Part shown: positions 1-64,000 of the stretch, in pieces
Layout of the letters: each line of letters opens with the position of its first letter
Numbering within the stretch: the stretch's first letter is position 1
NCBI GenBank assembly: GCA_963842525.1
Contig: CAWJGT010000004.1
Coordinates: 128,001 to 192,000, forward strand
Length of the DNA stretch: 64,000 nucleotides
Direction: 5' to 3'
From: an uncultured Holophagales bacterium
GTDB taxonomy: Bacteria; Acidobacteriota; Thermoanaerobaculia; Multivoradales; UBA5704
Notes under the pieces: model-generated
Database searches by the model: none
What the model was told of the DNA's origin: nothing
Seen by the model: the letters and a program-made list of their open reading frames with translations, nothing else
Position numbers and translations under genes: made by a program

Positions 1-106
1 AGTCGCCTCGCTCGACCGCCGTACGCGCTTCCGGGAGACGCGCGAGCGGCGGGACCATGTAATGCAACGCCGGGTCGCAGGGACCGGCGGTGTTGAAGCG
101 GCGCAT
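1..106 (-). CDS. AAA-like ATPase, N-terminus only (runs off the window edge)
   Basis: Manual translation MRRFNTAGPCDPALHYMVPPLARLPEARTAVERG matches the FNTAGP...HYM start typical of AAA_35-type P-loop proteins. Confidence 0.65.
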   Translation of the reverse strand, partial: MRRFNTAGPCDPALHYMVPPLARLPEARTAVERGD

Positions 107-136
107 GGCGAGAGCATAGCGTGGTCCGGCACCCTC

Positions 137-1013
137 TCACCCCTGCGGCCGGTAGACCGAGCCCTCGGGCGGCTTCGGCCGGGCCGGCGGCTTCGCGGGG
201 TGGGGGAGGATCTGGCGCAGGTAGGGCTCGATGCCGCGGTTGGGGTCGTAGTTCTGCGGATAGCCGAGCGAGACCTCTTCGAAACGCACGCCGTCCCGCC
301 AGTGGGTGCCGCGGATGTGGAGATGGCCGTAGATGACCACCTCGGCATGGAAGCGGATGTGCCAGTCCTCCGTGCGCCGGGTGCCGCACCAGATCGAAAA
401 GCGCGGGATGCGCGGCAGCACGGCCAGATCCTGCCGCAAGGGGAAGTGGTTGATCAGCACCATCGGCCCCCGCGTGGCAGCCTCCGCGAGGCGCCGCTCG
501 GTCAGGTCGCAGCGGGCCGCGCACCAGGCCTCCTTGGTGGGGTATGGATCGGAGTGGAGGAGGACCTCGTCGGAGCAGAGGAGGTTGTCCTCCGCCGCCC
601 ATTCGATCGCCCGCTCGGGCGGCACGTCGTCCGGCCGGAAGGTGTAGTCGTAGAGAAGGAAGAGCGGCGCCAGGGTGCAGTGCGGCCCCTCGCCCGGCCA
701 GACGACGTAGGGGTCCTCGGGAGTCAGCACGCCGTACTCGCGGCAGATCGCCACCTGCCGCAGATACTTCGCCTCCCCGCGCAGATCGCCAGGCCGCGAC
801 GGGATCGTCCACAGGTCGTGGTTGCCCGGCACCCAGAGAAGGCGGCCGAAACGCCGGGCGAGGATCGACAGGGCATAGCGCAGGTGCTCCTCGGTCTCGC
901 CGACGTCGCCCGCCAGGATCAGCCAGTCGTACGGGTGCGGCCGGAGGCTCTTCCAGAGCCTTGCGCGTCACCTCGTACCGAAGGTGGAAGTCTGCGATCG
1001 CGTAGAGCTTCAT
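137..1013 (-). CDS. Calcineurin-like metallophosphoesterase (1-bp frameshift near 945)
   Basis: MKLYAIADFH start at 1013, then after a frame change GDVG, PGNHD, HFP and YGHLH motifs. Confidence 0.85.
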
Positions 1014-1025
1014 GAAGGAGGGACG

Positions 1026-1775
1026 TCAGTTCTCGAGCAGCGACTGGACCTCGGGGGAGAAGGTGTCGCGCTCCTGGGCGTCCGCCTCGGCGCTCTCGCC
1101 CGGGAAGACCAGCGCCTGCCGCACCTGTCCCTCCTCGTTCACGCTCACCTCGACCATCGGGTGCCGCACCGGCTCCATCGAATAGTCGGGGTGGTAGATG
1201 GCGCCGCCGCCCGATGGGAGTCCGAAGCCGCGGATGTGCTCCCCGGCCCGCGGCACGATGCTGCTCAGCCGCGTCCACTGCGGCTCCTCGTGGGCGTCGA
1301 TCACGAACGGCACCACGCGGAAGGTGTCGAACAGGGTGCCGTCGTCGTCCCATCCCTTGAGGCCGAGCTGCACCGCGCCGGCCGAAACCCCCACCAGCAC
1401 CGCTCCGGCGTAGTAGCGCTCGACGAGCTTCTCCTTGAGCCCGTTCTTCTCGAAGGCCTGCCAGCCGCGGCGGACCTCGCCCCCGGCGAGCAGGATCAGA
1501 TCGGCCTCCGCCAGGAAGGCGCGGTCCTCCGATTCGAGGTGCGCAGGGATCTGCCGGGTCGTCTTGATGCCGGCCTCGTGCATGGCGGCGACGAACAGCT
1601 CGTAGAACTCGGGGGCGTCGTCGTTCGAGGCGCCGATATAGGCCGCCCGGATCTCCTCGGTGGACCCCTCGTCCTCGATCAGCTTGCGGACGCGTTCCAG
1701 GAAGGGGCTTCCTTCCTCGCGGAAGAACAGGAGCTGGCTGTCCGCCAGCAGGAAGATTGGTTTGATCGTTGACAT
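1026..1775 (-). CDS. Peptidase S51 / cyanophycinase-like class I glutamine amidotransferase-fold protein
   Basis: LAGG, GVSAGA nucleophile elbow and IDAH motifs. Confidence 0.8.
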   Translation of the reverse strand: MSTIKPIFLLADSQLLFFREEGSPFLERVRKLIEDEGSTEEIRAAYIGASNDDAPEFYELFVAAMHEAGIKTTRQIPAHLESEDRAFLAEADLILLAGGEVRRGWQAFEKNGLKEKLVERYYAGAVLVGVSAGAVQLGLKGWDDDGTLFDTFRVVPFVIDAHEEPQWTRLSSIVPRAGEHIRGFGLPSGGGAIYHPDYSMEPVRHPMVEVSVNEEGQVRQALVFPGESAEADAQERDTFSPEVQSLLEN

Positions 1776-1845
1776 GGTCAGGTCGTCTCCACGGGGCTTC
1801 CGCCCAAGCGCCCCATTCTATAGGCAAGACTGCGGCGTTCCGGAG

Positions 1846-1990
1846 CCCTCACCCCCTGGCCCCCTCTCCCGTGCGTCCCCCGACCGTCCTCCCCGAACGG
1901 GAGAGGGGGAAGGATACATGGGCGGGGGTGCCCCTCTCCCGCTCGGGGTGGGGGAGAGGGGGCCGCGCGGGGGAGGGGTCAGGGGAGGGG
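1846..1990. repeat. REP-like palindromic element (CCCTCACCCC...CCCCTCTCCC/GGGAGAGGGG family), paired copy
   Basis: Two CCCCTCTCCC...GGGAGAGGGG stems; same motif at 6621, 27579, 38881 and 39068. Confidence 0.8.
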
Positions 1991-3382
1991 CTATTCGGCA
2001 TACCCCAGCGACCGCAGCTTCTCGATGCTCTCCGCGTCCAGCTCGACCCGGGCGAGGCGGTCGGAGGCGGCCAGCCCCTTGCGCAGCGAGGCGAGCCAGC
2101 CCTGGAGCGGCCCGGACGGGGTGGCCGGCCCCGCCCCCGCCAAGAGATTGCGCAGCTCGCGCGGGTCGGCAGCCAGGTCGAAGAGCCAGCGTCTCCCCTC
2201 CTGGAGACGGAAGATCTCCTTGCGGTTGCCCGGGCTGGTCAACACGGCGACCTCGAGCAGGCCCTTGCGGCGGGCGCTCTCGGCCTCCTTCGCCGACAGC
2301 ACCGCGCCCTTGTGGGCCTGGAACCAGGCGATGCGCTCGCGCGGGGCCTGCTGCGTCCCCCGCAGCACGGGCGACCAGTCGAAGCCGCGGAACGGGGCAG
2401 GGACCGGCAGGCCCGCGAGGCCCAGCACCGTGGGCGCCACGTCGATGTTGAGCGCCGAGGCCGAGATCACCGCGGGCCGGATGCGGCCGGGCCAGACCAC
2501 CGCCATCGGGATGTGCAGGGTCGGCTCGTAGAGGTTGCGGCCGTGCCCCCAGTAGGAGTGCTCGCCCAGGCTCTCGCCGTGGTCCGCCGCGAAGACGGTC
2601 AGCGTATTGGCCGCCAGCCAGGGGTCACGCTCGACGGCGTCGAGGAGGCGTCCCAGGTGGTGGTCGGCGAAGGCGATCTCGGTGTCGTAGCGGTCGCTCC
2701 GCGACACCTCACCCTCGGTGGCGATGCCGAGCCTCTTGGCGAACTGCTCCTGCAGCCGGTAGGGCGCGTGCGGCTCGACGTAGTGGACCCAGAGCAGGAA
2801 CGGCCGCCGGCTGTCCTCCTGCTCCGCGAGCCAGGAGAGCGCGGAGTCGGTCAGGTCCTCGGCCGTCGCCTCCCCCTTGAAGAGGCCGAACCACCGCTTG
2901 CGGCTGAATACCTCGTCATATTTCTGGAAATGGTCGCCGAGCCCGGAGATGCCGTTGCGCAGGGTCCAATTGCCCACGAAGGCGGCGGTCCGGTAGCCGC
3001 GCCGGTCGAGCACGCGGGCCATCGACGAGGCGTCCGGCCGCAGCCGTAGCCCGTTGCGGGTGGCGCCGTGCTCGTGCGGATGGAGCGAGGTGAACATCGA
3101 GCAGAGCGCCGGATTGGTCAGCGGCTCGACCGTGCGCGCCTGCGTGAAGCGGACCCCCTGGGCGAGCAGGCGGTCCAGGTTCGGCGTGGTCTGCCGGGAG
3201 TAGCCGTAGGCCGAGATCCGGTCGACCCGGAGCGTGTCGATCGTGACGACCAGGACGCTGGGGAACCGCTGCGGCGCGCGTTGCACCTGACGTTCGGCGC
3301 CGAGCTGCGAGGTGCCGGCCAGGGCCAGCAGGACCAGCCCGCAGAGGCCGAAGGTCCAGAACCTGCGAGAGGCATGCGTCAC
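1991..3382 (-). CDS. Secreted sulfatase-like / alkaline phosphatase superfamily hydrolase
   Basis: Signal peptide, TIDTLR, WVHYVEPH, ADHGE, WGHG, LFDLAADPRE and a C-terminal LRSLGY. Confidence 0.88.
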   Translation of the reverse strand: MTHASRRFWTFGLCGLVLLALAGTSQLGAERQVQRAPQRFPSVLVVTIDTLRVDRISAYGYSRQTTPNLDRLLAQGVRFTQARTVEPLTNPALCSMFTSLHPHEHGATRNGLRLRPDASSMARVLDRRGYRTAAFVGNWTLRNGISGLGDHFQKYDEVFSRKRWFGLFKGEATAEDLTDSALSWLAEQEDSRRPFLLWVHYVEPHAPYRLQEQFAKRLGIATEGEVSRSDRYDTEIAFADHHLGRLLDAVERDPWLAANTLTVFAADHGESLGEHSYWGHGRNLYEPTLHIPMAVVWPGRIRPAVISASALNIDVAPTVLGLAGLPVPAPFRGFDWSPVLRGTQQAPRERIAWFQAHKGAVLSAKEAESARRKGLLEVAVLTSPGNRKEIFRLQEGRRWLFDLAADPRELRNLLAGAGPATPSGPLQGWLASLRKGLAASDRLARVELDAESIEKLRSLGYAE

Positions 3383-3411
3383 CGCGAAATCCTCCTGGTA
3401 AGCTCTGGATC

Positions 3412-4311
3412 ATGGACGAGCGGCCGCCGAAAGAGGAGATCCGCCCCGAGAAGAGCCCCGGACCAGCGCCGCAGGTCGAGAAGGAGGCGGCCGCGCAGGC
3501 CGGCGAGCCGCCGCGCTGGGGCAAGGGGACGGAGTTCGCGGACGACGGCCGGTTCCTGGAAGGGCCGCAGACCCGTACCTCCGAGGTCGCCCGGCTCTTC
3601 CGGGTCGGCGCCGACTTCATCCGTGGCTTCCGCGCTCTCCATTTCGTCGGCCCCTGCGTGACGGTCTTCGGCTCCGCCCGCTTCCCCGAGACCCACCGCT
3701 ACTATGCCATGGCCCGGGAGGTGGGGCAGCGCCTCGGCCGCGCCGGATTCACCGTCATGACCGGCGGCGGGCCGGGCATCATGGAGGCCGCCAACCGCGG
3801 CGCGCGCGACGTCGGCGCGAAGTCGCTCGGCCTCAATATCATCCTGCCCCATGAGCAGAAGCCCAACCCCTACGTCGACCGCTGGGTGGAGTTCCGCTAC
3901 TTCTTCGTCCGCAAGGTGATGCTGGTCAAATATTCCTACGCCTTCGTGGTGCTGCCCGGAGGCTTCGGCACCATGGACGAGATCTTCGAGTGCGCCACCC
4001 TGATCCAGACCGGGAAGATCCGCAACTTCCCGCTGGTCCTGATGGGCACGGACTACTGGCAGCCGCTGCGTGAGTTCATCTGTCAACGGATGGTCTCCGA
4101 AAAGACGATCCTGCCCGCAGACTGTGACCGGCTCCAGCTCACCGACTCCGTGGACGAGGCCATGGACCTTATCTTGAGCACCGTGACCCGGGAGTTTGGA
4201 CTGATCTGGGAGCCGTCGCCCCGCTGGTACCTCGGCGAGGGTCATCTGCAAAAAGCAACTGCAAAAACCGAGCCCGCACCCGAGACCGAGAAGGTCACCC
4301 CCAAATTGTAG
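3412..4311 (+). CDS. LOG family (TIGR00730) nucleotide phosphoribohydrolase
   Basis: VFGSAR, TGGGPGIMEAAN and PGGFGTMDE motifs. Confidence 0.92.
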   Translation: MDERPPKEEIRPEKSPGPAPQVEKEAAAQAGEPPRWGKGTEFADDGRFLEGPQTRTSEVARLFRVGADFIRGFRALHFVGPCVTVFGSARFPETHRYYAMAREVGQRLGRAGFTVMTGGGPGIMEAANRGARDVGAKSLGLNIILPHEQKPNPYVDRWVEFRYFFVRKVMLVKYSYAFVVLPGGFGTMDEIFECATLIQTGKIRNFPLVLMGTDYWQPLREFICQRMVSEKTILPADCDRLQLTDSVDEAMDLILSTVTREFGLIWEPSPRWYLGEGHLQKATAKTEPAPETEKVTPKL

Positions 4312-4499
4312 CGGACCGCGCTCCATCTCACTCCCTGAGCGGCGCCGTCCCGTTTTGTCAGCCCTTCCGCACTGTACAAATGGCCTTCGTGTGCTCACCG
4401 GAAGGCGTATCCATACTTTCTGAAATGGCCGTGCCCGAAATCGTTCGGGCAGGTCTGTGTCGAGGCTCAATTCGTCCGTTTTGCGCAGGAGGAAAACCC

Positions 4500-4913
4500 A
4501 TGAGTCAGGAGAAGACGAAGGCCGTGGGCGTACGAATCTTCGTCGCCCTGGTCGCAATGGCCCTGCTCTGTTCTGGAGCCGCTCTGGCCCAGACACAGCA
4601 CGGCATGGCCGGCGCCCAGGTGCAAGGTGTCCAGATCGCGATCGATCCGGTGACCGGCAAGCTCCGGCCGCCCACCCCCGCCGAGGCCAAGGCCCTGGCG
4701 GATGCATTCCGTTCCGTGGTCGGCCGCTCGATGGCGAGCTCGACCGAGGTGACGCAGTCGGCCGACGGCACCCTGATCGCCACTGCTGGTCCTGAGTTCC
4801 TGAACATCTGGATGGCATCGCTGGCAGCCAATGGCTCCCTGAACGCAGTCTGTACCGAGGGCCAGGAAGCTCCGAGCCTCCTGCTGTCGAGCGACGTCTG
4901 GGAGGAGAGGTGA
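4500..4913 (+). CDS. Small secreted protein (post-PEP-CTERM-1-like IDPVTGKLRPPT motif)
   Basis: AGGAGG RBS before ATG 4500, signal peptide, IAIDPVTGKLRPPTPAE; ends 4 bp before the peptidase gene. Confidence 0.7.
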   Translation: MSQEKTKAVGVRIFVALVAMALLCSGAALAQTQHGMAGAQVQGVQIAIDPVTGKLRPPTPAEAKALADAFRSVVGRSMASSTEVTQSADGTLIATAGPEFLNIWMASLAANGSLNAVCTEGQEAPSLLLSSDVWEER

Positions 4914-4917
4914 GGTC

Positions 4918-6618
4918 ATGATCAAGCTCATCCGGCCTCTCTTCGCCGTCCTCTCCCTCGCCGCGCTGCTGGCGGCCCCCGCAGCCCCTGCGTTCGGCTC
5001 CGCGACCATCGTCATCGTCAACCTTGACGGACCCAATGAAGGCTTCAACGACCCGACCCCGAAAGCGCCGGTCGGCGGCAACACGGGAACCACGGTCGGT
5101 CAGCAGCGGCTGATCGCCTTCCAGCATGCGGCCAACATCTGGGGCTCGATCCTCGACAGCCCGGTGCCGATCCGGATCCAGGCCGTCTTCGATCCGCTGA
5201 ACTGCACGCCGACCGCGGCCACGCTGGGCGCCGCCGCGGCGCTCCAGTGGGCCGCCAATTCCCCCGGCGTGGAGGTTCCGAACACCTGGTATCCCATGGC
5301 CCTGGCCAACAAGCTGGCCGGCGCCGACCTCTCACCGGCCGCGGACGACCTCATCTCCCTCTTCAACAGCAACCTGAACGGCAATCCGGCCTGCATCGGC
5401 GGACGCGGCTGGTACTACGGCCTGGATGCCAACCACGGGACGGACATCGACTTGATCGCCGTGCTGCTGCACGAGTTCGGCCATGGTCTGGGCTTTGCCA
5501 ATTTCGTCAACGAAGGGACCGGCGCCTCGTCGCTCGGGTTGCGGGACATCTTCTCCTTCTACACCCTCGACACGCGGACCGGGAAGTACTGGCCGCAGAT
5601 GACCAATGCGGAAATCGTGGCCTCGTCGATCAATCACAACCGGGTGGTGTGGGACGGCCTGCACGTGACCGACGGGGTGCCGAGCACCTGGGCCCTGGGC
5701 ACGCCGCTGGTCACCGTCAACGCGCCGGTCAACCCCTCCAACCTCGGGACGTTCCGCATCGGCATCGCCGCCTTCGGCCCGGCGATCACCTCGCCCGGCA
5801 TCACGTCCAACGTGGTGCAGGCGCTCGATCCCGCGGAGGGGGCCGGCTTCACCACCTTCGACGGCTGCTCGCCGCTGACCAATGCGGCGGCCGTGGCCGG
5901 CAAGATCGCCGTGGTCGATCGCGGGGGCTGCGCCTTCACCGCCAAGGTCAAGACCGCCCAGGACGCCGGCGCGGTCGCCGTGATCGTGGCCAACAACCTC
6001 ATCAACGCTCCGACGGGCAACATGGCCGGCGTCGATCCGACGATCACCGTCCCGTCGGTCCTCATCTCGCAGGTGGACGCCAACTTTCTCAAGGCGGCTC
6101 TCGCGAGCGGCACGGTCAACGCCACGGTCGGCATCAACCCGAACGTGCGCCTCGGCGCCAACCCGGCCGACCGGGCCCTGCTCTTTGCCCCGAACCCGCT
6201 GCAGCAGGGCTCGTCGATGTCCCACTTCGACACGATCGCCTTCCCGAACGCGCTGATGGAGCCGGCGATCAACGCCGACCTCACGCACGGGCTCGACCTG
6301 ACGCTGAACGAGATGGTCGACATCGGCTGGTTCTCCGACCAGGACGGCGTGCCGGACGGCATGGACTCGTGCATCGGGTCCGACCAGAGCGCCACGGTGG
6401 TGATCGACGGCTGCGACTCGGGCGTGGCGAACACCGTGTTCGCCGACGGCTGCCGCATCTCTGACGCGATCGAGGACTGCGCCGACGGCGCCACCAACCA
6501 CGGCAAGTTCGTGAGCTGCGTCTCGCACTACACGAACGGCCTGAAGAAGCAGGGGATCATCACCGGCGCGCAGAAGGGCGCGATCCAGAGCTGCGCCGGC
6601 CAAGCCGATATTCCATAA
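4918..6618 (+). CDS. Secreted PA-domain zinc metallopeptidase
   Basis: Signal peptide, HEFGHGLG, PA domain (DRGGCAFTAKVKTAQDAGA), SHFD...LMEP, Cys-rich C-terminus. Confidence 0.85.
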   Translation: MIKLIRPLFAVLSLAALLAAPAAPAFGSATIVIVNLDGPNEGFNDPTPKAPVGGNTGTTVGQQRLIAFQHAANIWGSILDSPVPIRIQAVFDPLNCTPTAATLGAAAALQWAANSPGVEVPNTWYPMALANKLAGADLSPAADDLISLFNSNLNGNPACIGGRGWYYGLDANHGTDIDLIAVLLHEFGHGLGFANFVNEGTGASSLGLRDIFSFYTLDTRTGKYWPQMTNAEIVASSINHNRVVWDGLHVTDGVPSTWALGTPLVTVNAPVNPSNLGTFRIGIAAFGPAITSPGITSNVVQALDPAEGAGFTTFDGCSPLTNAAAVAGKIAVVDRGGCAFTAKVKTAQDAGAVAVIVANNLINAPTGNMAGVDPTITVPSVLISQVDANFLKAALASGTVNATVGINPNVRLGANPADRALLFAPNPLQQGSSMSHFDTIAFPNALMEPAINADLTHGLDLTLNEMVDIGWFSDQDGVPDGMDSCIGSDQSATVVIDGCDSGVANTVFADGCRISDAIEDCADGATNHGKFVSCVSHYTNGLKKQGIITGAQKGAIQSCAGQADIP

Positions 6619-6620
6619 AG

Positions 6621-6665
6621 CCCTCACCCCCTGGCCCCCTCTCCCGCAAGAGCGGGAGAGGGGGA
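6621..6665. repeat. REP-like hairpin, probably also a terminator
   Basis: CCCTCACCCCCTGGCCCCCTCTCCCGC-AAGA-GCGGGAGAGGGGG directly after the stop codon. Confidence 0.75.
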
Positions 6666-6698
6666 ACGGCTTCCGCTGGCGGTGCTAGGCTCGCCGCC

Positions 6699-7817
6699 AT
6701 GAAATTCGAGACCCTGGCCGTCCATGCCGGGCATGCCCTCGATCCCACGACCGGATCGGTGGCCCCGCCCCTCTACCTCTCCACCACGTTCGCCCGCGAC
6801 CCGGACGGGGTGCCGCTCGGCGGGCACACCTACATCCGCGAGTCCAACCCCAACCAGGCGCAGCTCGAAGAGGCGCTGGCTCCTCTCGAAGGGGGCGAGG
6901 CCGCGCTGGTTTTCGCCTCGGGCATGGCCGCCGGCGTCGCCCTGCTGCAGACGCTCGCGCCGGGCTCCCACATCCTCCTGCCCGACGACGCCTACTACGG
7001 CTACCGGGCTGCGGCGCTGGATTTCCTCCCGCACTGGGGGGTCCGCACGGACTTCGTGGACATGGCGGACCTGGACGCCCTGGCCGCGGCGCTCCGGCCG
7101 GAGACCCGCCTGGTCTGGATCGAAACTCCTTCGAACCCTCTCCTCAAGGTGGTGGATATCGCGGCGGCTGCCCGGCTCGCCCGCGAGGCCAGTGCGCTCT
7201 CGGTCCTCGACAACACCTTCGCCACGCCGGCCCTGCAGCGCCCGCTGGAGCTCGGCGTCGACGTCGTGCTGCACTCCACGACCAAGTACTTCGGCGGCCA
7301 TAGCGACGTGCAGGGGGGAGCCCTGGTCTTCGCCCGGCGCGGGACCCTCGTCGAAAGGGTGGACCACGTGCTGCACATCCTCGGTGCGGTGGCCTCGCCG
7401 TTCAACTGCTGGCTCGTGCTGCGGGGCCTGCGCACGCTGGCCTGCCGGATGGCGGTCCAGAGCGCGGGCGCGCTCGCCGTGGCCCAGGCGCTCGCCGCCA
7501 ACCCCGCGGTCGTCCGGGTCCACTATCCGGGGCTCGCGTCCCACCCGGGGCACGAGATCGCACGGCGCCAGATGTCGGGCTACGGCGGGATGATCTCGCT
7601 GCAGACCGCGGGCGGGCGCGAGGCCGCGTTGCGGGCCGTCTCCCGTGTCCGCCTTTTCACCCGGGCCACCTCCCTCGGCGGCGTCGAGAGCCTGATCGAG
7701 CACCGCGCCACGAGCGAAGGACCGCAGTCGCGGACGCCGCAGGACCTCCTGCGCCTCTCCATCGGCTTGGAGCATCCGGACGACCTGATCGCTGATTTGG
7801 AACATGCCCTTGCATGA
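6699..7817 (+). CDS. PLP-dependent trans-sulfuration enzyme (cystathionine gamma-synthase/lyase family)
   Basis: [32 protein letters not shown] and SLGGVESL motifs. Confidence 0.92.
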
Positions 7818-7885
7818 TTCTTGCTGTGAGAAGAGGCGGACGTACAGAATGTTGTAGATCCGACATCTAGAGAAAGGAGAGGTGC

Positions 7886-8194
7886 ATGGCAGCGGCAAAA
7901 AAGAGTGCCAGCAAGGCAGCCAAGAAGCCCGCTTCGAAGACGGCTGCGAAGCCTGCCACGAAGCCAGCGTCCAAGGCGGGTGGGAAAAAAGCGGGTGCCA
8001 GCAAGAAGGGAAAGATCGCGCTGGCTACGGCCGGCGTCGTCGCCGCGGCGGCGGCGGCCGGCGTTGCAGCGGTCGCTGTGAAGAAGGCGCGTAAGAAGAG
8101 CGCCGCTGCAGCGAAGAAGGCGGCGGGTCCGGAGACCGGCGGCTCGGGCAGTCCGGCCGGCGGCGGGAAGAAGAGCACTGCCAAAAAGGCCTGA
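7886..8194 (+). CDS. Lys/Ala-rich histone H1-like small protein with a central hydrophobic segment
   Basis: AAAGGAG RBS; KKPASK-type repeats flanking IALATAGVVAAAAAAGVAAVAV. Confidence 0.65.
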   Translation: MAAAKKSASKAAKKPASKTAAKPATKPASKAGGKKAGASKKGKIALATAGVVAAAAAAGVAAVAVKKARKKSAAAAKKAAGPETGGSGSPAGGGKKSTAKKA

Positions 8195-8248
8195 GCGGGG
8201 GCGCAGCGGGCCGGGAGAGCCGGCCCGCGATCGCCTGCAACCCGCGAG

Positions 8249-9733
8249 CTATGGATTGATGATCGGCTGGACGAGCGAGTAGTAGAACGCGAACGCGCCA
8301 TCCACGGTCGCGTTGGCCTCCCCCGGTCCGCCGGCGCACACATCATTGACGTTGAATCCGCAGGCGCCGCTGAGCTGGCCGACGACCTGCGACGAGGCGT
8401 TCAGGACCGGCGAGCCGCTGCTGCCGCCATCGGTCGCACCGGTGATGTCGCGGCTGTAGATGCTCTGCCCGCGCGGCCAGCCGGAGCACGTCCCGACAGC
8501 CGTGTCCACGTTGTGCTGCGAGTAGACCTGCGGCCCGAAGTTCGGGTTGCTGATCCGGTACAGTTGCGCGCCGTTGGTATTGGCCACGGGCGCGCTGGTC
8601 CAGCCCAGGAAGACCGAGCCGGCCGGCGGGTTCGAATTCAGGCGGAGAAGAGTGAAGTCCCCCTTCCTGCCGGTCTTCGAGACCGTGGACCCCGTGGTCA
8701 CGAACGGCCAGCCGCCGTTGCTGGGGCAGGTTCCGTTGCAGGACGGCGTGGCGAACCGCCAATAGAAGCTGGTGTTCTGAGCCGCGCTGTTCTTGCTGAG
8801 ACAGTGGTTGGCGGTGAGGAAGAAGTTGTTCTGTGCCGGGTTGTTGTCGACGATGAGCCCGCCGGTGCAGGTGAAGATGAAGGCACCTTGCACCCACTCC
8901 ATCTTCGCGACAGCGAGCTTGGCGGGATTCGCGGCGGCCACGTTGCTGCACGTCGCGTCGACGATACAGCTCGCATTGCCGCAGACCGCGTCCGCCACCC
9001 CGTTGACCGGTTCGAGCGACAGATCCTCATACGTCAGCCGCAGGTTGTCGGCGAACTGCCTGGTGATGAGGCCGGCTTCGCCGATCCGGAGCGACACGGC
9101 GCGCAGATCGCTGCCGCGCACCGGCCCCGAGACCCGGACCTGGACGATCGCTTCGGCGCCGAAGACCGCCGTGGTCCAGAAATCTCCCGTGCCGTTGGGG
9201 CCGAAGCCGGTGTACGGCCCGTAGGCCTGGCCGCCGCGGCTGTAGACGTAGAGCTCGGCAGTGCGGGGAAGCGCCATGTCCTGGATATGCAGGCGGATCG
9301 CTCCGGCACCGGGCGCCCTCACCACGGCCGCCCATACCAGCCCGCCGTCCGCCGTCCGCCGGGCCACGCCGGCCAAATCCTGGCGCCGCTGCAAGCCGGC
9401 GACCGTCACTCCCGGCGTCATGGCCTTGACGAGGCCGATCTTGAGCGGAGTCTCCCAGCGCGGAGTCTGGTCGATACGGGTGATCTCCTCGCTCGTGAGC
9501 TCGATTCCGAGGGCCTTCTCCAGGGCGGCCGGCGGCAGCTCACGGCCCAACTGCCGGCTCAGCTCGACCTGCCGCAGAAGGTGCTCCTCGGCCGTCAGCC
9601 CCTCCGTCGCGACCTGCATCTGCGCTTCGGCGTAGCGGCTGGCCGCAGCGGCGGGCGAAGCCCAGACAAGGGCAACGATCGCCAATGCAAGCCAGGGAAC
9701 CAGGCCTCTCCGAACTATGGACGTGTTCGTCAT
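8249..9733 (-). CDS. Secreted trypsin-like (lysyl endopeptidase-type) serine protease with a long propeptide
   Basis: CTGGLI, LTANHC, GDFTLL and GGSSGSP catalytic-triad motifs. Confidence 0.88.
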   Translation of the reverse strand: MTNTSIVRRGLVPWLALAIVALVWASPAAAASRYAEAQMQVATEGLTAEEHLLRQVELSRQLGRELPPAALEKALGIELTSEEITRIDQTPRWETPLKIGLVKAMTPGVTVAGLQRRQDLAGVARRTADGGLVWAAVVRAPGAGAIRLHIQDMALPRTAELYVYSRGGQAYGPYTGFGPNGTGDFWTTAVFGAEAIVQVRVSGPVRGSDLRAVSLRIGEAGLITRQFADNLRLTYEDLSLEPVNGVADAVCGNASCIVDATCSNVAAANPAKLAVAKMEWVQGAFIFTCTGGLIVDNNPAQNNFFLTANHCLSKNSAAQNTSFYWRFATPSCNGTCPSNGGWPFVTTGSTVSKTGRKGDFTLLRLNSNPPAGSVFLGWTSAPVANTNGAQLYRISNPNFGPQVYSQHNVDTAVGTCSGWPRGQSIYSRDITGATDGGSSGSPVLNASSQVVGQLSGACGFNVNDVCAGGPGEANATVDGAFAFYYSLVQPIINP

Positions 9734-9830
9734 CTCACGCTCCTTTTGAGTCGGGCCTGACGGCTGCGGAGCCGCAGCAGTCTCTGCCTCCGTAATACAA
9801 GGTGTCGAGAACGGTGAGGAAGGCGCCCGC

Positions 9831-12605
9831 TCAGGCCCCGGCGACCTGCCGGATGGCGTCGCGGAGGATCTGCAGGTTCACCGGCTTGGTCAGGTGGCGG
9901 TCGAACCCCGCTTCGCGGCTGCGCTTGACGTCCTCGTCCATGCCATAGCCGGAGAGGGCGATCCCGCGCAGGCTGAAGCGGCTCTTGAGCTGGGCCATCA
10001 GCTCCAGCCCGCTGACGTCCGGCAGGCCGACGTCGCTGATCACCAGGTCGATCTCTTCCCGCGCGGGCGGCCGCTGGGCCTTCTCGGCGGCGGTCATGGC
10101 CTCGGCGGCGTTGTTGGCCACCGTGACCCGGTGGCCGACGGCAGAGAGCAGCTCCGCCATGGCCTCGGCGGTATCGGGGTGATCTTCGACCAGGAGGATG
10201 TGCAGGGGGCGCTCCGCGCCGTGCGGCAGGGCGGTGCCGGGCTCCGGCCTTGGCAGGACGGTCGAAGTCTGCAGGCGGGCCGCGCCCACGGGCAGCCGGA
10301 CTGTAAAGGTCGTCCCCTGGCCCGGCCCTTGGCTGGCCGCCGCGATGCGTCCGCCGTGCAGCTCGACGATGGCCTTGCTGATCGCCAGGCCCAGGCCCAG
10401 GCCGCCGAACTGCCGGGTGATCTTGCGTTGCCCCTGCTCGAAGGCGTCGAAGACGCGCGGCAGGCGCTCCGGATCGATCCCGATCCCGCGGTCGGAGACC
10501 TCGACGACGAGCTGGCCGCTGTCCTCGTCCCGGCGGGCCCGGATGCTGATCGGGCCGCCGTCGGGCGAGAACTTGAGGGCGTTCTTGAGCAGGTTCCAGA
10601 AGACCTGGGTCAGGCGCGGCGCGTCGGCCCACAGGCGAAGGTCCTGCGCCGGGACCGCGAGCTGGAAGCGCGGCCGGTCGGGAGAGCCAGGAGGGCAGCA
10701 GGCGTCCATCGCATGCTCCAGGATCTGCCGCAGGTCGGCGACCTCGGGCTTGAGCTCCAGCTTGCCGCTGGCGATGCGCGTGAGGTCGAGCAGATCGTCG
10801 ATCAGGCGTGCCTCGAGCTCCACGTTGCGCCGGATCGTGGCCAGCCGCTCCCGGAGGCTCGCGGGCAGCTCCTCCAGCTCGAGGCCGTAGATCACGGCGA
10901 GCACCGGGGCGAGCGGCGTGCGCAGCTCATGGCTGAGCGTGGCCATGAAGCGGTCCTTCGCCTGGTTGGCAGTCTCCGCCTCGGCCCGTGCCCGCCGTTC
11001 CGCCTCGTACAGCCGCGCATTCTCGATGGCCACCGCCGCCTGCGCGGCGATGCCGCCCAGAGTGCGCTCGGCCCGCGCCGAAAAGGCCCCCGCCTCCGGA
11101 TGGCCGAAAAAGAACCCGCCGAGCAGCTCGCCGGAGCGGGAGACGACCGGCGTGGAGAGGTAGCTCCGGATCGGCCACCTGGACAACTGTCCTTCGGGGA
11201 GCGGCGAGAGACGCCCGAACAGCGAGTCGTCCAGCACGTCGTCGATGCGGCGCACCCCCTCGCCGCGGAACATCGGCCTCGGCATCGCGGGGTCGCTCGG
11301 GCGCAGGAGCTCGTCGATCCCCTCGGGGGGCGCGCCGGACAGGGCGTGCTCGCGGAAGACGTCGCCGCGCTCGTCGACCAGGTGGTAGAAGAACGCCCCG
11401 AACCGCGCGCCCGTGATGCGCGTCGCCGCATCGACGATGGTCTGCGCCAGGCTGCGCAGGTCGAGCTCCGCGGCCATGGCGAGGCCGATCGAGTGCAGCG
11501 TTTCGCTGATCTCGGCCTCCTCGCGCAGCCGCCGGTCGGTCTCCTCGCGGGCGGTAATGTCGTGGAGCAGAGCCTCTTCGGACCGCCGCAGGTCGGCCGC
11601 CGCCTGCTCGGCCCGGGCGACGGCGCGCACCTGGGTGCTCGTCAGCGCGAACAGGATCGTGCTGGTGATCAGGCCGAGCACCAGCACGAGCCAGGCCTGG
11701 CTCTGCCCGGAGCCGGCGGCGAAGCTGGGGAGCGTGGAGTAGGAGATGGTCCAGGGCGTGCCCGCGAGATTCAGCTTCCGGACGACGTTGAAGCGCGGCC
11801 GGTAGTTGGGATCGATCTCCTGCGACTGGAAGAGGCGGTCCGCGGTCCTTGGCTCGGGCGCGGCGAAGACCTGGAAGGCGATGTTCGGCCGCGTCTTGGG
11901 GGCCAGGATGTCCTGCAGGAGCTCGCCGCCGCGGAACGGGCTGAAGACGAATCCCTGCAGGGCAGCCCTGCGCTCCTCGACCGTCGCCAGAGGCAGGCCG
12001 CGGCGGTAGACCGGGACGTAGACGAGGAACGCCGCCTGCTTCACGGGCCCGGCGTCCTGCATCAGGGTGAGCTTGCCGGTGGCAGATGCCTGGCCCGTGT
12101 CGCGTGCGCGTTCCATGGCCGCCCGCCGGATCGGCTCGGTAGCCATGTCGAAGCCGAGGCCCGCAGGGTCGCGGAGCGGCTCGAAGTAGGTGACCGAGTT
12201 GACTTCGAGCCGCGGGGGGTCGGGCCAGATTCGGAAACCGGGGAAGACCTGGCGCAGGGCGGCCTCCACGCCGGCGCGCTCCGCCGGAGCGATCCGGCGG
12301 GAGAAGCCGATCCCACGAACGCCCGGATAGCGCTCGGTCAGCTCGAGCTTGTCGACGAACCGCCGGAACTCGCCGGCGGCGACCTGGTCGTCGGCCGCGA
12401 AGAGGCCGCTGCCCGCCCGCAGCAGCGCCAGGTAGGTGTCCATGCGGTGCTCGATGAGCGCCTGGACCCTCTGGACGGTGTTCTGGAAACGCAGCCGGTC
12501 CTTGAGGCTCGCCGTCGCGACGAGGTAGTAGGTGGCGAGGCAGGTCAGCAGGAGCGAAAGGGCCAGCACCCAATACGGGACCCATGACCGGACAGACGAC
12601 CGCAT
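9831..12605 (-). CDS. Hybrid sensor histidine kinase CHASE-GAF-HisKA-HATPase-REC
   Basis: Two TMs around a CHASE region, SHELRTPL, NLLKNALKF, GLGLGL, LLVEDH...D receiver. Confidence 0.93.
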   Translation of the reverse strand: MRSSVRSWVPYWVLALSLLLTCLATYYLVATASLKDRLRFQNTVQRVQALIEHRMDTYLALLRAGSGLFAADDQVAAGEFRRFVDKLELTERYPGVRGIGFSRRIAPAERAGVEAALRQVFPGFRIWPDPPRLEVNSVTYFEPLRDPAGLGFDMATEPIRRAAMERARDTGQASATGKLTLMQDAGPVKQAAFLVYVPVYRRGLPLATVEERRAALQGFVFSPFRGGELLQDILAPKTRPNIAFQVFAAPEPRTADRLFQSQEIDPNYRPRFNVVRKLNLAGTPWTISYSTLPSFAAGSGQSQAWLVLVLGLITSTILFALTSTQVRAVARAEQAAADLRRSEEALLHDITAREETDRRLREEAEISETLHSIGLAMAAELDLRSLAQTIVDAATRITGARFGAFFYHLVDERGDVFREHALSGAPPEGIDELLRPSDPAMPRPMFRGEGVRRIDDVLDDSLFGRLSPLPEGQLSRWPIRSYLSTPVVSRSGELLGGFFFGHPEAGAFSARAERTLGGIAAQAAVAIENARLYEAERRARAEAETANQAKDRFMATLSHELRTPLAPVLAVIYGLELEELPASLRERLATIRRNVELEARLIDDLLDLTRIASGKLELKPEVADLRQILEHAMDACCPPGSPDRPRFQLAVPAQDLRLWADAPRLTQVFWNLLKNALKFSPDGGPISIRARRDEDSGQLVVEVSDRGIGIDPERLPRVFDAFEQGQRKITRQFGGLGLGLAISKAIVELHGGRIAAASQGPGQGTTFTVRLPVGAARLQTSTVLPRPEPGTALPHGAERPLHILLVEDHPDTAEAMAELLSAVGHRVTVANNAAEAMTAAEKAQRPPAREEIDLVISDVGLPDVSGLELMAQLKSRFSLRGIALSGYGMDEDVKRSREAGFDRHLTKPVNLQILRDAIRQVAGA

Positions 12606-12621
12606 CGCTTCATCCTACCAG

Positions 12622-13209
12622 CTACCGCCGATAGTCCTCCGGAGTGTCCACGTCGCTCACCGCGCCCGGGTCGTCGACCGCGACCTCCAGCACCTCGCCG
12701 GCGTGCCGGTCGAGGAGCTCGCGCAGGCCCACCCCGGGGTCGAGGGTTTCAATCTCGGGGATCAGCGCCGCCGCAATGGCGAGAGGGTGGCCGCGTTTCC
12801 CCTGGTGGACCGGCACGGCGAGAGGAGCGCCCGCGGCGGCCTGGCGCCGCAACAGCTCGGTCACCGTCTCCGGCCGCAGCTCCGGCAGGTCGGCAGGGGA
12901 GACGAGGAGCGGCTCGCCCGTCCGAGCCAGCTCGTCCGCACCTCCCAGGGCCGCGAGACCGGCCTGGATCGTCGACAGCATGCCGCGCTCGGGCATTGGA
13001 TTGACCCCTACCACCAGACCCTCGGCCCGCGCCCAGGCCTGCAGCGCCTCGTCCCCGGGCGCCGCCACCAAGACGATGGGAGATACCCCGGCCGCGCGGA
13101 GAGCCGCCACGAGAGAGCCCACGATCGTGCTCGCCCCCCAGGGCAGGAGCAGCTTGGGGCGGCCCATCCGGCGGGAGGCGCCGGCGGCGGGGAGGAGGGC
13201 TGCGGGCAT
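12622..13209 (-). CDS. MocA/MobA-like nucleotidyltransferase
   Basis: LPAAGASRRMGRPKLLL, PADLP, GHP and DVDTPEDY motifs. Confidence 0.88.
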   Translation of the reverse strand: MPAALLPAAGASRRMGRPKLLLPWGASTIVGSLVAALRAAGVSPIVLVAAPGDEALQAWARAEGLVVGVNPMPERGMLSTIQAGLAALGGADELARTGEPLLVSPADLPELRPETVTELLRRQAAAGAPLAVPVHQGKRGHPLAIAAALIPEIETLDPGVGLRELLDRHAGEVLEVAVDDPGAVSDVDTPEDYRR

Positions 13210-13240
13210 CCTTATAAGATAAGGCCGATGATCGCCGGAG
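13160..13240 (+). repeat. Left copy of a diverged ~70-80 bp direct repeat bounding the 13.2-15.9 kb insert
   Basis: CGGCCCATCCG..GGGAGG...GCGGGCAT.C.TATAAGATAAGGCCGATGATCGCCGGAG recurs at 15944-16013. Confidence 0.85.
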
Positions 13241-13320
13241 CCATCACCGGGCCGGCGAGGTGCCAGCCGATCATCGGGGATGATCGGGGATCATCGGGGC
13301 GTCCTGGCGATGATCCCGGC

Positions 13321-13541
13321 CAGTTCCCTCGCTATGGCGCCTTGCCCCGTGCCGAGGGGGCTGGCTTCCCTCGCCAGGGGATTGTGCCCTGTGCCGACGG
13401 GTGCAGCTCCCCCCGCCAGGGGGCCCAGCCCCGTTCTGAGGGGAGCAGCTCCCCTCGCCAGGGAGCCTTGCCCTGCGCCGAGGGGGCCAGCTCCCCTCGT
13501 CATGGGGTGTTGCCCTGCGCCAAGGGGGTCGGTTCCCCTCG
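13321..13541. repeat. Degenerate tandem array with a 42-bp period (two 21-bp subunits), about 5 units
   Basis: Units like AGCTCCCCTCGCCAGGGAGCC-TTGCCCTGCGCCGAGGGGGCC; each half has a CCC(T)...GGG(G) mini-palindrome. Confidence 0.85.
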
Positions 13542-13888
13542 GCGGCCCGGGTGGCCTCGGTGGCATGGCCCTGGCCCCACCAGCGCCGCGCGAGAATCCC
13601 GGCCAGCTCGAATCCCGGCCAGCCTTCCGGCTCGGAGAAGCCGACCATGCCAAGGAAGGCGCCGGTCTCTTTCTGCTCCAACGCCCACATGCCGGGCCTG
13701 CCGAGCTGCCAGTGGCCCAGGAGGAATGCCAGGTGCCTCCAGGAGCGGCCACGGTCCCAGGGCCCGCCCAGGTAGCGCATCACCTCGGGGTCCCCGTTCA
13801 TGGCGGCGTAGTCTTCGAAGTCGCTTTCCTGGATGGGCCGCAGCCAGAGGCGTTCTGTTGCCAGGGTCGGGATCACAAGACTGTCCAT
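13541..13888 (-). pseudogene. RimJ/RimL-type GNAT acetyltransferase truncated by the tandem array
   Basis: LATERLWLRP...DPEVMRY...WWGQGHATEA, then homology stops at the repeat; the expected C-terminal N.AS motif is missing. Confidence 0.8.
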
Positions 13889-13909
13889 GGATGCTCCTCC
13901 TTTCTTGCG

Positions 13910-14066
13910 TTGTCCCGACTCTGGCAAAGGACAGACGGCCCTGGGGGTGACGTTTTCAGGTCATCTGGTCAGTGGCTGATCGGGCGCTTGTCCCGGCTCT
14001 GGCAAAGGGGCAGACTGCCCCGGGGGTGCTCTGTTTCTGACATCTGGTCAATGGCTGACCAGACGC
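13910..14066. promoter_or_regulatory. Tandemly duplicated ~78-bp upstream block; perfect palindrome TCTGGTCA-N5-TGACCAGA at 14043-14063
   Basis: TTGTCCCG.CTCTGGCAAAGG...CATCTGGTCA.TGGCTGA at 13910 and 13988. Confidence 0.65.
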
Positions 14067-14094
14067 CTCTCCGCCCCCGGAAAGGATCTGTCCC

Positions 14095-14280
14095 ATGATG
14101 CGTGTCGTGCTTCTGGCGCTCGCGCTGGCGTTGGGTGGAGGAGCGTTTCATTTCGGTAGCTTCCTGGACCTGGTGTCCGCCTTCTGGGCCGCTGATCAGG
14201 TGGATGCGGGCAACCATGTCGACCCCAACGGCGCAACAGCCACGGGCGACGCGGGTAACATTCTTGACCCGGACGGCTGA
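14095..14280 (+). CDS. Small secreted peptide with two DAGN-x-x-DP[ND]G repeats
   Basis: AAAGGA RBS, hydrophobic leader, DAGNHVDPNG and C-terminal DAGNILDPDG. Confidence 0.75.
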   Translation: MMRVVLLALALALGGGAFHFGSFLDLVSAFWAADQVDAGNHVDPNGATATGDAGNILDPDG

Positions 14281-14380
14281 CGGCTCGCAGTACCGGGGTT
14301 CGAGCACTCTCTTCTCTTAGGGGGCCACTTTCGCCCCCTCTTTCCGATAAGCTGCAAAGACAGACTTGACGGAGGGCGGG

Positions 14381-15939
14381 ATGAGCCGGCATTTCAGCCG
14401 TGAAGCTCTGTTGCAGCTCCTCAGCGGGCAGGCCGGCGAGGTAGAGACGGCGCGCGCCATCCGCCACATGGTGCAGTGCCGCCGCTGCCGCGTGGTCGCG
14501 GCCGGGTGCCTGGCTCAAGAGAAGTTGGGCGCGAGGCCGCCAGTCGGCCCCACGGATACTCGCAACGCGTTCGTGACACTCCTTGAGGCGGAGGCAAGCG
14601 GCGGGTCGAAAACCTGAAGGCTCGAGGCTGGTGGGCCGAGATCCGCGATCTCAGCCCGGCAGAGCAGGCCACGAAGATCCGCTCCACCACGGCCCTGCAG
14701 AGCCTGGCAGTGTTCGAAACGATCCTGGCCGACGCGAAAGCTGCCGGGCGCTCGGACCCTTTCGCCGGAGAGAGTATGGTGCGCGCCGCCTGGATGGTGG
14801 CGGATCTCCTCCCTGAGTCCCGGTATCCACGGACGCTGAAAAACGACCTGCGTGGGCAGGCCTTGACGGTTGTCGCGAATTGTCGGCGGCTCGCTGCGAA
14901 TTTTCCGGGCTCGAAAGCGGCGATCGAGGAGGCGCGGCGGTCGCTTGCCCAGGGGACGGGAGATCCGGGATTGGAAGGAGGACTCCTCTCCATCCACTGC
15001 TCGTTGTGTACCGATCTCGGCGATTTCGAGAAGGCACTGGCCCATGTCCTTCGAGCCGTGGCGATTTTCCGAGAGCTGGAGGACTGGCAAGAGGTCGCGC
15101 ACAACATGGTCAAGGAGGCCGGCTGCCTGTTTGCTGCCGCCCGGCCGGCGGAAGCGCTCGAAACAGCCCAATTCGCCCTCGAGCGCATGCCTCCGCAGGA
15201 GCTCCGGCTCCGTGTCTTGGCGAAACTGATCCTTGTGGAGAGCCTGGTCGTTCTGGAGCGCCCCCTGGAGGCTCTTCCCTATTTCAGCGAAGCCAAAGCA
15301 CTTTGCGAGCAGGCCGATCCAAGGACGCGCTTGCTAGCTGATCCGATTGAGGCGCAGCTTCTGGACAGTCTCGGCTGCGCGCGAGAGTCCGAAAAGCTCT
15401 TCCGTCGTGCGATCAAAGCCTTCTTCGATCACGAGTTCTACAAGCAAGCCTTCCTCACTCTGCTGACCCTCTTCGAATGCCTGGTCCGGAGAGGTGCGCT
15501 CGGCAAGGCCGCGGCCCTCTGCGAGGAGGCGATCGCCGCGACATCCCAGGCCGGAGAAGCCTGCAACGAGCAGATCCGCCGCGCCTGGGAGGAGCTTCTG
15601 GCCGCCGTGCGCGTTCGCCAGCTCAGCGAGAGCGAGCTGATCCAGGCCCGCCAGTATCTCGTGCGCAACTGGAGCGTGGCGGGCGGTGTGTTCGTCCTTC
15701 CGTCGTTAGAGACCATCCTCTCCATCCCCAGCTCACCACCCGAGCTGCCGGCGCCGCCGCCCCTGCCTGCGGCCGATGAGGCGGCTCCCAACAGCTTTCA
15801 GGCAGCGCGCGAAGAATACGACCGGCGGCTCGTTGCAGCGGCCCTGGAGCGGTCCGGCGGCAACCTCAGCGAGGCCAGCCGCCTTCTCCGTATCTCCCGC
15901 AATACGCTCAAGGCGAGAATGCGCCTGTACGGGCTGTGA
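14381..15939 (+). CDS. zf-HC2-like motif + TPR-like helical repeats + C-terminal Fis-type HTH regulator (frameshift near 14597)
   Basis: GGAGG RBS; RHMVQCRRC; frame continues into ORF 14710-15939; ALERSGGNLSEASRLLRISRNTLKARM HTH; no AAA+ domain. Confidence 0.78.
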
Positions 15940-15943
15940 GCCC

Positions 15944-16013
15944 CGGCCCATCCGCCGGGAGGTGGGAGAGAGCGGCGGGCATGCCTATAAGATAAGGCCG
16001 ATGATCGCCGGAG
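15944..16013 (+). repeat. Right copy of the direct repeat (remnant of the MocA 5' end plus the oxygenase start)
   Basis: Aligns to 13160-13240 with a short internal deletion. Confidence 0.85.
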
Positions 16014-16624
16014 AGCGCATCGCGGGCACCTGCGAGCGGATTGCCGCAGAGCTGGAGGAGACGGGCTGGTCCGTCTGCCCGGGCTTTCTCCCGGACGCGG
16101 ACGTCCGCCGGCTGCGCGAAGAGGCCGAGGAGCTCTGGCGGGACGGCGCCTTCCGCCGCGCCGGCATCGGGACCGGGCCGGAGGCGCAGGTCCGCTCGGA
16201 GATCCGGAGCGACCGCATCCTCTGGCTGGAGGAGCCGTACACCCCGGCCCAGCAGCGCTACCTCGACGAGCTCGAGCGGCTGCGCCTCGCCATCAACCGC
16301 CAGCTCTACCTCGGGCTCTTCTCCTTTGAAGGCCATCTCGCAGTCTATCCGCCCGGCTCCTCCTACGGGAAGCACCTCGACCAGTTCCGCGCGGCGAAGC
16401 ACCGCGTGGTCTCCTGCATCCTCTACCTGAATGAAGACTGGAGCCCTGAGGACGGCGGCCAGCTCCTTCTCTACGACGGACCGGAGGGGGGGGCGGCCTG
16501 GCGCGACGTGCTGCCCGCGGGCGGCACTCTGGCTACCTTCCTCAGCGGCACCGTCTACCACGAAGTACTGCCGGCCCGACGCGAGCGGATCAGCCTGACC
16601 GGGTGGTTCCGGGTGCGGGCATGA
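16001..16624 (+). CDS. 2OG-Fe(II) oxygenase (prolyl-hydroxylase/SM-20-like)
   Basis: RSDRILW, YGKHLD, YLNEDW...GGQL, HEV and RISLTGWF motifs. Confidence 0.9.
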   Translation: MIAGERIAGTCERIAAELEETGWSVCPGFLPDADVRRLREEAEELWRDGAFRRAGIGTGPEAQVRSEIRSDRILWLEEPYTPAQQRYLDELERLRLAINRQLYLGLFSFEGHLAVYPPGSSYGKHLDQFRAAKHRVVSCILYLNEDWSPEDGGQLLLYDGPEGGAAWRDVLPAGGTLATFLSGTVYHEVLPARRERISLTGWFRVRA

Positions 16625-17785
16625 AGGCCCGTCTCGGCCGCAACGTCCTGGCTCTCGCCGTGGTGAGCCTGCTCACCGACGTGGCGACCGAGATGACCTA
16701 TCCGCTCCTGCCGCTCTTCCTCTCGACCGTCCTCGGAGCGGGCGCCATGGCCGTGGGAGCGATCGAGGGGGCTGCGGAGTCGACCGCGGCGCTCCTCCGG
16801 CTGGGGAGCGGCTGGCTGTCGGACCGCGTGCCGCGGCGCAAGCCCCTGGTCCTGGCCGGCTACGGGATCGCCTCCCTCGTCCGGCCGCTGATCGGCCTCG
16901 CGCAGTCCGCCTCCCAGGTGCTGGCGATCCGCGTGATGGACCGGGTGGGGAAGGGGATCCGGGGAGCGCCGCGGGACGCCCTGATCGCCGACTCGGTCGA
17001 TCCCGCGATCCGCGGCCGGGCGTTCGGCTTCCACCGCGCGGCGGACCATGCCGGAGCCGTGATCGGCCCGCTCCTCGCCTTCGCGCTCCTCACCTGGGCA
17101 GGCGTGTCGTCTGCGCACGCTCTTCCTCCTCACCGCAATTCCGGGCGCGCTGGCCGTGGCCGCGCTCATCTTCGGCGTGCGCGAGGTGCCGCGGGCGACC
17201 CCGGACACCGCGAAGAAGCTGGACCTGGGAAAGCCGCTGAGCAAACGCTTCTGGGCCTTCCTCGCCGTCCTCTTCGTCTTCACGCTGGGCAACTCGACCG
17301 ACGCCTTCCTCCTCCTGCGTGCTGCGGACCTGGGAGTGCCGCAGGCCCTGATCCCGATCCTCTGGGCGGCTCTGCACGTGGTCAAGTCGGCCTCCAGCAC
17401 CCCGGGCGGAGCACTCTCCGACCGCATCGGCCGCAAGCCGCTCCTGGTCGCCGGCTGGCTCCTCTACGCAGCGGTCTACTTCGGCCTCGCAAGGGCGCAG
17501 GCGGAGTGGCACGCCTGGGCCCTCTTCGCCGTCTACGGAATCTACTTCGGCCTGACCGAAGGAGTGGAGAAGGCCCTGGTCGCCGACCTGGTCCCGGCGG
17601 ACCGCCGCGGCACGGCCTTCGGCTGGTACAACCTCGCACTGGGCCTCGGAGCCCTGCCGGCCTCTCTGCTCTTCGGAGCCATCTGGGACCGGGCGGGGGC
17701 GCCGGCCGCCTTCGGCTTCGGGGCCGCGATGGCGCTTGTGGCTGCGATTGGGATCGCTGTCGTGGCGCCGCGTGCACGGGATTGA
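16621..17785 (+). CDS. MFS transporter (frameshift near 17105)
   Basis: GWLSDRVPRRK, DRVGKGIRGAPRDAL and GALSDRIGRK across two ORFs. Confidence 0.88.
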
Positions 17786-17814
17786 GCGCGCGGGAAATGG
17801 CCCGTGCGATCGAG

Positions 17815-17857
17815 TTGACACGAATCTCAAAGTATGAGTAGAGTGTTAGATACTCTA
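17815..17857 (+). promoter_or_regulatory. Sigma70 promoter TTGACA-N18-TAGAGT with an overlapping palindrome TAGAGT-N7-ACTCTA
   Basis: Perfect -35 at 17815-17820, AT-rich patch, inverted repeat 17839-17857. Confidence 0.6.
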
Positions 17858-17874
17858 AATGGGAGGCCGTGTCT

Positions 17875-18252
17875 ATGGCAAGACGGACGCGCTGGATTGG
17901 ACAGGCAGTCTTGGTCGCACTGGTTCTGGCAGCCACCGAAGGTGCCGCGTGGGCGTGGTGCGGCACTTGTCAAGTGTGCAGAGAGAAGACGATCATTACG
18001 ATTCCCGCTGACTTCTGCGGGGTAGCGAATGACGAGAATGGGTCGATGTGCTGCAGCGAGTTCGATTCCGGCATTGGGACGTACTGCTATGAGTCTGGTT
18101 CCGCGTGCTACGGCATCATTGTCGATGACGGCGGCGGAACCGGTGGCGGTGGTGGTGGTGGTGGCGGTAGCTGCACGTATCAGAACGGCTGGTGTCCTGC
18201 CGAATGCATGAACTGCAGCGGCGGCGGCGTCGGATGGCCGCCGCGGATCTAG
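17875..18252 (+). CDS. Secreted 12-Cys mini-protein with a poly-Gly linker
   Basis: GGAGG RBS, signal peptide ending AWA, CxxCxxC...CC..., G-run, C-x6-CPAECMNC. Confidence 0.78.
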   Translation: MARRTRWIGQAVLVALVLAATEGAAWAWCGTCQVCREKTIITIPADFCGVANDENGSMCCSEFDSGIGTYCYESGSACYGIIVDDGGGTGGGGGGGGGSCTYQNGWCPAECMNCSGGGVGWPPRI

Positions 18253-18284
18253 CCGGACTCGGGAGCCGCCTATCCTAGCCACCA

Positions 18285-18314
18285 GCCGGCGAGGCGACCG
18301 AATCGCTCGCCGGC
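18285..18314 (+). terminator. Hairpin between the Cys-rich gene and the large secreted gene
   Basis: GCCGGCGAG.CGA...TCGCTCGCCGGC stem followed by CTTAAT. Confidence 0.45.
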
Positions 18315-18349
18315 CTTAATGTCGTTAGCTATAGGAGACAGGTGCATCC

Positions 18350-20644
18350 TTGAAGACGGTTGCTTCTTTCCTTGCGTTCTGGGCAAGTGTTGCAGCTATT
18401 GGCTGGTCTCCGGCTGCTGTTGGTGAGCCGCCCCCAGGCGCTCCTCCAAGTTCCGCCACTGCCAAGATCCACGTCACGCTGGTTTCAACGGCAGGGACGC
18501 CTTTAGCGGGGGAAGGATTTGTCGTTTTCAAGCCGCCCGCATCTGCTACTCCCGTCACCCCCGTGGTAGTGCCTACCAAGTTGCCTGGATACGTAACGGC
18601 CGAGTTGCCCGTCGGCTCTCAGTGGCTTCTGTTTGCGGATTTCCCGGGCTACTTCGCGGCGACGTCTGTTCTTCAAGTGCCACTGGCCGATCCTATGGAG
18701 GTGCACATAACGCTGCGGCCGGCCGGCACGCTGACCGGTAAGTTCACCCTCGAGGGCAAAGAGAAATTGCCCGAGAGCTTGGAAATTCGATTCGAGCCTA
18801 CCCGCGAGACTCTTCCCAAGAAGCAGGACATACCTGCAGGATCAGCCCCATGTGCCGTAGGCCCGTCGGGAGACTGGCGGTGCCGACTGCCTGCGGGGCG
18901 GCTCGACATCGCTCTGCATCCGAAGGGGTTCGTTCCCCACTACCTCTTGAATATCAACATCCCGGCCAGCGAGACGAGCTCGCTCGGGTCGCGGAAGCTC
19001 ATTCGGGGCGCTTCGGTGTCAGGATGGATCATGCGGGAGGACGGTACGCCGGCGGAGAAATGCCGGGTACGTCTGGAGCCGAAGACGGCACCAGGCCGCC
19101 CAAACGACCCCGTACTGGAGTTCCTTCGGGCAGTTGCCAGCGAGGTGCCGTGCCAGGGAAAGGGGTTTTTCCAGTTCTCGGCGGTGGGTGCTGGTTCGTA
19201 CGCGCTCGTTGCGCACGAGAACGATGCACGGGCCCAGATGTCACCCGTCGAAGTTTGGAATAACGCAGAATCGAGACTCACGGAGCCCATCGTGCTTCGG
19301 CGTCCCGTCGACTTTGAGGTGACGCTCTCTCCGCCGACAGACTGGCTCGGACAACCCTGGCGGGTCGAGGCGCTTCGGGCGAGCGAGTATCGAGCAGGAT
19401 GGGAGGAACCTTCGTACCGAGCCGAGGCTACCCGGGACGGACGCCTGCGGCTCCCCAAACAGTCGCCGGGCCGGTTCTGGATCACGGTCTACGACCGGCT
19501 CGGTAACGCAGTCTTCTCAGACCCGCATGTGGATCTCTCCGCCCCGTCGGTACCGTACCCGATCACCCTTGACTTGCTCTGGGTCGAAGGCAGGATACAC
19601 TTTGGCGACGAGCCCTTGACCGGACGTCTCTTTTTCGGTGGGCGAAGCGGTGCGACTACGATCGAGATGACATCCGACGAGAACGGCCGCTTCGAGGGGC
19701 CGCTCCCGAAGCCGGGCGCCTGGCGGGTGGACATTGAAGGTGCCGAGCCCCGCTTAAGGACATCTGTGAAAGTAGAGGTGAAGCCGAAGGGTGATCGCGC
19801 ATCGTTGGCGATCGAATTGCCCAACACCAACGTCTACGGGCGAGTGGTCGATCCTTCGGGAAAGCCAGCACCGGGCGCGGAGGTCACCCTCAGCTCGACG
19901 GTCAGCACCATCGCCACCAAGACCGATGGAAAAGGAGAGTTCAAGATTCGAGCCTTCCCGAAAGGGACCAATGAGTTGTCCTCGGCGCGAGCGGCTGCAG
20001 AAGGAGGCCGCGAGGTCAGCGACCTCTACAGGTTTGAGGCGGCCGACGATTCGCCCCATGGACCAGTTGTGCTCACACTACGGCAAACGCAAGCGATTCA
20101 CGGAAGAGTTCTTGCAGCAACAGGGCCCGTGATCGGTGCAACCGTAAGTGCGTGGTCCACATCGAGCGGAGACGGGGTTGTTTCGACGGTACGCTCCGGG
20201 CTCGACGGACGTTTTGAGCTGAAGCTGCCCGCGGGAACGCAGGTCGTGCAAGCTGTTGTGAGCCCCCCGGGAGGAGCGCTCAAAGCCTATGAGGTCAACG
20301 TTTCGAGTGACGCCGAGATCCTGTTTCAGGTGGAATCGTCAGGTGGCGAAGTGGTCATGGATCTCGGCAAGAGCGGGCCGCCTGACGGCGGGATTCTCGT
20401 GGTCTGGCAGGATGATATTGGGATTCCTCTCGGAACGCTCGTTCGTTGGACGGAAGGGCATGGGGTCCGTTTTCAGCAGGGAAGCCAAGTACACATTCCT
20501 CAATTGGCGCCGGGCTACTATGCGGTGTGCGTCGGCACTGCAGCGATCGTGGCTTCGAGTGACATCGATGCATGGAAAACCCGAGGAAGGTGTGCGTCCG
20601 GCTACCTCGCAGCAGCCTCTACGCTCGATTTACGTCTGCCTTGA
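18350..20644 (+). CDS. Secreted carboxypeptidase-regulatory-like (repeated beta-sandwich) protein
   Basis: AGGAG RBS with TTG start, signal peptide, repeated GRVVDPSGKPAPGAEV / TDGKGEF-type modules. Confidence 0.78.
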   Translation: MKTVASFLAFWASVAAIGWSPAAVGEPPPGAPPSSATAKIHVTLVSTAGTPLAGEGFVVFKPPASATPVTPVVVPTKLPGYVTAELPVGSQWLLFADFPGYFAATSVLQVPLADPMEVHITLRPAGTLTGKFTLEGKEKLPESLEIRFEPTRETLPKKQDIPAGSAPCAVGPSGDWRCRLPAGRLDIALHPKGFVPHYLLNINIPASETSSLGSRKLIRGASVSGWIMREDGTPAEKCRVRLEPKTAPGRPNDPVLEFLRAVASEVPCQGKGFFQFSAVGAGSYALVAHENDARAQMSPVEVWNNAESRLTEPIVLRRPVDFEVTLSPPTDWLGQPWRVEALRASEYRAGWEEPSYRAEATRDGRLRLPKQSPGRFWITVYDRLGNAVFSDPHVDLSAPSVPYPITLDLLWVEGRIHFGDEPLTGRLFFGGRSGATTIEMTSDENGRFEGPLPKPGAWRVDIEGAEPRLRTSVKVEVKPKGDRASLAIELPNTNVYGRVVDPSGKPAPGAEVTLSSTVSTIATKTDGKGEFKIRAFPKGTNELSSARAAAEGGREVSDLYRFEAADDSPHGPVVLTLRQTQAIHGRVLAATGPVIGATVSAWSTSSGDGVVSTVRSGLDGRFELKLPAGTQVVQAVVSPPGGALKAYEVNVSSDAEILFQVESSGGEVVMDLGKSGPPDGGILVVWQDDIGIPLGTLVRWTEGHGVRFQQGSQVHIPQLAPGYYAVCVGTAAIVASSDIDAWKTRGRCASGYLAAASTLDLRLP

Positions 20645-20678
20645 AGACGGGTTCTCTGCTTTTGGCGGTGCCAGCCAC

Positions 20679-22817
20679 TTATTTTGGCGTCCCCTGGGGC
20701 ACCGGGAATCCGCGCTTGCGCATCAGCGCCGCGGTACCGGGATCTTTGCCGCGGAAGGCCTGGTAAGCGTCGGCGGGCGCCATCGTGTTGCCGATCGAGA
20801 AGACGTGATCGGTCAGGCGCTTGGCCATCGCCTTGTCATACGCGCCGCCCGCTTCCTTGAACGCTTCCCAGGCGTCCGCGGAAAGGGTATCCGCCCAGAG
20901 GTAGCTGTAGTAACCCGCCGAGTAGCCGTCACCGGAGAAGACATGGCCGAACTGCGGTGTGCGGTGCCGCATGACGATCTCCTTCGGCATGCCCAGCGCG
21001 GCGAGGGTCTCGCGCTCGAACGCGTCAGGATCGATGTCCTTGTCGGGCGTCGCGGCGAAGTGCAGCTTCATGTCCATCAACGCCGCCGCGAGGTATTCGA
21101 CGGTCTGGAAGCCCTGGTTGAACTTCGAGGCACGCTCGATGCGGTCGACCAGCTCCTTCGGGATCGGTTTTCCGGTCTGGTAATGCAATGCAAAACGGCT
21201 GAGGACTTCGGGCGTTGACAGCCAGTTTTCCAGAAGCTGGGACGGAAACTCGACGTAGTCCCTCGCCACGTTGGCTCCCGAGAGCGACGGGTACTCGACC
21301 GACGACGCCAGGCCGTGAAGAGCATGGCCGAATTCGTGGAAGAGCGCCGAGGCGTCCTCCCAACTGATCAGGATCGGCTCGCCCGGCTTGGCTTTGACGA
21401 AGTTGGTGTTGTTGGAGACGATGGTCGTGATCGGACCGTCGAAACGCTCCTGTTCACGGTAGGCGTTCATCCAGGCGCCGGAATTCTTGCCGGGACGGGC
21501 ATAGGGATCGAAGTACCATAGGCCGACGTGCTGGCCCGTCCGGCCGGTCACTTCCCAGACCCGGATGTCGGGAGTCAACGTCGGGAGGCCCTGGACCGGC
21601 TTGAACTGGAAACCAAAGAGCTCGCCGGCCACCCAGAACATGCCCTCGCGCAGCTTTTCGAGCTGCAGATAGGGCATGACGGCGTTTTGATCGAGGTCGT
21701 ACTTCGCCTTGCGCACCTTTTCGGCGTAGTAGCGGTAGTCCCAGGGCTCGATCGTGATGTTCGCCCCTTCCTTGTCCGCCAGCGCCTGCATGTCGGCGAC
21801 CTCTTCATGGACGCGGGCGACCGCGGGCTTCCAGACCGCCTCCATGAGCTCCATGGCGCGCTCCGGCGTCTGGGCCATCGAGTCCTCCAGGCGCCAGTGG
21901 GCGTGGGTCGTGTAGCCGAGGAGCTTCGCCCTCTCGGACCGCAGCTTGAGGATCTCGGTGATGATCTTGTTGTTGTCCTTGGCGTCGCCGTTGTCGCCGC
22001 GGCTGAAGTAGGTGCGCCAGACCTTTTCGCGCAGGTCGCGGCGGTCGGAGTAGGTGAGGAAAGGCTCCATGCTGGAACGCGTGTTGAGGATCGCCCATTT
22101 CCCTTTCACGCCCCGCGATTCGGCGCCAGCGGCAGCACCCTGCCGCACCGGCTCGGGCAACCCTGCGAGGTCCGGTTCCTTCTCGAGCACCAGCATGTAG
22201 TTGGCCTCATCGGCGAGCAGGTTCTGGCTGAAGGTCGTGAAGAGGGTGGCAAGGCGCTGATTGATGGCCGAGAGGCGTTCCTTGGACGGCTTGTCGAGGC
22301 GGGCGCCGGCACGCACGAACGTCGTGTAGCGGTACCAGCCGAGCCGCTTCTGCTCGGGGGTGAGATTCAAGGATTCGCGCGCTTCGTAGACCGCGGCGAT
22401 GCGGGCGAAGAGCCGTTCATTCTGCGTGATCTGGTCGCCAAAAGCCGCGAGCTTGGGCGCCATTTCGCTCTCCACCGCCTGGAACTCCGGCGTGGACATG
22501 GTCGAGCTGAATACACCGAAAATGGCCCCGATCCGGCTCAGCGTCCGTCCCGACCGTTCCAGGGCGGCGAGGGTGTTCTCGAAGTCGGGCTTGGCAGGAT
22601 CTGCGGCGATGGCCTCGATCTCCGCCAGTTGCTCGGCCATCGCGGCTTCGAGGGCGGGTTTGAAGTGCTCGACCCGAACCGCGTCGTACGGCGGCACGCC
22701 GCCGTACGGTCCTGTCCACTTGCCGAGGAGCGGGCCCGGCGACGGAGCGGCGGCCATCAGCGGTGCGTACATGAGCAAACCGGCGAGGCCGAGTGCGGGA
22801 AGATGGGTCCTTGGCAT
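20679..22817 (-). CDS. dcp: M3 family peptidyl-dipeptidase Dcp
   Basis: HEFGHALH, DYVEFPSQ, GYSAGYYSYLW and K.SGAWM motifs. Confidence 0.92.
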   Translation of the reverse strand: MPRTHLPALGLAGLLMYAPLMAAAPSPGPLLGKWTGPYGGVPPYDAVRVEHFKPALEAAMAEQLAEIEAIAADPAKPDFENTLAALERSGRTLSRIGAIFGVFSSTMSTPEFQAVESEMAPKLAAFGDQITQNERLFARIAAVYEARESLNLTPEQKRLGWYRYTTFVRAGARLDKPSKERLSAINQRLATLFTTFSQNLLADEANYMLVLEKEPDLAGLPEPVRQGAAAGAESRGVKGKWAILNTRSSMEPFLTYSDRRDLREKVWRTYFSRGDNGDAKDNNKIITEILKLRSERAKLLGYTTHAHWRLEDSMAQTPERAMELMEAVWKPAVARVHEEVADMQALADKEGANITIEPWDYRYYAEKVRKAKYDLDQNAVMPYLQLEKLREGMFWVAGELFGFQFKPVQGLPTLTPDIRVWEVTGRTGQHVGLWYFDPYARPGKNSGAWMNAYREQERFDGPITTIVSNNTNFVKAKPGEPILISWEDASALFHEFGHALHGLASSVEYPSLSGANVARDYVEFPSQLLENWLSTPEVLSRFALHYQTGKPIPKELVDRIERASKFNQGFQTVEYLAAALMDMKLHFAATPDKDIDPDAFERETLAALGMPKEIVMRHRTPQFGHVFSGDGYSAGYYSYLWADTLSADAWEAFKEAGGAYDKAMAKRLTDHVFSIGNTMAPADAYQAFRGKDPGTAALMRKRGFPVPQGTPK

Positions 22818-23133
22818 GACTGAGCTCTCCTTGGGATTCTGAACGGGCGTTGCATATCGGTCTCCTGGGCTTCACCCTGTCTGCGAGGCAACCCGCCCTT
22901 TCGGGCGGCTCGATTGTAGCTCGTCCCAAGGAAGAGCGTCGGTACGGGGCAGGCGACCGGCAAGGATGCCGGCGCTCCCAGCGAATCCTCGCGCGTAAGG
23001 GTAATTTGCCCTGGCTCCTGAGGGCTTTCCCTCATGGCTTGTGAAGCCCGGAAGGCACGAGAATGCGGTGCGCCGGCTCTTGGCGCAGGTTTTGCTCTCT
23101 CGTCACATCTGTGCACTTCACAAGGAGATGCTC

Positions 23134-24441
23134 ATGAAAACGCCCGGTTCCCTGCCAGTCGTTGTCCTCTTCGGCTTGTTGCTCGCTGTTCTCCCTCTGA
23201 CCCCGGCCGCTGGGGCCGGAGCGCCGACCTACGATCTCTACACGCCCCCGCCTTTCCTCGGCCAGAGCGCCGGCGAGCCGAGCCTGGGGATCAACTGGAA
23301 CACCGGCAACGTCATGTACATTGCCGGGCTCGAGACCCTGCGCGTGAGCTTCGACGACACGGTCATACCGGCGGCGGCAAGTTGGGTCGACGTCTCCTTC
23401 CCGTTGACGAGCATTCTCACTCTGGACCCGATCCTTTTCACCGATCCTCAGACCGGGCGGACCTTCGCTGCGCAGCTCGCCGGTCCGGCAAGCCTCATGG
23501 CCTTCAGCGATGACGACGGCGCGACCTGGCTGCCGTCCACGTCCGGCCTCGCCTCCGGAATCGATCATCAGTCGGTCGGCGGTGGCCCCCTGGCCCCAGG
23601 TCTGCCGGCCCTCGGTTATCCGCACACCGTCTACTACTGCTCGCAAGGAGTGGCGCTCGCCGCTTGCTCGCGGAGCCTCGACGGCGGCCTCGTCTTCGGC
23701 CCGCCGATCCCCCTCTATACGCTGCTCCAGTGCGGCGGTCTTCACGGCCATGTCAAGGTTGGGCCGGACGGCACCGCCTACGTCCCCAACAAGGGCTGCG
23801 GCACCCAGCAGGCGGTGGTGGTTTCGGCCAACAACGGCTTGACCTGGACGGTGCGCAAAGTGCCCGGCAGCTCACCGGGCGAAAACGATCCATCGGTGGG
23901 GATCGCGAGCGACGGCACGGTCTACTTCGGATTCGTCGGCGCCGACGGGCATGTGAGGGCGGCGGTCTCGCACAACAAGGGGGCCACTTGGTCGACGCCG
24001 AAGGACGTGGGAGCGCCGTTCGGCATTCAGAACGCCACCTTCCCGGCCGTGGTGGCGGGCGACGGCGACCGTGCAGCCGTCGCCTTCCTCGGGACGCCGA
24101 CGGGCGGCAATGGCACCGGGACCGATCCGAATTTCCCGGGCGTCTGGCATCTCTATGTCGCCACCACTTTTGATGGCGGAGCGACGTGGACGACGGTGGA
24201 TGCAACGCCCAATGACCCGGTCCAGCGTGGCTCGATCTGCCTCCAGGGGACGGGGTGCAGCAGCGCACGCAACCTGCTCGACTTCATGGACATCGGGGTC
24301 GACGCCGAGGGGCGGGTGCTGGTGGCGTTCGCGGATGGATGCGTCGGGCCGTGCGTCTCCGGCCCGCCGAACAGCGATACGGCGATTGCCGGCATCGCGC
24401 GCCAGAGTGGAGGCATGCGCCTCTTCGCGGCGTTCGACTGA
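23134..24441 (+). CDS. Secreted BNR/Asp-box (sialidase-like) beta-propeller protein
   Basis: AAGGAG RBS; Asp boxes SDDDGATW, SLDGGLVF, SANNGLTW, SHNKGATW, TFDGGATW. Confidence 0.85.
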   Translation: MKTPGSLPVVVLFGLLLAVLPLTPAAGAGAPTYDLYTPPPFLGQSAGEPSLGINWNTGNVMYIAGLETLRVSFDDTVIPAAASWVDVSFPLTSILTLDPILFTDPQTGRTFAAQLAGPASLMAFSDDDGATWLPSTSGLASGIDHQSVGGGPLAPGLPALGYPHTVYYCSQGVALAACSRSLDGGLVFGPPIPLYTLLQCGGLHGHVKVGPDGTAYVPNKGCGTQQAVVVSANNGLTWTVRKVPGSSPGENDPSVGIASDGTVYFGFVGADGHVRAAVSHNKGATWSTPKDVGAPFGIQNATFPAVVAGDGDRAAVAFLGTPTGGNGTGTDPNFPGVWHLYVATTFDGGATWTTVDATPNDPVQRGSICLQGTGCSSARNLLDFMDIGVDAEGRVLVAFADGCVGPCVSGPPNSDTAIAGIARQSGGMRLFAAFD

Positions 24442-24538
24442 GAGCCAGACGCGGGAGGGAGGACGAAATCCTTTCCGCGTCCGTAACACTCCTCTTGGAA
24501 ACGGGTTATCCTCTAGATCCCGCTTCAAGGAGTGCTCC

Positions 24539-27538
24539 ATGAGCCGTCGTCCTCGCTTCATCGGTACCCTGCTTTGTCTCCTCGCCGGTCTCGGCGGGGC
24601 CGCGGTCCGCGCCCAGGAGCCCGATCCGGCGGCGCTGCGCAAGGCCGTCCAGGAGTCGCGCCTCGAGCCGGCGCGGGCCGTCGCCCTCAAGAATGTGAAG
24701 CTCGGCGCCGGCCTCGCCACGCTGCAGCTCGACGACGGGGTCCTGCTGCCGGCGTCGCCGGTCGGGGCGCGGACGGTCGAGGTGGTTTTCCTGGGCAAGG
24801 GCCGGATCGTGCTCGAGCCGCCGGACGAGATCGAGGCCGGGCAGCTCGACCTCTTCATCGGGTCGAACCGACTGGAGGAGGAGTTCACCGAGATGGTCCT
24901 CGTGCTCGGCATGGACGCGGCCGTGGATGCCATGCTGCGGAAGCCTGCGGCCACTCCAGAGGCGTCGCTCGTCCAGCGCGGCGAGGCGCTCTACCGGAAG
25001 TGGAAGGACGGGCCCGAGCGCAAGCTCCTGAACGTCGAGAGCGCCATCCTCCTGGACGCGGCCGGGGATCCGGCGTTCCAGGGGTACTTTGCGGCGTGGT
25101 TCCGCGGCAAGGAGCTCGGGGACTTCCTCTATCTGGTCAACCCGGAGGACCAGGAGCAGGTGGCCCTGGGGAGCTTCGTACCGCTGGAGGCGACGGAGAA
25201 GGAGAAGCGCAAGATCCTCAAGGAGATCGCCCGCCAGCAGCGCAAGGGCCGGCTGATCGGCCTCGAGTTGGAGGACCTCGGCCAGTGGGACACCTGGCTC
25301 TCGGCCTCGCTGCGCAACCGGGAGGGCACGCCGAGCCTGGGGGTCTCCTCGTTCGAGCCGGAGAAATACACCCTGGACGTCAGCATCGCCGAGCGCGACC
25401 TGCGGCTGACCGGACGCGCCCGGATCGACCTGCGGCCGGTGGTCCGCGGCGCCCGCGCGGCGGTCCTGCGGATCAACCCCAACCTCCAGGTCTCCAAGGT
25501 CTCAGACGGCTCCGGCCAGGGCCTTTTCTTCGTGCAGGCGGGAGACGATCTGACCGTCCTGCTGCCGCGCCCCGCCGCCGCGGGCGACAAGCTGGCCCTG
25601 GTCGTCGAGTACGCCGGGAGCGCGGTCGACAAGAGCCAGGGCTCCTATGCGCTGGCCGACACGCTCTTCTGGTATCCCCATGCCGGGACCGTCGACCGGG
25701 CCACCTATGACGTGACCCTGCGCTGGCCGAAGAAGCTGGAGCTCGCCGCCTGCGGACATCGGGTTGACGGTGGTGAGGCCTCCGACGGCACGCGCTGGGA
25801 GCGCCGCAGCCTGGACTTCCCGGCGAACGGCTTCTCCTTCGAGGTCGGCAAGTACCGGATCGAGGAGGCCCAGGCCGGCCATGTCCGGGTGAGGCTGGCT
25901 TTCGATCCCGACGTGTCGCGGATGGGCAAGGAGGCGCGGGAGGAGATCACCAAGGCGGTCACCGGATCGGTCTCCTACTTCGAGGAGCTGTTCGGCCCCT
26001 ATCCCCTGGACGAGCTGACGGTGGTCACGGTGCCGCGCTACTTCTCGCAGGCGGCCGGGCCGGGCCTGGTGACCCTGTCGAGCCTGATGATGCTCGACCT
26101 CGGCGCCTTCAACCTCCTGTTCGGCCTGGAGGACCGCCGCACCGTGGTTGCCCACGAGATCGCGCACCAGTGGTGGGGCCACAGCGTCGGCTGGTCCACC
26201 TATCGCGACCAGTGGATCAGCGAGGCCATGGCGAGCTACGCCGCCCTGCTCTTCGCCCGCAACCGCATCGACACCAAAGATCGCATCTGGCTGGGTCCCA
26301 CGTCCGGCTGGCAGAACGCCCTGCTGGACACCATTGAGGATGGCCGGGTCATCGAATCGATCGGTCCGGTGGTGCTGGGTGTACGCCTCATCTCCAGCCG
26401 GGCCGGCGACGCTTACCAGCCGATCGTCTATCAGAAGGGCGCGGTCATCCTCGACATGCTGGCGCGCAGCCTGGGCGAGCAAAATTTCCCCAAGATCCTG
26501 AAGCAGGTCGTCAAGGTGGCGGCCAACCGGCCGGTCTCGACCGAAGACTTCTTCGATCTGATCGAGCGGATCACCTCGACCGACCTCGATGCCTTCGCGC
26601 GGCAGTACGTCTACGGCACGGGGCTGCCGGAGGTCTATTACACCTACCGCTTCGAGCCGGCGGGGGAGGGCAAGTGGGTGGTCCGCGGAGAGGCGCGCCA
26701 GCAGGCGCCGTACCGCTACCAGTATCGCGTGGTGAAGACCGGTCGCGGGCTCGACGTGTCACGCGAGCGCCTCGACCAGATCAAGGTCGCGGACTCCACC
26801 CTCGTGGTGCCGGTCGAGATCGCCATCTACGATCCGTCGCGCGAGGACGGCAAGAAGAAGGGCCGGAAAGGCGAGAAGCCGGCCAATGCCATCGCCAAGG
26901 GGCACATCATGCTCAAGGGTGAGCAGACGTCGATCGAGATCCCTCTCGACCACGATCCGAAGGACTTCTGGCTCGACCGCCACGAGGTGGTCTTCGGCCG
27001 CTTCTTCAACGAGAGCCACAACCCGAAGCGGGTGCTCTTCTACCAGGCGGTGGACGCCGCCGCGGCCGGCAAGGCCGCGGATGCCGAGGCGCTCTTCGCC
27101 AAGGCGCTGGCGGCCGAAGTCGAAGTGTCGACCGATCCGGCCCATCCGCCGGACGAGAGGGAGGTCAAGAGGGAGGGGAAGTTCCTGGACGCCTGGATCG
27201 AGCTCCGGCGGGCGCGGCTGTACCTGGACCAGGACCGGGACGACGAAGCCCAGGCCTCCTTCGACCGCGCGCGCAAGGTCCTCGCCTCCTACAGCTTCTG
27301 GTTCGAAGAGGACTTGAAGGTGATCGAGTCGCGCCTCGACATCCGCCGCGGCGACCACGAAAAGGCCTTCAAGCGTCTGAACAAGGGGCTGCTCCGCAAG
27401 GGCACCCTGGACAGCACCGAGGGCTTCGTCCTCCTCGCCATCGCCGCTCAGGCCACCGGTCACACCGCGGAGCTCAAGGAGGCTATAGAGGCGGCCAAGG
27501 AGAACGGCGCGGACCTGGCGCTGCTGGGGAGCTCGTAG
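24539..27538 (+). CDS. Secreted M1-family aminopeptidase with C-terminal TPR-like helices
   Basis: AAGGAG RBS, signal peptide, AHEIAHQWWG-x-WISEAMA and YQKGA motifs. Confidence 0.88.
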   Translation: MSRRPRFIGTLLCLLAGLGGAAVRAQEPDPAALRKAVQESRLEPARAVALKNVKLGAGLATLQLDDGVLLPASPVGARTVEVVFLGKGRIVLEPPDEIEAGQLDLFIGSNRLEEEFTEMVLVLGMDAAVDAMLRKPAATPEASLVQRGEALYRKWKDGPERKLLNVESAILLDAAGDPAFQGYFAAWFRGKELGDFLYLVNPEDQEQVALGSFVPLEATEKEKRKILKEIARQQRKGRLIGLELEDLGQWDTWLSASLRNREGTPSLGVSSFEPEKYTLDVSIAERDLRLTGRARIDLRPVVRGARAAVLRINPNLQVSKVSDGSGQGLFFVQAGDDLTVLLPRPAAAGDKLALVVEYAGSAVDKSQGSYALADTLFWYPHAGTVDRATYDVTLRWPKKLELAACGHRVDGGEASDGTRWERRSLDFPANGFSFEVGKYRIEEAQAGHVRVRLAFDPDVSRMGKEAREEITKAVTGSVSYFEELFGPYPLDELTVVTVPRYFSQAAGPGLVTLSSLMMLDLGAFNLLFGLEDRRTVVAHEIAHQWWGHSVGWSTYRDQWISEAMASYAALLFARNRIDTKDRIWLGPTSGWQNALLDTIEDGRVIESIGPVVLGVRLISSRAGDAYQPIVYQKGAVILDMLARSLGEQNFPKILKQVVKVAANRPVSTEDFFDLIERITSTDLDAFARQYVYGTGLPEVYYTYRFEPAGEGKWVVRGEARQQAPYRYQYRVVKTGRGLDVSRERLDQIKVADSTLVVPVEIAIYDPSREDGKKKGRKGEKPANAIAKGHIMLKGEQTSIEIPLDHDPKDFWLDRHEVVFGRFFNESHNPKRVLFYQAVDAAAAGKAADAEALFAKALAAEVEVSTDPAHPPDEREVKREGKFLDAWIELRRARLYLDQDRDDEAQASFDRARKVLASYSFWFEEDLKVIESRLDIRRGDHEKAFKRLNKGLLRKGTLDSTEGFVLLAIAAQATGHTAELKEAIEAAKENGADLALLGSS

Positions 27539-27544
27539 GACTCA

Positions 27545-27745
27545 GAGGGTGTCTCGAACGTCTTCGCGCAGCCGAGGGCCCTCACCCCCGTCCCCTCTCC
27601 CGCCACCCCGCCCACCCTCGCCGGGAGAGGGGCGCCACCACCCTTCGATTTTCCCCCTCTCCCGGGGTGGGCGGAAGGGGTGGCGGGAGAGGGGGCCAGG
27701 GGGTGAGGGCTTTCCCGGCGCGCCTCAACCTTTCGAGACACCCTC
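27545..27745. mobile_element. MITE-like element with 14-bp TIRs enclosing a CCCCTCTCCC REP pair
   Basis: GAGGGTGTCTCGAA (27545-27558) ... TTCGAGACACCCTC (27732-27745). Confidence 0.7.
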
Positions 27746-28057
27746 CTAGCGCCCCCCGCCCGCCTTCCGCGCGATCAGCCCATATCCCAGCGCTTGGGCC
27801 TCCTGCGCGAGGGCGGCGAGCTGCGGGGTGCCGGCTGTGCCTGCGAGCTGCGCCTGGGCGAGCCGCGCCTCGAGCTGCAGGTCGAGCAGGCCGGCCTGGG
27901 TGGCTTGAGCCTGGATGGCCTGGAGCGCCGCTGCGGGATTTTCCGTTCGGCGCAGGCGGGCGGCGGCGAGGTCCACGGTCAGGCGGGCGCGCAGGTTCTG
28001 GCTGTTGCCCACCAGGATGGCGGCGCGGTCGATCGCCGCCCGGTCGATCGCCGCCCG
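27746..28057 (-). pseudogene. Duplicated 3' end (~98 codons) of the Ser/Thr kinase gene at 35049
   Basis: Aligns with 35049-35345; only 4 aa differences, mostly synonymous changes; ends in a 15-bp tandem duplication at 28026-28055. Confidence 0.92.
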
Positions 28058-28090
28058 TGCACTGCTGCGGAGAGGTGCCCGCCGATTATC

Positions 28091-28219
28091 CGGGTGCTGA
28101 TGGCGTTCGCAGACGGATGTGTCGGGACCTGCGTTTCCGGGCCGCCGAACAGCGATACGCCATCGCGACGATCGCGCGCCAGAGCGGAGGGAAGGAGTTT
28201 CTTCGCGGCGTTCGACTGA
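28091..28219 (+). pseudogene. Duplicated 3' end of the sialidase-like gene
   Basis: RVLMAFADGCVGTCVSGPPNSDT...FAAFD* aligns with 24313-24441. Confidence 0.9.
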
Positions 28220-28638
28220 GGACTGGCCTTTGAAGATGCCAGCCGAGTATCCGGCTTCATCTGGGACCGGGCCGGTGCCCTCGTAACCCTCTCCTTCGGG
28301 CGCCGCTATGGCCCTCCTCGCCGCGAGTGGGATTGCTGTGGTGGCGTGGGATAGGAACGCCCGGACCCGGGTAAAGCCGGATAAAGCCCAGAATGAAATT
28401 CGGCCAAGCCTGCGCGACAGACGATTTCCTCCGGCGTAGTGCTGCTCTGCGAGTGTGTGCAATGGCCTACTGCAGGAGGTAAACCGCCTTCGATCCTACC
28501 GCACGGCGGGCGAAAACTTGCCCCGCGTCCGTCTCTTGATTCATGGGAAGGATGCGATGGTACACTATGTCTGCAAGTGTTATCCTGCCAACCGATGACG
28601 GGTGCTTACTACTTTCCTGTCCGATCGACGCATTCGAT

Positions 28639-31600
28639 ATGCGTGAGCGCAGGCAACTGTCGCTCTGTGATCCCTTGGCACATCTGAGCCCCCGGTTCGC
28701 GGTCGTGATAGTCGGCGCGAGCATTGTGGCGGTGGTCGCATCGACCCTTGCCCGCCACTCTACAGTGGACCCTAAACATAGAGGATCCGTACGGCAGCGA
28801 TTGCTGGCGGCCTTCGGCGACTCGCGCTTGGTCGGCGTCCGACTGACCGGTCTCGAGCTGCCAGCACCAACAGACCCGCCAGCCACTATCGCCGAGCAAC
28901 GGGCAATCGCTCGCGAGATCGAGGCCAGCGTCCGAGGAAATTCCACGCCACGGGCCCTTGGCGACTTCGGCTTGCTACAGCTCGCGATCGGCCGCTACGA
29001 CACTGCGGTCAGGGTCCTTGAGAGGGCGAGTCGCCGGGCACCCTCTGACGCCCCCCTACGCGCTGACCTTGACGCCGCTTACCTGGTTCGCGGACGAGCC
29101 CTCGAAAGGCCCCGGGATCTAGTGCGCGCCCTCGACCGGATCGGGCCCGAGCCCATCACGCTAGAGTCGGCCTTCAACCGTGCGCTTGCGCTCCAGTCGC
29201 TCTACCTCCATCGGCTCGCGAAGGCTAGCTGGGAGCAGTACCTTCAACGCGATCCCAACTCCCCCTGGAGCCGACTCGCCACGGAATACTTGCGCACGCT
29301 GGTGACCGGTGGGCGCTCGATTGACCATGGCACCGGCGGCCCTAGGGTCACCGGTCGTGAAGACACAGCCGATGCCCCGGTCCAGTCGTCTCGACCTGAG
29401 GATCTCCAAACGTGGATCGAAGAGAAGGGTCTCGGGGCATGGACCTCGGCGGCCCTCGGCGGAGATGAAGCAAGCCGTAGGGCGGCCGAGCAACACCTCC
29501 GTCAGGTAGCCGTGTGGCTGTTAGAACTCAGCGGCGACCGTCTGGCCGCTGACGAAGTCGAAATCCTTGCCACAGCTCCGATGGAGCAGATAGGGCCGCT
29601 GGCTGAGGGTCTACGAGACTACGCCAAGGCGAAGAGTTGGCTTGACCGCTACGACTTTGAGAAGGCACTCACGCTCTTTGGCCGCGCCGCCGAGCGCCTT
29701 CGCTCCACTTCGAGCCCGCGCCTCTGGTGGGCCGAGGCGGGAATCGCTCACAGCGAGTTCCAGATGAAACGCTATAGTGCTGCACGCAGAAGAGCCGAGC
29801 GGGTTCTAACGGTAGCTCGCCGTCAGAGCTATGTCGCCATCGAGGCCCGCTGCGCCTGGGTGCTCGCCGGAATCGGATTGGCTGTTCTCGACCTCGATTC
29901 GGCCCAACGCTACGCGATCGCCTACCACGAGATCAATCGCCGGGCAAGGAACCGCACCGGCACCGCGACGGCCAGCCTCCTGCTAGGGCGCGTCGATGAC
30001 GAACTCGGGGATTCGACGGCGGCTTGGTTTCATCGCCTCCGGGGATTCCGCAACCTAGCCGAGGATGGCAGCGAAGAGCGGCTGGCACTGGCAATCGGAA
30101 ATGCTTCCTTTGCTTTGGCGCGGGAGGGCGAGTTCCATGCAGCTGCCGATTTTGCCTCCGAAGCCCTGGCGTTCGATCGTCAGCAGGGCACGCCGCTCGG
30201 TCTCGCAGAGTCGCTCTGGATGCGGGCGATGCACCGGGCGGAAGGAGGCGATACGAAGGGAGCGCTCGCTGATGTGCGCGAGGCGGAGTCCTATCTACCG
30301 GGTGTCGACAGCGCCGCCAATCGCGCACGCCTGCTCGCCGGGCTGCGTGCGGTCGAAGGTGCGCTGCAGAGCGAGGCCCACCCGCTTGTGGCACTCGCAC
30401 GCCTCGATGGCGCGCTTGGCTTCCTCCGACAAAGCGGTTACGAGTACGGCCAAGTGGAAATCCTTATCGATCGCGCCCGAGCACTGCGCCAGCTCGGGCA
30501 GTTCGAGAATGCGCTGGCTGATCTCGACCGGGCTGCACGCATCATCGCCGCACAGCGAGGACGCATCCGACAACCCATATTGCGAGTGTCGTTCTTCGAT
30601 CTGCAGGCCAAACTGGCCGACGAGCGAGTAGCCGCAAGCCTGCGTTTCGACCCGCGGGGCGAGCGCGCTTTTTGGGCCGCCGACGAAGCACGAGGGCTCC
30701 TCTTCCGCGACAGCCTCGCCCTTGCACCAGCCCGGCAGGCCATCCCGGTTCAGACAACCTCCCGGCTTGCGAGCCAAATCGGCGAGGCCGACGCGATCCT
30801 TTCCTACTGGTCTCTTCCCGACTCACTGCTGATCTGGATCGTGCGCCGCGACGAGCCAGCCAGACTCGTTTGCCGTGCCATCACCAGAGCCCTGCTCAGC
30901 CAACAGATTTCGGACTTCGTTGCCGCGATCGAGGAGGATTCCGAGCCCTCGATGGTTTCGTCTCTCGCGGAACGGCTCGGCGAGGCTCTGATTGCCCCCG
31001 TCGCGACCGAACTCGCAGGCGTTCGGCGCCTGATTGTGGTCCCCGATCGTGTCGTTCGCGCCGTGCCCTGGCCCGCACTCGAGGATGGCTCCGGCGCAGG
31101 TCCACTCCTTCGCCGATTTATCATCCGCATTTGTCCGGCGGCCGGGACGATTGGAGCCGGGGAAAGCGTGCGACGGCACATGGGCGAACCAATTTTCACG
31201 CGCCTGTTGGCAATCGGCGACCCGGAGGTTACCGCACTTGCGAAGGCGACCTACGCCAAGCTGCCGCACGCCCGCCGCGAGGTAGAAGGAATCGCGCGAC
31301 TCTTCGCCGACCATGTGACGCTGACCGGCCGGGAGGCCACCCGTGATCGCCTGCTCGCCGAGCTCGGACAAGCCTCTCTCCTCCATGTCGCAAGCCATTT
31401 CTCCGTGGGTCGGAATCCCGGGTCGGCCCACATCGTGCTGGCTGGTGAAGCAGGAGATGGAGCCGGAAGCCTGGACGCCGAGGCAATCGCGCGCTTGTCG
31501 CTTTCTCACCTCCGGCTGGCGGTGCTGAGTGGCTGCGCCACCGATCGCGAAAGAGAACCCTCGCTGGAAGGGACCTTCGCCGTCGCAGGCTCCTTCCTCG

Positions 31601-31851
31601 CCGCTGGCGCTACTGAAACTGTGGCAACCCTGTGGCCAGTTGACGATCGCATGACTGGCGAGTTCATGACCCACTTCTATCGCGAGCTGCTCGACGGCCA
31701 CGAAACCGACGAGGCTCTCCGGCGCGTCCAACTCGCACTGCTCGAGGGCCGCGAGGGCGCCGCTCGCAAACCGGCCCATTGGGCGGCCTTTCAAGTCGTC
31801 TCACTTCGCTCCCATGGCCGCGGGCTGAGTCTCGAAAGGAAGAAGCAATGA
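28639..31851 (+). CDS. N-terminal TM + TPR repeats + CHAT (caspase-like, clan CD) protease
   Basis: LIVVPD, LPHARRE, LHVASHF (His), VLSGCAT (Cys), FLAAGA..VATLWPVDD, HWAAF; start uncertain; possible TG-TACACT promoter at 28558-28566. Confidence 0.88.
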   Translation: MRERRQLSLCDPLAHLSPRFAVVIVGASIVAVVASTLARHSTVDPKHRGSVRQRLLAAFGDSRLVGVRLTGLELPAPTDPPATIAEQRAIAREIEASVRGNSTPRALGDFGLLQLAIGRYDTAVRVLERASRRAPSDAPLRADLDAAYLVRGRALERPRDLVRALDRIGPEPITLESAFNRALALQSLYLHRLAKASWEQYLQRDPNSPWSRLATEYLRTLVTGGRSIDHGTGGPRVTGREDTADAPVQSSRPEDLQTWIEEKGLGAWTSAALGGDEASRRAAEQHLRQVAVWLLELSGDRLAADEVEILATAPMEQIGPLAEGLRDYAKAKSWLDRYDFEKALTLFGRAAERLRSTSSPRLWWAEAGIAHSEFQMKRYSAARRRAERVLTVARRQSYVAIEARCAWVLAGIGLAVLDLDSAQRYAIAYHEINRRARNRTGTATASLLLGRVDDELGDSTAAWFHRLRGFRNLAEDGSEERLALAIGNASFALAREGEFHAAADFASEALAFDRQQGTPLGLAESLWMRAMHRAEGGDTKGALADVREAESYLPGVDSAANRARLLAGLRAVEGALQSEAHPLVALARLDGALGFLRQSGYEYGQVEILIDRARALRQLGQFENALADLDRAARIIAAQRGRIRQPILRVSFFDLQAKLADERVAASLRFDPRGERAFWAADEARGLLFRDSLALAPARQAIPVQTTSRLASQIGEADAILSYWSLPDSLLIWIVRRDEPARLVCRAITRALLSQQISDFVAAIEEDSEPSMVSSLAERLGEALIAPVATELAGVRRLIVVPDRVVRAVPWPALEDGSGAGPLLRRFIIRICPAAGTIGAGESVRRHMGEPIFTRLLAIGDPEVTALAKATYAKLPHARREVEGIARLFADHVTLTGREATRDRLLAELGQASLLHVASHFSVGRNPGSAHIVLAGEAGDGAGSLDAEAIARLSLSHLRLAVLSGCATDREREPSLEGTFAVAGSFLAAGATETVATLWPVDDRMTGEFMTHFYRELLDGHETDEALRRVQLALLEGREGAARKPAHWAAFQVVSLRSHGRGLSLERKKQ

Positions 31852-32786
31852 TCAAGGTACTGATCGTGGTTTCGGGCTTAGTGATCTTCGTTCCCGACGC
31901 TCCGCCGAATCCTCAGAGAATGACCGCCTTGCTCGTCGAGACGAAGGACGCACACGGCATGCCGCTTCACGGTATGACACTGCACGTTCCGGCTCTGCGC
32001 CAGCAGCTCGACTTCTTCTCGGTCCGCAGTTGGCACATCAATAACGGGGACTTTGAAGCAGTATTCAAGGTGGAAATGAACGGGCAGGCGACGATCAGCC
32101 TAGGTGCGCAGAAGGATTTTCCTCACCTTAGCCAACTGACCGCCAATCCCGACGACGCCACGATCAAACCCGATTGCCTTACCGGCAAATGCACCGACGA
32201 TAGCGCCGACAAAAACAAATTGGTCGCTGCGATCGTGCGGTTCGAAGGTCGTTGGCGGACGAGGCCGCTGCTGCGCTGCGAGAAGGCATGGATCCTCCCG
32301 GTAGATTTCGACGAGAAGTCGCAGTCCGAGTTTCGACTCGCCGACTTGACAACCGTCCTGACCGGGCAGGCCCAACGCCCTCTCGCGACGGGTCTTGCGC
32401 TCGAGACCGAGATCGAGACGCTTAAGGATCTCAGCCTCGTGATCCATGGTTCCACCCAGCAGCTTCAACTCACTGACCCAACAATGTGTCAGGCATGGCT
32501 CGGTGTCGGTGTGTCGTCCTGTGTTGTGCTCGAGGTGGAAAACTGGCCGGAGGTCCCCATCGATGCCTCCTGCAATGTGGCCGATCCACCGTCCCATTGT
32601 CGTGTTGACAAGCACTTCAAGATGTTCTACGACTTGATCGTGACCCCTCCTAAGGAAAACGAGCGCTGGCTGCCATACGTCGCGGCAGGTGTGGTGAAGT
32701 GCCCGAACTCACCTGGGGCAGGGCAGCCGCCTGGAATCCGCTGCCCGCCAGCGTTCACTTGTGCGAAATCTCCTTGCAAACCATGA
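31848..32786 (+). CDS. Uncharacterised Cys-rich protein translationally coupled to CHAT
   Basis: ATGA overlap with the CHAT stop; 11 Cys; HVPAL, HFKMFYDL and RCPP motifs. Confidence 0.78.
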   Translation: MIKVLIVVSGLVIFVPDAPPNPQRMTALLVETKDAHGMPLHGMTLHVPALRQQLDFFSVRSWHINNGDFEAVFKVEMNGQATISLGAQKDFPHLSQLTANPDDATIKPDCLTGKCTDDSADKNKLVAAIVRFEGRWRTRPLLRCEKAWILPVDFDEKSQSEFRLADLTTVLTGQAQRPLATGLALETEIETLKDLSLVIHGSTQQLQLTDPTMCQAWLGVGVSSCVVLEVENWPEVPIDASCNVADPPSHCRVDKHFKMFYDLIVTPPKENERWLPYVAAGVVKCPNSPGAGQPPGIRCPPAFTCAKSPCKP

Positions 32787-34006
32787 GGCCCATTATGAGT
32801 CGAATCGCTGTGATTATGTTTCTGTTAGGGCTACCCGCCCTGATCGAACCACTCGCGGGCCAACAAGTTCCCCAGTCCGTGCCCTTACGACGTCAGTTGG
32901 CCTCCGAGTGGTGCTGGGCCGCTAGCGCCCAGATGGCGATGGAAGCTCTCGGCGCCAACAGGGACGACGTGCGCCAGCGAATCCAGGCCGGACGGAGCTA
33001 CTTACCTGTCGAGAGGTGCGACTCTTTCGCCTGTAACTCTGGAGGAATTACCTTTCCGACGTGCGCCTTCGGTGGCTTCCCGCAGTTCTACAAGTTCGGC
33101 TTCGAGGCCGATGTCACCCCGCTCTATCGGCCTCTCAAATGGCTCGAGCTGTGGCAGGAGCTTCGCTGCCGTCCCGTCGTGTTCGCACGCGAGGATCTTG
33201 AGAATGGCCAACGGACCGGCACCGGTCACATGGTGGTGGCGACCTCGGCAGGGATCGCCGACGATGGCCCCTGGATTGCCGTCAAGGACCCAGGGCCACC
33301 GTGCGAGGGATCCATGCGCTCCGAGACATACGAGGAATACCTTGGGGGTAGCAGCAAGGCCCACTGGATCGACTACTACCATCTGCATAAAGCGGATATC
33401 CCCCTCGCCGAATGCGATCCACCTGAAGCGACACCATCCGTCTTCGAGATGCGCGAGAGCACTTCACCGGTCGAGCCGGTGGCGGGATTCATCGCGGCGA
33501 TCCAGAACAACTCCTGGATTCGAGCATCGGCTGGGCTGGCGGGAGACGGTGCGCTGAACTGCGACCTGGACTCTGCGATCTCCGAGAAGACAATTTCGAT
33601 TGCTAGTCTACGCAGTGCTGCGCCGGGGGTACCGCTCGATTCCCTCCTCGTTGACATAGGTCGGCAACGCTTCCTGTGCCGTAGCGGTGTCACTCAAAGC
33701 TTCTCGGTCGAGGTCGAACAACGACCGTCAGGGATGTGGCGAGTTGTGACTATTGGTGATATCCAACTTGCCAACCGGCTGAAAGCAATCCAGGACGACA
33801 AGCAGGCCGGGCAGCAGATTCAGGAGGTCTCGGTCCTAGGTCTCAACGTCCGTTTCGCCCGGCTGGTGGGCGATCCCCCGGGACTTGCGACCCCCCTTTC
33901 CTCGGTTCCCGGTTACGGTATCATGCCGGACTCCCAGGAAGAGGCAAGCCTTCTCGGGAAGCTGCGGACGGCCGCTGCGATCTTCCGTGCTACCGGCCCG
34001 ACCTAG
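32783..34006 (+). CDS. Secreted papain-like cysteine protease (C39-like/AvrRpt2-like) with a C-terminal extension
   Basis: ATGA overlap; signal peptide; RQLASEWCWAAS (Gln/Cys), GHMVV (His), KDP (Asp). Confidence 0.8.
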   Translation: MRPIMSRIAVIMFLLGLPALIEPLAGQQVPQSVPLRRQLASEWCWAASAQMAMEALGANRDDVRQRIQAGRSYLPVERCDSFACNSGGITFPTCAFGGFPQFYKFGFEADVTPLYRPLKWLELWQELRCRPVVFAREDLENGQRTGTGHMVVATSAGIADDGPWIAVKDPGPPCEGSMRSETYEEYLGGSSKAHWIDYYHLHKADIPLAECDPPEATPSVFEMRESTSPVEPVAGFIAAIQNNSWIRASAGLAGDGALNCDLDSAISEKTISIASLRSAAPGVPLDSLLVDIGRQRFLCRSGVTQSFSVEVEQRPSGMWRVVTIGDIQLANRLKAIQDDKQAGQQIQEVSVLGLNVRFARLVGDPPGLATPLSSVPGYGIMPDSQEEASLLGKLRTAAAIFRATGPT

Positions 34007-34189
34007 TACTGGAAGAGGTGCCGTCCGCCCTGGCCTGGAGGAGTCCAGGGCAGGGCAGAGGTGCCAGCTGATTATTCGGATTATTCGGTAGCAAACGGTT
34101 CGTCGCCAGCGATCGATCCAAGCTCTCGGGCCACGTGGTGCGCTGCGGGCCTGAGCCAATCTCCTTGATCTGCCGAGCGGTGCGAGGAG

Positions 34190-34615
34190 CTAGCCGCGGG
34201 GCTCGGCGATGTATTCGAGCCCCCAGATACGGAGCAGCTCCCGGCAGCCGTCGTCGAATTCGTGCGAAAAGTCGACGAACTGGCGGAGGTCGAGGGTCCA
34301 AGAAAGCCTCTGGTATTCGCAGGGTTTGGACAGAACCGGGATAATGCGGGCGTCGTAACGAGTCTCGCGTAGGGCGTAGAGGAGCTCCCTCCGCACCCAC
34401 ATCGATTCGATGGATGCGGGAGACAGGATCACCAGGAACCAGTCGCAACGCGCGAGGGCCGCGCCGATCTCGTCGTGCCACTGCTGACCACCTCGGATGT
34501 TCCTGCGGCTGAACCAGTAAGGAATGCCGTGCCTCTCGAGCACGCGTCCGATCTCGGACGCGAAGTCCCGATCCACATCGGAGTACGAGAGAAACAGCTC
34601 AGCGGGAACCGGCAC
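34190..34615 (-). CDS. Stand-alone TIR domain protein (catalytic Glu present)
   Basis: LFLSYS..D, I.GG..W, LSPASIESMWVRREL and IIPVL motifs. Confidence 0.88.
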   Translation of the reverse strand: MPVPAELFLSYSDVDRDFASEIGRVLERHGIPYWFSRRNIRGGQQWHDEIGAALARCDWFLVILSPASIESMWVRRELLYALRETRYDARIIPVLSKPCEYQRLSWTLDLRQFVDFSHEFDDGCRELLRIWGLEYIAEPRG

Positions 34616-35018
34616 TCGCGCGCGCGCCCTGAGGCACCGGCGGCTGCCTCAGCCGGTCGGAGATCTGCCCGGCCACCTCGGCCGGGGTTCCCTGGGACCA
34701 TTTCAAGCGGCGGAGTATCCAAGGGATCTTGTCGCTGGGTTGCAGCAGGACAGGGATGAGACGGTCTCGGAACCGTTCGGAGCCGAGGGCGTACTGCACG
34801 TCCCGCCCGACAGAATCCGCTTCGGCGGCGGCGGGCGAGAGCAGGACAACCATTGCATCCGCATCTCGGAGGGCCTCACCGGCTTCAAGATACCAGTTGT
34901 CACCGGGGAACAAGCTCATCGCATCCAGCCAGACTTCGAAGGCAGCCCCAACAAGCTCCCGATAGAGTTTCTCCGCCCACTCCCGATCTGCTGAGGCGTA
35001 ACTGATAAAGACTTTCAT
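34599..35018 (-). CDS. Stand-alone TIR domain protein (Glu replaced by Asp)
   Basis: KVFISYA..D, VWLD...PGDNW, LLSP...VGRDV and LIPVLL motifs. Confidence 0.88.
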   Translation of the reverse strand: MKVFISYASADREWAEKLYRELVGAAFEVWLDAMSLFPGDNWYLEAGEALRDADAMVVLLSPAAAEADSVGRDVQYALGSERFRDRLIPVLLQPSDKIPWILRRLKWSQGTPAEVAGQISDRLRQPPVPQGARASAGSR

Positions 35019-35048
35019 GGCATCAGTCTACACGACATCCTTCGGGCC

Positions 35049-38000
35049 TCAAAGCCCCCCACCCGCCTTCCGTGCGATCAGCCCATACCCCAGCGCCTGG
35101 GCCTCCTGCGCGAGGGCGGCGAGCTGCGGGGTGCTGGCTGTGCCGGCGAGTTGCGCCAAGGCGAGCCTCGCCTCGAGCTGCAGGTCAAGCAGGCCGGCCT
35201 GGGTGGCCTGGGCCTGGATGGCCTGGAGCGCCGCCGCGGGGTTGGCGGTCCGGCGCAGGCGGGCGGCGGCGAGGTCCACGGTCAGGCGGGCGCGCAGGTT
35301 CTGGCTGTTGCCCACCAGGATGGCGGCGCGGTCGATCGCCGCCCGGGCTCCGGCGGCATCGCCGCGCGCCGAGGCGGCGAGAGCGGCCGTGGCCAGGGCA
35401 AGCGCCTCGCCGTCGGCGTCTCCCTGGCGGGCGAGCTCTCCGGCGGCGGCGCGGGCCTCCTGTTCGGCGCGGACCGGGTCGCCGGCGTCGAGCAACAGCG
35501 CGGCGAGGGCCTGCCGGCTCTCGGCCGCCTTGTCTCTTTCGCCCAGGGCCGTCCGCAGGGCGAGAGCCGCCTCGTGGCGCCGGCGCGCCTCGACCAGGTT
35601 CCCCTCGCGGGCCAGCACCTCGCCCACCCCGAAGAGGGCGTAGGCCGACGCGCTCTTGCTGCCGATCTGCCGGCAGAGCGCCGTCGAGGTCTGGAACTGT
35701 TTGCGGGCGGCCGCCAGCTCCCCCTGTTCCAGGAGGACCGCTCCGAGGTTGTTGAGCGTGGCGACCTCGCCGATCTTCTGGCCGATGTCGCGCCGGATGC
35801 GGAGCGACTCTTCATGCCGCCGGCGCGCACCCGCGAGGTCCCCCCGCTTGCGCAGCACCGCGCCGATGTTGTCCAGGGCGTAGGCTTCGCCGCTCCGGTC
35901 CCCCTGCTCGCGCTGAAGGGCGAGGGCCTGCTCGAAGAGCTTGCCGGCCTCCGCGAGGTCGCTGCGCCGGAAGAGGACGCCCGCCAGGTTGTTGAGCGCC
36001 TGCGCCTCGCCGCTCTTGCTGCCGATCTCGCGGCAGATCGCGAGCACCTCCTGGTAGAGCTGGCGCGCCCGGTCGAGGTCTCCCCGGCTCTTGAGCACGA
36101 TGGCGATGTTGTTGAGCGCAACGGCTTCGGCTCCCCGGCTGCCGATCTCCCGGTAGGTCGCCAGCGCCTGCTCGTAGCGGCCGAGGGCTGAGTCCAGGTC
36201 GCCGCGGTCGTAGAGGACATTGGCGGCGTGCGTCTGGGCCTCCGCTTCTCCGGCCCGGTCGCCGACATCTGCATAGAGCCGCTGGCCCTCCTCGCAGGCG
36301 GCCAGCGCCTCTTGGGCCTGCCCGAGGTTGCGCAACGCCCGGCACTCCATGAGCCGGGCCTGCGCCACCATCAGCGGCGCGCCCTGGGCCTTGCCCTTGG
36401 CGGCGGCGCGGGCCGCCGCGTCCCGCTGCCGTCCGAAGTTGGCGCGGACCCCGGCCGCCGTGGCCTCGGCGAGGTCGATGCCCGGGTCCTCCCCCGAGGG
36501 GGGTGGCAGGGCGCGCAGGGCCGCGGCCGTGGCCAGCGCCTCGTCCGCTTGTCCCGCCATCGTCTGGGTCTTGGCGAGGCGGAGGCCATAGTCGAGGTTG
36601 TCCGGGAACAGCGACCAGAGGCTCCAATAGATCTCGGTCGCGCGGTCCCAGTCCTGGACGGTCTCGAGATACCGTCCCTCGATCAGCAGCCGCTCCTCCT
36701 GGGGCAGCCCGTCGGCGAGGTCGAAGGCCCGCTTCGCCTCCTCGCGCGCCTTGCCGTCGAAGCCCAGGGCGGTCCAGGCCGTGGAGAGCGCCCGATGGAT
36801 GAGGGCGTTGCCGGGCTCGGCCGCGGATGCCCGCGCCAGCAGGTCGCGCGCGCCCATCGGGTCGAACAGCCGCAGCTTCTGAAGCCCTTCCGCATAGAGC
36901 CGGGCGGCCTGGGGATTCTCGGGCAGGGCGGCGCGGGCCGGTTGCGCCGCAGCCTCGGCGGTCACCCCCAGAGCCTTGCGCAGGCGCTCGCCGACCCGGG
37001 AGACCAGGTCGAAGAGCTGCGCCTCGCTGCCGGACTCGGCCACGGTCGCGGTGGTCTCGCCCCGCGCCGCGTCCTGGAGCCGGAGATCGAGCCGGATCGT
37101 CCGCCCCTGCGGGCCCGCCAGCGTGGCGTACGAGCCCACCACCACGGCGTCGGTGCCGAGCAGGCTGCGCAGGCGCGCCAGCGTCTCGCGCCCAAGGCTG
37201 TCGGCGTCGCCGAGATGGAGCTCCACCTTGGCGCGCGCCACGTTCTCGCCCGCGATGATCCGCAGCTTGCCGCCGGACCCCAGCTCCGTCGACAGCATCT
37301 CGGCGAGCCCTGCGGATAGCCACTCGGTCCCCGGAGTGCCGGAGAGGTTGCGGAAGCCGAGGACCGCCACCGACCGCCGCGGGGTAATCCGTTCGGTCAA
37401 CAGCGCCAGCCTCTGCCCCGGCTCGAGCTGTTTCTGCCGCCACTGCCCATAGCGGACCCAGCCCACCGCGGCGGCGGCGGTGACGAGGCCAGCGAGCAGA
37501 AGAATCTGGAGCCGGCGCCTCCCGGCTCCGGAGGACGCACGGGAGGGCGCCGGAACGGTTGGCGCGGGCGCGGCGGGTGGAGGCGGCTGGAAGGCCGGCG
37601 TCTCCCCCTGGGAGGCCAGTGTGATGGCGTCGATCGCATCCAGGACGGACCGGAAGCGGCCCGCCGGCTCGCGCGCGAGGCAGCAGAGGATCGCCGACTC
37701 CCACCGTTTGCCCAGGTCCGGCACATGGACGCGCGGCGAAGGCGGCGCCTCCTGGAGCCGCTTGACCGCGGTCGAGAGCGCCGTATCGCCGAGGAAGGGG
37801 ACCTTGCCGGTCAGCATCTCGTAGAGGACGATGCCGAAGGCATAGATATCGACCGCCGGGGTGATCTCCTTGCCCTCGATCTGCTCGGGAGCGAGGTAGG
37901 CGGGAGTGCCGACCACGCCGGCGTGAGCGGTGAGGGTGAGCCCCCGGTCGTCCGATCCGCTCTCCAGCCGGGCGAGCCCGAAGTCGGTCACCACGGCGCG

Positions 38001-38789
38001 GAGCCCGCCGCGCCCCTCGGCCAGCACCACGTTGCCGGGCTTGAGATCGCGATGGACCACGCCGACCTGGTGGGCCGCGTGGAGCGCGCTCGCGACCTGG
38101 CGGGCGATGGGAAGCGCTTCCTCCGGCCGCATCGGGCCGCCGCGCCGCAGCCGCTCGGCCAGCGTCTCGCCCGGCAGCAGCTCCATGGTGAGGAAGATCG
38201 TCTCCTCGCCGCCACCCTCCGGGCGGTGGTAGGAGACGTCGAAGATCCGGCAGACGTTGGGATGCGTGACCTTGCGGGCGAGCTGGATCTCACGCCGGAA
38301 GCGTTCGACCGCCGTCTCGTCCCGGCCCACCTCGGAGCGCACCATCTTCAAGGCGACGCGTTCCTTGAGCTCGAGGTCGTCCACCTCGTAGACCTCGCCC
38401 ATGCCGCCGCGGGCGATGAACCGCACCACGAGGTAACGGCCGCCGACCCGCTCACCCGGCGCGAAGGCCGGCTTCTGCTCGCGCCGCGGAGCAGACGCCG
38501 GGCCGGGCTGCGTCGCGCTCGGGAGGGGACTGGTGAGCTGGTCGGTGAGGCTCACCCGGGTCGCGCTCTGCACCGGCATGCCCACCAGCGTCGGCGGGGG
38601 AGGGGCGCCCACCATCGTCACCTGGCTCGGGTCCGCGCCCGGGCGCCGCACTCCGAACGCCGTCCGGCACGACGCGCACTGGATGCGCAGGCGCGGCGGT
38701 GTCTCCGCATTGACCAGGAAACGGAGCTTCTGGCCGCAACCCGGGCAGGTGACGGTGAACGGGGAGGGGGTTGCCGAAAGCTGGCTCAT
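35049..38789 (-). CDS. Ser/Thr kinase: zinc ribbon, kinase, TM, TolB-like segment and many TPRs
   Basis: CPGC...CASC, RGGMGEVY, HRDLKPGN, DFGLA, GTPAYLAPE, SVAVLGFRNL and TPR repeats. Confidence 0.92.
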   Translation of the reverse strand: MSQLSATPSPFTVTCPGCGQKLRFLVNAETPPRLRIQCASCRTAFGVRRPGADPSQVTMVGAPPPPTLVGMPVQSATRVSLTDQLTSPLPSATQPGPASAPRREQKPAFAPGERVGGRYLVVRFIARGGMGEVYEVDDLELKERVALKMVRSEVGRDETAVERFRREIQLARKVTHPNVCRIFDVSYHRPEGGGEETIFLTMELLPGETLAERLRRGGPMRPEEALPIARQVASALHAAHQVGVVHRDLKPGNVVLAEGRGGLRAVVTDFGLARLESGSDDRGLTLTAHAGVVGTPAYLAPEQIEGKEITPAVDIYAFGIVLYEMLTGKVPFLGDTALSTAVKRLQEAPPSPRVHVPDLGKRWESAILCCLAREPAGRFRSVLDAIDAITLASQGETPAFQPPPPAAPAPTVPAPSRASSGAGRRRLQILLLAGLVTAAAAVGWVRYGQWRQKQLEPGQRLALLTERITPRRSVAVLGFRNLSGTPGTEWLSAGLAEMLSTELGSGGKLRIIAGENVARAKVELHLGDADSLGRETLARLRSLLGTDAVVVGSYATLAGPQGRTIRLDLRLQDAARGETTATVAESGSEAQLFDLVSRVGERLRKALGVTAEAAAQPARAALPENPQAARLYAEGLQKLRLFDPMGARDLLARASAAEPGNALIHRALSTAWTALGFDGKAREEAKRAFDLADGLPQEERLLIEGRYLETVQDWDRATEIYWSLWSLFPDNLDYGLRLAKTQTMAGQADEALATAAALRALPPPSGEDPGIDLAEATAAGVRANFGRQRDAAARAAAKGKAQGAPLMVAQARLMECRALRNLGQAQEALAACEEGQRLYADVGDRAGEAEAQTHAANVLYDRGDLDSALGRYEQALATYREIGSRGAEAVALNNIAIVLKSRGDLDRARQLYQEVLAICREIGSKSGEAQALNNLAGVLFRRSDLAEAGKLFEQALALQREQGDRSGEAYALDNIGAVLRKRGDLAGARRRHEESLRIRRDIGQKIGEVATLNNLGAVLLEQGELAAARKQFQTSTALCRQIGSKSASAYALFGVGEVLAREGNLVEARRRHEAALALRTALGERDKAAESRQALAALLLDAGDPVRAEQEARAAAGELARQGDADGEALALATAALAASARGDAAGARAAIDRAAILVGNSQNLRARLTVDLAAARLRRTANPAAALQAIQAQATQAGLLDLQLEARLALAQLAGTASTPQLAALAQEAQALGYGLIARKAGGGL

Positions 38790-38880
38790 CGGAGTATACG
38801 GGCGTTTCCTCGCCTCGGGACCGGCGCGATTCCTCACCTATCGCTGGAAAACAGGGCGATTCTACCCCATCCGCCCTGAA

Positions 38881-39120
38881 CCTCACCCCCTGGCCCCCTC
38901 TCCCATCGCCCCCCACCGACCGGGAGAGGGGGGACGCAGGCGGAGCGTTCGAGGCAAGGTCGATCCGATATCGCCTCAGACAGGCCAGAGGGCGCAGCAT
39001 GCTGGGCCTGCCAATCTCTCCGTAACACACACCCTACCCCGTCCGCCGTACATGGCCTCCTCTACGTCCCCCCTCTCCCGGGGGCAGGGGGGGGATGGGA
39101 GAGGGGGACAGGGGGTGAGG
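38881..39120. repeat. Pair of REP-like CCCCTCTCCC/GGGAGAGGGG hairpins in inverted orientation
   Basis: 38881-38933 and 39068-39120, same family as the element at 1846. Confidence 0.75.
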
Positions 39121-39196
39121 TCACTTGCCGCCCGGGGCCGCTTTTGGCAGGATGGCGGCGCCCGATGGGGCTTACCTTCCGAGAAGGAGTTGGAGA

Positions 39197-40810
39197 ATGG
39201 AGAGGAAAGAGAGGATCCGGTGGACGTGCGCCCTCCTGGCCGTCTGCCTCGTTGCCGTCCCGCTGGCAGCCCAGAAGGACCAGTCGATCCCGCCCGCGCC
39301 GCCCCGCGCGGAAGGCGACGGCCCCTACAACCGCCTGATCCTGCGCGGCGTTACCGTCATCGACGGCACCGGCGCCCCTCCCATGGGTCCGGTCGACATC
39401 GTCATCGCGAAGAACCGGATCGCGGAGATCGTGCTGGTGGGCAACCCAGGCCTGCCCATCGACCCCGAAGAACGGCCCAAGGCCGAGAAGGAGAAGGGAG
39501 ACCGGGAGATCGATCTCCAGGGCATGTACGCCCTGCCGGGGTTCGTCGACATGCACGGGCACATCGGCGGCAAGGAGCAGGGCACCCCGGCCGAATACGT
39601 CTACAAGCTGTGGCTGGGCCACGGCATCACCACCGTCCGCGACCCGGGCAGCGGCAACGGCCTGGCCTGGGTCCTCGACCAGAAGGCCAGGAGCGCCAGG
39701 AACGAGATCACCGCGCCGCGCATCGAGGCCTATGTCTTCTTCGGCCAGGGCCGGGACGAGCCCTTCGTCAAAGCCGACGAGGCGCGCCAGTGGGTCGACC
39801 AGGTGGCCGCCAAAGGCGCCGACGGCATCAAGTTCTTCGGCAACCCGCCGGAGATCCTGCAGGCGGCCCTGGACGAGGCGAAGAAGAAGGGCCTCCGCTC
39901 GGCCTGCCACCACGCGCAGCTCTACGTCACGCGGGTCAACGTCCTCGACTCCGCCCGCTGGGGACTGACGACCATGGAGCACTGGTACGGCCTGCCGGAG
40001 GCGCTGTTCGCCGACCGCACCGTCCAGGACTATCCGCTCGACTACAACTACGCCGACGAGTCCCACCGCTTCGGCGAGGCCGGCCGTCTCTGGAGCCAGG
40101 CCGCGCCGCCCGGCTCGGAGAAGTGGAACCAGGTGATCGACGAGCTCCTCAAGCTCGACTTCACCCTCGACCCGACCCTGACGATCTACGAGGCGAGCCG
40201 CGACCTCATGCGGGCGCGCCGCGCCGAATGGCACGAGCAGTACACCCTCCCCTCGCTCTGGGACTTCTACGCCCCCAGCCGCCAGTCCCACGGCTCCTAC
40301 TGGTTCAACTGGACCTCCGAGAACGAGGTGGACTGGAGGGAGAACTATCGTCTCTGGATGACCTTCCTGAACGAGTACAAGAACCGCGGCGGCCGGGTGA
40401 CCACCGGCTCGGACAGCGGCTACATCTACAAGCTCTACGGCTTCGACTACATCCGCGAGTTCGAGCTGCTGCGCGAGGCCGGCTTCCACCCGCTGGAAGT
40501 GATCCGTTCCGCGACCCTCAACGGCGCCCAGGCCCTGGGCCTCGACAAGGAGATCGGCTCGATCGAGCCCGGCAAGCTGGCCGACCTCGTCATCGTCGAG
40601 GAGAGCCCGATCCAGGACCTCAAGGTCCTCTACGGCACCGGGACCATCCGGGTCACCCCGGACAACAAAGTCGTCCGCGTCGGCGGCGTCAAATACACGG
40701 TCAAGGATGGGGTCATCTACGATGCCAAGAAGCTGCTAGAGGACGTGCGGAAGATCGTCGCGGAGGCGAAGCAGAAGTCGGGCAAGCAGATCGTGCAGCC
40801 GGGGATGTAA
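39197..40810 (+). CDS. Secreted amidohydrolase family protein
   Basis: PGFVDMHGH, TTGSDSG and GSIEPGKLADLVIV motifs. Confidence 0.9.
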   Translation: MERKERIRWTCALLAVCLVAVPLAAQKDQSIPPAPPRAEGDGPYNRLILRGVTVIDGTGAPPMGPVDIVIAKNRIAEIVLVGNPGLPIDPEERPKAEKEKGDREIDLQGMYALPGFVDMHGHIGGKEQGTPAEYVYKLWLGHGITTVRDPGSGNGLAWVLDQKARSARNEITAPRIEAYVFFGQGRDEPFVKADEARQWVDQVAAKGADGIKFFGNPPEILQAALDEAKKKGLRSACHHAQLYVTRVNVLDSARWGLTTMEHWYGLPEALFADRTVQDYPLDYNYADESHRFGEAGRLWSQAAPPGSEKWNQVIDELLKLDFTLDPTLTIYEASRDLMRARRAEWHEQYTLPSLWDFYAPSRQSHGSYWFNWTSENEVDWRENYRLWMTFLNEYKNRGGRVTTGSDSGYIYKLYGFDYIREFELLREAGFHPLEVIRSATLNGAQALGLDKEIGSIEPGKLADLVIVEESPIQDLKVLYGTGTIRVTPDNKVVRVGGVKYTVKDGVIYDAKKLLEDVRKIVAEAKQKSGKQIVQPGM

Positions 40811-40832
40811 GGGACTCCAGCGGCTAACGAGG

Positions 40833-41066
40833 ATGGAGCGGATCCCTCTGAAGTCATTGCATCCTGAGGCGTCGCTGAGTCAGCCGAAGCTGGCGACGTT
40901 CAGAAAGCTGACGACCGATAAGCTGACTGCATCCCTGCGACCTGGAGAGCCTGGGGCGCTCAAAGTCAGGCCAGATGGTACGATGATGGATGGGCATCAC
41001 AGGGTCTACGTTCTCCGGGTAAAAGCTGAGGGCCCGGTATTAGGGCAGCGCGTTCGTCGGATCTGA
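40833..41066 (+). CDS. Small ParB/sulfiredoxin-like protein, possibly truncated
   Basis: LKVRPDGTMMDGHHRVYVL resembles the ParB/Srx DGHHR motif. Confidence 0.55.
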   Translation: MERIPLKSLHPEASLSQPKLATFRKLTTDKLTASLRPGEPGALKVRPDGTMMDGHHRVYVLRVKAEGPVLGQRVRRI

Positions 41067-41098
41067 GCCAAGGATAGCGGTGCTATGCTCCCGCCCCG

Positions 41099-42988
41099 AT
41101 GTCCGGGGGCAAGACGTCGAAGTCTCGTGGGAAGGCACGGCAGAAGGCCGGGCGGCGCCGGGCTGAGGCCGAGGGCCGCGGTGCCAGCCGTCTCGATGCG
41201 AGCCGGCTCGCGCCGGTCCTCTGGGCCATGGCCGCCGCGGTGTCCATCTGGTCCTTCCTCTTCACGGTGCTGCTCAACACCGACCTCTGGTTTCATCTTG
41301 CCGCAGGGCGTCTGATCTGGACCGAACGCGCGATCCCGGCCACGGATTCGTGGTCGTTCACGGCCGCGGGCCGCCCGTGGCAGAACCACGAATGGCTCTC
41401 GGATGTGATCTTCCACCTGTGGTCCAAGGCTTTCGGCCTGGAGACGCTGGTCTACTGGCAGTGGCTCGTGCTCGGCGCGGCGTACCTGATCCTGTTCCGG
41501 GTGCTGGTGCGGTTCTCGGGGAGCTATCTCTGGGCGTATCTGATGGTCCTGCTGGGCCTCGACGTGGGCGCGCCGTTCTTCGACATCCGGCCGAATCTCT
41601 ACTCGCTGCTCGGCTTTGCGATCCTGATCCACGCTACGGTCCTGCGTCCGCGGCCGTCCTGGGCCTTGCCTGTCCTCTTCCTCGTGTGGATGAACCTGCA
41701 CGGCGGTGCGGTGTTCGGGCTGATGGCTCTGTTCATCACCCTGGCCGCCTGGGCGATCGCGGGGGAGCGAGAGGAGACCGCCGAGGAGCTGCCCTGGCGC
41801 CGGCGCGCTCTCCATGCGGCGGGGTTGTGGCTCGCCTGCTGCGGCGCGGCGCTGCTCAATCCGTACGGATGGGAGGCGTTCGCGTATCCGCTGCGACTGG
41901 CTTTCGCCGCGCGCTCGGCCTCGCGGATGATTATCTACGAGTGGCTCCCGCCCTTCGCGCCCGGCGGCATTCACTCGCCTCTGTATCCGATGGCGATTGG
42001 CGTCTTCGTTGTCGCAGCGCTTGCCCTGCTCGCGACGGGAGGCTTCCGCCGGCAGCCGCGCTGGGCCCTGGCCAGCCTGGGGCTCGCGGTGCTCACCCTG
42101 GCCATGTCTCTCCTGAGCCGGCGCTTCGTGCCGTTTTTCGGCATCGCGCAGAGCCTGGTTGCGGCTCTGGCGCTTCCCTCCGTCGCCGCCTTCTTCCGGC
42201 GGGGCCGACAACCCCGCAGGATCGCGGCGCCGGCCTGGAGCATGGTTGTGGCGCTCATCGCGTTGGGAATCGGCATCTATCGCCTGGCTCCGTATCCACT
42301 GACGTCGCGCGCCTTCGATCCACTGACCTGGACGTCCCGCCTGCCGGTCGACGCGCTCAATTACATGGAGGTCAATGGGCTCTCGGGCAACATCTTTGCC
42401 TATTTCATGTGGGGCGGATACGTCGACTACCGGACGGCCGGCCGCCTCAAGGTCCACATCGATCCGCGGTCGGAAACGGTGTTCGACGACGAGACCCAAT
42501 TGCGGCATTACGATGTGGTCCTGCAGCGGCCCGGCTGGGAGACGGTCCTCGAAAGCTCGGGGGCACAGTATCTGCTCTGGCCCATCGACTTCACGCGGCG
42601 GCGGACGATGATCTCGCAACTGGAGAGCTCCGGCCGCTGGCGACGGCTCTATCGGGACGGGGTCTCCGTCCTCCTGGCGCGGTCGGATGCGCCGCTGCCG
42701 GCGGTCCTGCGGCCCACGCCCGACTCCGGCTATCGCTCCTGGGCGTTGGCGCGGCAGGCCATGGACCGGCGCGACTATGAAGAGGCCGAAGCCCTTCTCG
42801 AGCGGTCCCTCCAGCAGGCCCCCGACCTCTGGCCCGCCTGCCAGGACCTGGCCGGCCTTCACGCCACGCGCGAAAACGTGGCGAACACCCGTGCGGCCAT
42901 CGAGCGGTGCCACCGGATTTTTCCGGACCTCGACCTGTCCGTCGAAAAGCTTTTCGCGGAGCGGGGAAAGCGGATCCCCGGGGCGTAG
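41099..42988 (+). CDS. Polytopic membrane protein (GT-C-like) with a C-terminal TPR
   Basis: DLWFHLAAG, W.NHEWL, RP, WMNLHGG, LLNPYG and IDPR motifs; many TMs. Confidence 0.75.
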   Translation: MSGGKTSKSRGKARQKAGRRRAEAEGRGASRLDASRLAPVLWAMAAAVSIWSFLFTVLLNTDLWFHLAAGRLIWTERAIPATDSWSFTAAGRPWQNHEWLSDVIFHLWSKAFGLETLVYWQWLVLGAAYLILFRVLVRFSGSYLWAYLMVLLGLDVGAPFFDIRPNLYSLLGFAILIHATVLRPRPSWALPVLFLVWMNLHGGAVFGLMALFITLAAWAIAGEREETAEELPWRRRALHAAGLWLACCGAALLNPYGWEAFAYPLRLAFAARSASRMIIYEWLPPFAPGGIHSPLYPMAIGVFVVAALALLATGGFRRQPRWALASLGLAVLTLAMSLLSRRFVPFFGIAQSLVAALALPSVAAFFRRGRQPRRIAAPAWSMVVALIALGIGIYRLAPYPLTSRAFDPLTWTSRLPVDALNYMEVNGLSGNIFAYFMWGGYVDYRTAGRLKVHIDPRSETVFDDETQLRHYDVVLQRPGWETVLESSGAQYLLWPIDFTRRRTMISQLESSGRWRRLYRDGVSVLLARSDAPLPAVLRPTPDSGYRSWALARQAMDRRDYEEAEALLERSLQQAPDLWPACQDLAGLHATRENVANTRAAIERCHRIFPDLDLSVEKLFAERGKRIPGA

Positions 42989-43360
42989 CTCTCCGAGGGC
43001 CCGACTTAGGCTCTTCGAGCTCGGATGGGAAGAGCCCGGCTGGGGTCAGATGCCGGTGAACCAGGCTTCCCTTGGTTTGGTGTTGCAGGACATCAGCGCT
43101 AAGCTCGCTAACAGAGCTCTACGAGGACAAGTGCAAGAGATCGCGCAGAAATTGGTCGCGGAGAATCCTCAGCGTGCAGTCAGGTAAATTGGTGGCGACT
43201 CCGGGCAAACGGAGATAAAAGGTTTCCAAGCCCCAGTAGGGAGGCAGCAGATTCGGCAGGACACGGGTTCGCTGCCGCCCCTCTGGAGCTTGGCCTTGAC
43301 GAAAACCGTGGAGCAAAATAAGATGGCAGTCCAGGCATGCATCAGGCTCAAGATAGCCCC

Positions 43361-44005
43361 ATGGACGTTCGCGAAAGCTACGACTCCGCAGCCAGAGCAT
43401 ACGCCGAGCATCTTGCGGACGAGCTTTCGTACAAGCCGCTCGATCGTCATCTTTTGAACCGGTTTGCCGAATCCAAACGCAGTCGCGGCCTCGTTGCCGA
43501 CCTTGGCTGTGGACCCGGGCATATTGCTCGCTACCTCCACGAGCAGGGTGTGGCTGTCGTCGGCATCGACCTCTCGCCCGAGATGATAGATGTGGCCAGA
43601 AGCCACAATCCCAACCTCGACTTCCGGGTCGGCGACATGCGCTCCCTCGAGATACCGGATGCGAGTCTTGCAGGCATCGTGGCCTTCTATTCGATTGTCC
43701 ATTTCGCATCATCGGAGCTCGGGCCGATCTTCAGGCAGATGCGGCGAGTCTTGACGCATGACGGATTGGCTCTGGTATCGTTTCATATCGGAGATCAAGT
43801 CGTGCACGCCGATGAGCTCTACGGCGCCCCCGTATCCCTGGATTTTCGGTTTCACGTACCCAGTGACGTTATCCAGGCGCTTGGGACTGCTGGTCTGGCG
43901 GTCATCGAGCACATCGAGAGAGAGACATACGCGGGAGCAGAGTATCCAACTCGCCGTTGTTACCTTCTGGCGAAGGCGGAGGATCCACCAGCGCACCTTC
44001 GTTGA
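43361..44005 (+). CDS. Class I SAM-dependent methyltransferase
   Basis: VADLGCGPG, GIDLSPEM and GDM motifs. Confidence 0.9.
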   Translation: MDVRESYDSAARAYAEHLADELSYKPLDRHLLNRFAESKRSRGLVADLGCGPGHIARYLHEQGVAVVGIDLSPEMIDVARSHNPNLDFRVGDMRSLEIPDASLAGIVAFYSIVHFASSELGPIFRQMRRVLTHDGLALVSFHIGDQVVHADELYGAPVSLDFRFHVPSDVIQALGTAGLAVIEHIERETYAGAEYPTRRCYLLAKAEDPPAHLR

Positions 44006-44065
44006 GGAGCAGGCTGGATAGCCCGGTGTAAGGAAACCCATGGCTGGCACGTTCTTCGGTCAGCC

Positions 44066-47000
44066 ATGCTCAAGATCAGAGACTTCGTGAACGCGCGCCG
44101 GTTCAGGACCATTGCGGGGCACGAGCTCCGTACCCAGTTGTCCGGACCGCTGTTCTGGGTCCTTCTTTCGCTGGTGCTCCTGGTGACGAGCATCCTCAAC
44201 CCGGTGGCGATGATCCCGTCGGGCGATGCCGAGGTCGGGGGCGCCCGGGTGTTCATCAACTCGCCGTATGCCCTGGCCCAGACCTTCGCCCTGGGCAGCT
44301 TCCTGGCCTACACGTTTTTCGCGGCGCTCATGGCCGGCCTGCCGGTGCTCCGCGAGGAAGAGGCGGCCATTTCCGGCCTGCTCCACAGCACGCCGCTCAC
44401 CGCCGCCGAGTACGTCCTGGGCAAATTCTTCGGCGTCATGGCGGCGCTCGGCGTGGCCTTCGGGGTCCACTTGCTGCTGGCGATCGGCTTTTATCAATAC
44501 GGCGCGTGGACTGGGGAGAGCGCCATCCACGGCCCGTTCCGCCTCGGCCACTATCTGGTCCCGGCGCTGGTCTTCGCCGCGCCCGGCATCTGGTGCTGTG
44601 CGGCGCTCGCCTTCGCGGTGGGCGAACGGACGCGACGGCCGATGGCGGTCTATGGTTTCCCGACCGTGCTCTTCGTGGTCACGCTCATCTTCCTGTGGAC
44701 CTGGAGCCCGCCGTGGCTCGACCCGCGGGTGGACCGTCTGCTGATGGTGCTCGACCCCACGGCGCTGCGCTGGCTCAGCCGGACGCTGTTCCGGGTGGAC
44801 CGCGGCGTCGCGTTCTATAACACCGCCCCGCTCGCGTTCGACGCGACGCTGCTGCTGAACCGCCTGCTCGTCCTGACCCTGCCGGCGCTGGCCGTGCTCG
44901 GCTCGATCCGCCATTTCCGCAGGTCGCTCGGTGGAGTCGATCGTGGATGGCTGCTGTTGCGGCGCCGCGCGCACACACCGGCCCAGGACCACAAGCAGGA
45001 GCGGAGTGCCGGGAGCTTCCGGCCGCTCCGCGATCTGGCGATGACGAGCCGGCCGCCGGGCCTGATCGCCGGCGCGTGGACGATCCTGCAGGCGGAGCTT
45101 CCGGGAGCTGCGCCGGCAGCCGGCGCTCTAACTTTTCACGGCCTTCCTGATGCTGGTGGTCGTGGAGGTCGCAGGGACGGAGGACGATGCGTTCGGGGCC
45201 CCGGTCCTCCTCACGGCCGGCAGCCTGGCGGTGCGCACGATGCCGATCGTCACGATCCTGGTCTGCCTCTTTCTGCTCTTTTTCGTGATCGAATCCATCT
45301 ACCGCGATACGGCCACGAAATTCGACGCCCTCGTGTACAGCTCGCCCGTGTCCAACGGCGCCATCCTCCTGGGCAAGGGCCTCGCCGCCGCGGTGGTCAT
45401 CGGCGTGCTCACCGTCGCCTGCGGGGCCAGCGGCCTCCTGCTGCTGATGCTCCAGCCGGGAGGGCGCGTCGAGCTCTGGCCGCTCGTGCTGGTTTTCGCC
45501 CTGGTGCTCGCTCCCACGTACCTGCTCTGGACGGCGTTCGTGACGGCGATCATGACGGTCGTCCGGCAGCGGTCCGCCGCGCTGGCCCTGGGACTGGCGG
45601 CTCTGGTGCTGACGGGATTCCAGTTCGCGAGCGGCACCATGACCTGGGCCTCGAACTGGCCGCTCTGGGGAGCGCTCCGCTGGAGCGACCTGGGCACCTT
45701 TCCGCTCAACGGCGGTGCCCTGATGCTCAACCGCGCCGGGGCCATGGCGCTGGCGGTCTTCCTCTTTGCCATCGCCTTCACCTTCCTCACCCGCACCGAG
45801 CGCGATGCGGTGGCGACGTTTGAACGGCTCCGGCCCGCGCGGTTGCTCCGCGGTGCGCTCCGCCTCGCACCGTTCGCGTTGATGCCGGTCCTGGTCCTCG
45901 GCTTTCTCGGCATCCAGGTGCGCACCGGGTTCCAGGGCGAGATGGCCGAGGAGCGCGCCCGGGAGCACTGGCGCCGCAACGTTGCCACGTGGCGCGATGT
46001 GGTGCCTGCCGACATCACGCACCTCGACGTCAAGCTCGACCTCGAGCCGTCCGAGCGGCGCATGCGCGTTCAGGGGACCTACAGCATGGTCAACGCCACC
46101 GGAGAGCCGATGCGCTGGCTGACCTTCACGGTGGGGGAGTCGTTCGGCAAGGTCGCATGGACGATGAACGGCAGGCCGGTGACGCCGGACGACCGCGGCC
46201 GGTCTGCACATCCTGACGCCGGAGAGGCCGCTGCTGCCGGGACAGGCGACGCGCGTGGGGTTCGCCTACACCGCGATTTATCCCAGGGGCATCACCCGCA
46301 ACGGCGGCGGCGCGAGCACCTTCATCCTGCCGGCGGGCGTCCTGCTCTCGACGCACCGCGGCGAGTTCCTGCCGGTGCCGGGGTTCGTCGAGGGTACTGA
46401 GGGAGACGCGAAGGAGCGCCCTGAGCCGGCCGTGTTCCCCGACGGCTCCGTTCCAGGCGCGCCGCGGCCTGACCGGCGGGGCGTCGTTCGTGACGAGAGT
46501 GGAGGTCCGCACGCCGAGCGCCTATACCGTCAACGCCGTCGGCGTGAAGACAAGGGAGTGGAGCGAGGGCGGACGGACCACCGTCGTCTGGGAAAGCGAC
46601 CATCCCGTCGGCGCGCTGAACGTCATCGCGGGCCGGTGGGACGTCCGGCGGCGGGATGGCAGCGCGGTGTTCTTCCATCCGGGACATCCATACAACGTGG
46701 ACCGGATTCTGGGTACGCTGGTGGCGGCGCGCGCGCGGTATTCCGAATGGTTTTATCCCTATCCCTGGCGGGAGCTGCGGCTCAGCGAGTTTCCGGACCT
46801 GGAGACGAACGCCACCGCCTTCCCGACGAACATCAGCTTTTCGGAAGGGATCGGCTTTCTGACCGGCGGTGACCCGGACGCGGGGCTGGCGTTCAGCGTC
46901 ACCGCGCACGAGGCGGCGCATCAGTGGTGGGGCCACCTGCTCACCGCCGGCGAAGGGCCGGGCACCGGACTGCTCGTCGAAGGAATGGCCAATTATTCGG

Positions 47001-47713
47001 CCCTTCTTCTGCACGAGTCGGAGAGCGGGCTCGCCGCGCGGATCGCCTTTGCACGGCAGCTCGAACGGAGCTATCTCGAGCGGCGGCGGGTGAGCGGGGA
47101 GCGCGCGGTCCTCGACACCGTCGAGCGGCGCGAGAGCGACGAAGCCGTGCTTTCCCAGAAGGGCGCATGGGTCATGTGGATGTTGCACAACCATCTCGGC
47201 CGCGACCGGATGCTGGCCGGTCTGCGGGAGCTGATGGGCCGCCACGTGCGGAACCGGGATCACGCGACGCCGCAGGATCTGGTGACAGCGCTCGGCGCGC
47301 AGGCGGCGGACCCGGCGGCGTACCAGGCCTTCGTGGACCAGTGGCTCAAAGGAGTCGTGCTCCCAGAATATGAGCTATCCGCCGCCACCGTCGAGCGGAC
47401 CGCGGAGGGCTGGCGAGCCCGGGCGACAATCACAAATATCGGCACCGGCACCGCCGTCGTCGAGATCGCCGCAGCACGAGGGCAGAGATTCGAGTGCGCG
47501 AGCTACGAAGAGAAGCGCGTTGCGCTGCGGCTCGTGCCCGGGCGCCCCGAGCAGGTGGTCTGGACGCTGGGCTTCCAGCCCGAGCGCATCGTCGTCGACC
47601 CGGATGCGCTCGTCCTGCAGCTCAACCGGGACCGGGCGGTGGCCGAGCTGCGCGCGCCCAAGGGCCTGCAGCTCGCCCGAGCGGAGGTTGTTCCGGAGCT
47701 CTCTCGGCCCTGA
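44066..47713 (+). CDS. ABC-2-type permease fused to M1 aminopeptidase (frameshifts near 45100-45130, 46200 and 46440)
   Basis: Two permease halves (HSTPLT..EYVLGKF; YSSPVS...LLGK) followed by AHEAAHQWWG-x-EGMANY and KGAWV. Confidence 0.8.
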
Positions 47714-47777
47714 CCGTGGTACGCTGCGTCCGGCAGGTCCAAGGTAAACGATGTATCAATCCTGACAGGAGGTCCAT

Positions 47778-48164
47778 ATGAGGCCGGCAGCGGGTCAAGT
47801 TCATACCGAGTTTCGAATCTTCACGGGCAAGGCCCAAAAGGGGAATCCGATTGCGGGTCTTGCCAAGAAGGCCGAAGCCTTCGTGTCCGCCGAACAGGTG
47901 GCCCCGAAGAGCATTGGGGTGGAGTACCTTGAGGCGACCCGCGAGGTCGTCCTGACCCTCGGGTATCGGCGGGGTGTGGCACCCTACGAGATCTCCATCG
48001 TAGCTCGCCCACTCGGAGTCCTCGCCGATACCAAGCGTGCAACGATCGCGGCCCTTGAGTCCCGCATGAGAGACGCTGCCGCCGAGCTCAAGAACGTGAT
48101 CTGCCACGAGCTTCTCATCAACGAGAAGGGCGAGTTTACAATGGTCTTCATGCTCCATCGATAA
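47778..48164 (+). CDS. Hypothetical protein
   Basis: AGGAGG RBS, plausible protein-like composition, no family recognised. Confidence 0.65.
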   Translation: MRPAAGQVHTEFRIFTGKAQKGNPIAGLAKKAEAFVSAEQVAPKSIGVEYLEATREVVLTLGYRRGVAPYEISIVARPLGVLADTKRATIAALESRMRDAAAELKNVICHELLINEKGEFTMVFMLHR

Positions 48165-48407
48165 GATCCGTCTGCATAGGTGCTGCATAGGTGCCAGGTG
48201 TTTCGTGTCGCGGTGGGCGAAAGGACGGCACCGGGTCCGGTGGCATCGCAGCTTCGATGAGCCTGCCGCGCACCGCACTCGAGATCTCACGGACCCGAGT
48301 CACTGCCGTCGCTCCCTTCCGCTGACCGAGCGAGAGGGCGCCTCGGAACTCCACAGGACGACGCAGAAGACGTCGGTAGCCGTCCGGCAGGATGACACGA
48401 TCTCTCA

Positions 48408-48650
48408 GAGGGTGTTTCAAAAGGGGCTGCAAGCGAGTTGGTAAGGTCCGCCTTGGGCTCCAGACCCGTCGTGTCATCCTGAGCGAGAGCGAAGGATCTG
48501 GGGGAAGGGAGGCTCCGCGAGCCCGCTGCGGTCTTGGAGTCCGGGCCGTTCCCACCGTCCAGATCCTTCGCTGCGCTCAGGATGACACGACAGACCCGGA
48601 TCGCCAACCGGTCGATCTTGTTCGTGGGTGAGGACTTTCGAGACACCCTC
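48408..48650. mobile_element. MITE-like element with the same TIRs as 27545, enclosing a GTCATCCTGAGCG..AAGGATCT REP pair
   Basis: GAGGGTGTTTCAAAA ... TTTCGAGACACCCTC; inner inverted repeat 48468-48501 / 48559-48591. Confidence 0.7.
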
Positions 48651-48814
48651 TCAGCGCGGGCTCATCACGCGTTCGCCCGGCCAGGCGCGGTCTATACGGC
48701 TCAACATTCGGTTCGAAGAGATTCCGCGCCTTGAGTAGAGTGCCTTCGACCTCCGACCGAAACTTCAGCCGGCAACGCCGTCTTCGCAGCAAACTCATGC
48801 CCTGCCGAGTCTGC

Positions 48815-48920
48815 TGCCGCCCCTCCGGGGCTTGGAAAGGTTTCTGTCTCCGTACCTGGGGTCGCCGCTCCTTCGTCGCTCTGACCCCAGGCTACACGCC
48901 GTGGGCCCCTCCGGGGCCGG
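48815..48920. repeat. REP-like element (GCCCCTCCGGGGC x2 around CCTGGGG...CCCCAGG)
   Basis: Two GCCCC-TCC-GGGGC hairpins flanking a central palindrome. Confidence 0.6.
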
Positions 48921-49006
48921 GTGCTTGCTGGTTCCGCTTGACGCGCCTCAGGCATTGTGTAAGCTGCCAACGAATCTGGGTAACAGGTGACACTGAAAAA
49001 CAAAGC

Positions 49007-49056
49007 GCCCGCCGGAGCTCGCCCGCACCGAAGAGGGGCGTGGAGCCCGGCGGGCC
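49007..49056 (-). terminator. Long GC hairpin with an adjacent A-run (T-run on the minus strand)
   Basis: GCCCGCCGG...CCGGCGGGC outer stem with inner GCTC/GAGC and CGCCC/GGGCG pairs. Confidence 0.45.
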
Positions 49057-49348
49057 TCTTCTGATGACTATCCATCGACAAGGTCGGACTTTCCAGATCC
49101 TGCCTTGAGATTGGTCCGAATTCTCATATCGTTCACCTCCTCTTCTCTGGGAGGGTAAGGCAATCCGAATGCCAACCCTGCAACAAGAGAGTCGAGACTT
49201 TTCGGAGCGCGGTCCTGCATGCGATATCTTCTTTGGAATCAGGCAGATCCAGCAGGCGGTCTGAAGTGGATGAGATTGCTGGAAGGCTGAACAATCTCGT
49301 CCTCGGGCGGAGACAGATCCGTCCTCGGGGACTACTGAAGGGCGGCGT

Positions 49349-49520
49349 GGATAAGCGTAGCAACGGCAGATAACGCTATCTGCGCCGGATAAGCTTATAC
49401 GGCTCGGATAAGCTTATCCGCGGCGGATAGCGTTATCTGCGCCAGATAAGCTTATCTGCGCTGGATAAGCTTACGCTGGCGCAGATATCGTTCTCTACGG
49501 TGGATACGCGTCGCTGGCCT
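49349..49520. repeat. Tandem array of nine ~19-bp units with palindromic core RGATAAGCTTATCY
   Basis: Units start at 49349, 49368, 49387, 49406, 49425, 49444, 49463, 49483 and 49502. Confidence 0.9.
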
Positions 49521-49619
49521 GGATCTGCGGGGATGCCGCGAAGCTGCGCCGCCAGTTTGGCGTTCGGAGGAAGGAGCAGGAAAGGGGCGGCGTGGTGGAC
49601 ACGCTCCCCCGGAGTAGAG

Positions 49620-49815
49620 TTACTGCGGATCGACAGCGGCGGTGGCGGGTTCAGGCGGGGGTTGGGGCGCCGGTTCCTTAGCCTTGCTGGCGCGGCTGCG
49701 GCCGCGGAACGGCTGCAGGTGGAACTCCGCGAGCTTTTCCGACCGCAGGCCGTAAAACTCTTGAAGGACCTTGCTCGCCGCGGTCATCAGCCGGTCGCCT
49801 TCGGTGATCGAGGTC
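49620..49815 (-). pseudogene. 5'-truncated small helical protein (YGLRSEKLAEFHLQPFRGR, Pro-rich tail)
   Basis: Protein-like C-terminal half only; upstream sequence reads better as the end of an unrelated plus-strand gene (…LDKFEQERLAELKRKYLQK* ending 49923). Confidence 0.5.
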
Positions 49816-49923
49816 GTGAAGCTCGACGGCCCGACGGGCGACACTCTCTTCGACGCTGCAGGCTTGGACAAGTTTGAACAGGAGCGCTTGGCGGAGCTCA
49901 AGAGGAAGTATCTTCAGAAGTAG

Positions 49924-50619
49924 CTATCCGAGGTCCGGATGGAGGAGCCTGAGGGCCCGGGCGAAGAGCGGGACGAAGATATAGGGGAAGACCCGCCAGG
50001 CCACGAGCAGGCCGAGCAGAGAGACGAAGGGCTGATGGAGGAGGGCGTTGTAGCGCTCGGCGGCCCGGCCGCTCAGGATGGCGGGGATCACGGCGCTGCC
50101 GTCGAGAGGCGGCAATGGCAGCAGGTTGAAGAGGAAGAGGAGCAGGTTCAGCGTGAAGAGGATCGACAGCGGCACCACAGCGCCCGCGGCCCAGCCAGTG
50201 CCGGCGATGAGGTCGGTATATCCGACCGGGTCCGGCAGATGGAAGACGCCGGCCGCCATGCCGGCGCGGATCGCGACCGCGGAGACCAGCACCAGGAGGA
50301 GGTTGGCCGCCGGACCGGCGAGGGCCATCACGGCGGCTCGCCGCGGATAGCGGTGGGCCCAGAAGGGATCGTAGGGGGCGCTCGCCCAGCCCATCATCCA
50401 GCCCATGGTCGCGAAGGTGAGCAGGGGGACCAGGATCATCCCGAACGGCTCGCGCCGGATGTGGGGGAGCGGGTTCAGGGTGACCTGCCCTCCCTCGTAG
50501 GCCGTGGGATCGCCGAGCTTGTAGGCGGCGAAGGCGTGGGCCGCCTCGTGCAGCGTGGTCGAGAAGAGGAAGACCACGAACCAGGTGAGGCCCAGGACGA
50601 TCTGATCGGTGGCGATCAC
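49924..50619 (-). CDS. Site-2 protease (M50)
   Basis: HEAAH, AGPAAN and NLLPLPPLDG motifs. Confidence 0.93.
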   Translation of the reverse strand: MIATDQIVLGLTWFVVFLFSTTLHEAAHAFAAYKLGDPTAYEGGQVTLNPLPHIRREPFGMILVPLLTFATMGWMMGWASAPYDPFWAHRYPRRAAVMALAGPAANLLLVLVSAVAIRAGMAAGVFHLPDPVGYTDLIAGTGWAAGAVVPLSILFTLNLLLFLFNLLPLPPLDGSAVIPAILSGRAAERYNALLHQPFVSLLGLLVAWRVFPYIFVPLFARALRLLHPDLG

Positions 50620-50623
50620 ATCC

Positions 50624-51182
50624 TCACGCCCGGCTGAGGTACTTGTTCTCGCGGGTGTCGATGAGGATCTTGGTGCCCACCTCGATGAACGGCGGCACTT
50701 GCACCGTGAGCCCGGTCTCCATCTTGGCCGGCTTGTAGGAGGCGCTGGCCGTTGCTCCCTTCATGCTGGGCTCGGTCTCGACCACCTGGAGGGCCACGGT
50801 GTTGGGCAGCTCGATGCCCACCGGCTTCTCGTCGTAGAAGTCGATCTGGATGACCGTGTTGGGCAGCAGGTAGAGCATCGAGTCGCCCAGGGTCTCGTCG
50901 TCCAGCGTGACCTGCTCGTAGGTCTCCTGGTTCATGAAGTGGTGCCCCGAGGGGTCGGAGTAGAGGTACTCCATCTGGCTGCGTGTCGAGGATCGCGCGC
51001 TCGACCTTCTCGGTCGAGCCGAAGCGGTGCTCGAAGCTGTTGCCGTTGCGCAGGTTGCGCATCTTGGCCTGGACGAAGCCGCGCCAGTTGCCGGGCGTGA
51101 CGTGGTTGACGTTCATGATCCGGCAGATCTCTCCTTCGAAGAGGATGCACATGCCGGCTCGCATTTGGGTTGCTTGGATCAA
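50624..51182 (-). CDS. efp: Elongation factor P (1-bp frameshift near 50978, likely read error)
   Basis: HVTPGNWRGFVQAKMRNL; MEYLYSD...FMNQETYEQ; KPAKMETG..VQVPPFI..G..I.IDTR...Y..R. Confidence 0.93.
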
Positions 51183-51215
51183 GGTTCGATCTCCGTGTCT
51201 GGGTTTGCGGGTCCG

Positions 51216-53306
51216 CTATTCGTGCTCTTCCTGCCGGTGCTTCTGGTATTCGGCCACCAGCTTGTCCTGCACCAGACGGGGGACCTCCTCGTAATGTGAG
51301 AACTCCATGTGGAAGCTCGACCGGCCCTGGGTCATGGCGCGCAGGATGCGGGCGTATTCGAGCATCTCCGACATCGGGACCATGGCCTGGATGACCTGGT
51401 TCCCGTTGACCGTGTCCATGCCCTGGGGACGGCCGCGGCGGTGCGACAGGTCGCCCATGATGTCGCCGGTGTACTCGTCCGAGGTTGTGATCTCGACCTT
51501 CATGATCGGCTCGAGGATGGTCGGCTTGGCCTTCTGCATGGCGTCCTTGAACGCCAGCGAGCCGGCGATCTTGAAGGCGAGCTCGGAGGAGTCGACGTCG
51601 TGGTACTGGCCGTCGAGCAGGCGCACCTTGAAATCGACCATCGGATAGCCGGCGAGGTAGCCGCGGCGGCGCGCCTCCTGGATGCCCTTCTCGACCGCGG
51701 GCCGGTAGTTCTGCGGGATCGCGCCGCCGAAGATCTCGTCGGCGAAGGAGAAGTCCTCGCCGCGCGCCAGCGGCTCGACCTTGATCCTGCAATCGGCGAA
51801 CTGGCCGCGCCCGCCGGTCTGTTTCTTGTGCCGGCCGTGCCCGTCCGCCGCCGCCAGGATCGTCTCGCGATAGGGGACCTTGGGCGGATGGAGGATGACC
51901 TCGACGTGGTAGCGGCGCTTGATCTTGGAGACGGCGATCTCGATGTGGAGCTGGCCGGTGCCCGAGAGCAGGTGATCGTGGCTCTCCGGGTCGCGCCCGG
52001 CCTTGAGCGACGGGTCTTCCTCGACCAGCCGGGTCAGGGCCTCGCCGATCTTCTCTTCGTCGCCCTTGGACTTGGGCTCGATGGCGAAGGCCATGGCCGG
52101 CTCGGGGATGCTGACCCAATCCACCTTGATGGGCCGGTCCTTGCCGCAGAGCGTGTCGCCTGTGGCGGTGAGCTTGAGCTTGGCCACGCCGCCGATGTCG
52201 CCGGCGACCAGGCGGGGCACCTGGGTCCCCTGCTTGCCCTGGAGGACCATCAGGTGGCCGAGCCGCTCCATTTCCTCGGCGCGGCTGTTGTACTCCGCGG
52301 TGTCCGCGGGCAGCGTGCCGGAGACCACGCGCAGCAGCGAGATCTTGCCGGTGAAGGGGTCGGAGAAGGTCTTGAACACCAGCGCGGCAAGCGGCCCGGC
52401 CGGGTCGGCGGCCAGCTCGAGCGCCTCGCCGCCCAGGTTGCGGGCCGGGAAAGGTGCACGCTCGGCGGGGGAGGGGAGCAGGGCGAGGAAGCTGTCGAGC
52501 AGGGCCGAGGAGCCGATGCCATGGCCGCCGGCCGAGAGGGTCAGCGGGAAGATCTGGCGGCGTGTCACGGCGGCCCGCAGGCCGGCTTCCAGGTCCTCCT
52601 GCGACAGCGCGCCGCTCTCGAAGAAGCCCTCCATCAGCTTGTCGTCGGTCTCCGCCACGGCCTCGATGAGCTGGCCGCGCAGGGTGGCCGCCTGGGCGGC
52701 GACCTCCGCAGGGATGTCGATCGGCTCGGCCTTGCCGTTGCCGTCCCGGGTGAAGCGGTATGCCTTCTCGTGGACGAGGTCGACGACTCCCTCGAACCCG
52801 TGCTCGCGCCCGATGGGGATCTGGACCGGGAGGACCGTCCGTCCGAAGCGCTTCTGCACGTTCTCGAGGGTGCGGTCGAGGTCGGCCCGCTCGCGGTCCA
52901 TCTTGGTGAGGTGGACCATGACCGGCAGGCCGATCTCCTCGGCGAAGGCCCAGACCTTTTCGGTGTTGACCTCGACGCCCGCCACGCCGTTGACGCAGAG
53001 GAGCAGGGTGTCGGCGGCGCGCATCGCGCATTTGGCTTCGGAGAAGAAGATGCCGTAGCCGGGGGAGTCGAGGAGGTTGACCTTGTGCTGCTGCCACGGG
53101 ACGAAGCAGGGGGCGAGCCCGATGGAGATGCCGCGTTCGGCTTCCTCGGGGTCGAAGTCGGTCAGGGTGTTGCCGTCCTCCACCCGGGTGAACCGCGTGG
53201 TCACTCCGCCGGTGTGCAGCAGGGCGCTGACCAGGGTGGTCTTTCCGGTGTCGTTGTGTCCCGCGACGGCGATGTTGCGGATCTTTTCCGGCCTGTCCAC
53301 CTGCAT
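51216..53306 (-). CDS. fusA: Elongation factor G, second/atypical copy (EF-G2-like)
   Basis: IRNIAVAGHNDTGKTT, DSPGY, KMDR, HKKQTGGRGQF, YHDVDSSELAF; not in the rpsL-rpsG operon. Confidence 0.9.
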   Translation of the reverse strand: MQVDRPEKIRNIAVAGHNDTGKTTLVSALLHTGGVTTRFTRVEDGNTLTDFDPEEAERGISIGLAPCFVPWQQHKVNLLDSPGYGIFFSEAKCAMRAADTLLLCVNGVAGVEVNTEKVWAFAEEIGLPVMVHLTKMDRERADLDRTLENVQKRFGRTVLPVQIPIGREHGFEGVVDLVHEKAYRFTRDGNGKAEPIDIPAEVAAQAATLRGQLIEAVAETDDKLMEGFFESGALSQEDLEAGLRAAVTRRQIFPLTLSAGGHGIGSSALLDSFLALLPSPAERAPFPARNLGGEALELAADPAGPLAALVFKTFSDPFTGKISLLRVVSGTLPADTAEYNSRAEEMERLGHLMVLQGKQGTQVPRLVAGDIGGVAKLKLTATGDTLCGKDRPIKVDWVSIPEPAMAFAIEPKSKGDEEKIGEALTRLVEEDPSLKAGRDPESHDHLLSGTGQLHIEIAVSKIKRRYHVEVILHPPKVPYRETILAAADGHGRHKKQTGGRGQFADCRIKVEPLARGEDFSFADEIFGGAIPQNYRPAVEKGIQEARRRGYLAGYPMVDFKVRLLDGQYHDVDSSELAFKIAGSLAFKDAMQKAKPTILEPIMKVEITTSDEYTGDIMGDLSHRRGRPQGMDTVNGNQVIQAMVPMSEMLEYARILRAMTQGRSSFHMEFSHYEEVPRLVQDKLVAEYQKHRQEEHE

Positions 53307-53473
53307 ATGTTCAAGCCTCCATCAGGTCTCGGTCCAAGGCGCGACAATATACCATAGGGCGGCGGCCCGGGGCGGTGGCCGCAATTCCGCCTTAACTCCA
53401 AACCCCTCTAGGATTTAATCCCGCCGGTGGTTTGACTCGCGGGAGCCGGCGGCCTAGAATCTGCCGAGGTCCC

Positions 53474-55396
53474 ATGTTACCGCTGACTCCACCCAGGCTC
53501 GGCCGCTACGAAATCGTCGACGAGATCGGCAAGGGCGCCATGGGTGTGGTCTACCTGGCCCGGGACCCGCTCATCGGCCGCCTGGTGGCCCTGAAGACGT
53601 TCCGCATCGGGTACTCGATCAAGGATGCGGAGCTGGAGCAGTTCCGCGCCCGTTTCATCCGCGAGGCGCAGAGCGCCGGCATCCTGAGCCATCCCAACAT
53701 CGTCACCATCCACGACGTGGTCGAGGATTCCGGCGACGGTATGGCCTTCATCGCCATGGAGTACGTCCGCGGGACCAACCTCAAGGCGCTGCTCCAGGGA
53801 GACCAGCCGCTGTCGCTGCAGTTCGTCGCCGACGTGATCTCCCAGGTGGCCGAAGCCCTCGACTACGCGCATTCCCACAAGGTGGTGCACCGGGACGTCA
53901 AGCCGGCGAACATCCTGATCACGGCGGACAACCGGGTCAAGATCACCGACTTCGGCATCGCGCGGCTCGACACCTCGAACCTCACCCAGGAGGGACAGCT
54001 CCTCGGGACGCCCAACTACATGGCGCCCGAGCAGATCCAGGGCAAGGAGGTGGACCACCGCGCCGACCTCTTCGCCCTCGGCGTGGTGCTCTACGAGCTG
54101 CTCACCCGCCACAAGCCGTTCCAGGGCGAGAACCTGACGGTGGTGAGCCACCGGATCGTCTACGACCACTTCACGCCGCCCAAGGACTACGTGCGCGAGT
54201 TGCCGCCCGGGTTGGAGCCGATCCTCACCCGGGCGCTGGAGAAGGACCCGGCGCGCCGGTACCCCCGGGCGCGTGACATGGTGGAAGACCTCCGCCGGGT
54301 GGCCGGCCGGCTCTCCAGCGCGGAGCTGAACGAGACCCAGAGCATCTCCGCGATGGCGCCGATCCTGGTGCCGCCGCCTCCGCTGCCAGGGCCCGGCACC
54401 CTCGCCGGGGCTGCGCAGGCGGCTCCGGCCCGTGCCGCGGCAGCTCCGCGGCCGGCGCGGCCACGGCCGCCGTTCTCGCTGCGCCGGGCCGCCCTGGCCG
54501 GCGTCCTCGCCGCGGTCCTCACGCTGACGCTCGGTGCCGGGGTGCTCCTCGCCCTGGCCTGGACGTCGCCCCCCGTGGACTACAACGCAGCCGAGGAGGC
54601 GGTCCGCACCGAATTCCTGGCGGCGGTCCGCACGGGGCATGAGCGCAGGGCGGCGGGCGATCCGGTGCGGGCGGCCCAGCATTATCGCCGTGCCGAGCAG
54701 CTCGCTCCCGGCAAGCCCAAGCTGAGCCGACTGCGCCAGCGTGCCGAGGCCGAGGCGCAGGCGTCACCCCTTCTCGCCGAGACGCAGCGGCGAATCGTGG
54801 CGAAGCTCTTCGAAGCGCAGCGGGCGATGAAGGACCGCCGGTTTGAGCAGGCCATCACGGCCGCCAACGACGCCATTGCCCTCGATCTGAGTATTCCGGA
54901 GGCCCATTTCATTCTGGCGGCAGCCCAGACGGCGCAGGCGGACATGCGGATGCGGGCTGCCAGGGACCGCAGTCAGCGCCCGCTGCCCGAGCAGTCGGCC
55001 ACGGCGACCGAGCTGACGCCGGCGCCCATTGCGGCCAGCCCGGAGCCGGCCTCCGAAGCCGCGGCTGCTCAGGAGGCAGTCCTGCGGGTTAACGTCGAAA
55101 CCGACATCCCCGCCGATGTGCGCGTGCAGGTCGGCGGCAGAATGCTCTTTCGGAAGCAGGTGGGAGAGAAGGGCGGTTTTCTCGGCCGCAAGAAGGCGAA
55201 GGGCGGCTACTTCGATCAGAGCTATCAGGTGCAGACCGGCAGCAACCAGGTCGTCAAGGTCTGGATCACGCCCCTGACGCCACCGGGCCAGAGCGCTCAG
55301 TACAAGATCCTGGAAGGGAACTTCCCGGGTGGCGCCAGTCGCGATCTCGAGATCCGCCTCCCGGCGTCGGGCCCGGCCTCGGCCCATCTGCGATAA
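53474..55396 (+). CDS. Membrane Ser/Thr protein kinase
   Basis: GKGAMGVVY, HRDVKPAN, DFGIA, GTPNYMAPE, TM segment and TPR-like C-terminus. Confidence 0.92.
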   Translation: MLPLTPPRLGRYEIVDEIGKGAMGVVYLARDPLIGRLVALKTFRIGYSIKDAELEQFRARFIREAQSAGILSHPNIVTIHDVVEDSGDGMAFIAMEYVRGTNLKALLQGDQPLSLQFVADVISQVAEALDYAHSHKVVHRDVKPANILITADNRVKITDFGIARLDTSNLTQEGQLLGTPNYMAPEQIQGKEVDHRADLFALGVVLYELLTRHKPFQGENLTVVSHRIVYDHFTPPKDYVRELPPGLEPILTRALEKDPARRYPRARDMVEDLRRVAGRLSSAELNETQSISAMAPILVPPPPLPGPGTLAGAAQAAPARAAAAPRPARPRPPFSLRRAALAGVLAAVLTLTLGAGVLLALAWTSPPVDYNAAEEAVRTEFLAAVRTGHERRAAGDPVRAAQHYRRAEQLAPGKPKLSRLRQRAEAEAQASPLLAETQRRIVAKLFEAQRAMKDRRFEQAITAANDAIALDLSIPEAHFILAAAQTAQADMRMRAARDRSQRPLPEQSATATELTPAPIAASPEPASEAAAAQEAVLRVNVETDIPADVRVQVGGRMLFRKQVGEKGGFLGRKKAKGGYFDQSYQVQTGSNQVVKVWITPLTPPGQSAQYKILEGNFPGGASRDLEIRLPASGPASAHLR

Positions 55397-55403
55397 CGTC
55401 TCC

Positions 55404-56777
55404 TCAGGCGGCGGGCGTCCGCGGCCAGACTGTCACCGCGCCCATCCCTTCGAATTGCGGTACGAGGGTCTCGGCCGGACCCACCGCCACGACGGCGGTG
55501 TGATCGGGATGGAGGTTCCGGCGCGCCACCTCCAGGAGCTCTTCGCGAGTGACGCCGGCGATCCGTTCCAGGTACTGGTCGTAGTAGTTGTCGGCCAGCC
55601 CGTAGACCGCCAGGGTCTCCAGCCGCTTCGCAACCTCTCCGATCGTCTGGAACGTATAGGGGAAGACCCCGAGGATGTAGCTGCGGGTCTCGTCCAGCTC
55701 CCACGGCTCGACAGGCTCCTCGCGGATCCGCCGCAGCTCGAACAGGACCTCCGCGGCGGCGGCGCCCGCCGACTCGGTGGCGACCGCCGCGTCCACCACG
55801 AAGGGCCCGGGCCCCCGGCGCGCCGAGAAGCGGCTCGTCACCCCGTAGGTGTAGCCGTGCCGCTCCCGCAGGTTGAGGTTGATCCGGCTGGTGAACTTGC
55901 CACCGAGCAGGGCGTTGAGCGCGATCAGCGGGATGTAGTCGGGGTTCTTGCGCGACACGCCGGCATGGCCCAGGCGCAGCTCGGTCTGGGCGGCGCCGGG
56001 CCGGTCCACCACGTGGATCGAGACCCCTTCCAGGGGTGCGGGTTGGATGTCGGGCGGCGGCGGCGGCTCCGCCGGAAGCTCCTGGAACCGCCCTTCCACC
56101 CGGCGCAGCAGGTCCTCCGGATCCAGGTCGCCCACCGCGATCAGCACCGCACCCTGCCGGGTGTAGTGCCGCTGGTAGAAGGCGACCAGCGCCTCGCGGT
56201 CCAGTGCGCTCACGCCCGCTTCGGTGCCGAGGATCGGATGGGCATAGACCGTCCCACGGTAGATCACCTCGGTGAGCTTCTCGTCCGCCAGCGTGGAGGG
56301 GTCGTGGCCGCGGCGCAGGATCTCGGCGAGGCGCTGCTTGCGGAGCCGTTCGACCTCGCGCTCCGGGAACGTGGGCTCGGTGGCGACCTCGGTCAGCAGC
56401 TCCAGGCCCGCCTCGAGGTGCCGTGCCAGGAGGCCGGACGCGAGGTAGCCCTCGTCCCAGTCGGCGCCGCTCGCAAAGTAGCCGCCGAGCTGCTCGATCC
56501 AGGAGGCGATCTCCATGGAGCTGCGCTGGCGCGTCCCTTCGTCGATCACCGAGGCGGTGAGCGTGGCGAGCCCCGCCTTTCCCGGCAGGTCGTGCTGCGC
56601 GCCCGCGGGGAACACGAGGTCCAGGCTGATCAGGGGGACCGCCGGTTGATGGGCGGCGAGCACCTCCAGCCCCGAGGGCAGCTTCCGGCGCAGGAAAGGA
56701 GGGAAGCTGAACGGCCGGAGCCGGCCCGCGGCCGGGGGCTGCGACCGGTCGAGGAGAGATCTCTTCACAGCGTTCAT
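55404..56777 (-). CDS. M16 peptidase, non-catalytic partner subunit
   Basis: M16 fold motifs (GLATLTASVIDEGT; SRINLNLRERHGYTY) without HxxEH. Confidence 0.88.
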   Translation of the reverse strand: MNAVKRSLLDRSQPPAAGRLRPFSFPPFLRRKLPSGLEVLAAHQPAVPLISLDLVFPAGAQHDLPGKAGLATLTASVIDEGTRQRSSMEIASWIEQLGGYFASGADWDEGYLASGLLARHLEAGLELLTEVATEPTFPEREVERLRKQRLAEILRRGHDPSTLADEKLTEVIYRGTVYAHPILGTEAGVSALDREALVAFYQRHYTRQGAVLIAVGDLDPEDLLRRVEGRFQELPAEPPPPPDIQPAPLEGVSIHVVDRPGAAQTELRLGHAGVSRKNPDYIPLIALNALLGGKFTSRINLNLRERHGYTYGVTSRFSARRGPGPFVVDAAVATESAGAAAAEVLFELRRIREEPVEPWELDETRSYILGVFPYTFQTIGEVAKRLETLAVYGLADNYYDQYLERIAGVTREELLEVARRNLHPDHTAVVAVGPAETLVPQFEGMGAVTVWPRTPAA

Positions 56778-58063
56778 GCCGCGGGGCTCCGCGGCACCAC
56801 CCGCAGCACCACCCGCTCCGATTCGTTCCAGCAGCGCGCCGCGTAGTCCATCAGCTCCGCGGCCTCGAGCTCGAGATAACGGTCCGCCTCTCCAACCACC
56901 CCGGCGGGGTCGTCGAAATAGGTGGCGAACTGCGAGAAGAGATCGGCCCGGTTGTCCAGCTTCTGGAGGGCGCCGAAGTACTCGGTCAGCATCCGGTTGC
57001 GCGCCCGCTCGACCTCCGCGGCGGAGGGAGGCTCGGACGCCGCCCGCCCCATATGGTCCAGCAGGGCCTCCTCGACGGTCTCGATCGGCACGCCGGGGCG
57101 CGCAGTGGCGATCACCATGGAGGTCGCGACCTCTTCATAGGGGCTGATGTAGGCGACCACGTCCTGGGCGATCTGCCGCTCGTAGACCAGGTCCCGGTAG
57201 AGCCGGCTCGACTTGCCGCCGGAGAGCACCGCCGTGAGGAGGTCGGCGGCGTACCAGAGCCGCTCGCCGTAGGCCGGCCCGCGGGAGCCCACGTAGACAC
57301 GGGGGAGGTGGACGTCGTCCTCCAGGACCTCCCGCGTCTCGCCGCCGAGGGGCCGGTCCGGGACCTCGATCCGGGGGATGGGCAGCCCGGCCGGGATCTC
57401 CCCGAAGTAGCGCCCCACCTTCTCCAGGGCCTCGACGGGATCGAAGTCCCCGGCCAGGGTCAGGACCGCGTTGTTGGGCGCGTAGTAGGTCCGGAAGAAG
57501 GTCTGCATCTCCTCCACGGTGGCGGCGGCGATGTCCTCCATGTAGCCGATGACCGGCCAGTGGTAGGGGTGGTCCGGCGGATAGAGCAACTCGTGAAGGC
57601 GCTCGCCGGCGCGGCCGTAGGGCTGGTTCTCCACCCGCTGGCGCCGCTCGTTCATGACCACGTCGCGTTGCGTGTCGAGCTTCTCCTGGGTGAGGGCGGG
57701 GAGGAGGAAGCCCATGCGGTCCGCCTCCAGCCAGAGCCCGAGGTCCAGGTGATGGGCCGGCAGGACCTCGTAGAAGTTGGTGCGGTCGTACCAGGTCGAG
57801 CCGTTGGCGACGCCTCCGACCTGCTGGATCAGTTGGAAATGGCCGTGCGTGCCGACGTGCTGGCTGCCCTGGAAGAGCATGTGCTCGAACAGATGGGCGA
57901 AACCGGTACGGCCCGGCCGCTCGTTCTTGGAGCCGACGTGATACCAGAGGTTGACCGCCACCAGGGGGAGCGTGGTGTCACGGTGCAGGATGACCCGCAG
58001 GCCGTTGCCCAGGGTGTGCTGCTGGAAGGCGAGGTCGAGCTCGGATGTCGTGGAGAGACTCAT
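56774..58063 (-). CDS. M16 peptidase, catalytic subunit
   Basis: GFAHLFEHMLFQGS, NGST..DRTN.Y and YYAPNNA motifs. Confidence 0.93.
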   Translation of the reverse strand: MSLSTTSELDLAFQQHTLGNGLRVILHRDTTLPLVAVNLWYHVGSKNERPGRTGFAHLFEHMLFQGSQHVGTHGHFQLIQQVGGVANGSTWYDRTNFYEVLPAHHLDLGLWLEADRMGFLLPALTQEKLDTQRDVVMNERRQRVENQPYGRAGERLHELLYPPDHPYHWPVIGYMEDIAAATVEEMQTFFRTYYAPNNAVLTLAGDFDPVEALEKVGRYFGEIPAGLPIPRIEVPDRPLGGETREVLEDDVHLPRVYVGSRGPAYGERLWYAADLLTAVLSGGKSSRLYRDLVYERQIAQDVVAYISPYEEVATSMVIATARPGVPIETVEEALLDHMGRAASEPPSAAEVERARNRMLTEYFGALQKLDNRADLFSQFATYFDDPAGVVGEADRYLELEAAELMDYAARCWNESERVVLRVVPRSPAA

Positions 58064-58187
58064 GGTGGCAGGGTACGGCAGGCAAGGCGATACCCGGAGC
58101 GTGGCAGTGTATTGAGGCGCTGGAGAAAGTGCAACCTCGCCTCCGGGCCTATATAGGAGTGCCTCGCGGCCTCACGTCGAGCCGCCC

Positions 58188-58292
58188 TGCCGCCCGGGCA
58201 TGAATGCCCGGGCTATGAACAGCGCCGGGTGAACCCGGCTTCAAGCCCCATTGATGGGGCGCTGTTGCTAGCCCGGCGATTCATCGCCGGGC
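58188..58292. repeat. REP-like cluster (GCCCGGGCATGAATGCCCGGGC ... GCCCGGCGATTCATCGCCGGGC)
   Basis: Four adjacent hairpins within an overall inverted structure. Confidence 0.7.
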
Positions 58293-58298
58293 TTTCTC

Positions 58299-58820
58299 TC
58301 ACCCCGGCGGCCGGAGCGGTGGGCGTGGCCTCTCCGGCGGTGTAGCGCTCGGCTGCTGGCGGGTCGTCCGGCGGCGGGTCCTTGCGGTGGGCCGCTGTTG
58401 CGGCGGGTCGGTCTCTCCTCCTTGCCAGGTGCCGGCGGCGTCCCAGAGCGGCTCGTGGCGCAGGGTCCGCAGGCGGACCAGCAGCTCCTGGGATTGGTTG
58501 AGCACCTTCTGGGCGAAGGCTGTTCGCGATGCCGCGTCGTAGAAGACCCGGGCGCGAATGCGGTCGCCGACCTTGACCGTAAAGCCGAGGTCCGAGAGCA
58601 CCGGAGCAGGAGCGACCAGCACGCGGATTCCCCCTTCGGCGGTCTGCACCTCGAGGCTGACCAGCGGCAGCTTTCCCTCCCCGGCGGCCTCGCCGACCGC
58701 GGTCACCGTTCCCTCGAACGTGCGGAGGGCGGTGGTACCGCCTGCCGGAGCGGGTGCCTGTCCGGCGGGTGGGCCGGCCAGCAGCAGGCCGGCGACCAGG
58801 AGGGCGGAGGCCGTCGTCAT
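58299..58820 (-). CDS. Small secreted OB-fold-like protein
   Basis: Signal peptide, FEGTVTAV...VKVGDRIRAR...LR....PLW; ATGA overlap with the upstream gene. Confidence 0.6.
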   Translation of the reverse strand: MTTASALLVAGLLLAGPPAGQAPAPAGGTTALRTFEGTVTAVGEAAGEGKLPLVSLEVQTAEGGIRVLVAPAPVLSDLGFTVKVGDRIRARVFYDAASRTAFAQKVLNQSQELLVRLRTLRHEPLWDAAGTWQGGETDPPQQRPTARTRRRTTRQQPSATPPERPRPPLRPPG

Positions 58821-59699
58821 TCCCTGCGGTCCCTCCCGGGCATGCGGCCCCAGGCCTCGGTCGCGGAGCCGGGGGCGGCTAGGGAGACGCCGAGGACGAA
58901 CCCGACCTCCTTGTCCGCGCCGGTCAGGCCGAGGGTGGCCGCGGCGCGCCAGGACCGGCTGCCTGCGCCGCGCACGCCGATTCCGAGGGCGCTCCGCGAG
59001 CCGGTACCGGCCTGCACGGCGCCGTGCCCCTCCAGCCAGAGAGAGCCGCGCAGCCCGTGCCAGGGCTCGCTCTCGACGCCGAGGAGGCCGTCCGGCACGT
59101 CGCGCAGCTCGATCCGCTCCGGATCGCCGAGCCGGTTGTAGCCGGCGCCGGCGAAGAGGGTGGCGGACCAGAAGCGGCGCTCGCCGAGGAGCCCCAGGCG
59201 CGCGTCCCATTCCCCGGTCCCCAGGCCCGCGCGCTCGTTCCCGGTGGGTGCCTTGACGTCCAGCTCGGCGGCGGTGCGGAAGAGCCGGGCGCCCCCGCCG
59301 CCGAGGCTCCTGGAGGACCCGCAGCCGCACGTCCCCCACGCCGGACTCCCAGTCGCCGGGCACCTGGCGTTGCAGGTTGCGGTTGCCCCGGGCCAGGGCA
59401 TTGAGCACCCGCGGCGACGGGCCGAGGACGACATAGAGAGGCTGCGACGAGCGGGCACGGATCGCGGGCACCTCCAGCCGCAGGCTCAGGTCCCTCCGGG
59501 TCAGCAGCTCCAGGCCGAGCGTCACCGAGCTGGCTTCGAAGGTTCGCTGCTCGGCGAACGTGGCCGACAGGTGCTCCGCGTCCACGTCGAGCCGGAGGTC
59601 GGCCGCCGTGCACCGCGGGGCCGCGGCGAGGAGCAGGGCTGCGGCGATTTCCAGCCATCCCTTCCCCCTCCGGACATTCCTTTCGATCTCCATGGTCAT
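58817..59699 (-). CDS. Outer-membrane beta-barrel (MetA-pathway/SphA-like), frameshift near 59310
   Basis: SGVGDVRL then KAPTG.ERAGLGTGEWD; alternating beta-strand pattern. Confidence 0.7.
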
Positions 59700-61102
59700 C
59701 CTCCTCCCTCGTCCTCACCCTCGTCGTCGCGGGCGCAGCGAAGCCCGAGCTTCCTCATCTTGTAGCGCAGCGCGCGCTCGGAGATCCCGAGCCGCACGGC
59801 CGCGCGGGACTGGTGGCCCTCCTCCAGGGCCAGCGCCTTCTCGATGGCGGCGTGCTCCAGGGCCGCCACCCGGCGCGGCAGAGGGGCGTCCTCTCCGCAA
59901 TCGCCGTTGCGGTCGGTCCCCGGCGCGCGGCCGTCGAGCTCGGGCGGCAGGTCTGCCGTGGTCACGAGGTCGCCCCGGGCGAGCACGAGGCTGCGCTGGA
60001 CGATGTTCTCGAGCTGGCGGACATTGCCCGGGTAGTCGTAGGCGATGAGGCGGTCCATGGCCTCGCGGGAGACCTGCCGCCGCGCTCCCACCGCGGCGGC
60101 GTAGCGGGTCAGGAAATGATCGACCAGCAGCGGGATGTCGGCGCGGCGCCGGCGCAAGGGCGGGACCTCCAGGGTGACCACGGCGAGCCGGTAGTAGAGG
60201 TCGTCCCGGAAGCGGCCCGCCGTCACCTCGGCGGGGAGGTCGCGGTGCGTGGCCGCCACGATCCGCACGTCCACCGGGACCGGCTCGGCGGCGCCGACCC
60301 GTTCGATGGACCCCTCCTGGAGCACGCGCAGGAGCTTCACCTGCATCTCCGGCGGCAGGTCGCCCACCTCGTCGAGGAAGAACGTGCCGCCGGAGGCGAT
60401 CTCGAAACGCCCCTTGCGAGACCGGTCGGCGCCGGTGAAGGCGCCCTTCTCGTGACCGAAGAGCTCGCTTTCGAGGAGAGTCGGGGAGAGGGAGGCGCCG
60501 TTGACCGCCACAAAGGGGCCGGCGGCGCGCGGGCTCGCGGCGTGGAGGGCGCGGGCGATCAGCTCCTTGCCGGTCCCGCTCTCGCCGAGGACCAACACCG
60601 GCACCCGGGAGGGAGCCACGCGCGCCACGGTCGAGAGGATCTCGGCCATGGTGCCGCCGGCGGTGACGATCCCCGGCAGCGATTCGATCTGGCCCACCCG
60701 GAGCCGCAGCTCCCGGTTCTCCCGCCGCAGGTGCCGGCGCTCCACGGCCAGCCGCAGCACGTGCTCGACCTCGTCCAGGTCCAGCGGCTTCAAGAGATAG
60801 TCGGCCGCGCCCTCCTTGAGGCACGAGACCGCGTCGGGGACCGTGGCATAGGCGGTGACGATCACCACTTCGACCTCGGGGTTCGCCTCCTTGACCGCGC
60901 GCAGCAGCTCGCGGCCTCCCATCCGGGGCATGCGGACATCCGTCAGGACCACGTCCGGCAGGCTCCGCCGGACCAGGTCCAGCGCCTGCCGGCCGTCCCC
61001 GGCTTCCAGCACCTCGGCGTCCAGATCGCGCAGGAAGCCGGCCAGCACGCCGCGCTGGGCCGGCTCGTCGTCCACCACCAGGATGCGCGCCGCGAGCCTC
61101 AT
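59696..61102 (-). CDS. Sigma54-dependent response regulator (NtrC/ZraR type)
   Basis: ILVVDDE receiver, [20 protein letters not shown] and Fis HTH. Confidence 0.94.
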
Positions 61103-62745
61103 GCCACAGTCCTCTCTGCGCCTTGGACGGAGCGGATGGGGATTTCCAGGACCGCCTCGACCCCGCCGCCGGGGTGATTGCGCAGCCGGCAGCGTCCGCC
61201 GTGCTCCTCGGCGACGCGCCGGACGAGCGCGAGCCCGAGGCCGGTCCCCTCGGCGCGGGTGGTGACGAAGGCATCGAAGGCGCGCTCGCCGAGCCCGGGA
61301 TCGAGCCCGCCGCCATGGTCGCGGACGACGACCCGCGCCATGCCCTCGGTCTCCTCGACCGCCACCTCCACCCGGCCGCCGGGCGGGCTGGCCTGGAGGG
61401 CGTTGCGCACCAGGTTGACCAGGGCGCCGCGCACCGCCTCGACGTCGGCGAGGATCACAGCCTGCCCCCACGGGCCATCAGCCGGTGCTTCTATGAAGAT
61501 ACCGCGGCCCGCGGCCTCGAGCTCCAGGGTGGCCAGGGCCTCGCGGGTGAGCTGCGCCAGGTCGGCGTCTTCCCGCGGGCCGGAGGACGGGCGCGCCAGG
61601 TCCAGGAATTCCTTGAGCTTCGCCTCCAGGCGGGAGACCTCCTGGCGGATCAGCGCGGCGAGCTGCCGCGTCCGCTCCTCCGGGGCCGACAGGCGCTCGA
61701 TCCGCTGGGCGGCCATGCCGATGCCGTTCAACGGATTGCGCACCTCGTGGGCCAGGCCGGCGGCGATCGCTCCCGCGGCGGCCAGCCGCTCGCCGCGCCG
61801 GCGGTCCTCCTCGAGCTCGGCGAAGCGGCGCCGGCTCTCCTCCCGCTCCCGGGCCCGGGCGCGCTGTACCAGCGTGAAGCCGGCGCTCGACAGGCCGAAG
61901 GCGGCGAGGACCAGACCCACCAGCACGGTGCGCCGCAGGGCCGAGGCGGCCGAGCGCCGCAGCGGCTCGCCGTTGAGCCCCACCCGCAGCGATGCCTCGC
62001 GGCCGGCCGGTGAGGAGACCGGCACCGCCACCTCGAAGACCGGCCGGTCCCGCAGCACGGTCGTGGGAGCGGGAGGGACCGGCTGCCCGTCCCAGCTCGC
62101 CTCGGCCCGTACGTCTCCCGGGTGTTCCTCGTAGACCAGGTAGAGGACCGCGCGGGTGTCGACCAGGCGGTGCAGGAGGTTGGCGGTGCCGATCTGGCGG
62201 GTGAAGGCGTACGCCCGTGCGGGCGACGCCAGGACGGCCACGGCGCCGCCGTCCCGGGTGGCCACGGCCGCCGCGAGATGCTCCGCCTCGCTCGCAGCAC
62301 CCAGGATCAGCTCGTCAGCTTCGCCCCGAAGGACCGGCGCGAGGCGGGCACGGAGCGCGGCCTCGTCGACCGGCCGGCCGGTCCGCTGAAGGACCCCGCC
62401 GCCGGGTGCGAGCACGACGACGGTCTCGAGCCCGTTCTCCTCGGCGAGCGTCGCGAGCTCGCCGGCGGGGTCCTCCGGCGGGCCGGCCGGCCGGGAGCGG
62501 GCTTCCAGGCGGGCAAGGAGACGGGCGTTGTCCAGCAGCTTCCAGGAGAGCAGCTCGTCGAGCTCGCGGGCGGCGGCCGATGCAGAGGCCAGGGCGGGTC
62601 CGAGGGTATGGGCCAGGAGGGCGGCCTCCGCGCGCAACGCCTCCTCGACCTCGCGTTGCTGGCTGCGGACCTCCGACAAGGCCCACAGCGCAAGAGCGGG
62701 GACCAGAAGAACCGCCAGGAAGCTCCAGAAGCGGGCGCGGCGCAT
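61099..62745 (-). CDS. Membrane sensor histidine kinase
   Basis: Two TMs, AHEVRNPL, NLVRNA, DHGGG and GTGLGL motifs. Confidence 0.92.
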   Translation of the reverse strand: MRRARFWSFLAVLLVPALALWALSEVRSQQREVEEALRAEAALLAHTLGPALASASAAARELDELLSWKLLDNARLLARLEARSRPAGPPEDPAGELATLAEENGLETVVVLAPGGGVLQRTGRPVDEAALRARLAPVLRGEADELILGAASEAEHLAAAVATRDGGAVAVLASPARAYAFTRQIGTANLLHRLVDTRAVLYLVYEEHPGDVRAEASWDGQPVPPAPTTVLRDRPVFEVAVPVSSPAGREASLRVGLNGEPLRRSAASALRRTVLVGLVLAAFGLSSAGFTLVQRARAREREESRRRFAELEEDRRRGERLAAAGAIAAGLAHEVRNPLNGIGMAAQRIERLSAPEERTRQLAALIRQEVSRLEAKLKEFLDLARPSSGPREDADLAQLTREALATLELEAAGRGIFIEAPADGPWGQAVILADVEAVRGALVNLVRNALQASPPGGRVEVAVEETEGMARVVVRDHGGGLDPGLGERAFDAFVTTRAEGTGLGLALVRRVAEEHGGRCRLRNHPGGGVEAVLEIPIRSVQGAERTVA

Positions 62746-62816
62746 GACTCGTGGATAGCCGGACCGATCGTAGCACGGCGGCCGGACCCGGAGCCTTCCG
62801 AGCCCGGCCCCTCCGC

Positions 62817-63233
62817 CTACCGCGGCCGGGTGACCTCGATCCTCACCAGGTCGCTGTCGGTGAAATCGGACGGGGTCTCCCCGACCAGGCCGATGTGGTA
62901 GACCCCCGGCCGGATCCGGGTGGGCAGCAGCAGCCGGTTGACACCGGTGATCGTCCGGCCCGGCTCGATCTGGGCGACCGCCCTGTTGAGCTGCATGCGA
63001 TCGCCGTTCTCGCCGACGAGCACCCAGGACAGGATGAACCCGCGCGCCGGGTCGCCGCAATTCGTGACGCTCGCCTCCACGACGATCAGGGACCCGGCAG
63101 GAGCCGAGTCCGGCGCCCGCAGCACCTCCACCTCCACGCACTGGTGTGCCCGTGCGGCTGTCGCCGCCACCAGGAGAGCCAGGACCGCGCCGGCGATCCG
63201 CCCCGAGATCTTTCTTCTGTCGTCCCGCAGCAT
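62817..63233 (-). CDS. Small secreted Ig-like protein
   Basis: Purine-rich RBS, signal peptide ending ARA, beta-rich with PGVYHI and 2 Cys. Confidence 0.7.
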   Translation of the reverse strand: MLRDDRRKISGRIAGAVLALLVAATAARAHQCVEVEVLRAPDSAPAGSLIVVEASVTNCGDPARGFILSWVLVGENGDRMQLNRAVAQIEPGRTITGVNRLLLPTRIRPGVYHIGLVGETPSDFTDSDLVRIEVTRPR

Positions 63234-63309
63234 CTTCCTTTCCCCTTTCCGAAGAGGGCCTCGTGCGGCCCGGGTTGAGGAGCATCGATGCGTCCGGACT
63301 CCGCCTGTC

Positions 63310-63325
63310 GCAACTGCGATGCCAA
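63310..63325 (-). promoter_or_regulatory. Sigma54 -24/-12 promoter
   Basis: TTGGCATCGCAGTTGC matches TGGCAC-N5-TTGC; dyad at 63393-63445 upstream is a candidate enhancer. Confidence 0.75.
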
Positions 63326-63656
63326 GGTCGGATAAAGAACGCAAACCACGTATTCATAGCGGTTTACGAGCAGGACGGCAGGCATGGAAGGACGGCGGTT
63401 CGACGGTTTCGTTGAACCGGACCGTCAGTTTCGTCGAGCCCGCCGCGAATCAAGTGGAGCGAGAGCCGATCTCGGCCATTTCCATTCAGCAGTTCAGGGA
63501 GAAAAGAGGAAACAGTTGCCGTCGACAGGTTTTCCGCGGCGCCCTTCTCACTCGGAAAGGTACCGTCCATCCGACACTTCCGTTGCTTCGAGTCGACTTT
63601 GTCCACCGCTCGATGTCAAACTTTGCTTGTTCTCGCGACGAGGGGGAAATGGCCGC

Positions 63657-63884
63657 ATGCCGACGTCCGACCGCCCGACCCGACAGGAGCTGGAGCTGCT
63701 CCTGCGTCATCTCGGTCCCGAGATCGCCCGCATCTTTCGGCGCCACGGGATCTCCGAGGACGAGGCGCAGCTCTTCGTGGGCGAAGCTCTGGCCGAGCTC
63801 ACGAGGAAGTGGGGGAGGGTGAAGAACCGCGAGCGGTGGTTTCTGCGGAGTCTGGCGGAGAGGGCGGGGGCCTCGCGCCCCTGA
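63657..63884 (+). CDS. 75-aa protein resembling an isolated ECF sigma region 2
   Basis: IFRRHGISEDEAQLFVGEAL...KW..VKNRERWF pattern. Confidence 0.5.
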   Translation: MPTSDRPTRQELELLLRHLGPEIARIFRRHGISEDEAQLFVGEALAELTRKWGRVKNRERWFLRSLAERAGASRP

Positions 63885-63946
63885 CTCTCTCCATTCTGCC
63901 CGGCCGCGTATAAGCTTGCCGCCCGGCCCTGCCGGAAGGAGGAGAC

Positions 63947-64000
63947 ATGCCCACGGCCGACGTGGTGATCTGCGGCGCCGGGATCGCCGGCATCTCCGCG
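63947..64000 (+). CDS. FAD-dependent oxidoreductase, N-terminus only (runs off the window edge)
   Basis: AGGAGG RBS; DVVICGAGIAGISA Rossmann motif. Confidence 0.85.
   Translation, partial: MPTADVVICGAGIAGISA

Follow-up and report, generated by a model that had tools for sequence, protein, structure and literature searches.

The window analysed here, a 64,000-nt stretch of DNA from an uncultured Holophagales bacterium, carries a 7.3-kb acquired insert bounded by 295-nt repeats, and the conserved core of this insert appears to be a two-gene, translationally coupled module, in which a TPR-CHAT protease is followed by a protein of no named family (the middle protein of a three-gene operon). Our preferred explanation, to which we give, core and function taken together, a probability of about 0.42, is an envelope module: a membrane-linked, periplasm-facing TPR-CHAT and a co-made partner that is acted on at its C-terminus. 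Bacterial proteases of this kind form a large class with unknown targets, for which the middle protein offers a concrete candidate, as partner or as substrate. The features of the region are collected in the table.

Features of the insert and its borders (positions in the window)
Feature	Position	Strand	Remarks
Left 295-nt repeat copy	27751..28045	.	orphan duplicate of the Ser/Thr kinase-TPR gene 3' end; left insert edge
18-nt motif copy 1	28076..28093	+	immediately inside the left 295-nt repeat
18-nt motif copy 2	28237..28254	+	about 290 nt 5' of the CHAT start
TPR-CHAT caspase-like cysteine protease, 1102 aa	28543..31851	+	Pfam CHAT PF12770 E 9.9e-58 and TPR matches; 1070 aa if the start is 28639
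Middle protein, 312 aa	31848..32786	+	unnamed family; ATGA overlap of its start with the end of CHAT
Secreted papain-like (C70/C39_2-like) cysteine peptidase	32783..34006	+	alternative start 32795; C-terminal half (about 200 aa) uncharacterised
18-nt motif copy 3	34062..34079	+	56 nt past the third-gene stop
TIR-domain gene B, 141 aa	34190..34615	-	Pfam TIR_2 6.2e-28; PADLOC TIR models; within insert, transcribed towards the three-gene operon
TIR-domain gene A, 139 aa	34599..35018	-	Pfam TIR_2 6.3e-25; within insert, directly downstream of the kinase gene
Right 295-nt repeat copy	35054..35348	.	genuine kinase-TPR gene 3' end; right insert edge; kinase domains identified
Kinase-TPR gene (Ser/Thr)	35049-38837	-	

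The open reading frames spanning the three operon genes (28543-31851, 31779-32786 and 32699-34006) all lie on the + strand, and the genes are bracketed by the direct repeat pair D1, which a repeat search and DNA alignment showed to be 94% identical at a spacing of 7,303 nt. The left copy matches the kinase C-terminus with 97% amino acid identity over 88 aa. GC3 is 0.70 in each of the three operon genes versus 0.82-0.91 in the flanking M3, BNR, M1 and kinase genes. The less GC-biased insert described in an earlier sequence-only reading of this DNA is therefore real, and both of its borders are now placed.

The linkage of the first two genes is seen directly. In 4/4 related loci, all from Acidobacteriota MAGs, a full-length TPR-CHAT orthologue (50-65% identity) lies directly upstream of a middle-protein homologue. 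Together with the window, DNA-level context covers 5 loci, all of them Acidobacteriota; the wider family alignment also takes in distant members at 23-36% identity to the middle protein of the window. In 5/5 loci the stop/start overlap is kept and preceded by a GGAG stretch; the ATGA overlaps of the window read GCAATGATCAAG at 31848 and ACCATGAGGCCC at 32783. The flanks of the related loci are otherwise unrelated (DoxX, halogenase, uvrBC, PBP1, aconitase), and the genes neighbouring the window module were not found in these four loci. The linkage to CHAT genes elsewhere, which the sequence-only reading had proposed to check, thus holds together with its overlap. An indirect sign of linkage is that 7/12 middle-protein matches share their longest-contig size with CHAT matches. 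Five close CHAT orthologues lie on contigs (14822, 312785, 4799, 6004 and 39085 nt) that correspond to no middle-protein match; either some of these CHATs lack the middle partner or it was overlooked by the word-indexed search.

The protease begins with a short tail, continues with one hydrophobic segment and TPRs, and ends in a CHAT domain (Pfam PF12770, residues 776-1054 of the 1070-aa reading) with a His...Cys dyad. The earlier start at 28639 is not favoured: the gene more likely starts at 28543, because the 32 added residues give a gap-free alignment with the orthologue P0068 that begins at residue 1. The dyad is intact. Both motifs, HVASHF and LSGCAT, are present, and the His and Cys are invariant in 5/5 orthologues and kept in 40/41 CHAT relatives, in line with the earlier observation that the protein retains both residues while reading SHF and not HG. 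In 24 of the 41 relatives the His is followed by Phe, in 11 by Ala, in three by Ser and in one by Gly, so the "HF" is a clade trait and not a sign of inactivity. The N-terminal transmembrane segment proposed earlier corresponds to a hydrophobic stretch, with Kyte-Doolittle values in 19-residue windows of up to 2.48 at residues 13-40.

Several features of the clade bear on the compartment in which the module acts. At the N-terminus, 27/41 CHAT relatives carry a hydrophobic segment, a lipobox or a ZAS motif; these 27 include three LAAC lipoboxes and four H-x3-C-x2-C motifs, three of the four followed by a hydrophobic segment, and Pfam identifies zf-HC2 in P0093 and P0098. These lipoboxes, signal peptides and N-termini of the anti-sigma type, comparable to periplasmic DdvA, suggest that the CHAT-middle module is probably extracytoplasmic and not a cytoplasmic system of the Csx29 or gasdermin type. 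Judging from these relatives, the window CHAT itself probably faces the periplasm; in the orthologue alignment, the charges on either side of its hydrophobic segment give an ambiguous picture. Hence, action at the envelope, which the sequence-only reading had offered as a possibility, is the better reading. A close described counterpart is M. xanthus DdvA, an anti-sigma factor of solved structure whose TPR-CHAT is periplasmic (PMC11506125). In both proteins a single N-terminal membrane pass, predicted for the window CHAT, precedes a large TPR-CHAT that has the His-Cys dyad, and more distant relatives of the window CHAT (27-31% identity) share the N-terminal ZAS motif. In contrast to DdvA, Pfam finds no zf-HC2/ZAS domain in the window CHAT, no ECF sigma gene lies beside it, and it has a conserved downstream partner, none being described for DdvA. 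Searches of the PDB gave no significant sequence match between the window CHAT and a DdvA entry.

The partner is novel: it has no family match in Pfam, NCBIfam or PADLOC, and its predicted model (all-beta, pLDDT 92.5) has no significant fold match in the PDB (Foldseek) or BFVD. The earlier statement that it belongs to no nameable family has therefore withstood the structural comparison, and the protein appears to be the founder of an undescribed family and fold, with 46 cluster representatives among 1.84 billion. As described earlier, it carries 11 Cys, nine of them conserved in the family, and the HVPAL, HFKMFYDL and CPP motifs all fall in columns conserved across the family. All 40 aligned sequences keep H46, H256 and C299, and D254 is nearly invariant. 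C144 and C285 are lost jointly in three sequences and C242 and C251 in five, so these covarying pairs look like disulfides; C299 is never lost and has no partner Cys. Model confidence is low at residues 289-296 alone, within the C285-C299 linker, which varies from 10 to 42 aa in the family and leads to a C-terminal I-R-C-P-P tail with R/K before C299 in 36/40 sequences and PP after it in 27/40. No recognisable cleavable signal peptide was found. The N-terminus (MIKVL..G10..P16) is conserved to ~25% identity and modelled as buried strands (pLDDT 97), as would be expected of a cytoplasmic rather than an exported protein.

In the envelope module that we favour, the N-terminal hydrophobic segment would hold the TPR-CHAT in the inner membrane or export it across, leaving it facing the periplasm. 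Gene 2 would be made in step with gene 1 as the dedicated partner of the CHAT. We infer that this partner binds the TPR-CHAT, which may then act at its C-terminus, where the flexible linker runs into the basic-Cys-Pro-Pro tail. The tail would pack back onto the partner body, and its removal or displacement would act as a switch on the partner. In some loci only, a secreted papain-like peptidase would join as an accessory third component. Metacaspases, which are clan relatives, cut after Arg or Lys (10.1101/2023.06.23.546230), which counts in favour of this explanation. However, Pro-Pro directly after R-C would disfavour cleavage at that bond and would suit a pseudosubstrate instead. The middle protein may be cleaved as a CHAT substrate or effector, but a role as inhibitor or chaperone fits about as well.

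The third protein has sub-threshold Pfam matches in the window, and C70 is matched by 5/9 members of its family (best 4.5e-12). Atlas places it at 0.95, with 201 shared features, to C70/C39_2 clusters. A signal-type hydrophobic N-terminus and the Q/C/H/D set are present in 9/9 members; the sequence-only reading had noted both in the window protein. ATG 32795 is where the source's own 403-aa call P0056 begins, and homologues align there, so the third gene may start at this codon. Both of the ATGA couplings noted earlier are therefore present in the DNA, but the second may not be a functional start. The gene occurs in the window and in 2/4 related loci, is missing from 2/4 and is apparently frameshifted in a third; it is an optional accessory of the module. 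Of the earlier interpretation, the linkage, novelty, dyad and envelope location are supported, a two-protease cascade as a conserved feature is not, and the immune analogy discussed below is weakened.

Cysteine proteases are also found with a dedicated stoichiometric inhibitor or chaperone, as in separase-securin and staphopain-staphostatin; securin acts as a pseudosubstrate, and staphostatin is encoded downstream of its protease and has no signal peptide. The middle protein could be such an inhibitor or chaperone of the CHAT, perhaps also of the papain-like enzyme, keeping the protease inactive while it is made or exported, or until a signal comes, with the R-C-P-P tail as an uncleavable pseudosubstrate. 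We regard this as unlikely, although the coupling conserved in all five loci suggests equimolar production, and the order protease to partner, the all-beta build without a cleavable signal, the Pro-Pro after the basic-Cys motif and the proximity of the papain-like protein to staphopain clusters (Atlas 0.91) are all consistent with it. The protein is large and elaborate for an inhibitor, with its invariant His/His/Asp and nine conserved Cys, and is three times the size of staphostatin; neither sequence nor fold similarity to a solved inhibitor was found in the PDB, and the disulfide-like covariation speaks against a cytoplasmic holdase. It also persists where the papain-like gene is absent and is therefore not an inhibitor of that enzyme. 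Precedents are securin, named as the separase inhibitor (PMC11506125), and PCi, reported as a co-encoded inhibitor of a prokaryotic caspase (10.1101/2023.06.23.546230). The SAVED-CHAT/PCaspase/PCi locus, cytoplasmic and triggered by cA3 through its SAVED domain, likewise joins two cysteine proteases with a small co-encoded regulator, a precedent for both a protease cascade and an inhibitor, but its second protease is caspase-like (10.1101/2023.06.23.546230), whereas the one here is papain-like and optional.

A cytoplasmic immune-type cascade, in which the CHAT cleaves the middle protein and frees a toxic effector on phage infection, is very improbable in our estimate. The insert does hold two TIR-domain genes matching PADLOC models, the neighbours of the pair differ in every locus, as for mobile accessory modules, the middle protein has no cleavable signal, and DdvA is an example of a TPR-CHAT with a link to phage defence (PMC11506125). 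However, the TIR genes were not found in 4/4 related loci, where the flanks are housekeeping genes, phage and plasmid collections gave no match, and the scan of window ORFs turned up neither cas nor CBASS genes. No PADLOC match to the operon proteins is significant: the best, BovA, reaches E 0.049 with the CHAT, and the other two proteins have none. In Craspase, the TPR-CHAT protease Csx29 is reportedly co-encoded with its substrate Csx30, but is cytoplasmic, Cas7-11-bound and RNA-triggered. A weak local match (E 0.75) places the window catalytic Cys opposite C658 of Csx29; the module here also pairs a TPR-CHAT with a specific co-encoded partner, but lacks cas genes, its CHAT clade bears export signals, and its partner is unrelated and all-beta. 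Bacterial gasdermins resemble the middle protein in being beta-rich, ~300 aa long and adjacent to a CHAT/caspase-type protease, with a short C-terminal segment packed on the body. Here, however, the protease gene comes first, its clade is exported, and Foldseek against the PDB gives the middle protein no match to a gasdermin or other effector fold. Quite unlikely, too, is a co-secreted extracellular set for degradation or surface maturation, with the middle protein an independent metal-binding enzyme or binding module beside the proteases. H46, H256, C299 and D254 form a plausible putative metal-ligand set, and secreted peptidases abound: M1, M3 and trypsin-like in the window, S8 adjoining the module in loci L001 and L004, with an S8 gene after a second TPR-CHAT in the latter. 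Yet the strict adjacency and overlap with the CHAT in every locus exceed the needs of co-regulation, and no enzyme fold was recognised.

Within the insert, TIR-B and TIR-A are 35% identical, and the GC3 of TIR-A is 0.72. The insert also carries the 18-nt motif TGCCNGCYGAKTATYCGG, which belongs to the 37-nt repeat family D2 and has three matches within the window versus 0.01 expected.

Three long open reading frames occupy the plus strand of the window at 28.5–34.0 kb. They encode a TPR-CHAT protease, a 312-residue middle protein, which we also call the partner, and a papain-like peptidase. Both ATGA stop/start overlaps by which the sequence-only reading had joined the three genes, CHAT–middle and middle–third, are present in the DNA. 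The start of the CHAT gene, which that reading had placed at 28639, is probably at 28543: the 32 residues gained in this way align with the orthologue P0068 from its residue 1 and without a gap. The third gene may start at 32795, since the 403-residue call of the source and the homologues begin there. The source's call of the CHAT gene, P0065, has 909 residues and lacks the membrane segment and the first TPRs, and several CHAT orthologues were also called short. Such short calls hide the export signal of the CHAT clade from view in automatic annotation.

A word-indexed search returned 12 relatives of the middle protein, including itself, and a search of 1.84 billion cluster representatives placed 46 of them in the family at E ≤ 0.001. 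All meaningful matches were 85–337 residues long, and no fused forms were seen among them. When the family alignment was scanned against GTDB genomes, it located four loci (L001–L004), all in Acidobacteriota or Thermoanaerobaculia MAGs. In each of the four, the reading frame immediately upstream of the middle gene encodes a full-length TPR-CHAT protein (Pfam CHAT E-values of 1e-53 to 1e-57), which is 50–65% identical to the window protein across some 1,050 residues. The CHAT stop codon runs into the start codon (ATG) of the middle gene at all five loci, the window included, each time with a GGAG stretch a few bases before the overlap. The loci share nothing beyond the module. Their flanks contain DoxX, a flavin halogenase, uvrB/uvrC, a class A PBP, aconitase and DUF1501, and a search of L001–L004 for the neighbours and the TIR-domain genes of the window found none. 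The middle protein is thus linked to CHAT genes elsewhere, as had been anticipated, and the two form a conserved, overlapping gene pair. An indirect sign of linkage is that, for seven of the 12 middle-protein matches, the one contig known for each equals in length that of a CHAT match. For the contigs of five close CHAT orthologues, however, the word-indexed search gave no middle-protein match, so that the pair may not be universal.

The sequence places the protease in the CHAT family. Pfam CHAT (PF12770, caspase-haemoglobinase fold) matches residues 776–1054 of the 1070-residue reading at 196.3 bits (cut-off 24) and E = 9.9e-58, several TPR families match as well, and the four orthologues also score above the gathering threshold. 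The further alignment profile A3, compared with PDB sequences, retrieved only generic TPR proteins. The His (HVASHF) and Cys (LSGCAT) that the sequence-only reading had recognized as retained are invariant in the five orthologues and kept in 40 of 41 CHAT relatives, the exception being P0098, so that the predicted catalytic dyad is intact. This Cys aligns, in weak local matches, with the catalytic Cys of Csx29 and of human separase. The SHF that replaces the usual HG is indeed there, but gives no sign of inactivity. The residue following the His is F in 24 of the 41 relatives, A in 11, S in three and G in only one, and SHF is therefore a habit of the clade and not the mark of a dead enzyme.

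The middle protein had been described as belonging to no namable family, and this proved correct: it has no match at E ≤ 1 in Pfam, NCBIfam or PADLOC. An AlphaFold2 model built with an alignment of 40 sequences (pLDDT 92.5, pTM 0.92) replaced an earlier one built with 12 (pLDDT 72.8, for which Foldseek returned nothing). The predicted fold is almost entirely beta, with only residues 289–296 uncertain. A Foldseek comparison of this model with 350,542 PDB chains gave no match at E ≤ 0.001. Mu-homology domains and Fabs came out on top with probabilities of at most 0.07 and were not taken as fold assignments (the best PDB match, to a mu-homology domain, had E = 5e-3 at probability 0.07); BFVD matches were likewise rejected (best E = 7e-2). 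The profile of the 40-sequence alignment found only a chance match among PDB sequences (E = 1.5), the further profile A4 found no real match there, and the ESM Atlas, with 0.83 as its best score and a recognition value under the mark, gave no lead. Two proteins with E-values of 8e-5 to 4e-4, P0052 (Ig C1-set repeats) and P0054 (cadherin/Big_9 repeats), were taken as beta-sandwich repeat noise. According to hhalign, the middle-protein and third-protein families are unrelated, and tblastn found no match to the middle protein in plasmids and phages. The partner family, named in no family library, appears to be undescribed, and our literature search found no description of it or of the CHAT–middle pair.

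Ten residues are invariant in all 40 sequences (G10, H46, C110, C115, W136, P151, C214, C225, H256 and C299), and D254 is nearly so. Cys is conserved in nine columns, of which C110/C115 and C214/C225 show no variation. C144 and C285 disappear jointly in three sequences, C242 and C251 jointly in five, and C299 has no partner. This loss in independent pairs points to disulfide-like behavior and therefore to an oxidizing compartment for the middle protein. C285 is followed by a linker of 10–42 residues. C299 is preceded by R or K in 36 of the 40 sequences and followed by Pro-Pro in 27, and the protein ends with a tail of 4–19 residues. As the model becomes confident again at residues 301–310 (pLDDT 93), the tail is predicted to pack on the body. 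A complex prediction for the middle protein with CHAT residues 400–1070 scored 0.02 against a mark of 0.32, the partner fold being uncertain in that program.

In the third protein, Peptidase_C70 (PF12385) and Peptidase_C39_2 (PF13529) match around the N-terminal Q...CW motif below their thresholds, at 14.2 bits (cut-off 19) and 14.8 bits (cut-off 24), respectively. C70 matches five of the nine proteins in the family at E ≤ 0.1, the best of them at 4.5e-12, and the Atlas score to C70/C39_2 is 0.95 with 201 shared features. The proposed Gln/Cys/His/Asp set (Q34, C40, H145 and D165 in the 403-residue numbering) is invariant in all nine, and the signal peptide claimed for this protein is matched by a signal-type N-terminus throughout the family. 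Seven of the nine come from contigs equal in size to those of middle-protein matches, which is again indirect. The gene is full-length in L003 and absent from L001 and L002. In L004 the homologue (9080–10191) is split over two frames, which reflects a frameshift or a fault of the assembly, and only a truncated protein of 245 residues (P0063) is predicted there. Hence, the papain-like gene is an optional accessory. An S8 peptidase gene follows the middle gene directly in L001, in convergent orientation. In L004, a second, more distant TPR-CHAT split over several reading frames and then a Peptidase_S8 gene (10383–15441, minus strand) converge with the module. We rejected the S8 peptidase as a conserved component, its L001 and L004 copies being only 25% identical.

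All five CHAT orthologues have one N-terminal hydrophobic segment, and such a segment, a lipobox or an anti-sigma motif is found in 27 of the 41 CHAT relatives. In a sister subfamily (41–48% identity), three members carry LAAC lipoboxes and several others signal-type N-termini. Four more distant relatives (P0093, P0098, P0100 and P0104) start with an H-x3-C-x2-C zinc anti-sigma (ZAS) motif. Two of the four carry Pfam zf-HC2, and in three a hydrophobic segment at residues 68–83 follows the motif and precedes the TPR-CHAT part. The four resemble DdvA of M. xanthus in architecture, and P0098 has lost the catalytic His as well as the Cys. The TPR-CHAT part of DdvA is periplasmic in the cryo-EM structure described in PMC11506125. 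Because the relatives carry lipoboxes or ZAS motifs and DdvA has the same architecture, the window TPR-CHAT probably faces the periplasm, with the orientation of its membrane segment taken exclusively from those relatives. Together with the N-termini of the third-gene family, this favors the suggestion that the system acts at the envelope, and we infer that the CHAT–partner pair works there. The N-terminus of the middle protein (MIKVL..G..P) equals a signal peptide in hydrophobicity. It is conserved to the detection limit, the model places it in core strands (pLDDT 97), and no small-residue cleavage site comes after it; as modelled, it does not fit export.

Of the characterized proteins, DdvA is closest in architecture to the window CHAT, but the ZAS domain that defines it and its sigma partner are missing here. 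No zf-HC2 was found in the window CHAT or in its N-terminal 86 residues, and no sigma-70-type domains in the reading frames upstream of the module. The DdvA-like order of ZAS motif, membrane segment and TPR-CHAT is present in the distant metagenomic relatives. The Csx29–Csx30 (craspase) and gasdermin loci, which the sequence-only reading had taken as its models, lose weight as such: the reading frames scanned around the module in the window and the four loci contain no cas-type domains, PADLOC gave only noise for the three proteins (E ≥ 0.049), and Foldseek against the PDB found no gasdermin fold in the partner at E ≤ 0.001. A SAVED domain, as in SAVED-CHAT systems, is absent as well. A PDB profile search and Foldseek also showed no likeness of the partner, in sequence or fold, to the solved inhibitors staphostatin, chagasin and securin. 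The module would thus work like the known systems of a CHAT protease with a dedicated partner, but it belongs to none of them.

The three module genes lie in an acquired insert. It is flanked by 295-nt direct repeats, and GC3 inside it is 0.70–0.80 compared with 0.82–0.91 outside, which bears out the earlier remark on its weaker GC bias; flanking direct repeats and atypical composition are both marks of a genomic island. The right repeat copy corresponds to the final ~98 codons of a minus-strand Ser/Thr kinase-TPR gene, and the left copy is an orphan duplicate of the kinase 3' end (97% identical over 88 residues). The 7.3 kb between them contain, besides the module, two tandem TIR-domain genes directly downstream of the kinase gene. 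The two overlap by 17 nt and are 35% identical; PADLOC models of the TIR/ThsB type recognize them, and neither occurs in L001–L004. No tRNA was found in the window and no integrase or recombinase domain among the insert reading frames; promoter/terminator, tRNA and Rfam scans over the insert gave nothing informative. An 18-nt motif flanks the operon, with two copies upstream of the CHAT gene and one 56 nt past the third gene. It was not found in L001–L004, and a regulator site and a cassette-end repeat are both possibilities.

Features in and around the insert (window positions)
Feature	Position	Strand	Remarks
TPR-CHAT gene	28543–31851	+	probable start; source's call P0065
Middle gene	31848–32786	+	
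TIR-domain gene	34190–34615	-	Pfam TIR_2, 6e-28
TIR-domain gene	34599–35018	-	Pfam TIR_2, 6e-25
295-nt direct repeat	27751–28045; 35054–35348		94% identity, 7,303 nt apart
18-nt motif TGCCNGCYGAKTATYCGG	28076–28093; 28237–28254; 34062–34079	+	3 in window, 0.01 expected
48-nt inverted repeat	27585–27701		83% complementary, 21 nt between arms
Peptidase-rich neighborhood	18350–27538; 8249–9733; 46490–47713		

In our leading explanation, the pair would work in the envelope, the partner would bind the TPR-CHAT, and the protease would act at the linker and the R-C-P-P tail of the partner. A basic P1 residue there would fit, because clan relatives cut after Arg or Lys, as described in 10.1101/2023.06.23.546230. 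A more far-reaching reading, to which we give a probability of only about 0.15, is an extracytoplasmic switch of a new kind. A periplasmic TPR-CHAT would hold a latent effector of new fold, silenced by its own R-C-P-P tail, with the invariant lone C299 closing off a His/His/Asp site much as cysteine switches do. On an envelope signal, which could be a phage, a competitor or damage, CHAT would cut off the tail and set free an enzyme or toxin in active form. The secreted papain-like peptidase would add a second stage in some lineages.

The main competing explanation makes the partner a stoichiometric inhibitor or chaperone whose tail would serve as a pseudosubstrate. Translational coupling of the two genes and the prolines that follow the basic-Cys motif favor such a role; the large size of the partner, its invariant His/His/Asp and its disulfide-like Cys pairs count against it. 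Least supported of all is a cytoplasmic immune cascade, although a link to conflict systems is kept open by the precedent of DdvA and by the presence of TIR genes in this insert.

To our knowledge, a substrate or trigger has been established for few of the many bacterial TPR-CHAT proteins (Csx29, SAVED-CHAT and HetF, with DdvA by hypothesis only). An obligately coupled partner is a ready candidate substrate, inhibitor or cofactor for a CHAT clade that is probably periplasmic, and two or three genes in a laboratory host would suffice to test the pair. The partner is, in addition, the basis of an unnamed family; its all-beta fold, predicted with confidence, lacks a counterpart in the PDB or BFVD. 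Furthermore, the DdvA-like metagenomic relatives would extend the ZAS-TPR-CHAT architecture beyond the Myxococcota and one Comamonas for which PMC11506125 reports it.

The surroundings of the insert are rich in peptidases, with genes for a CarboxypepD_reg protein, an M3 peptidase, a BNR-repeat protein, an M1 peptidase of 1155 residues, a trypsin-like protein and a second M1-domain reading frame. The 48-nt inverted repeat sits in a C/G-rich tract just past the M1 peptidase gene and is possibly a terminator-like hairpin.
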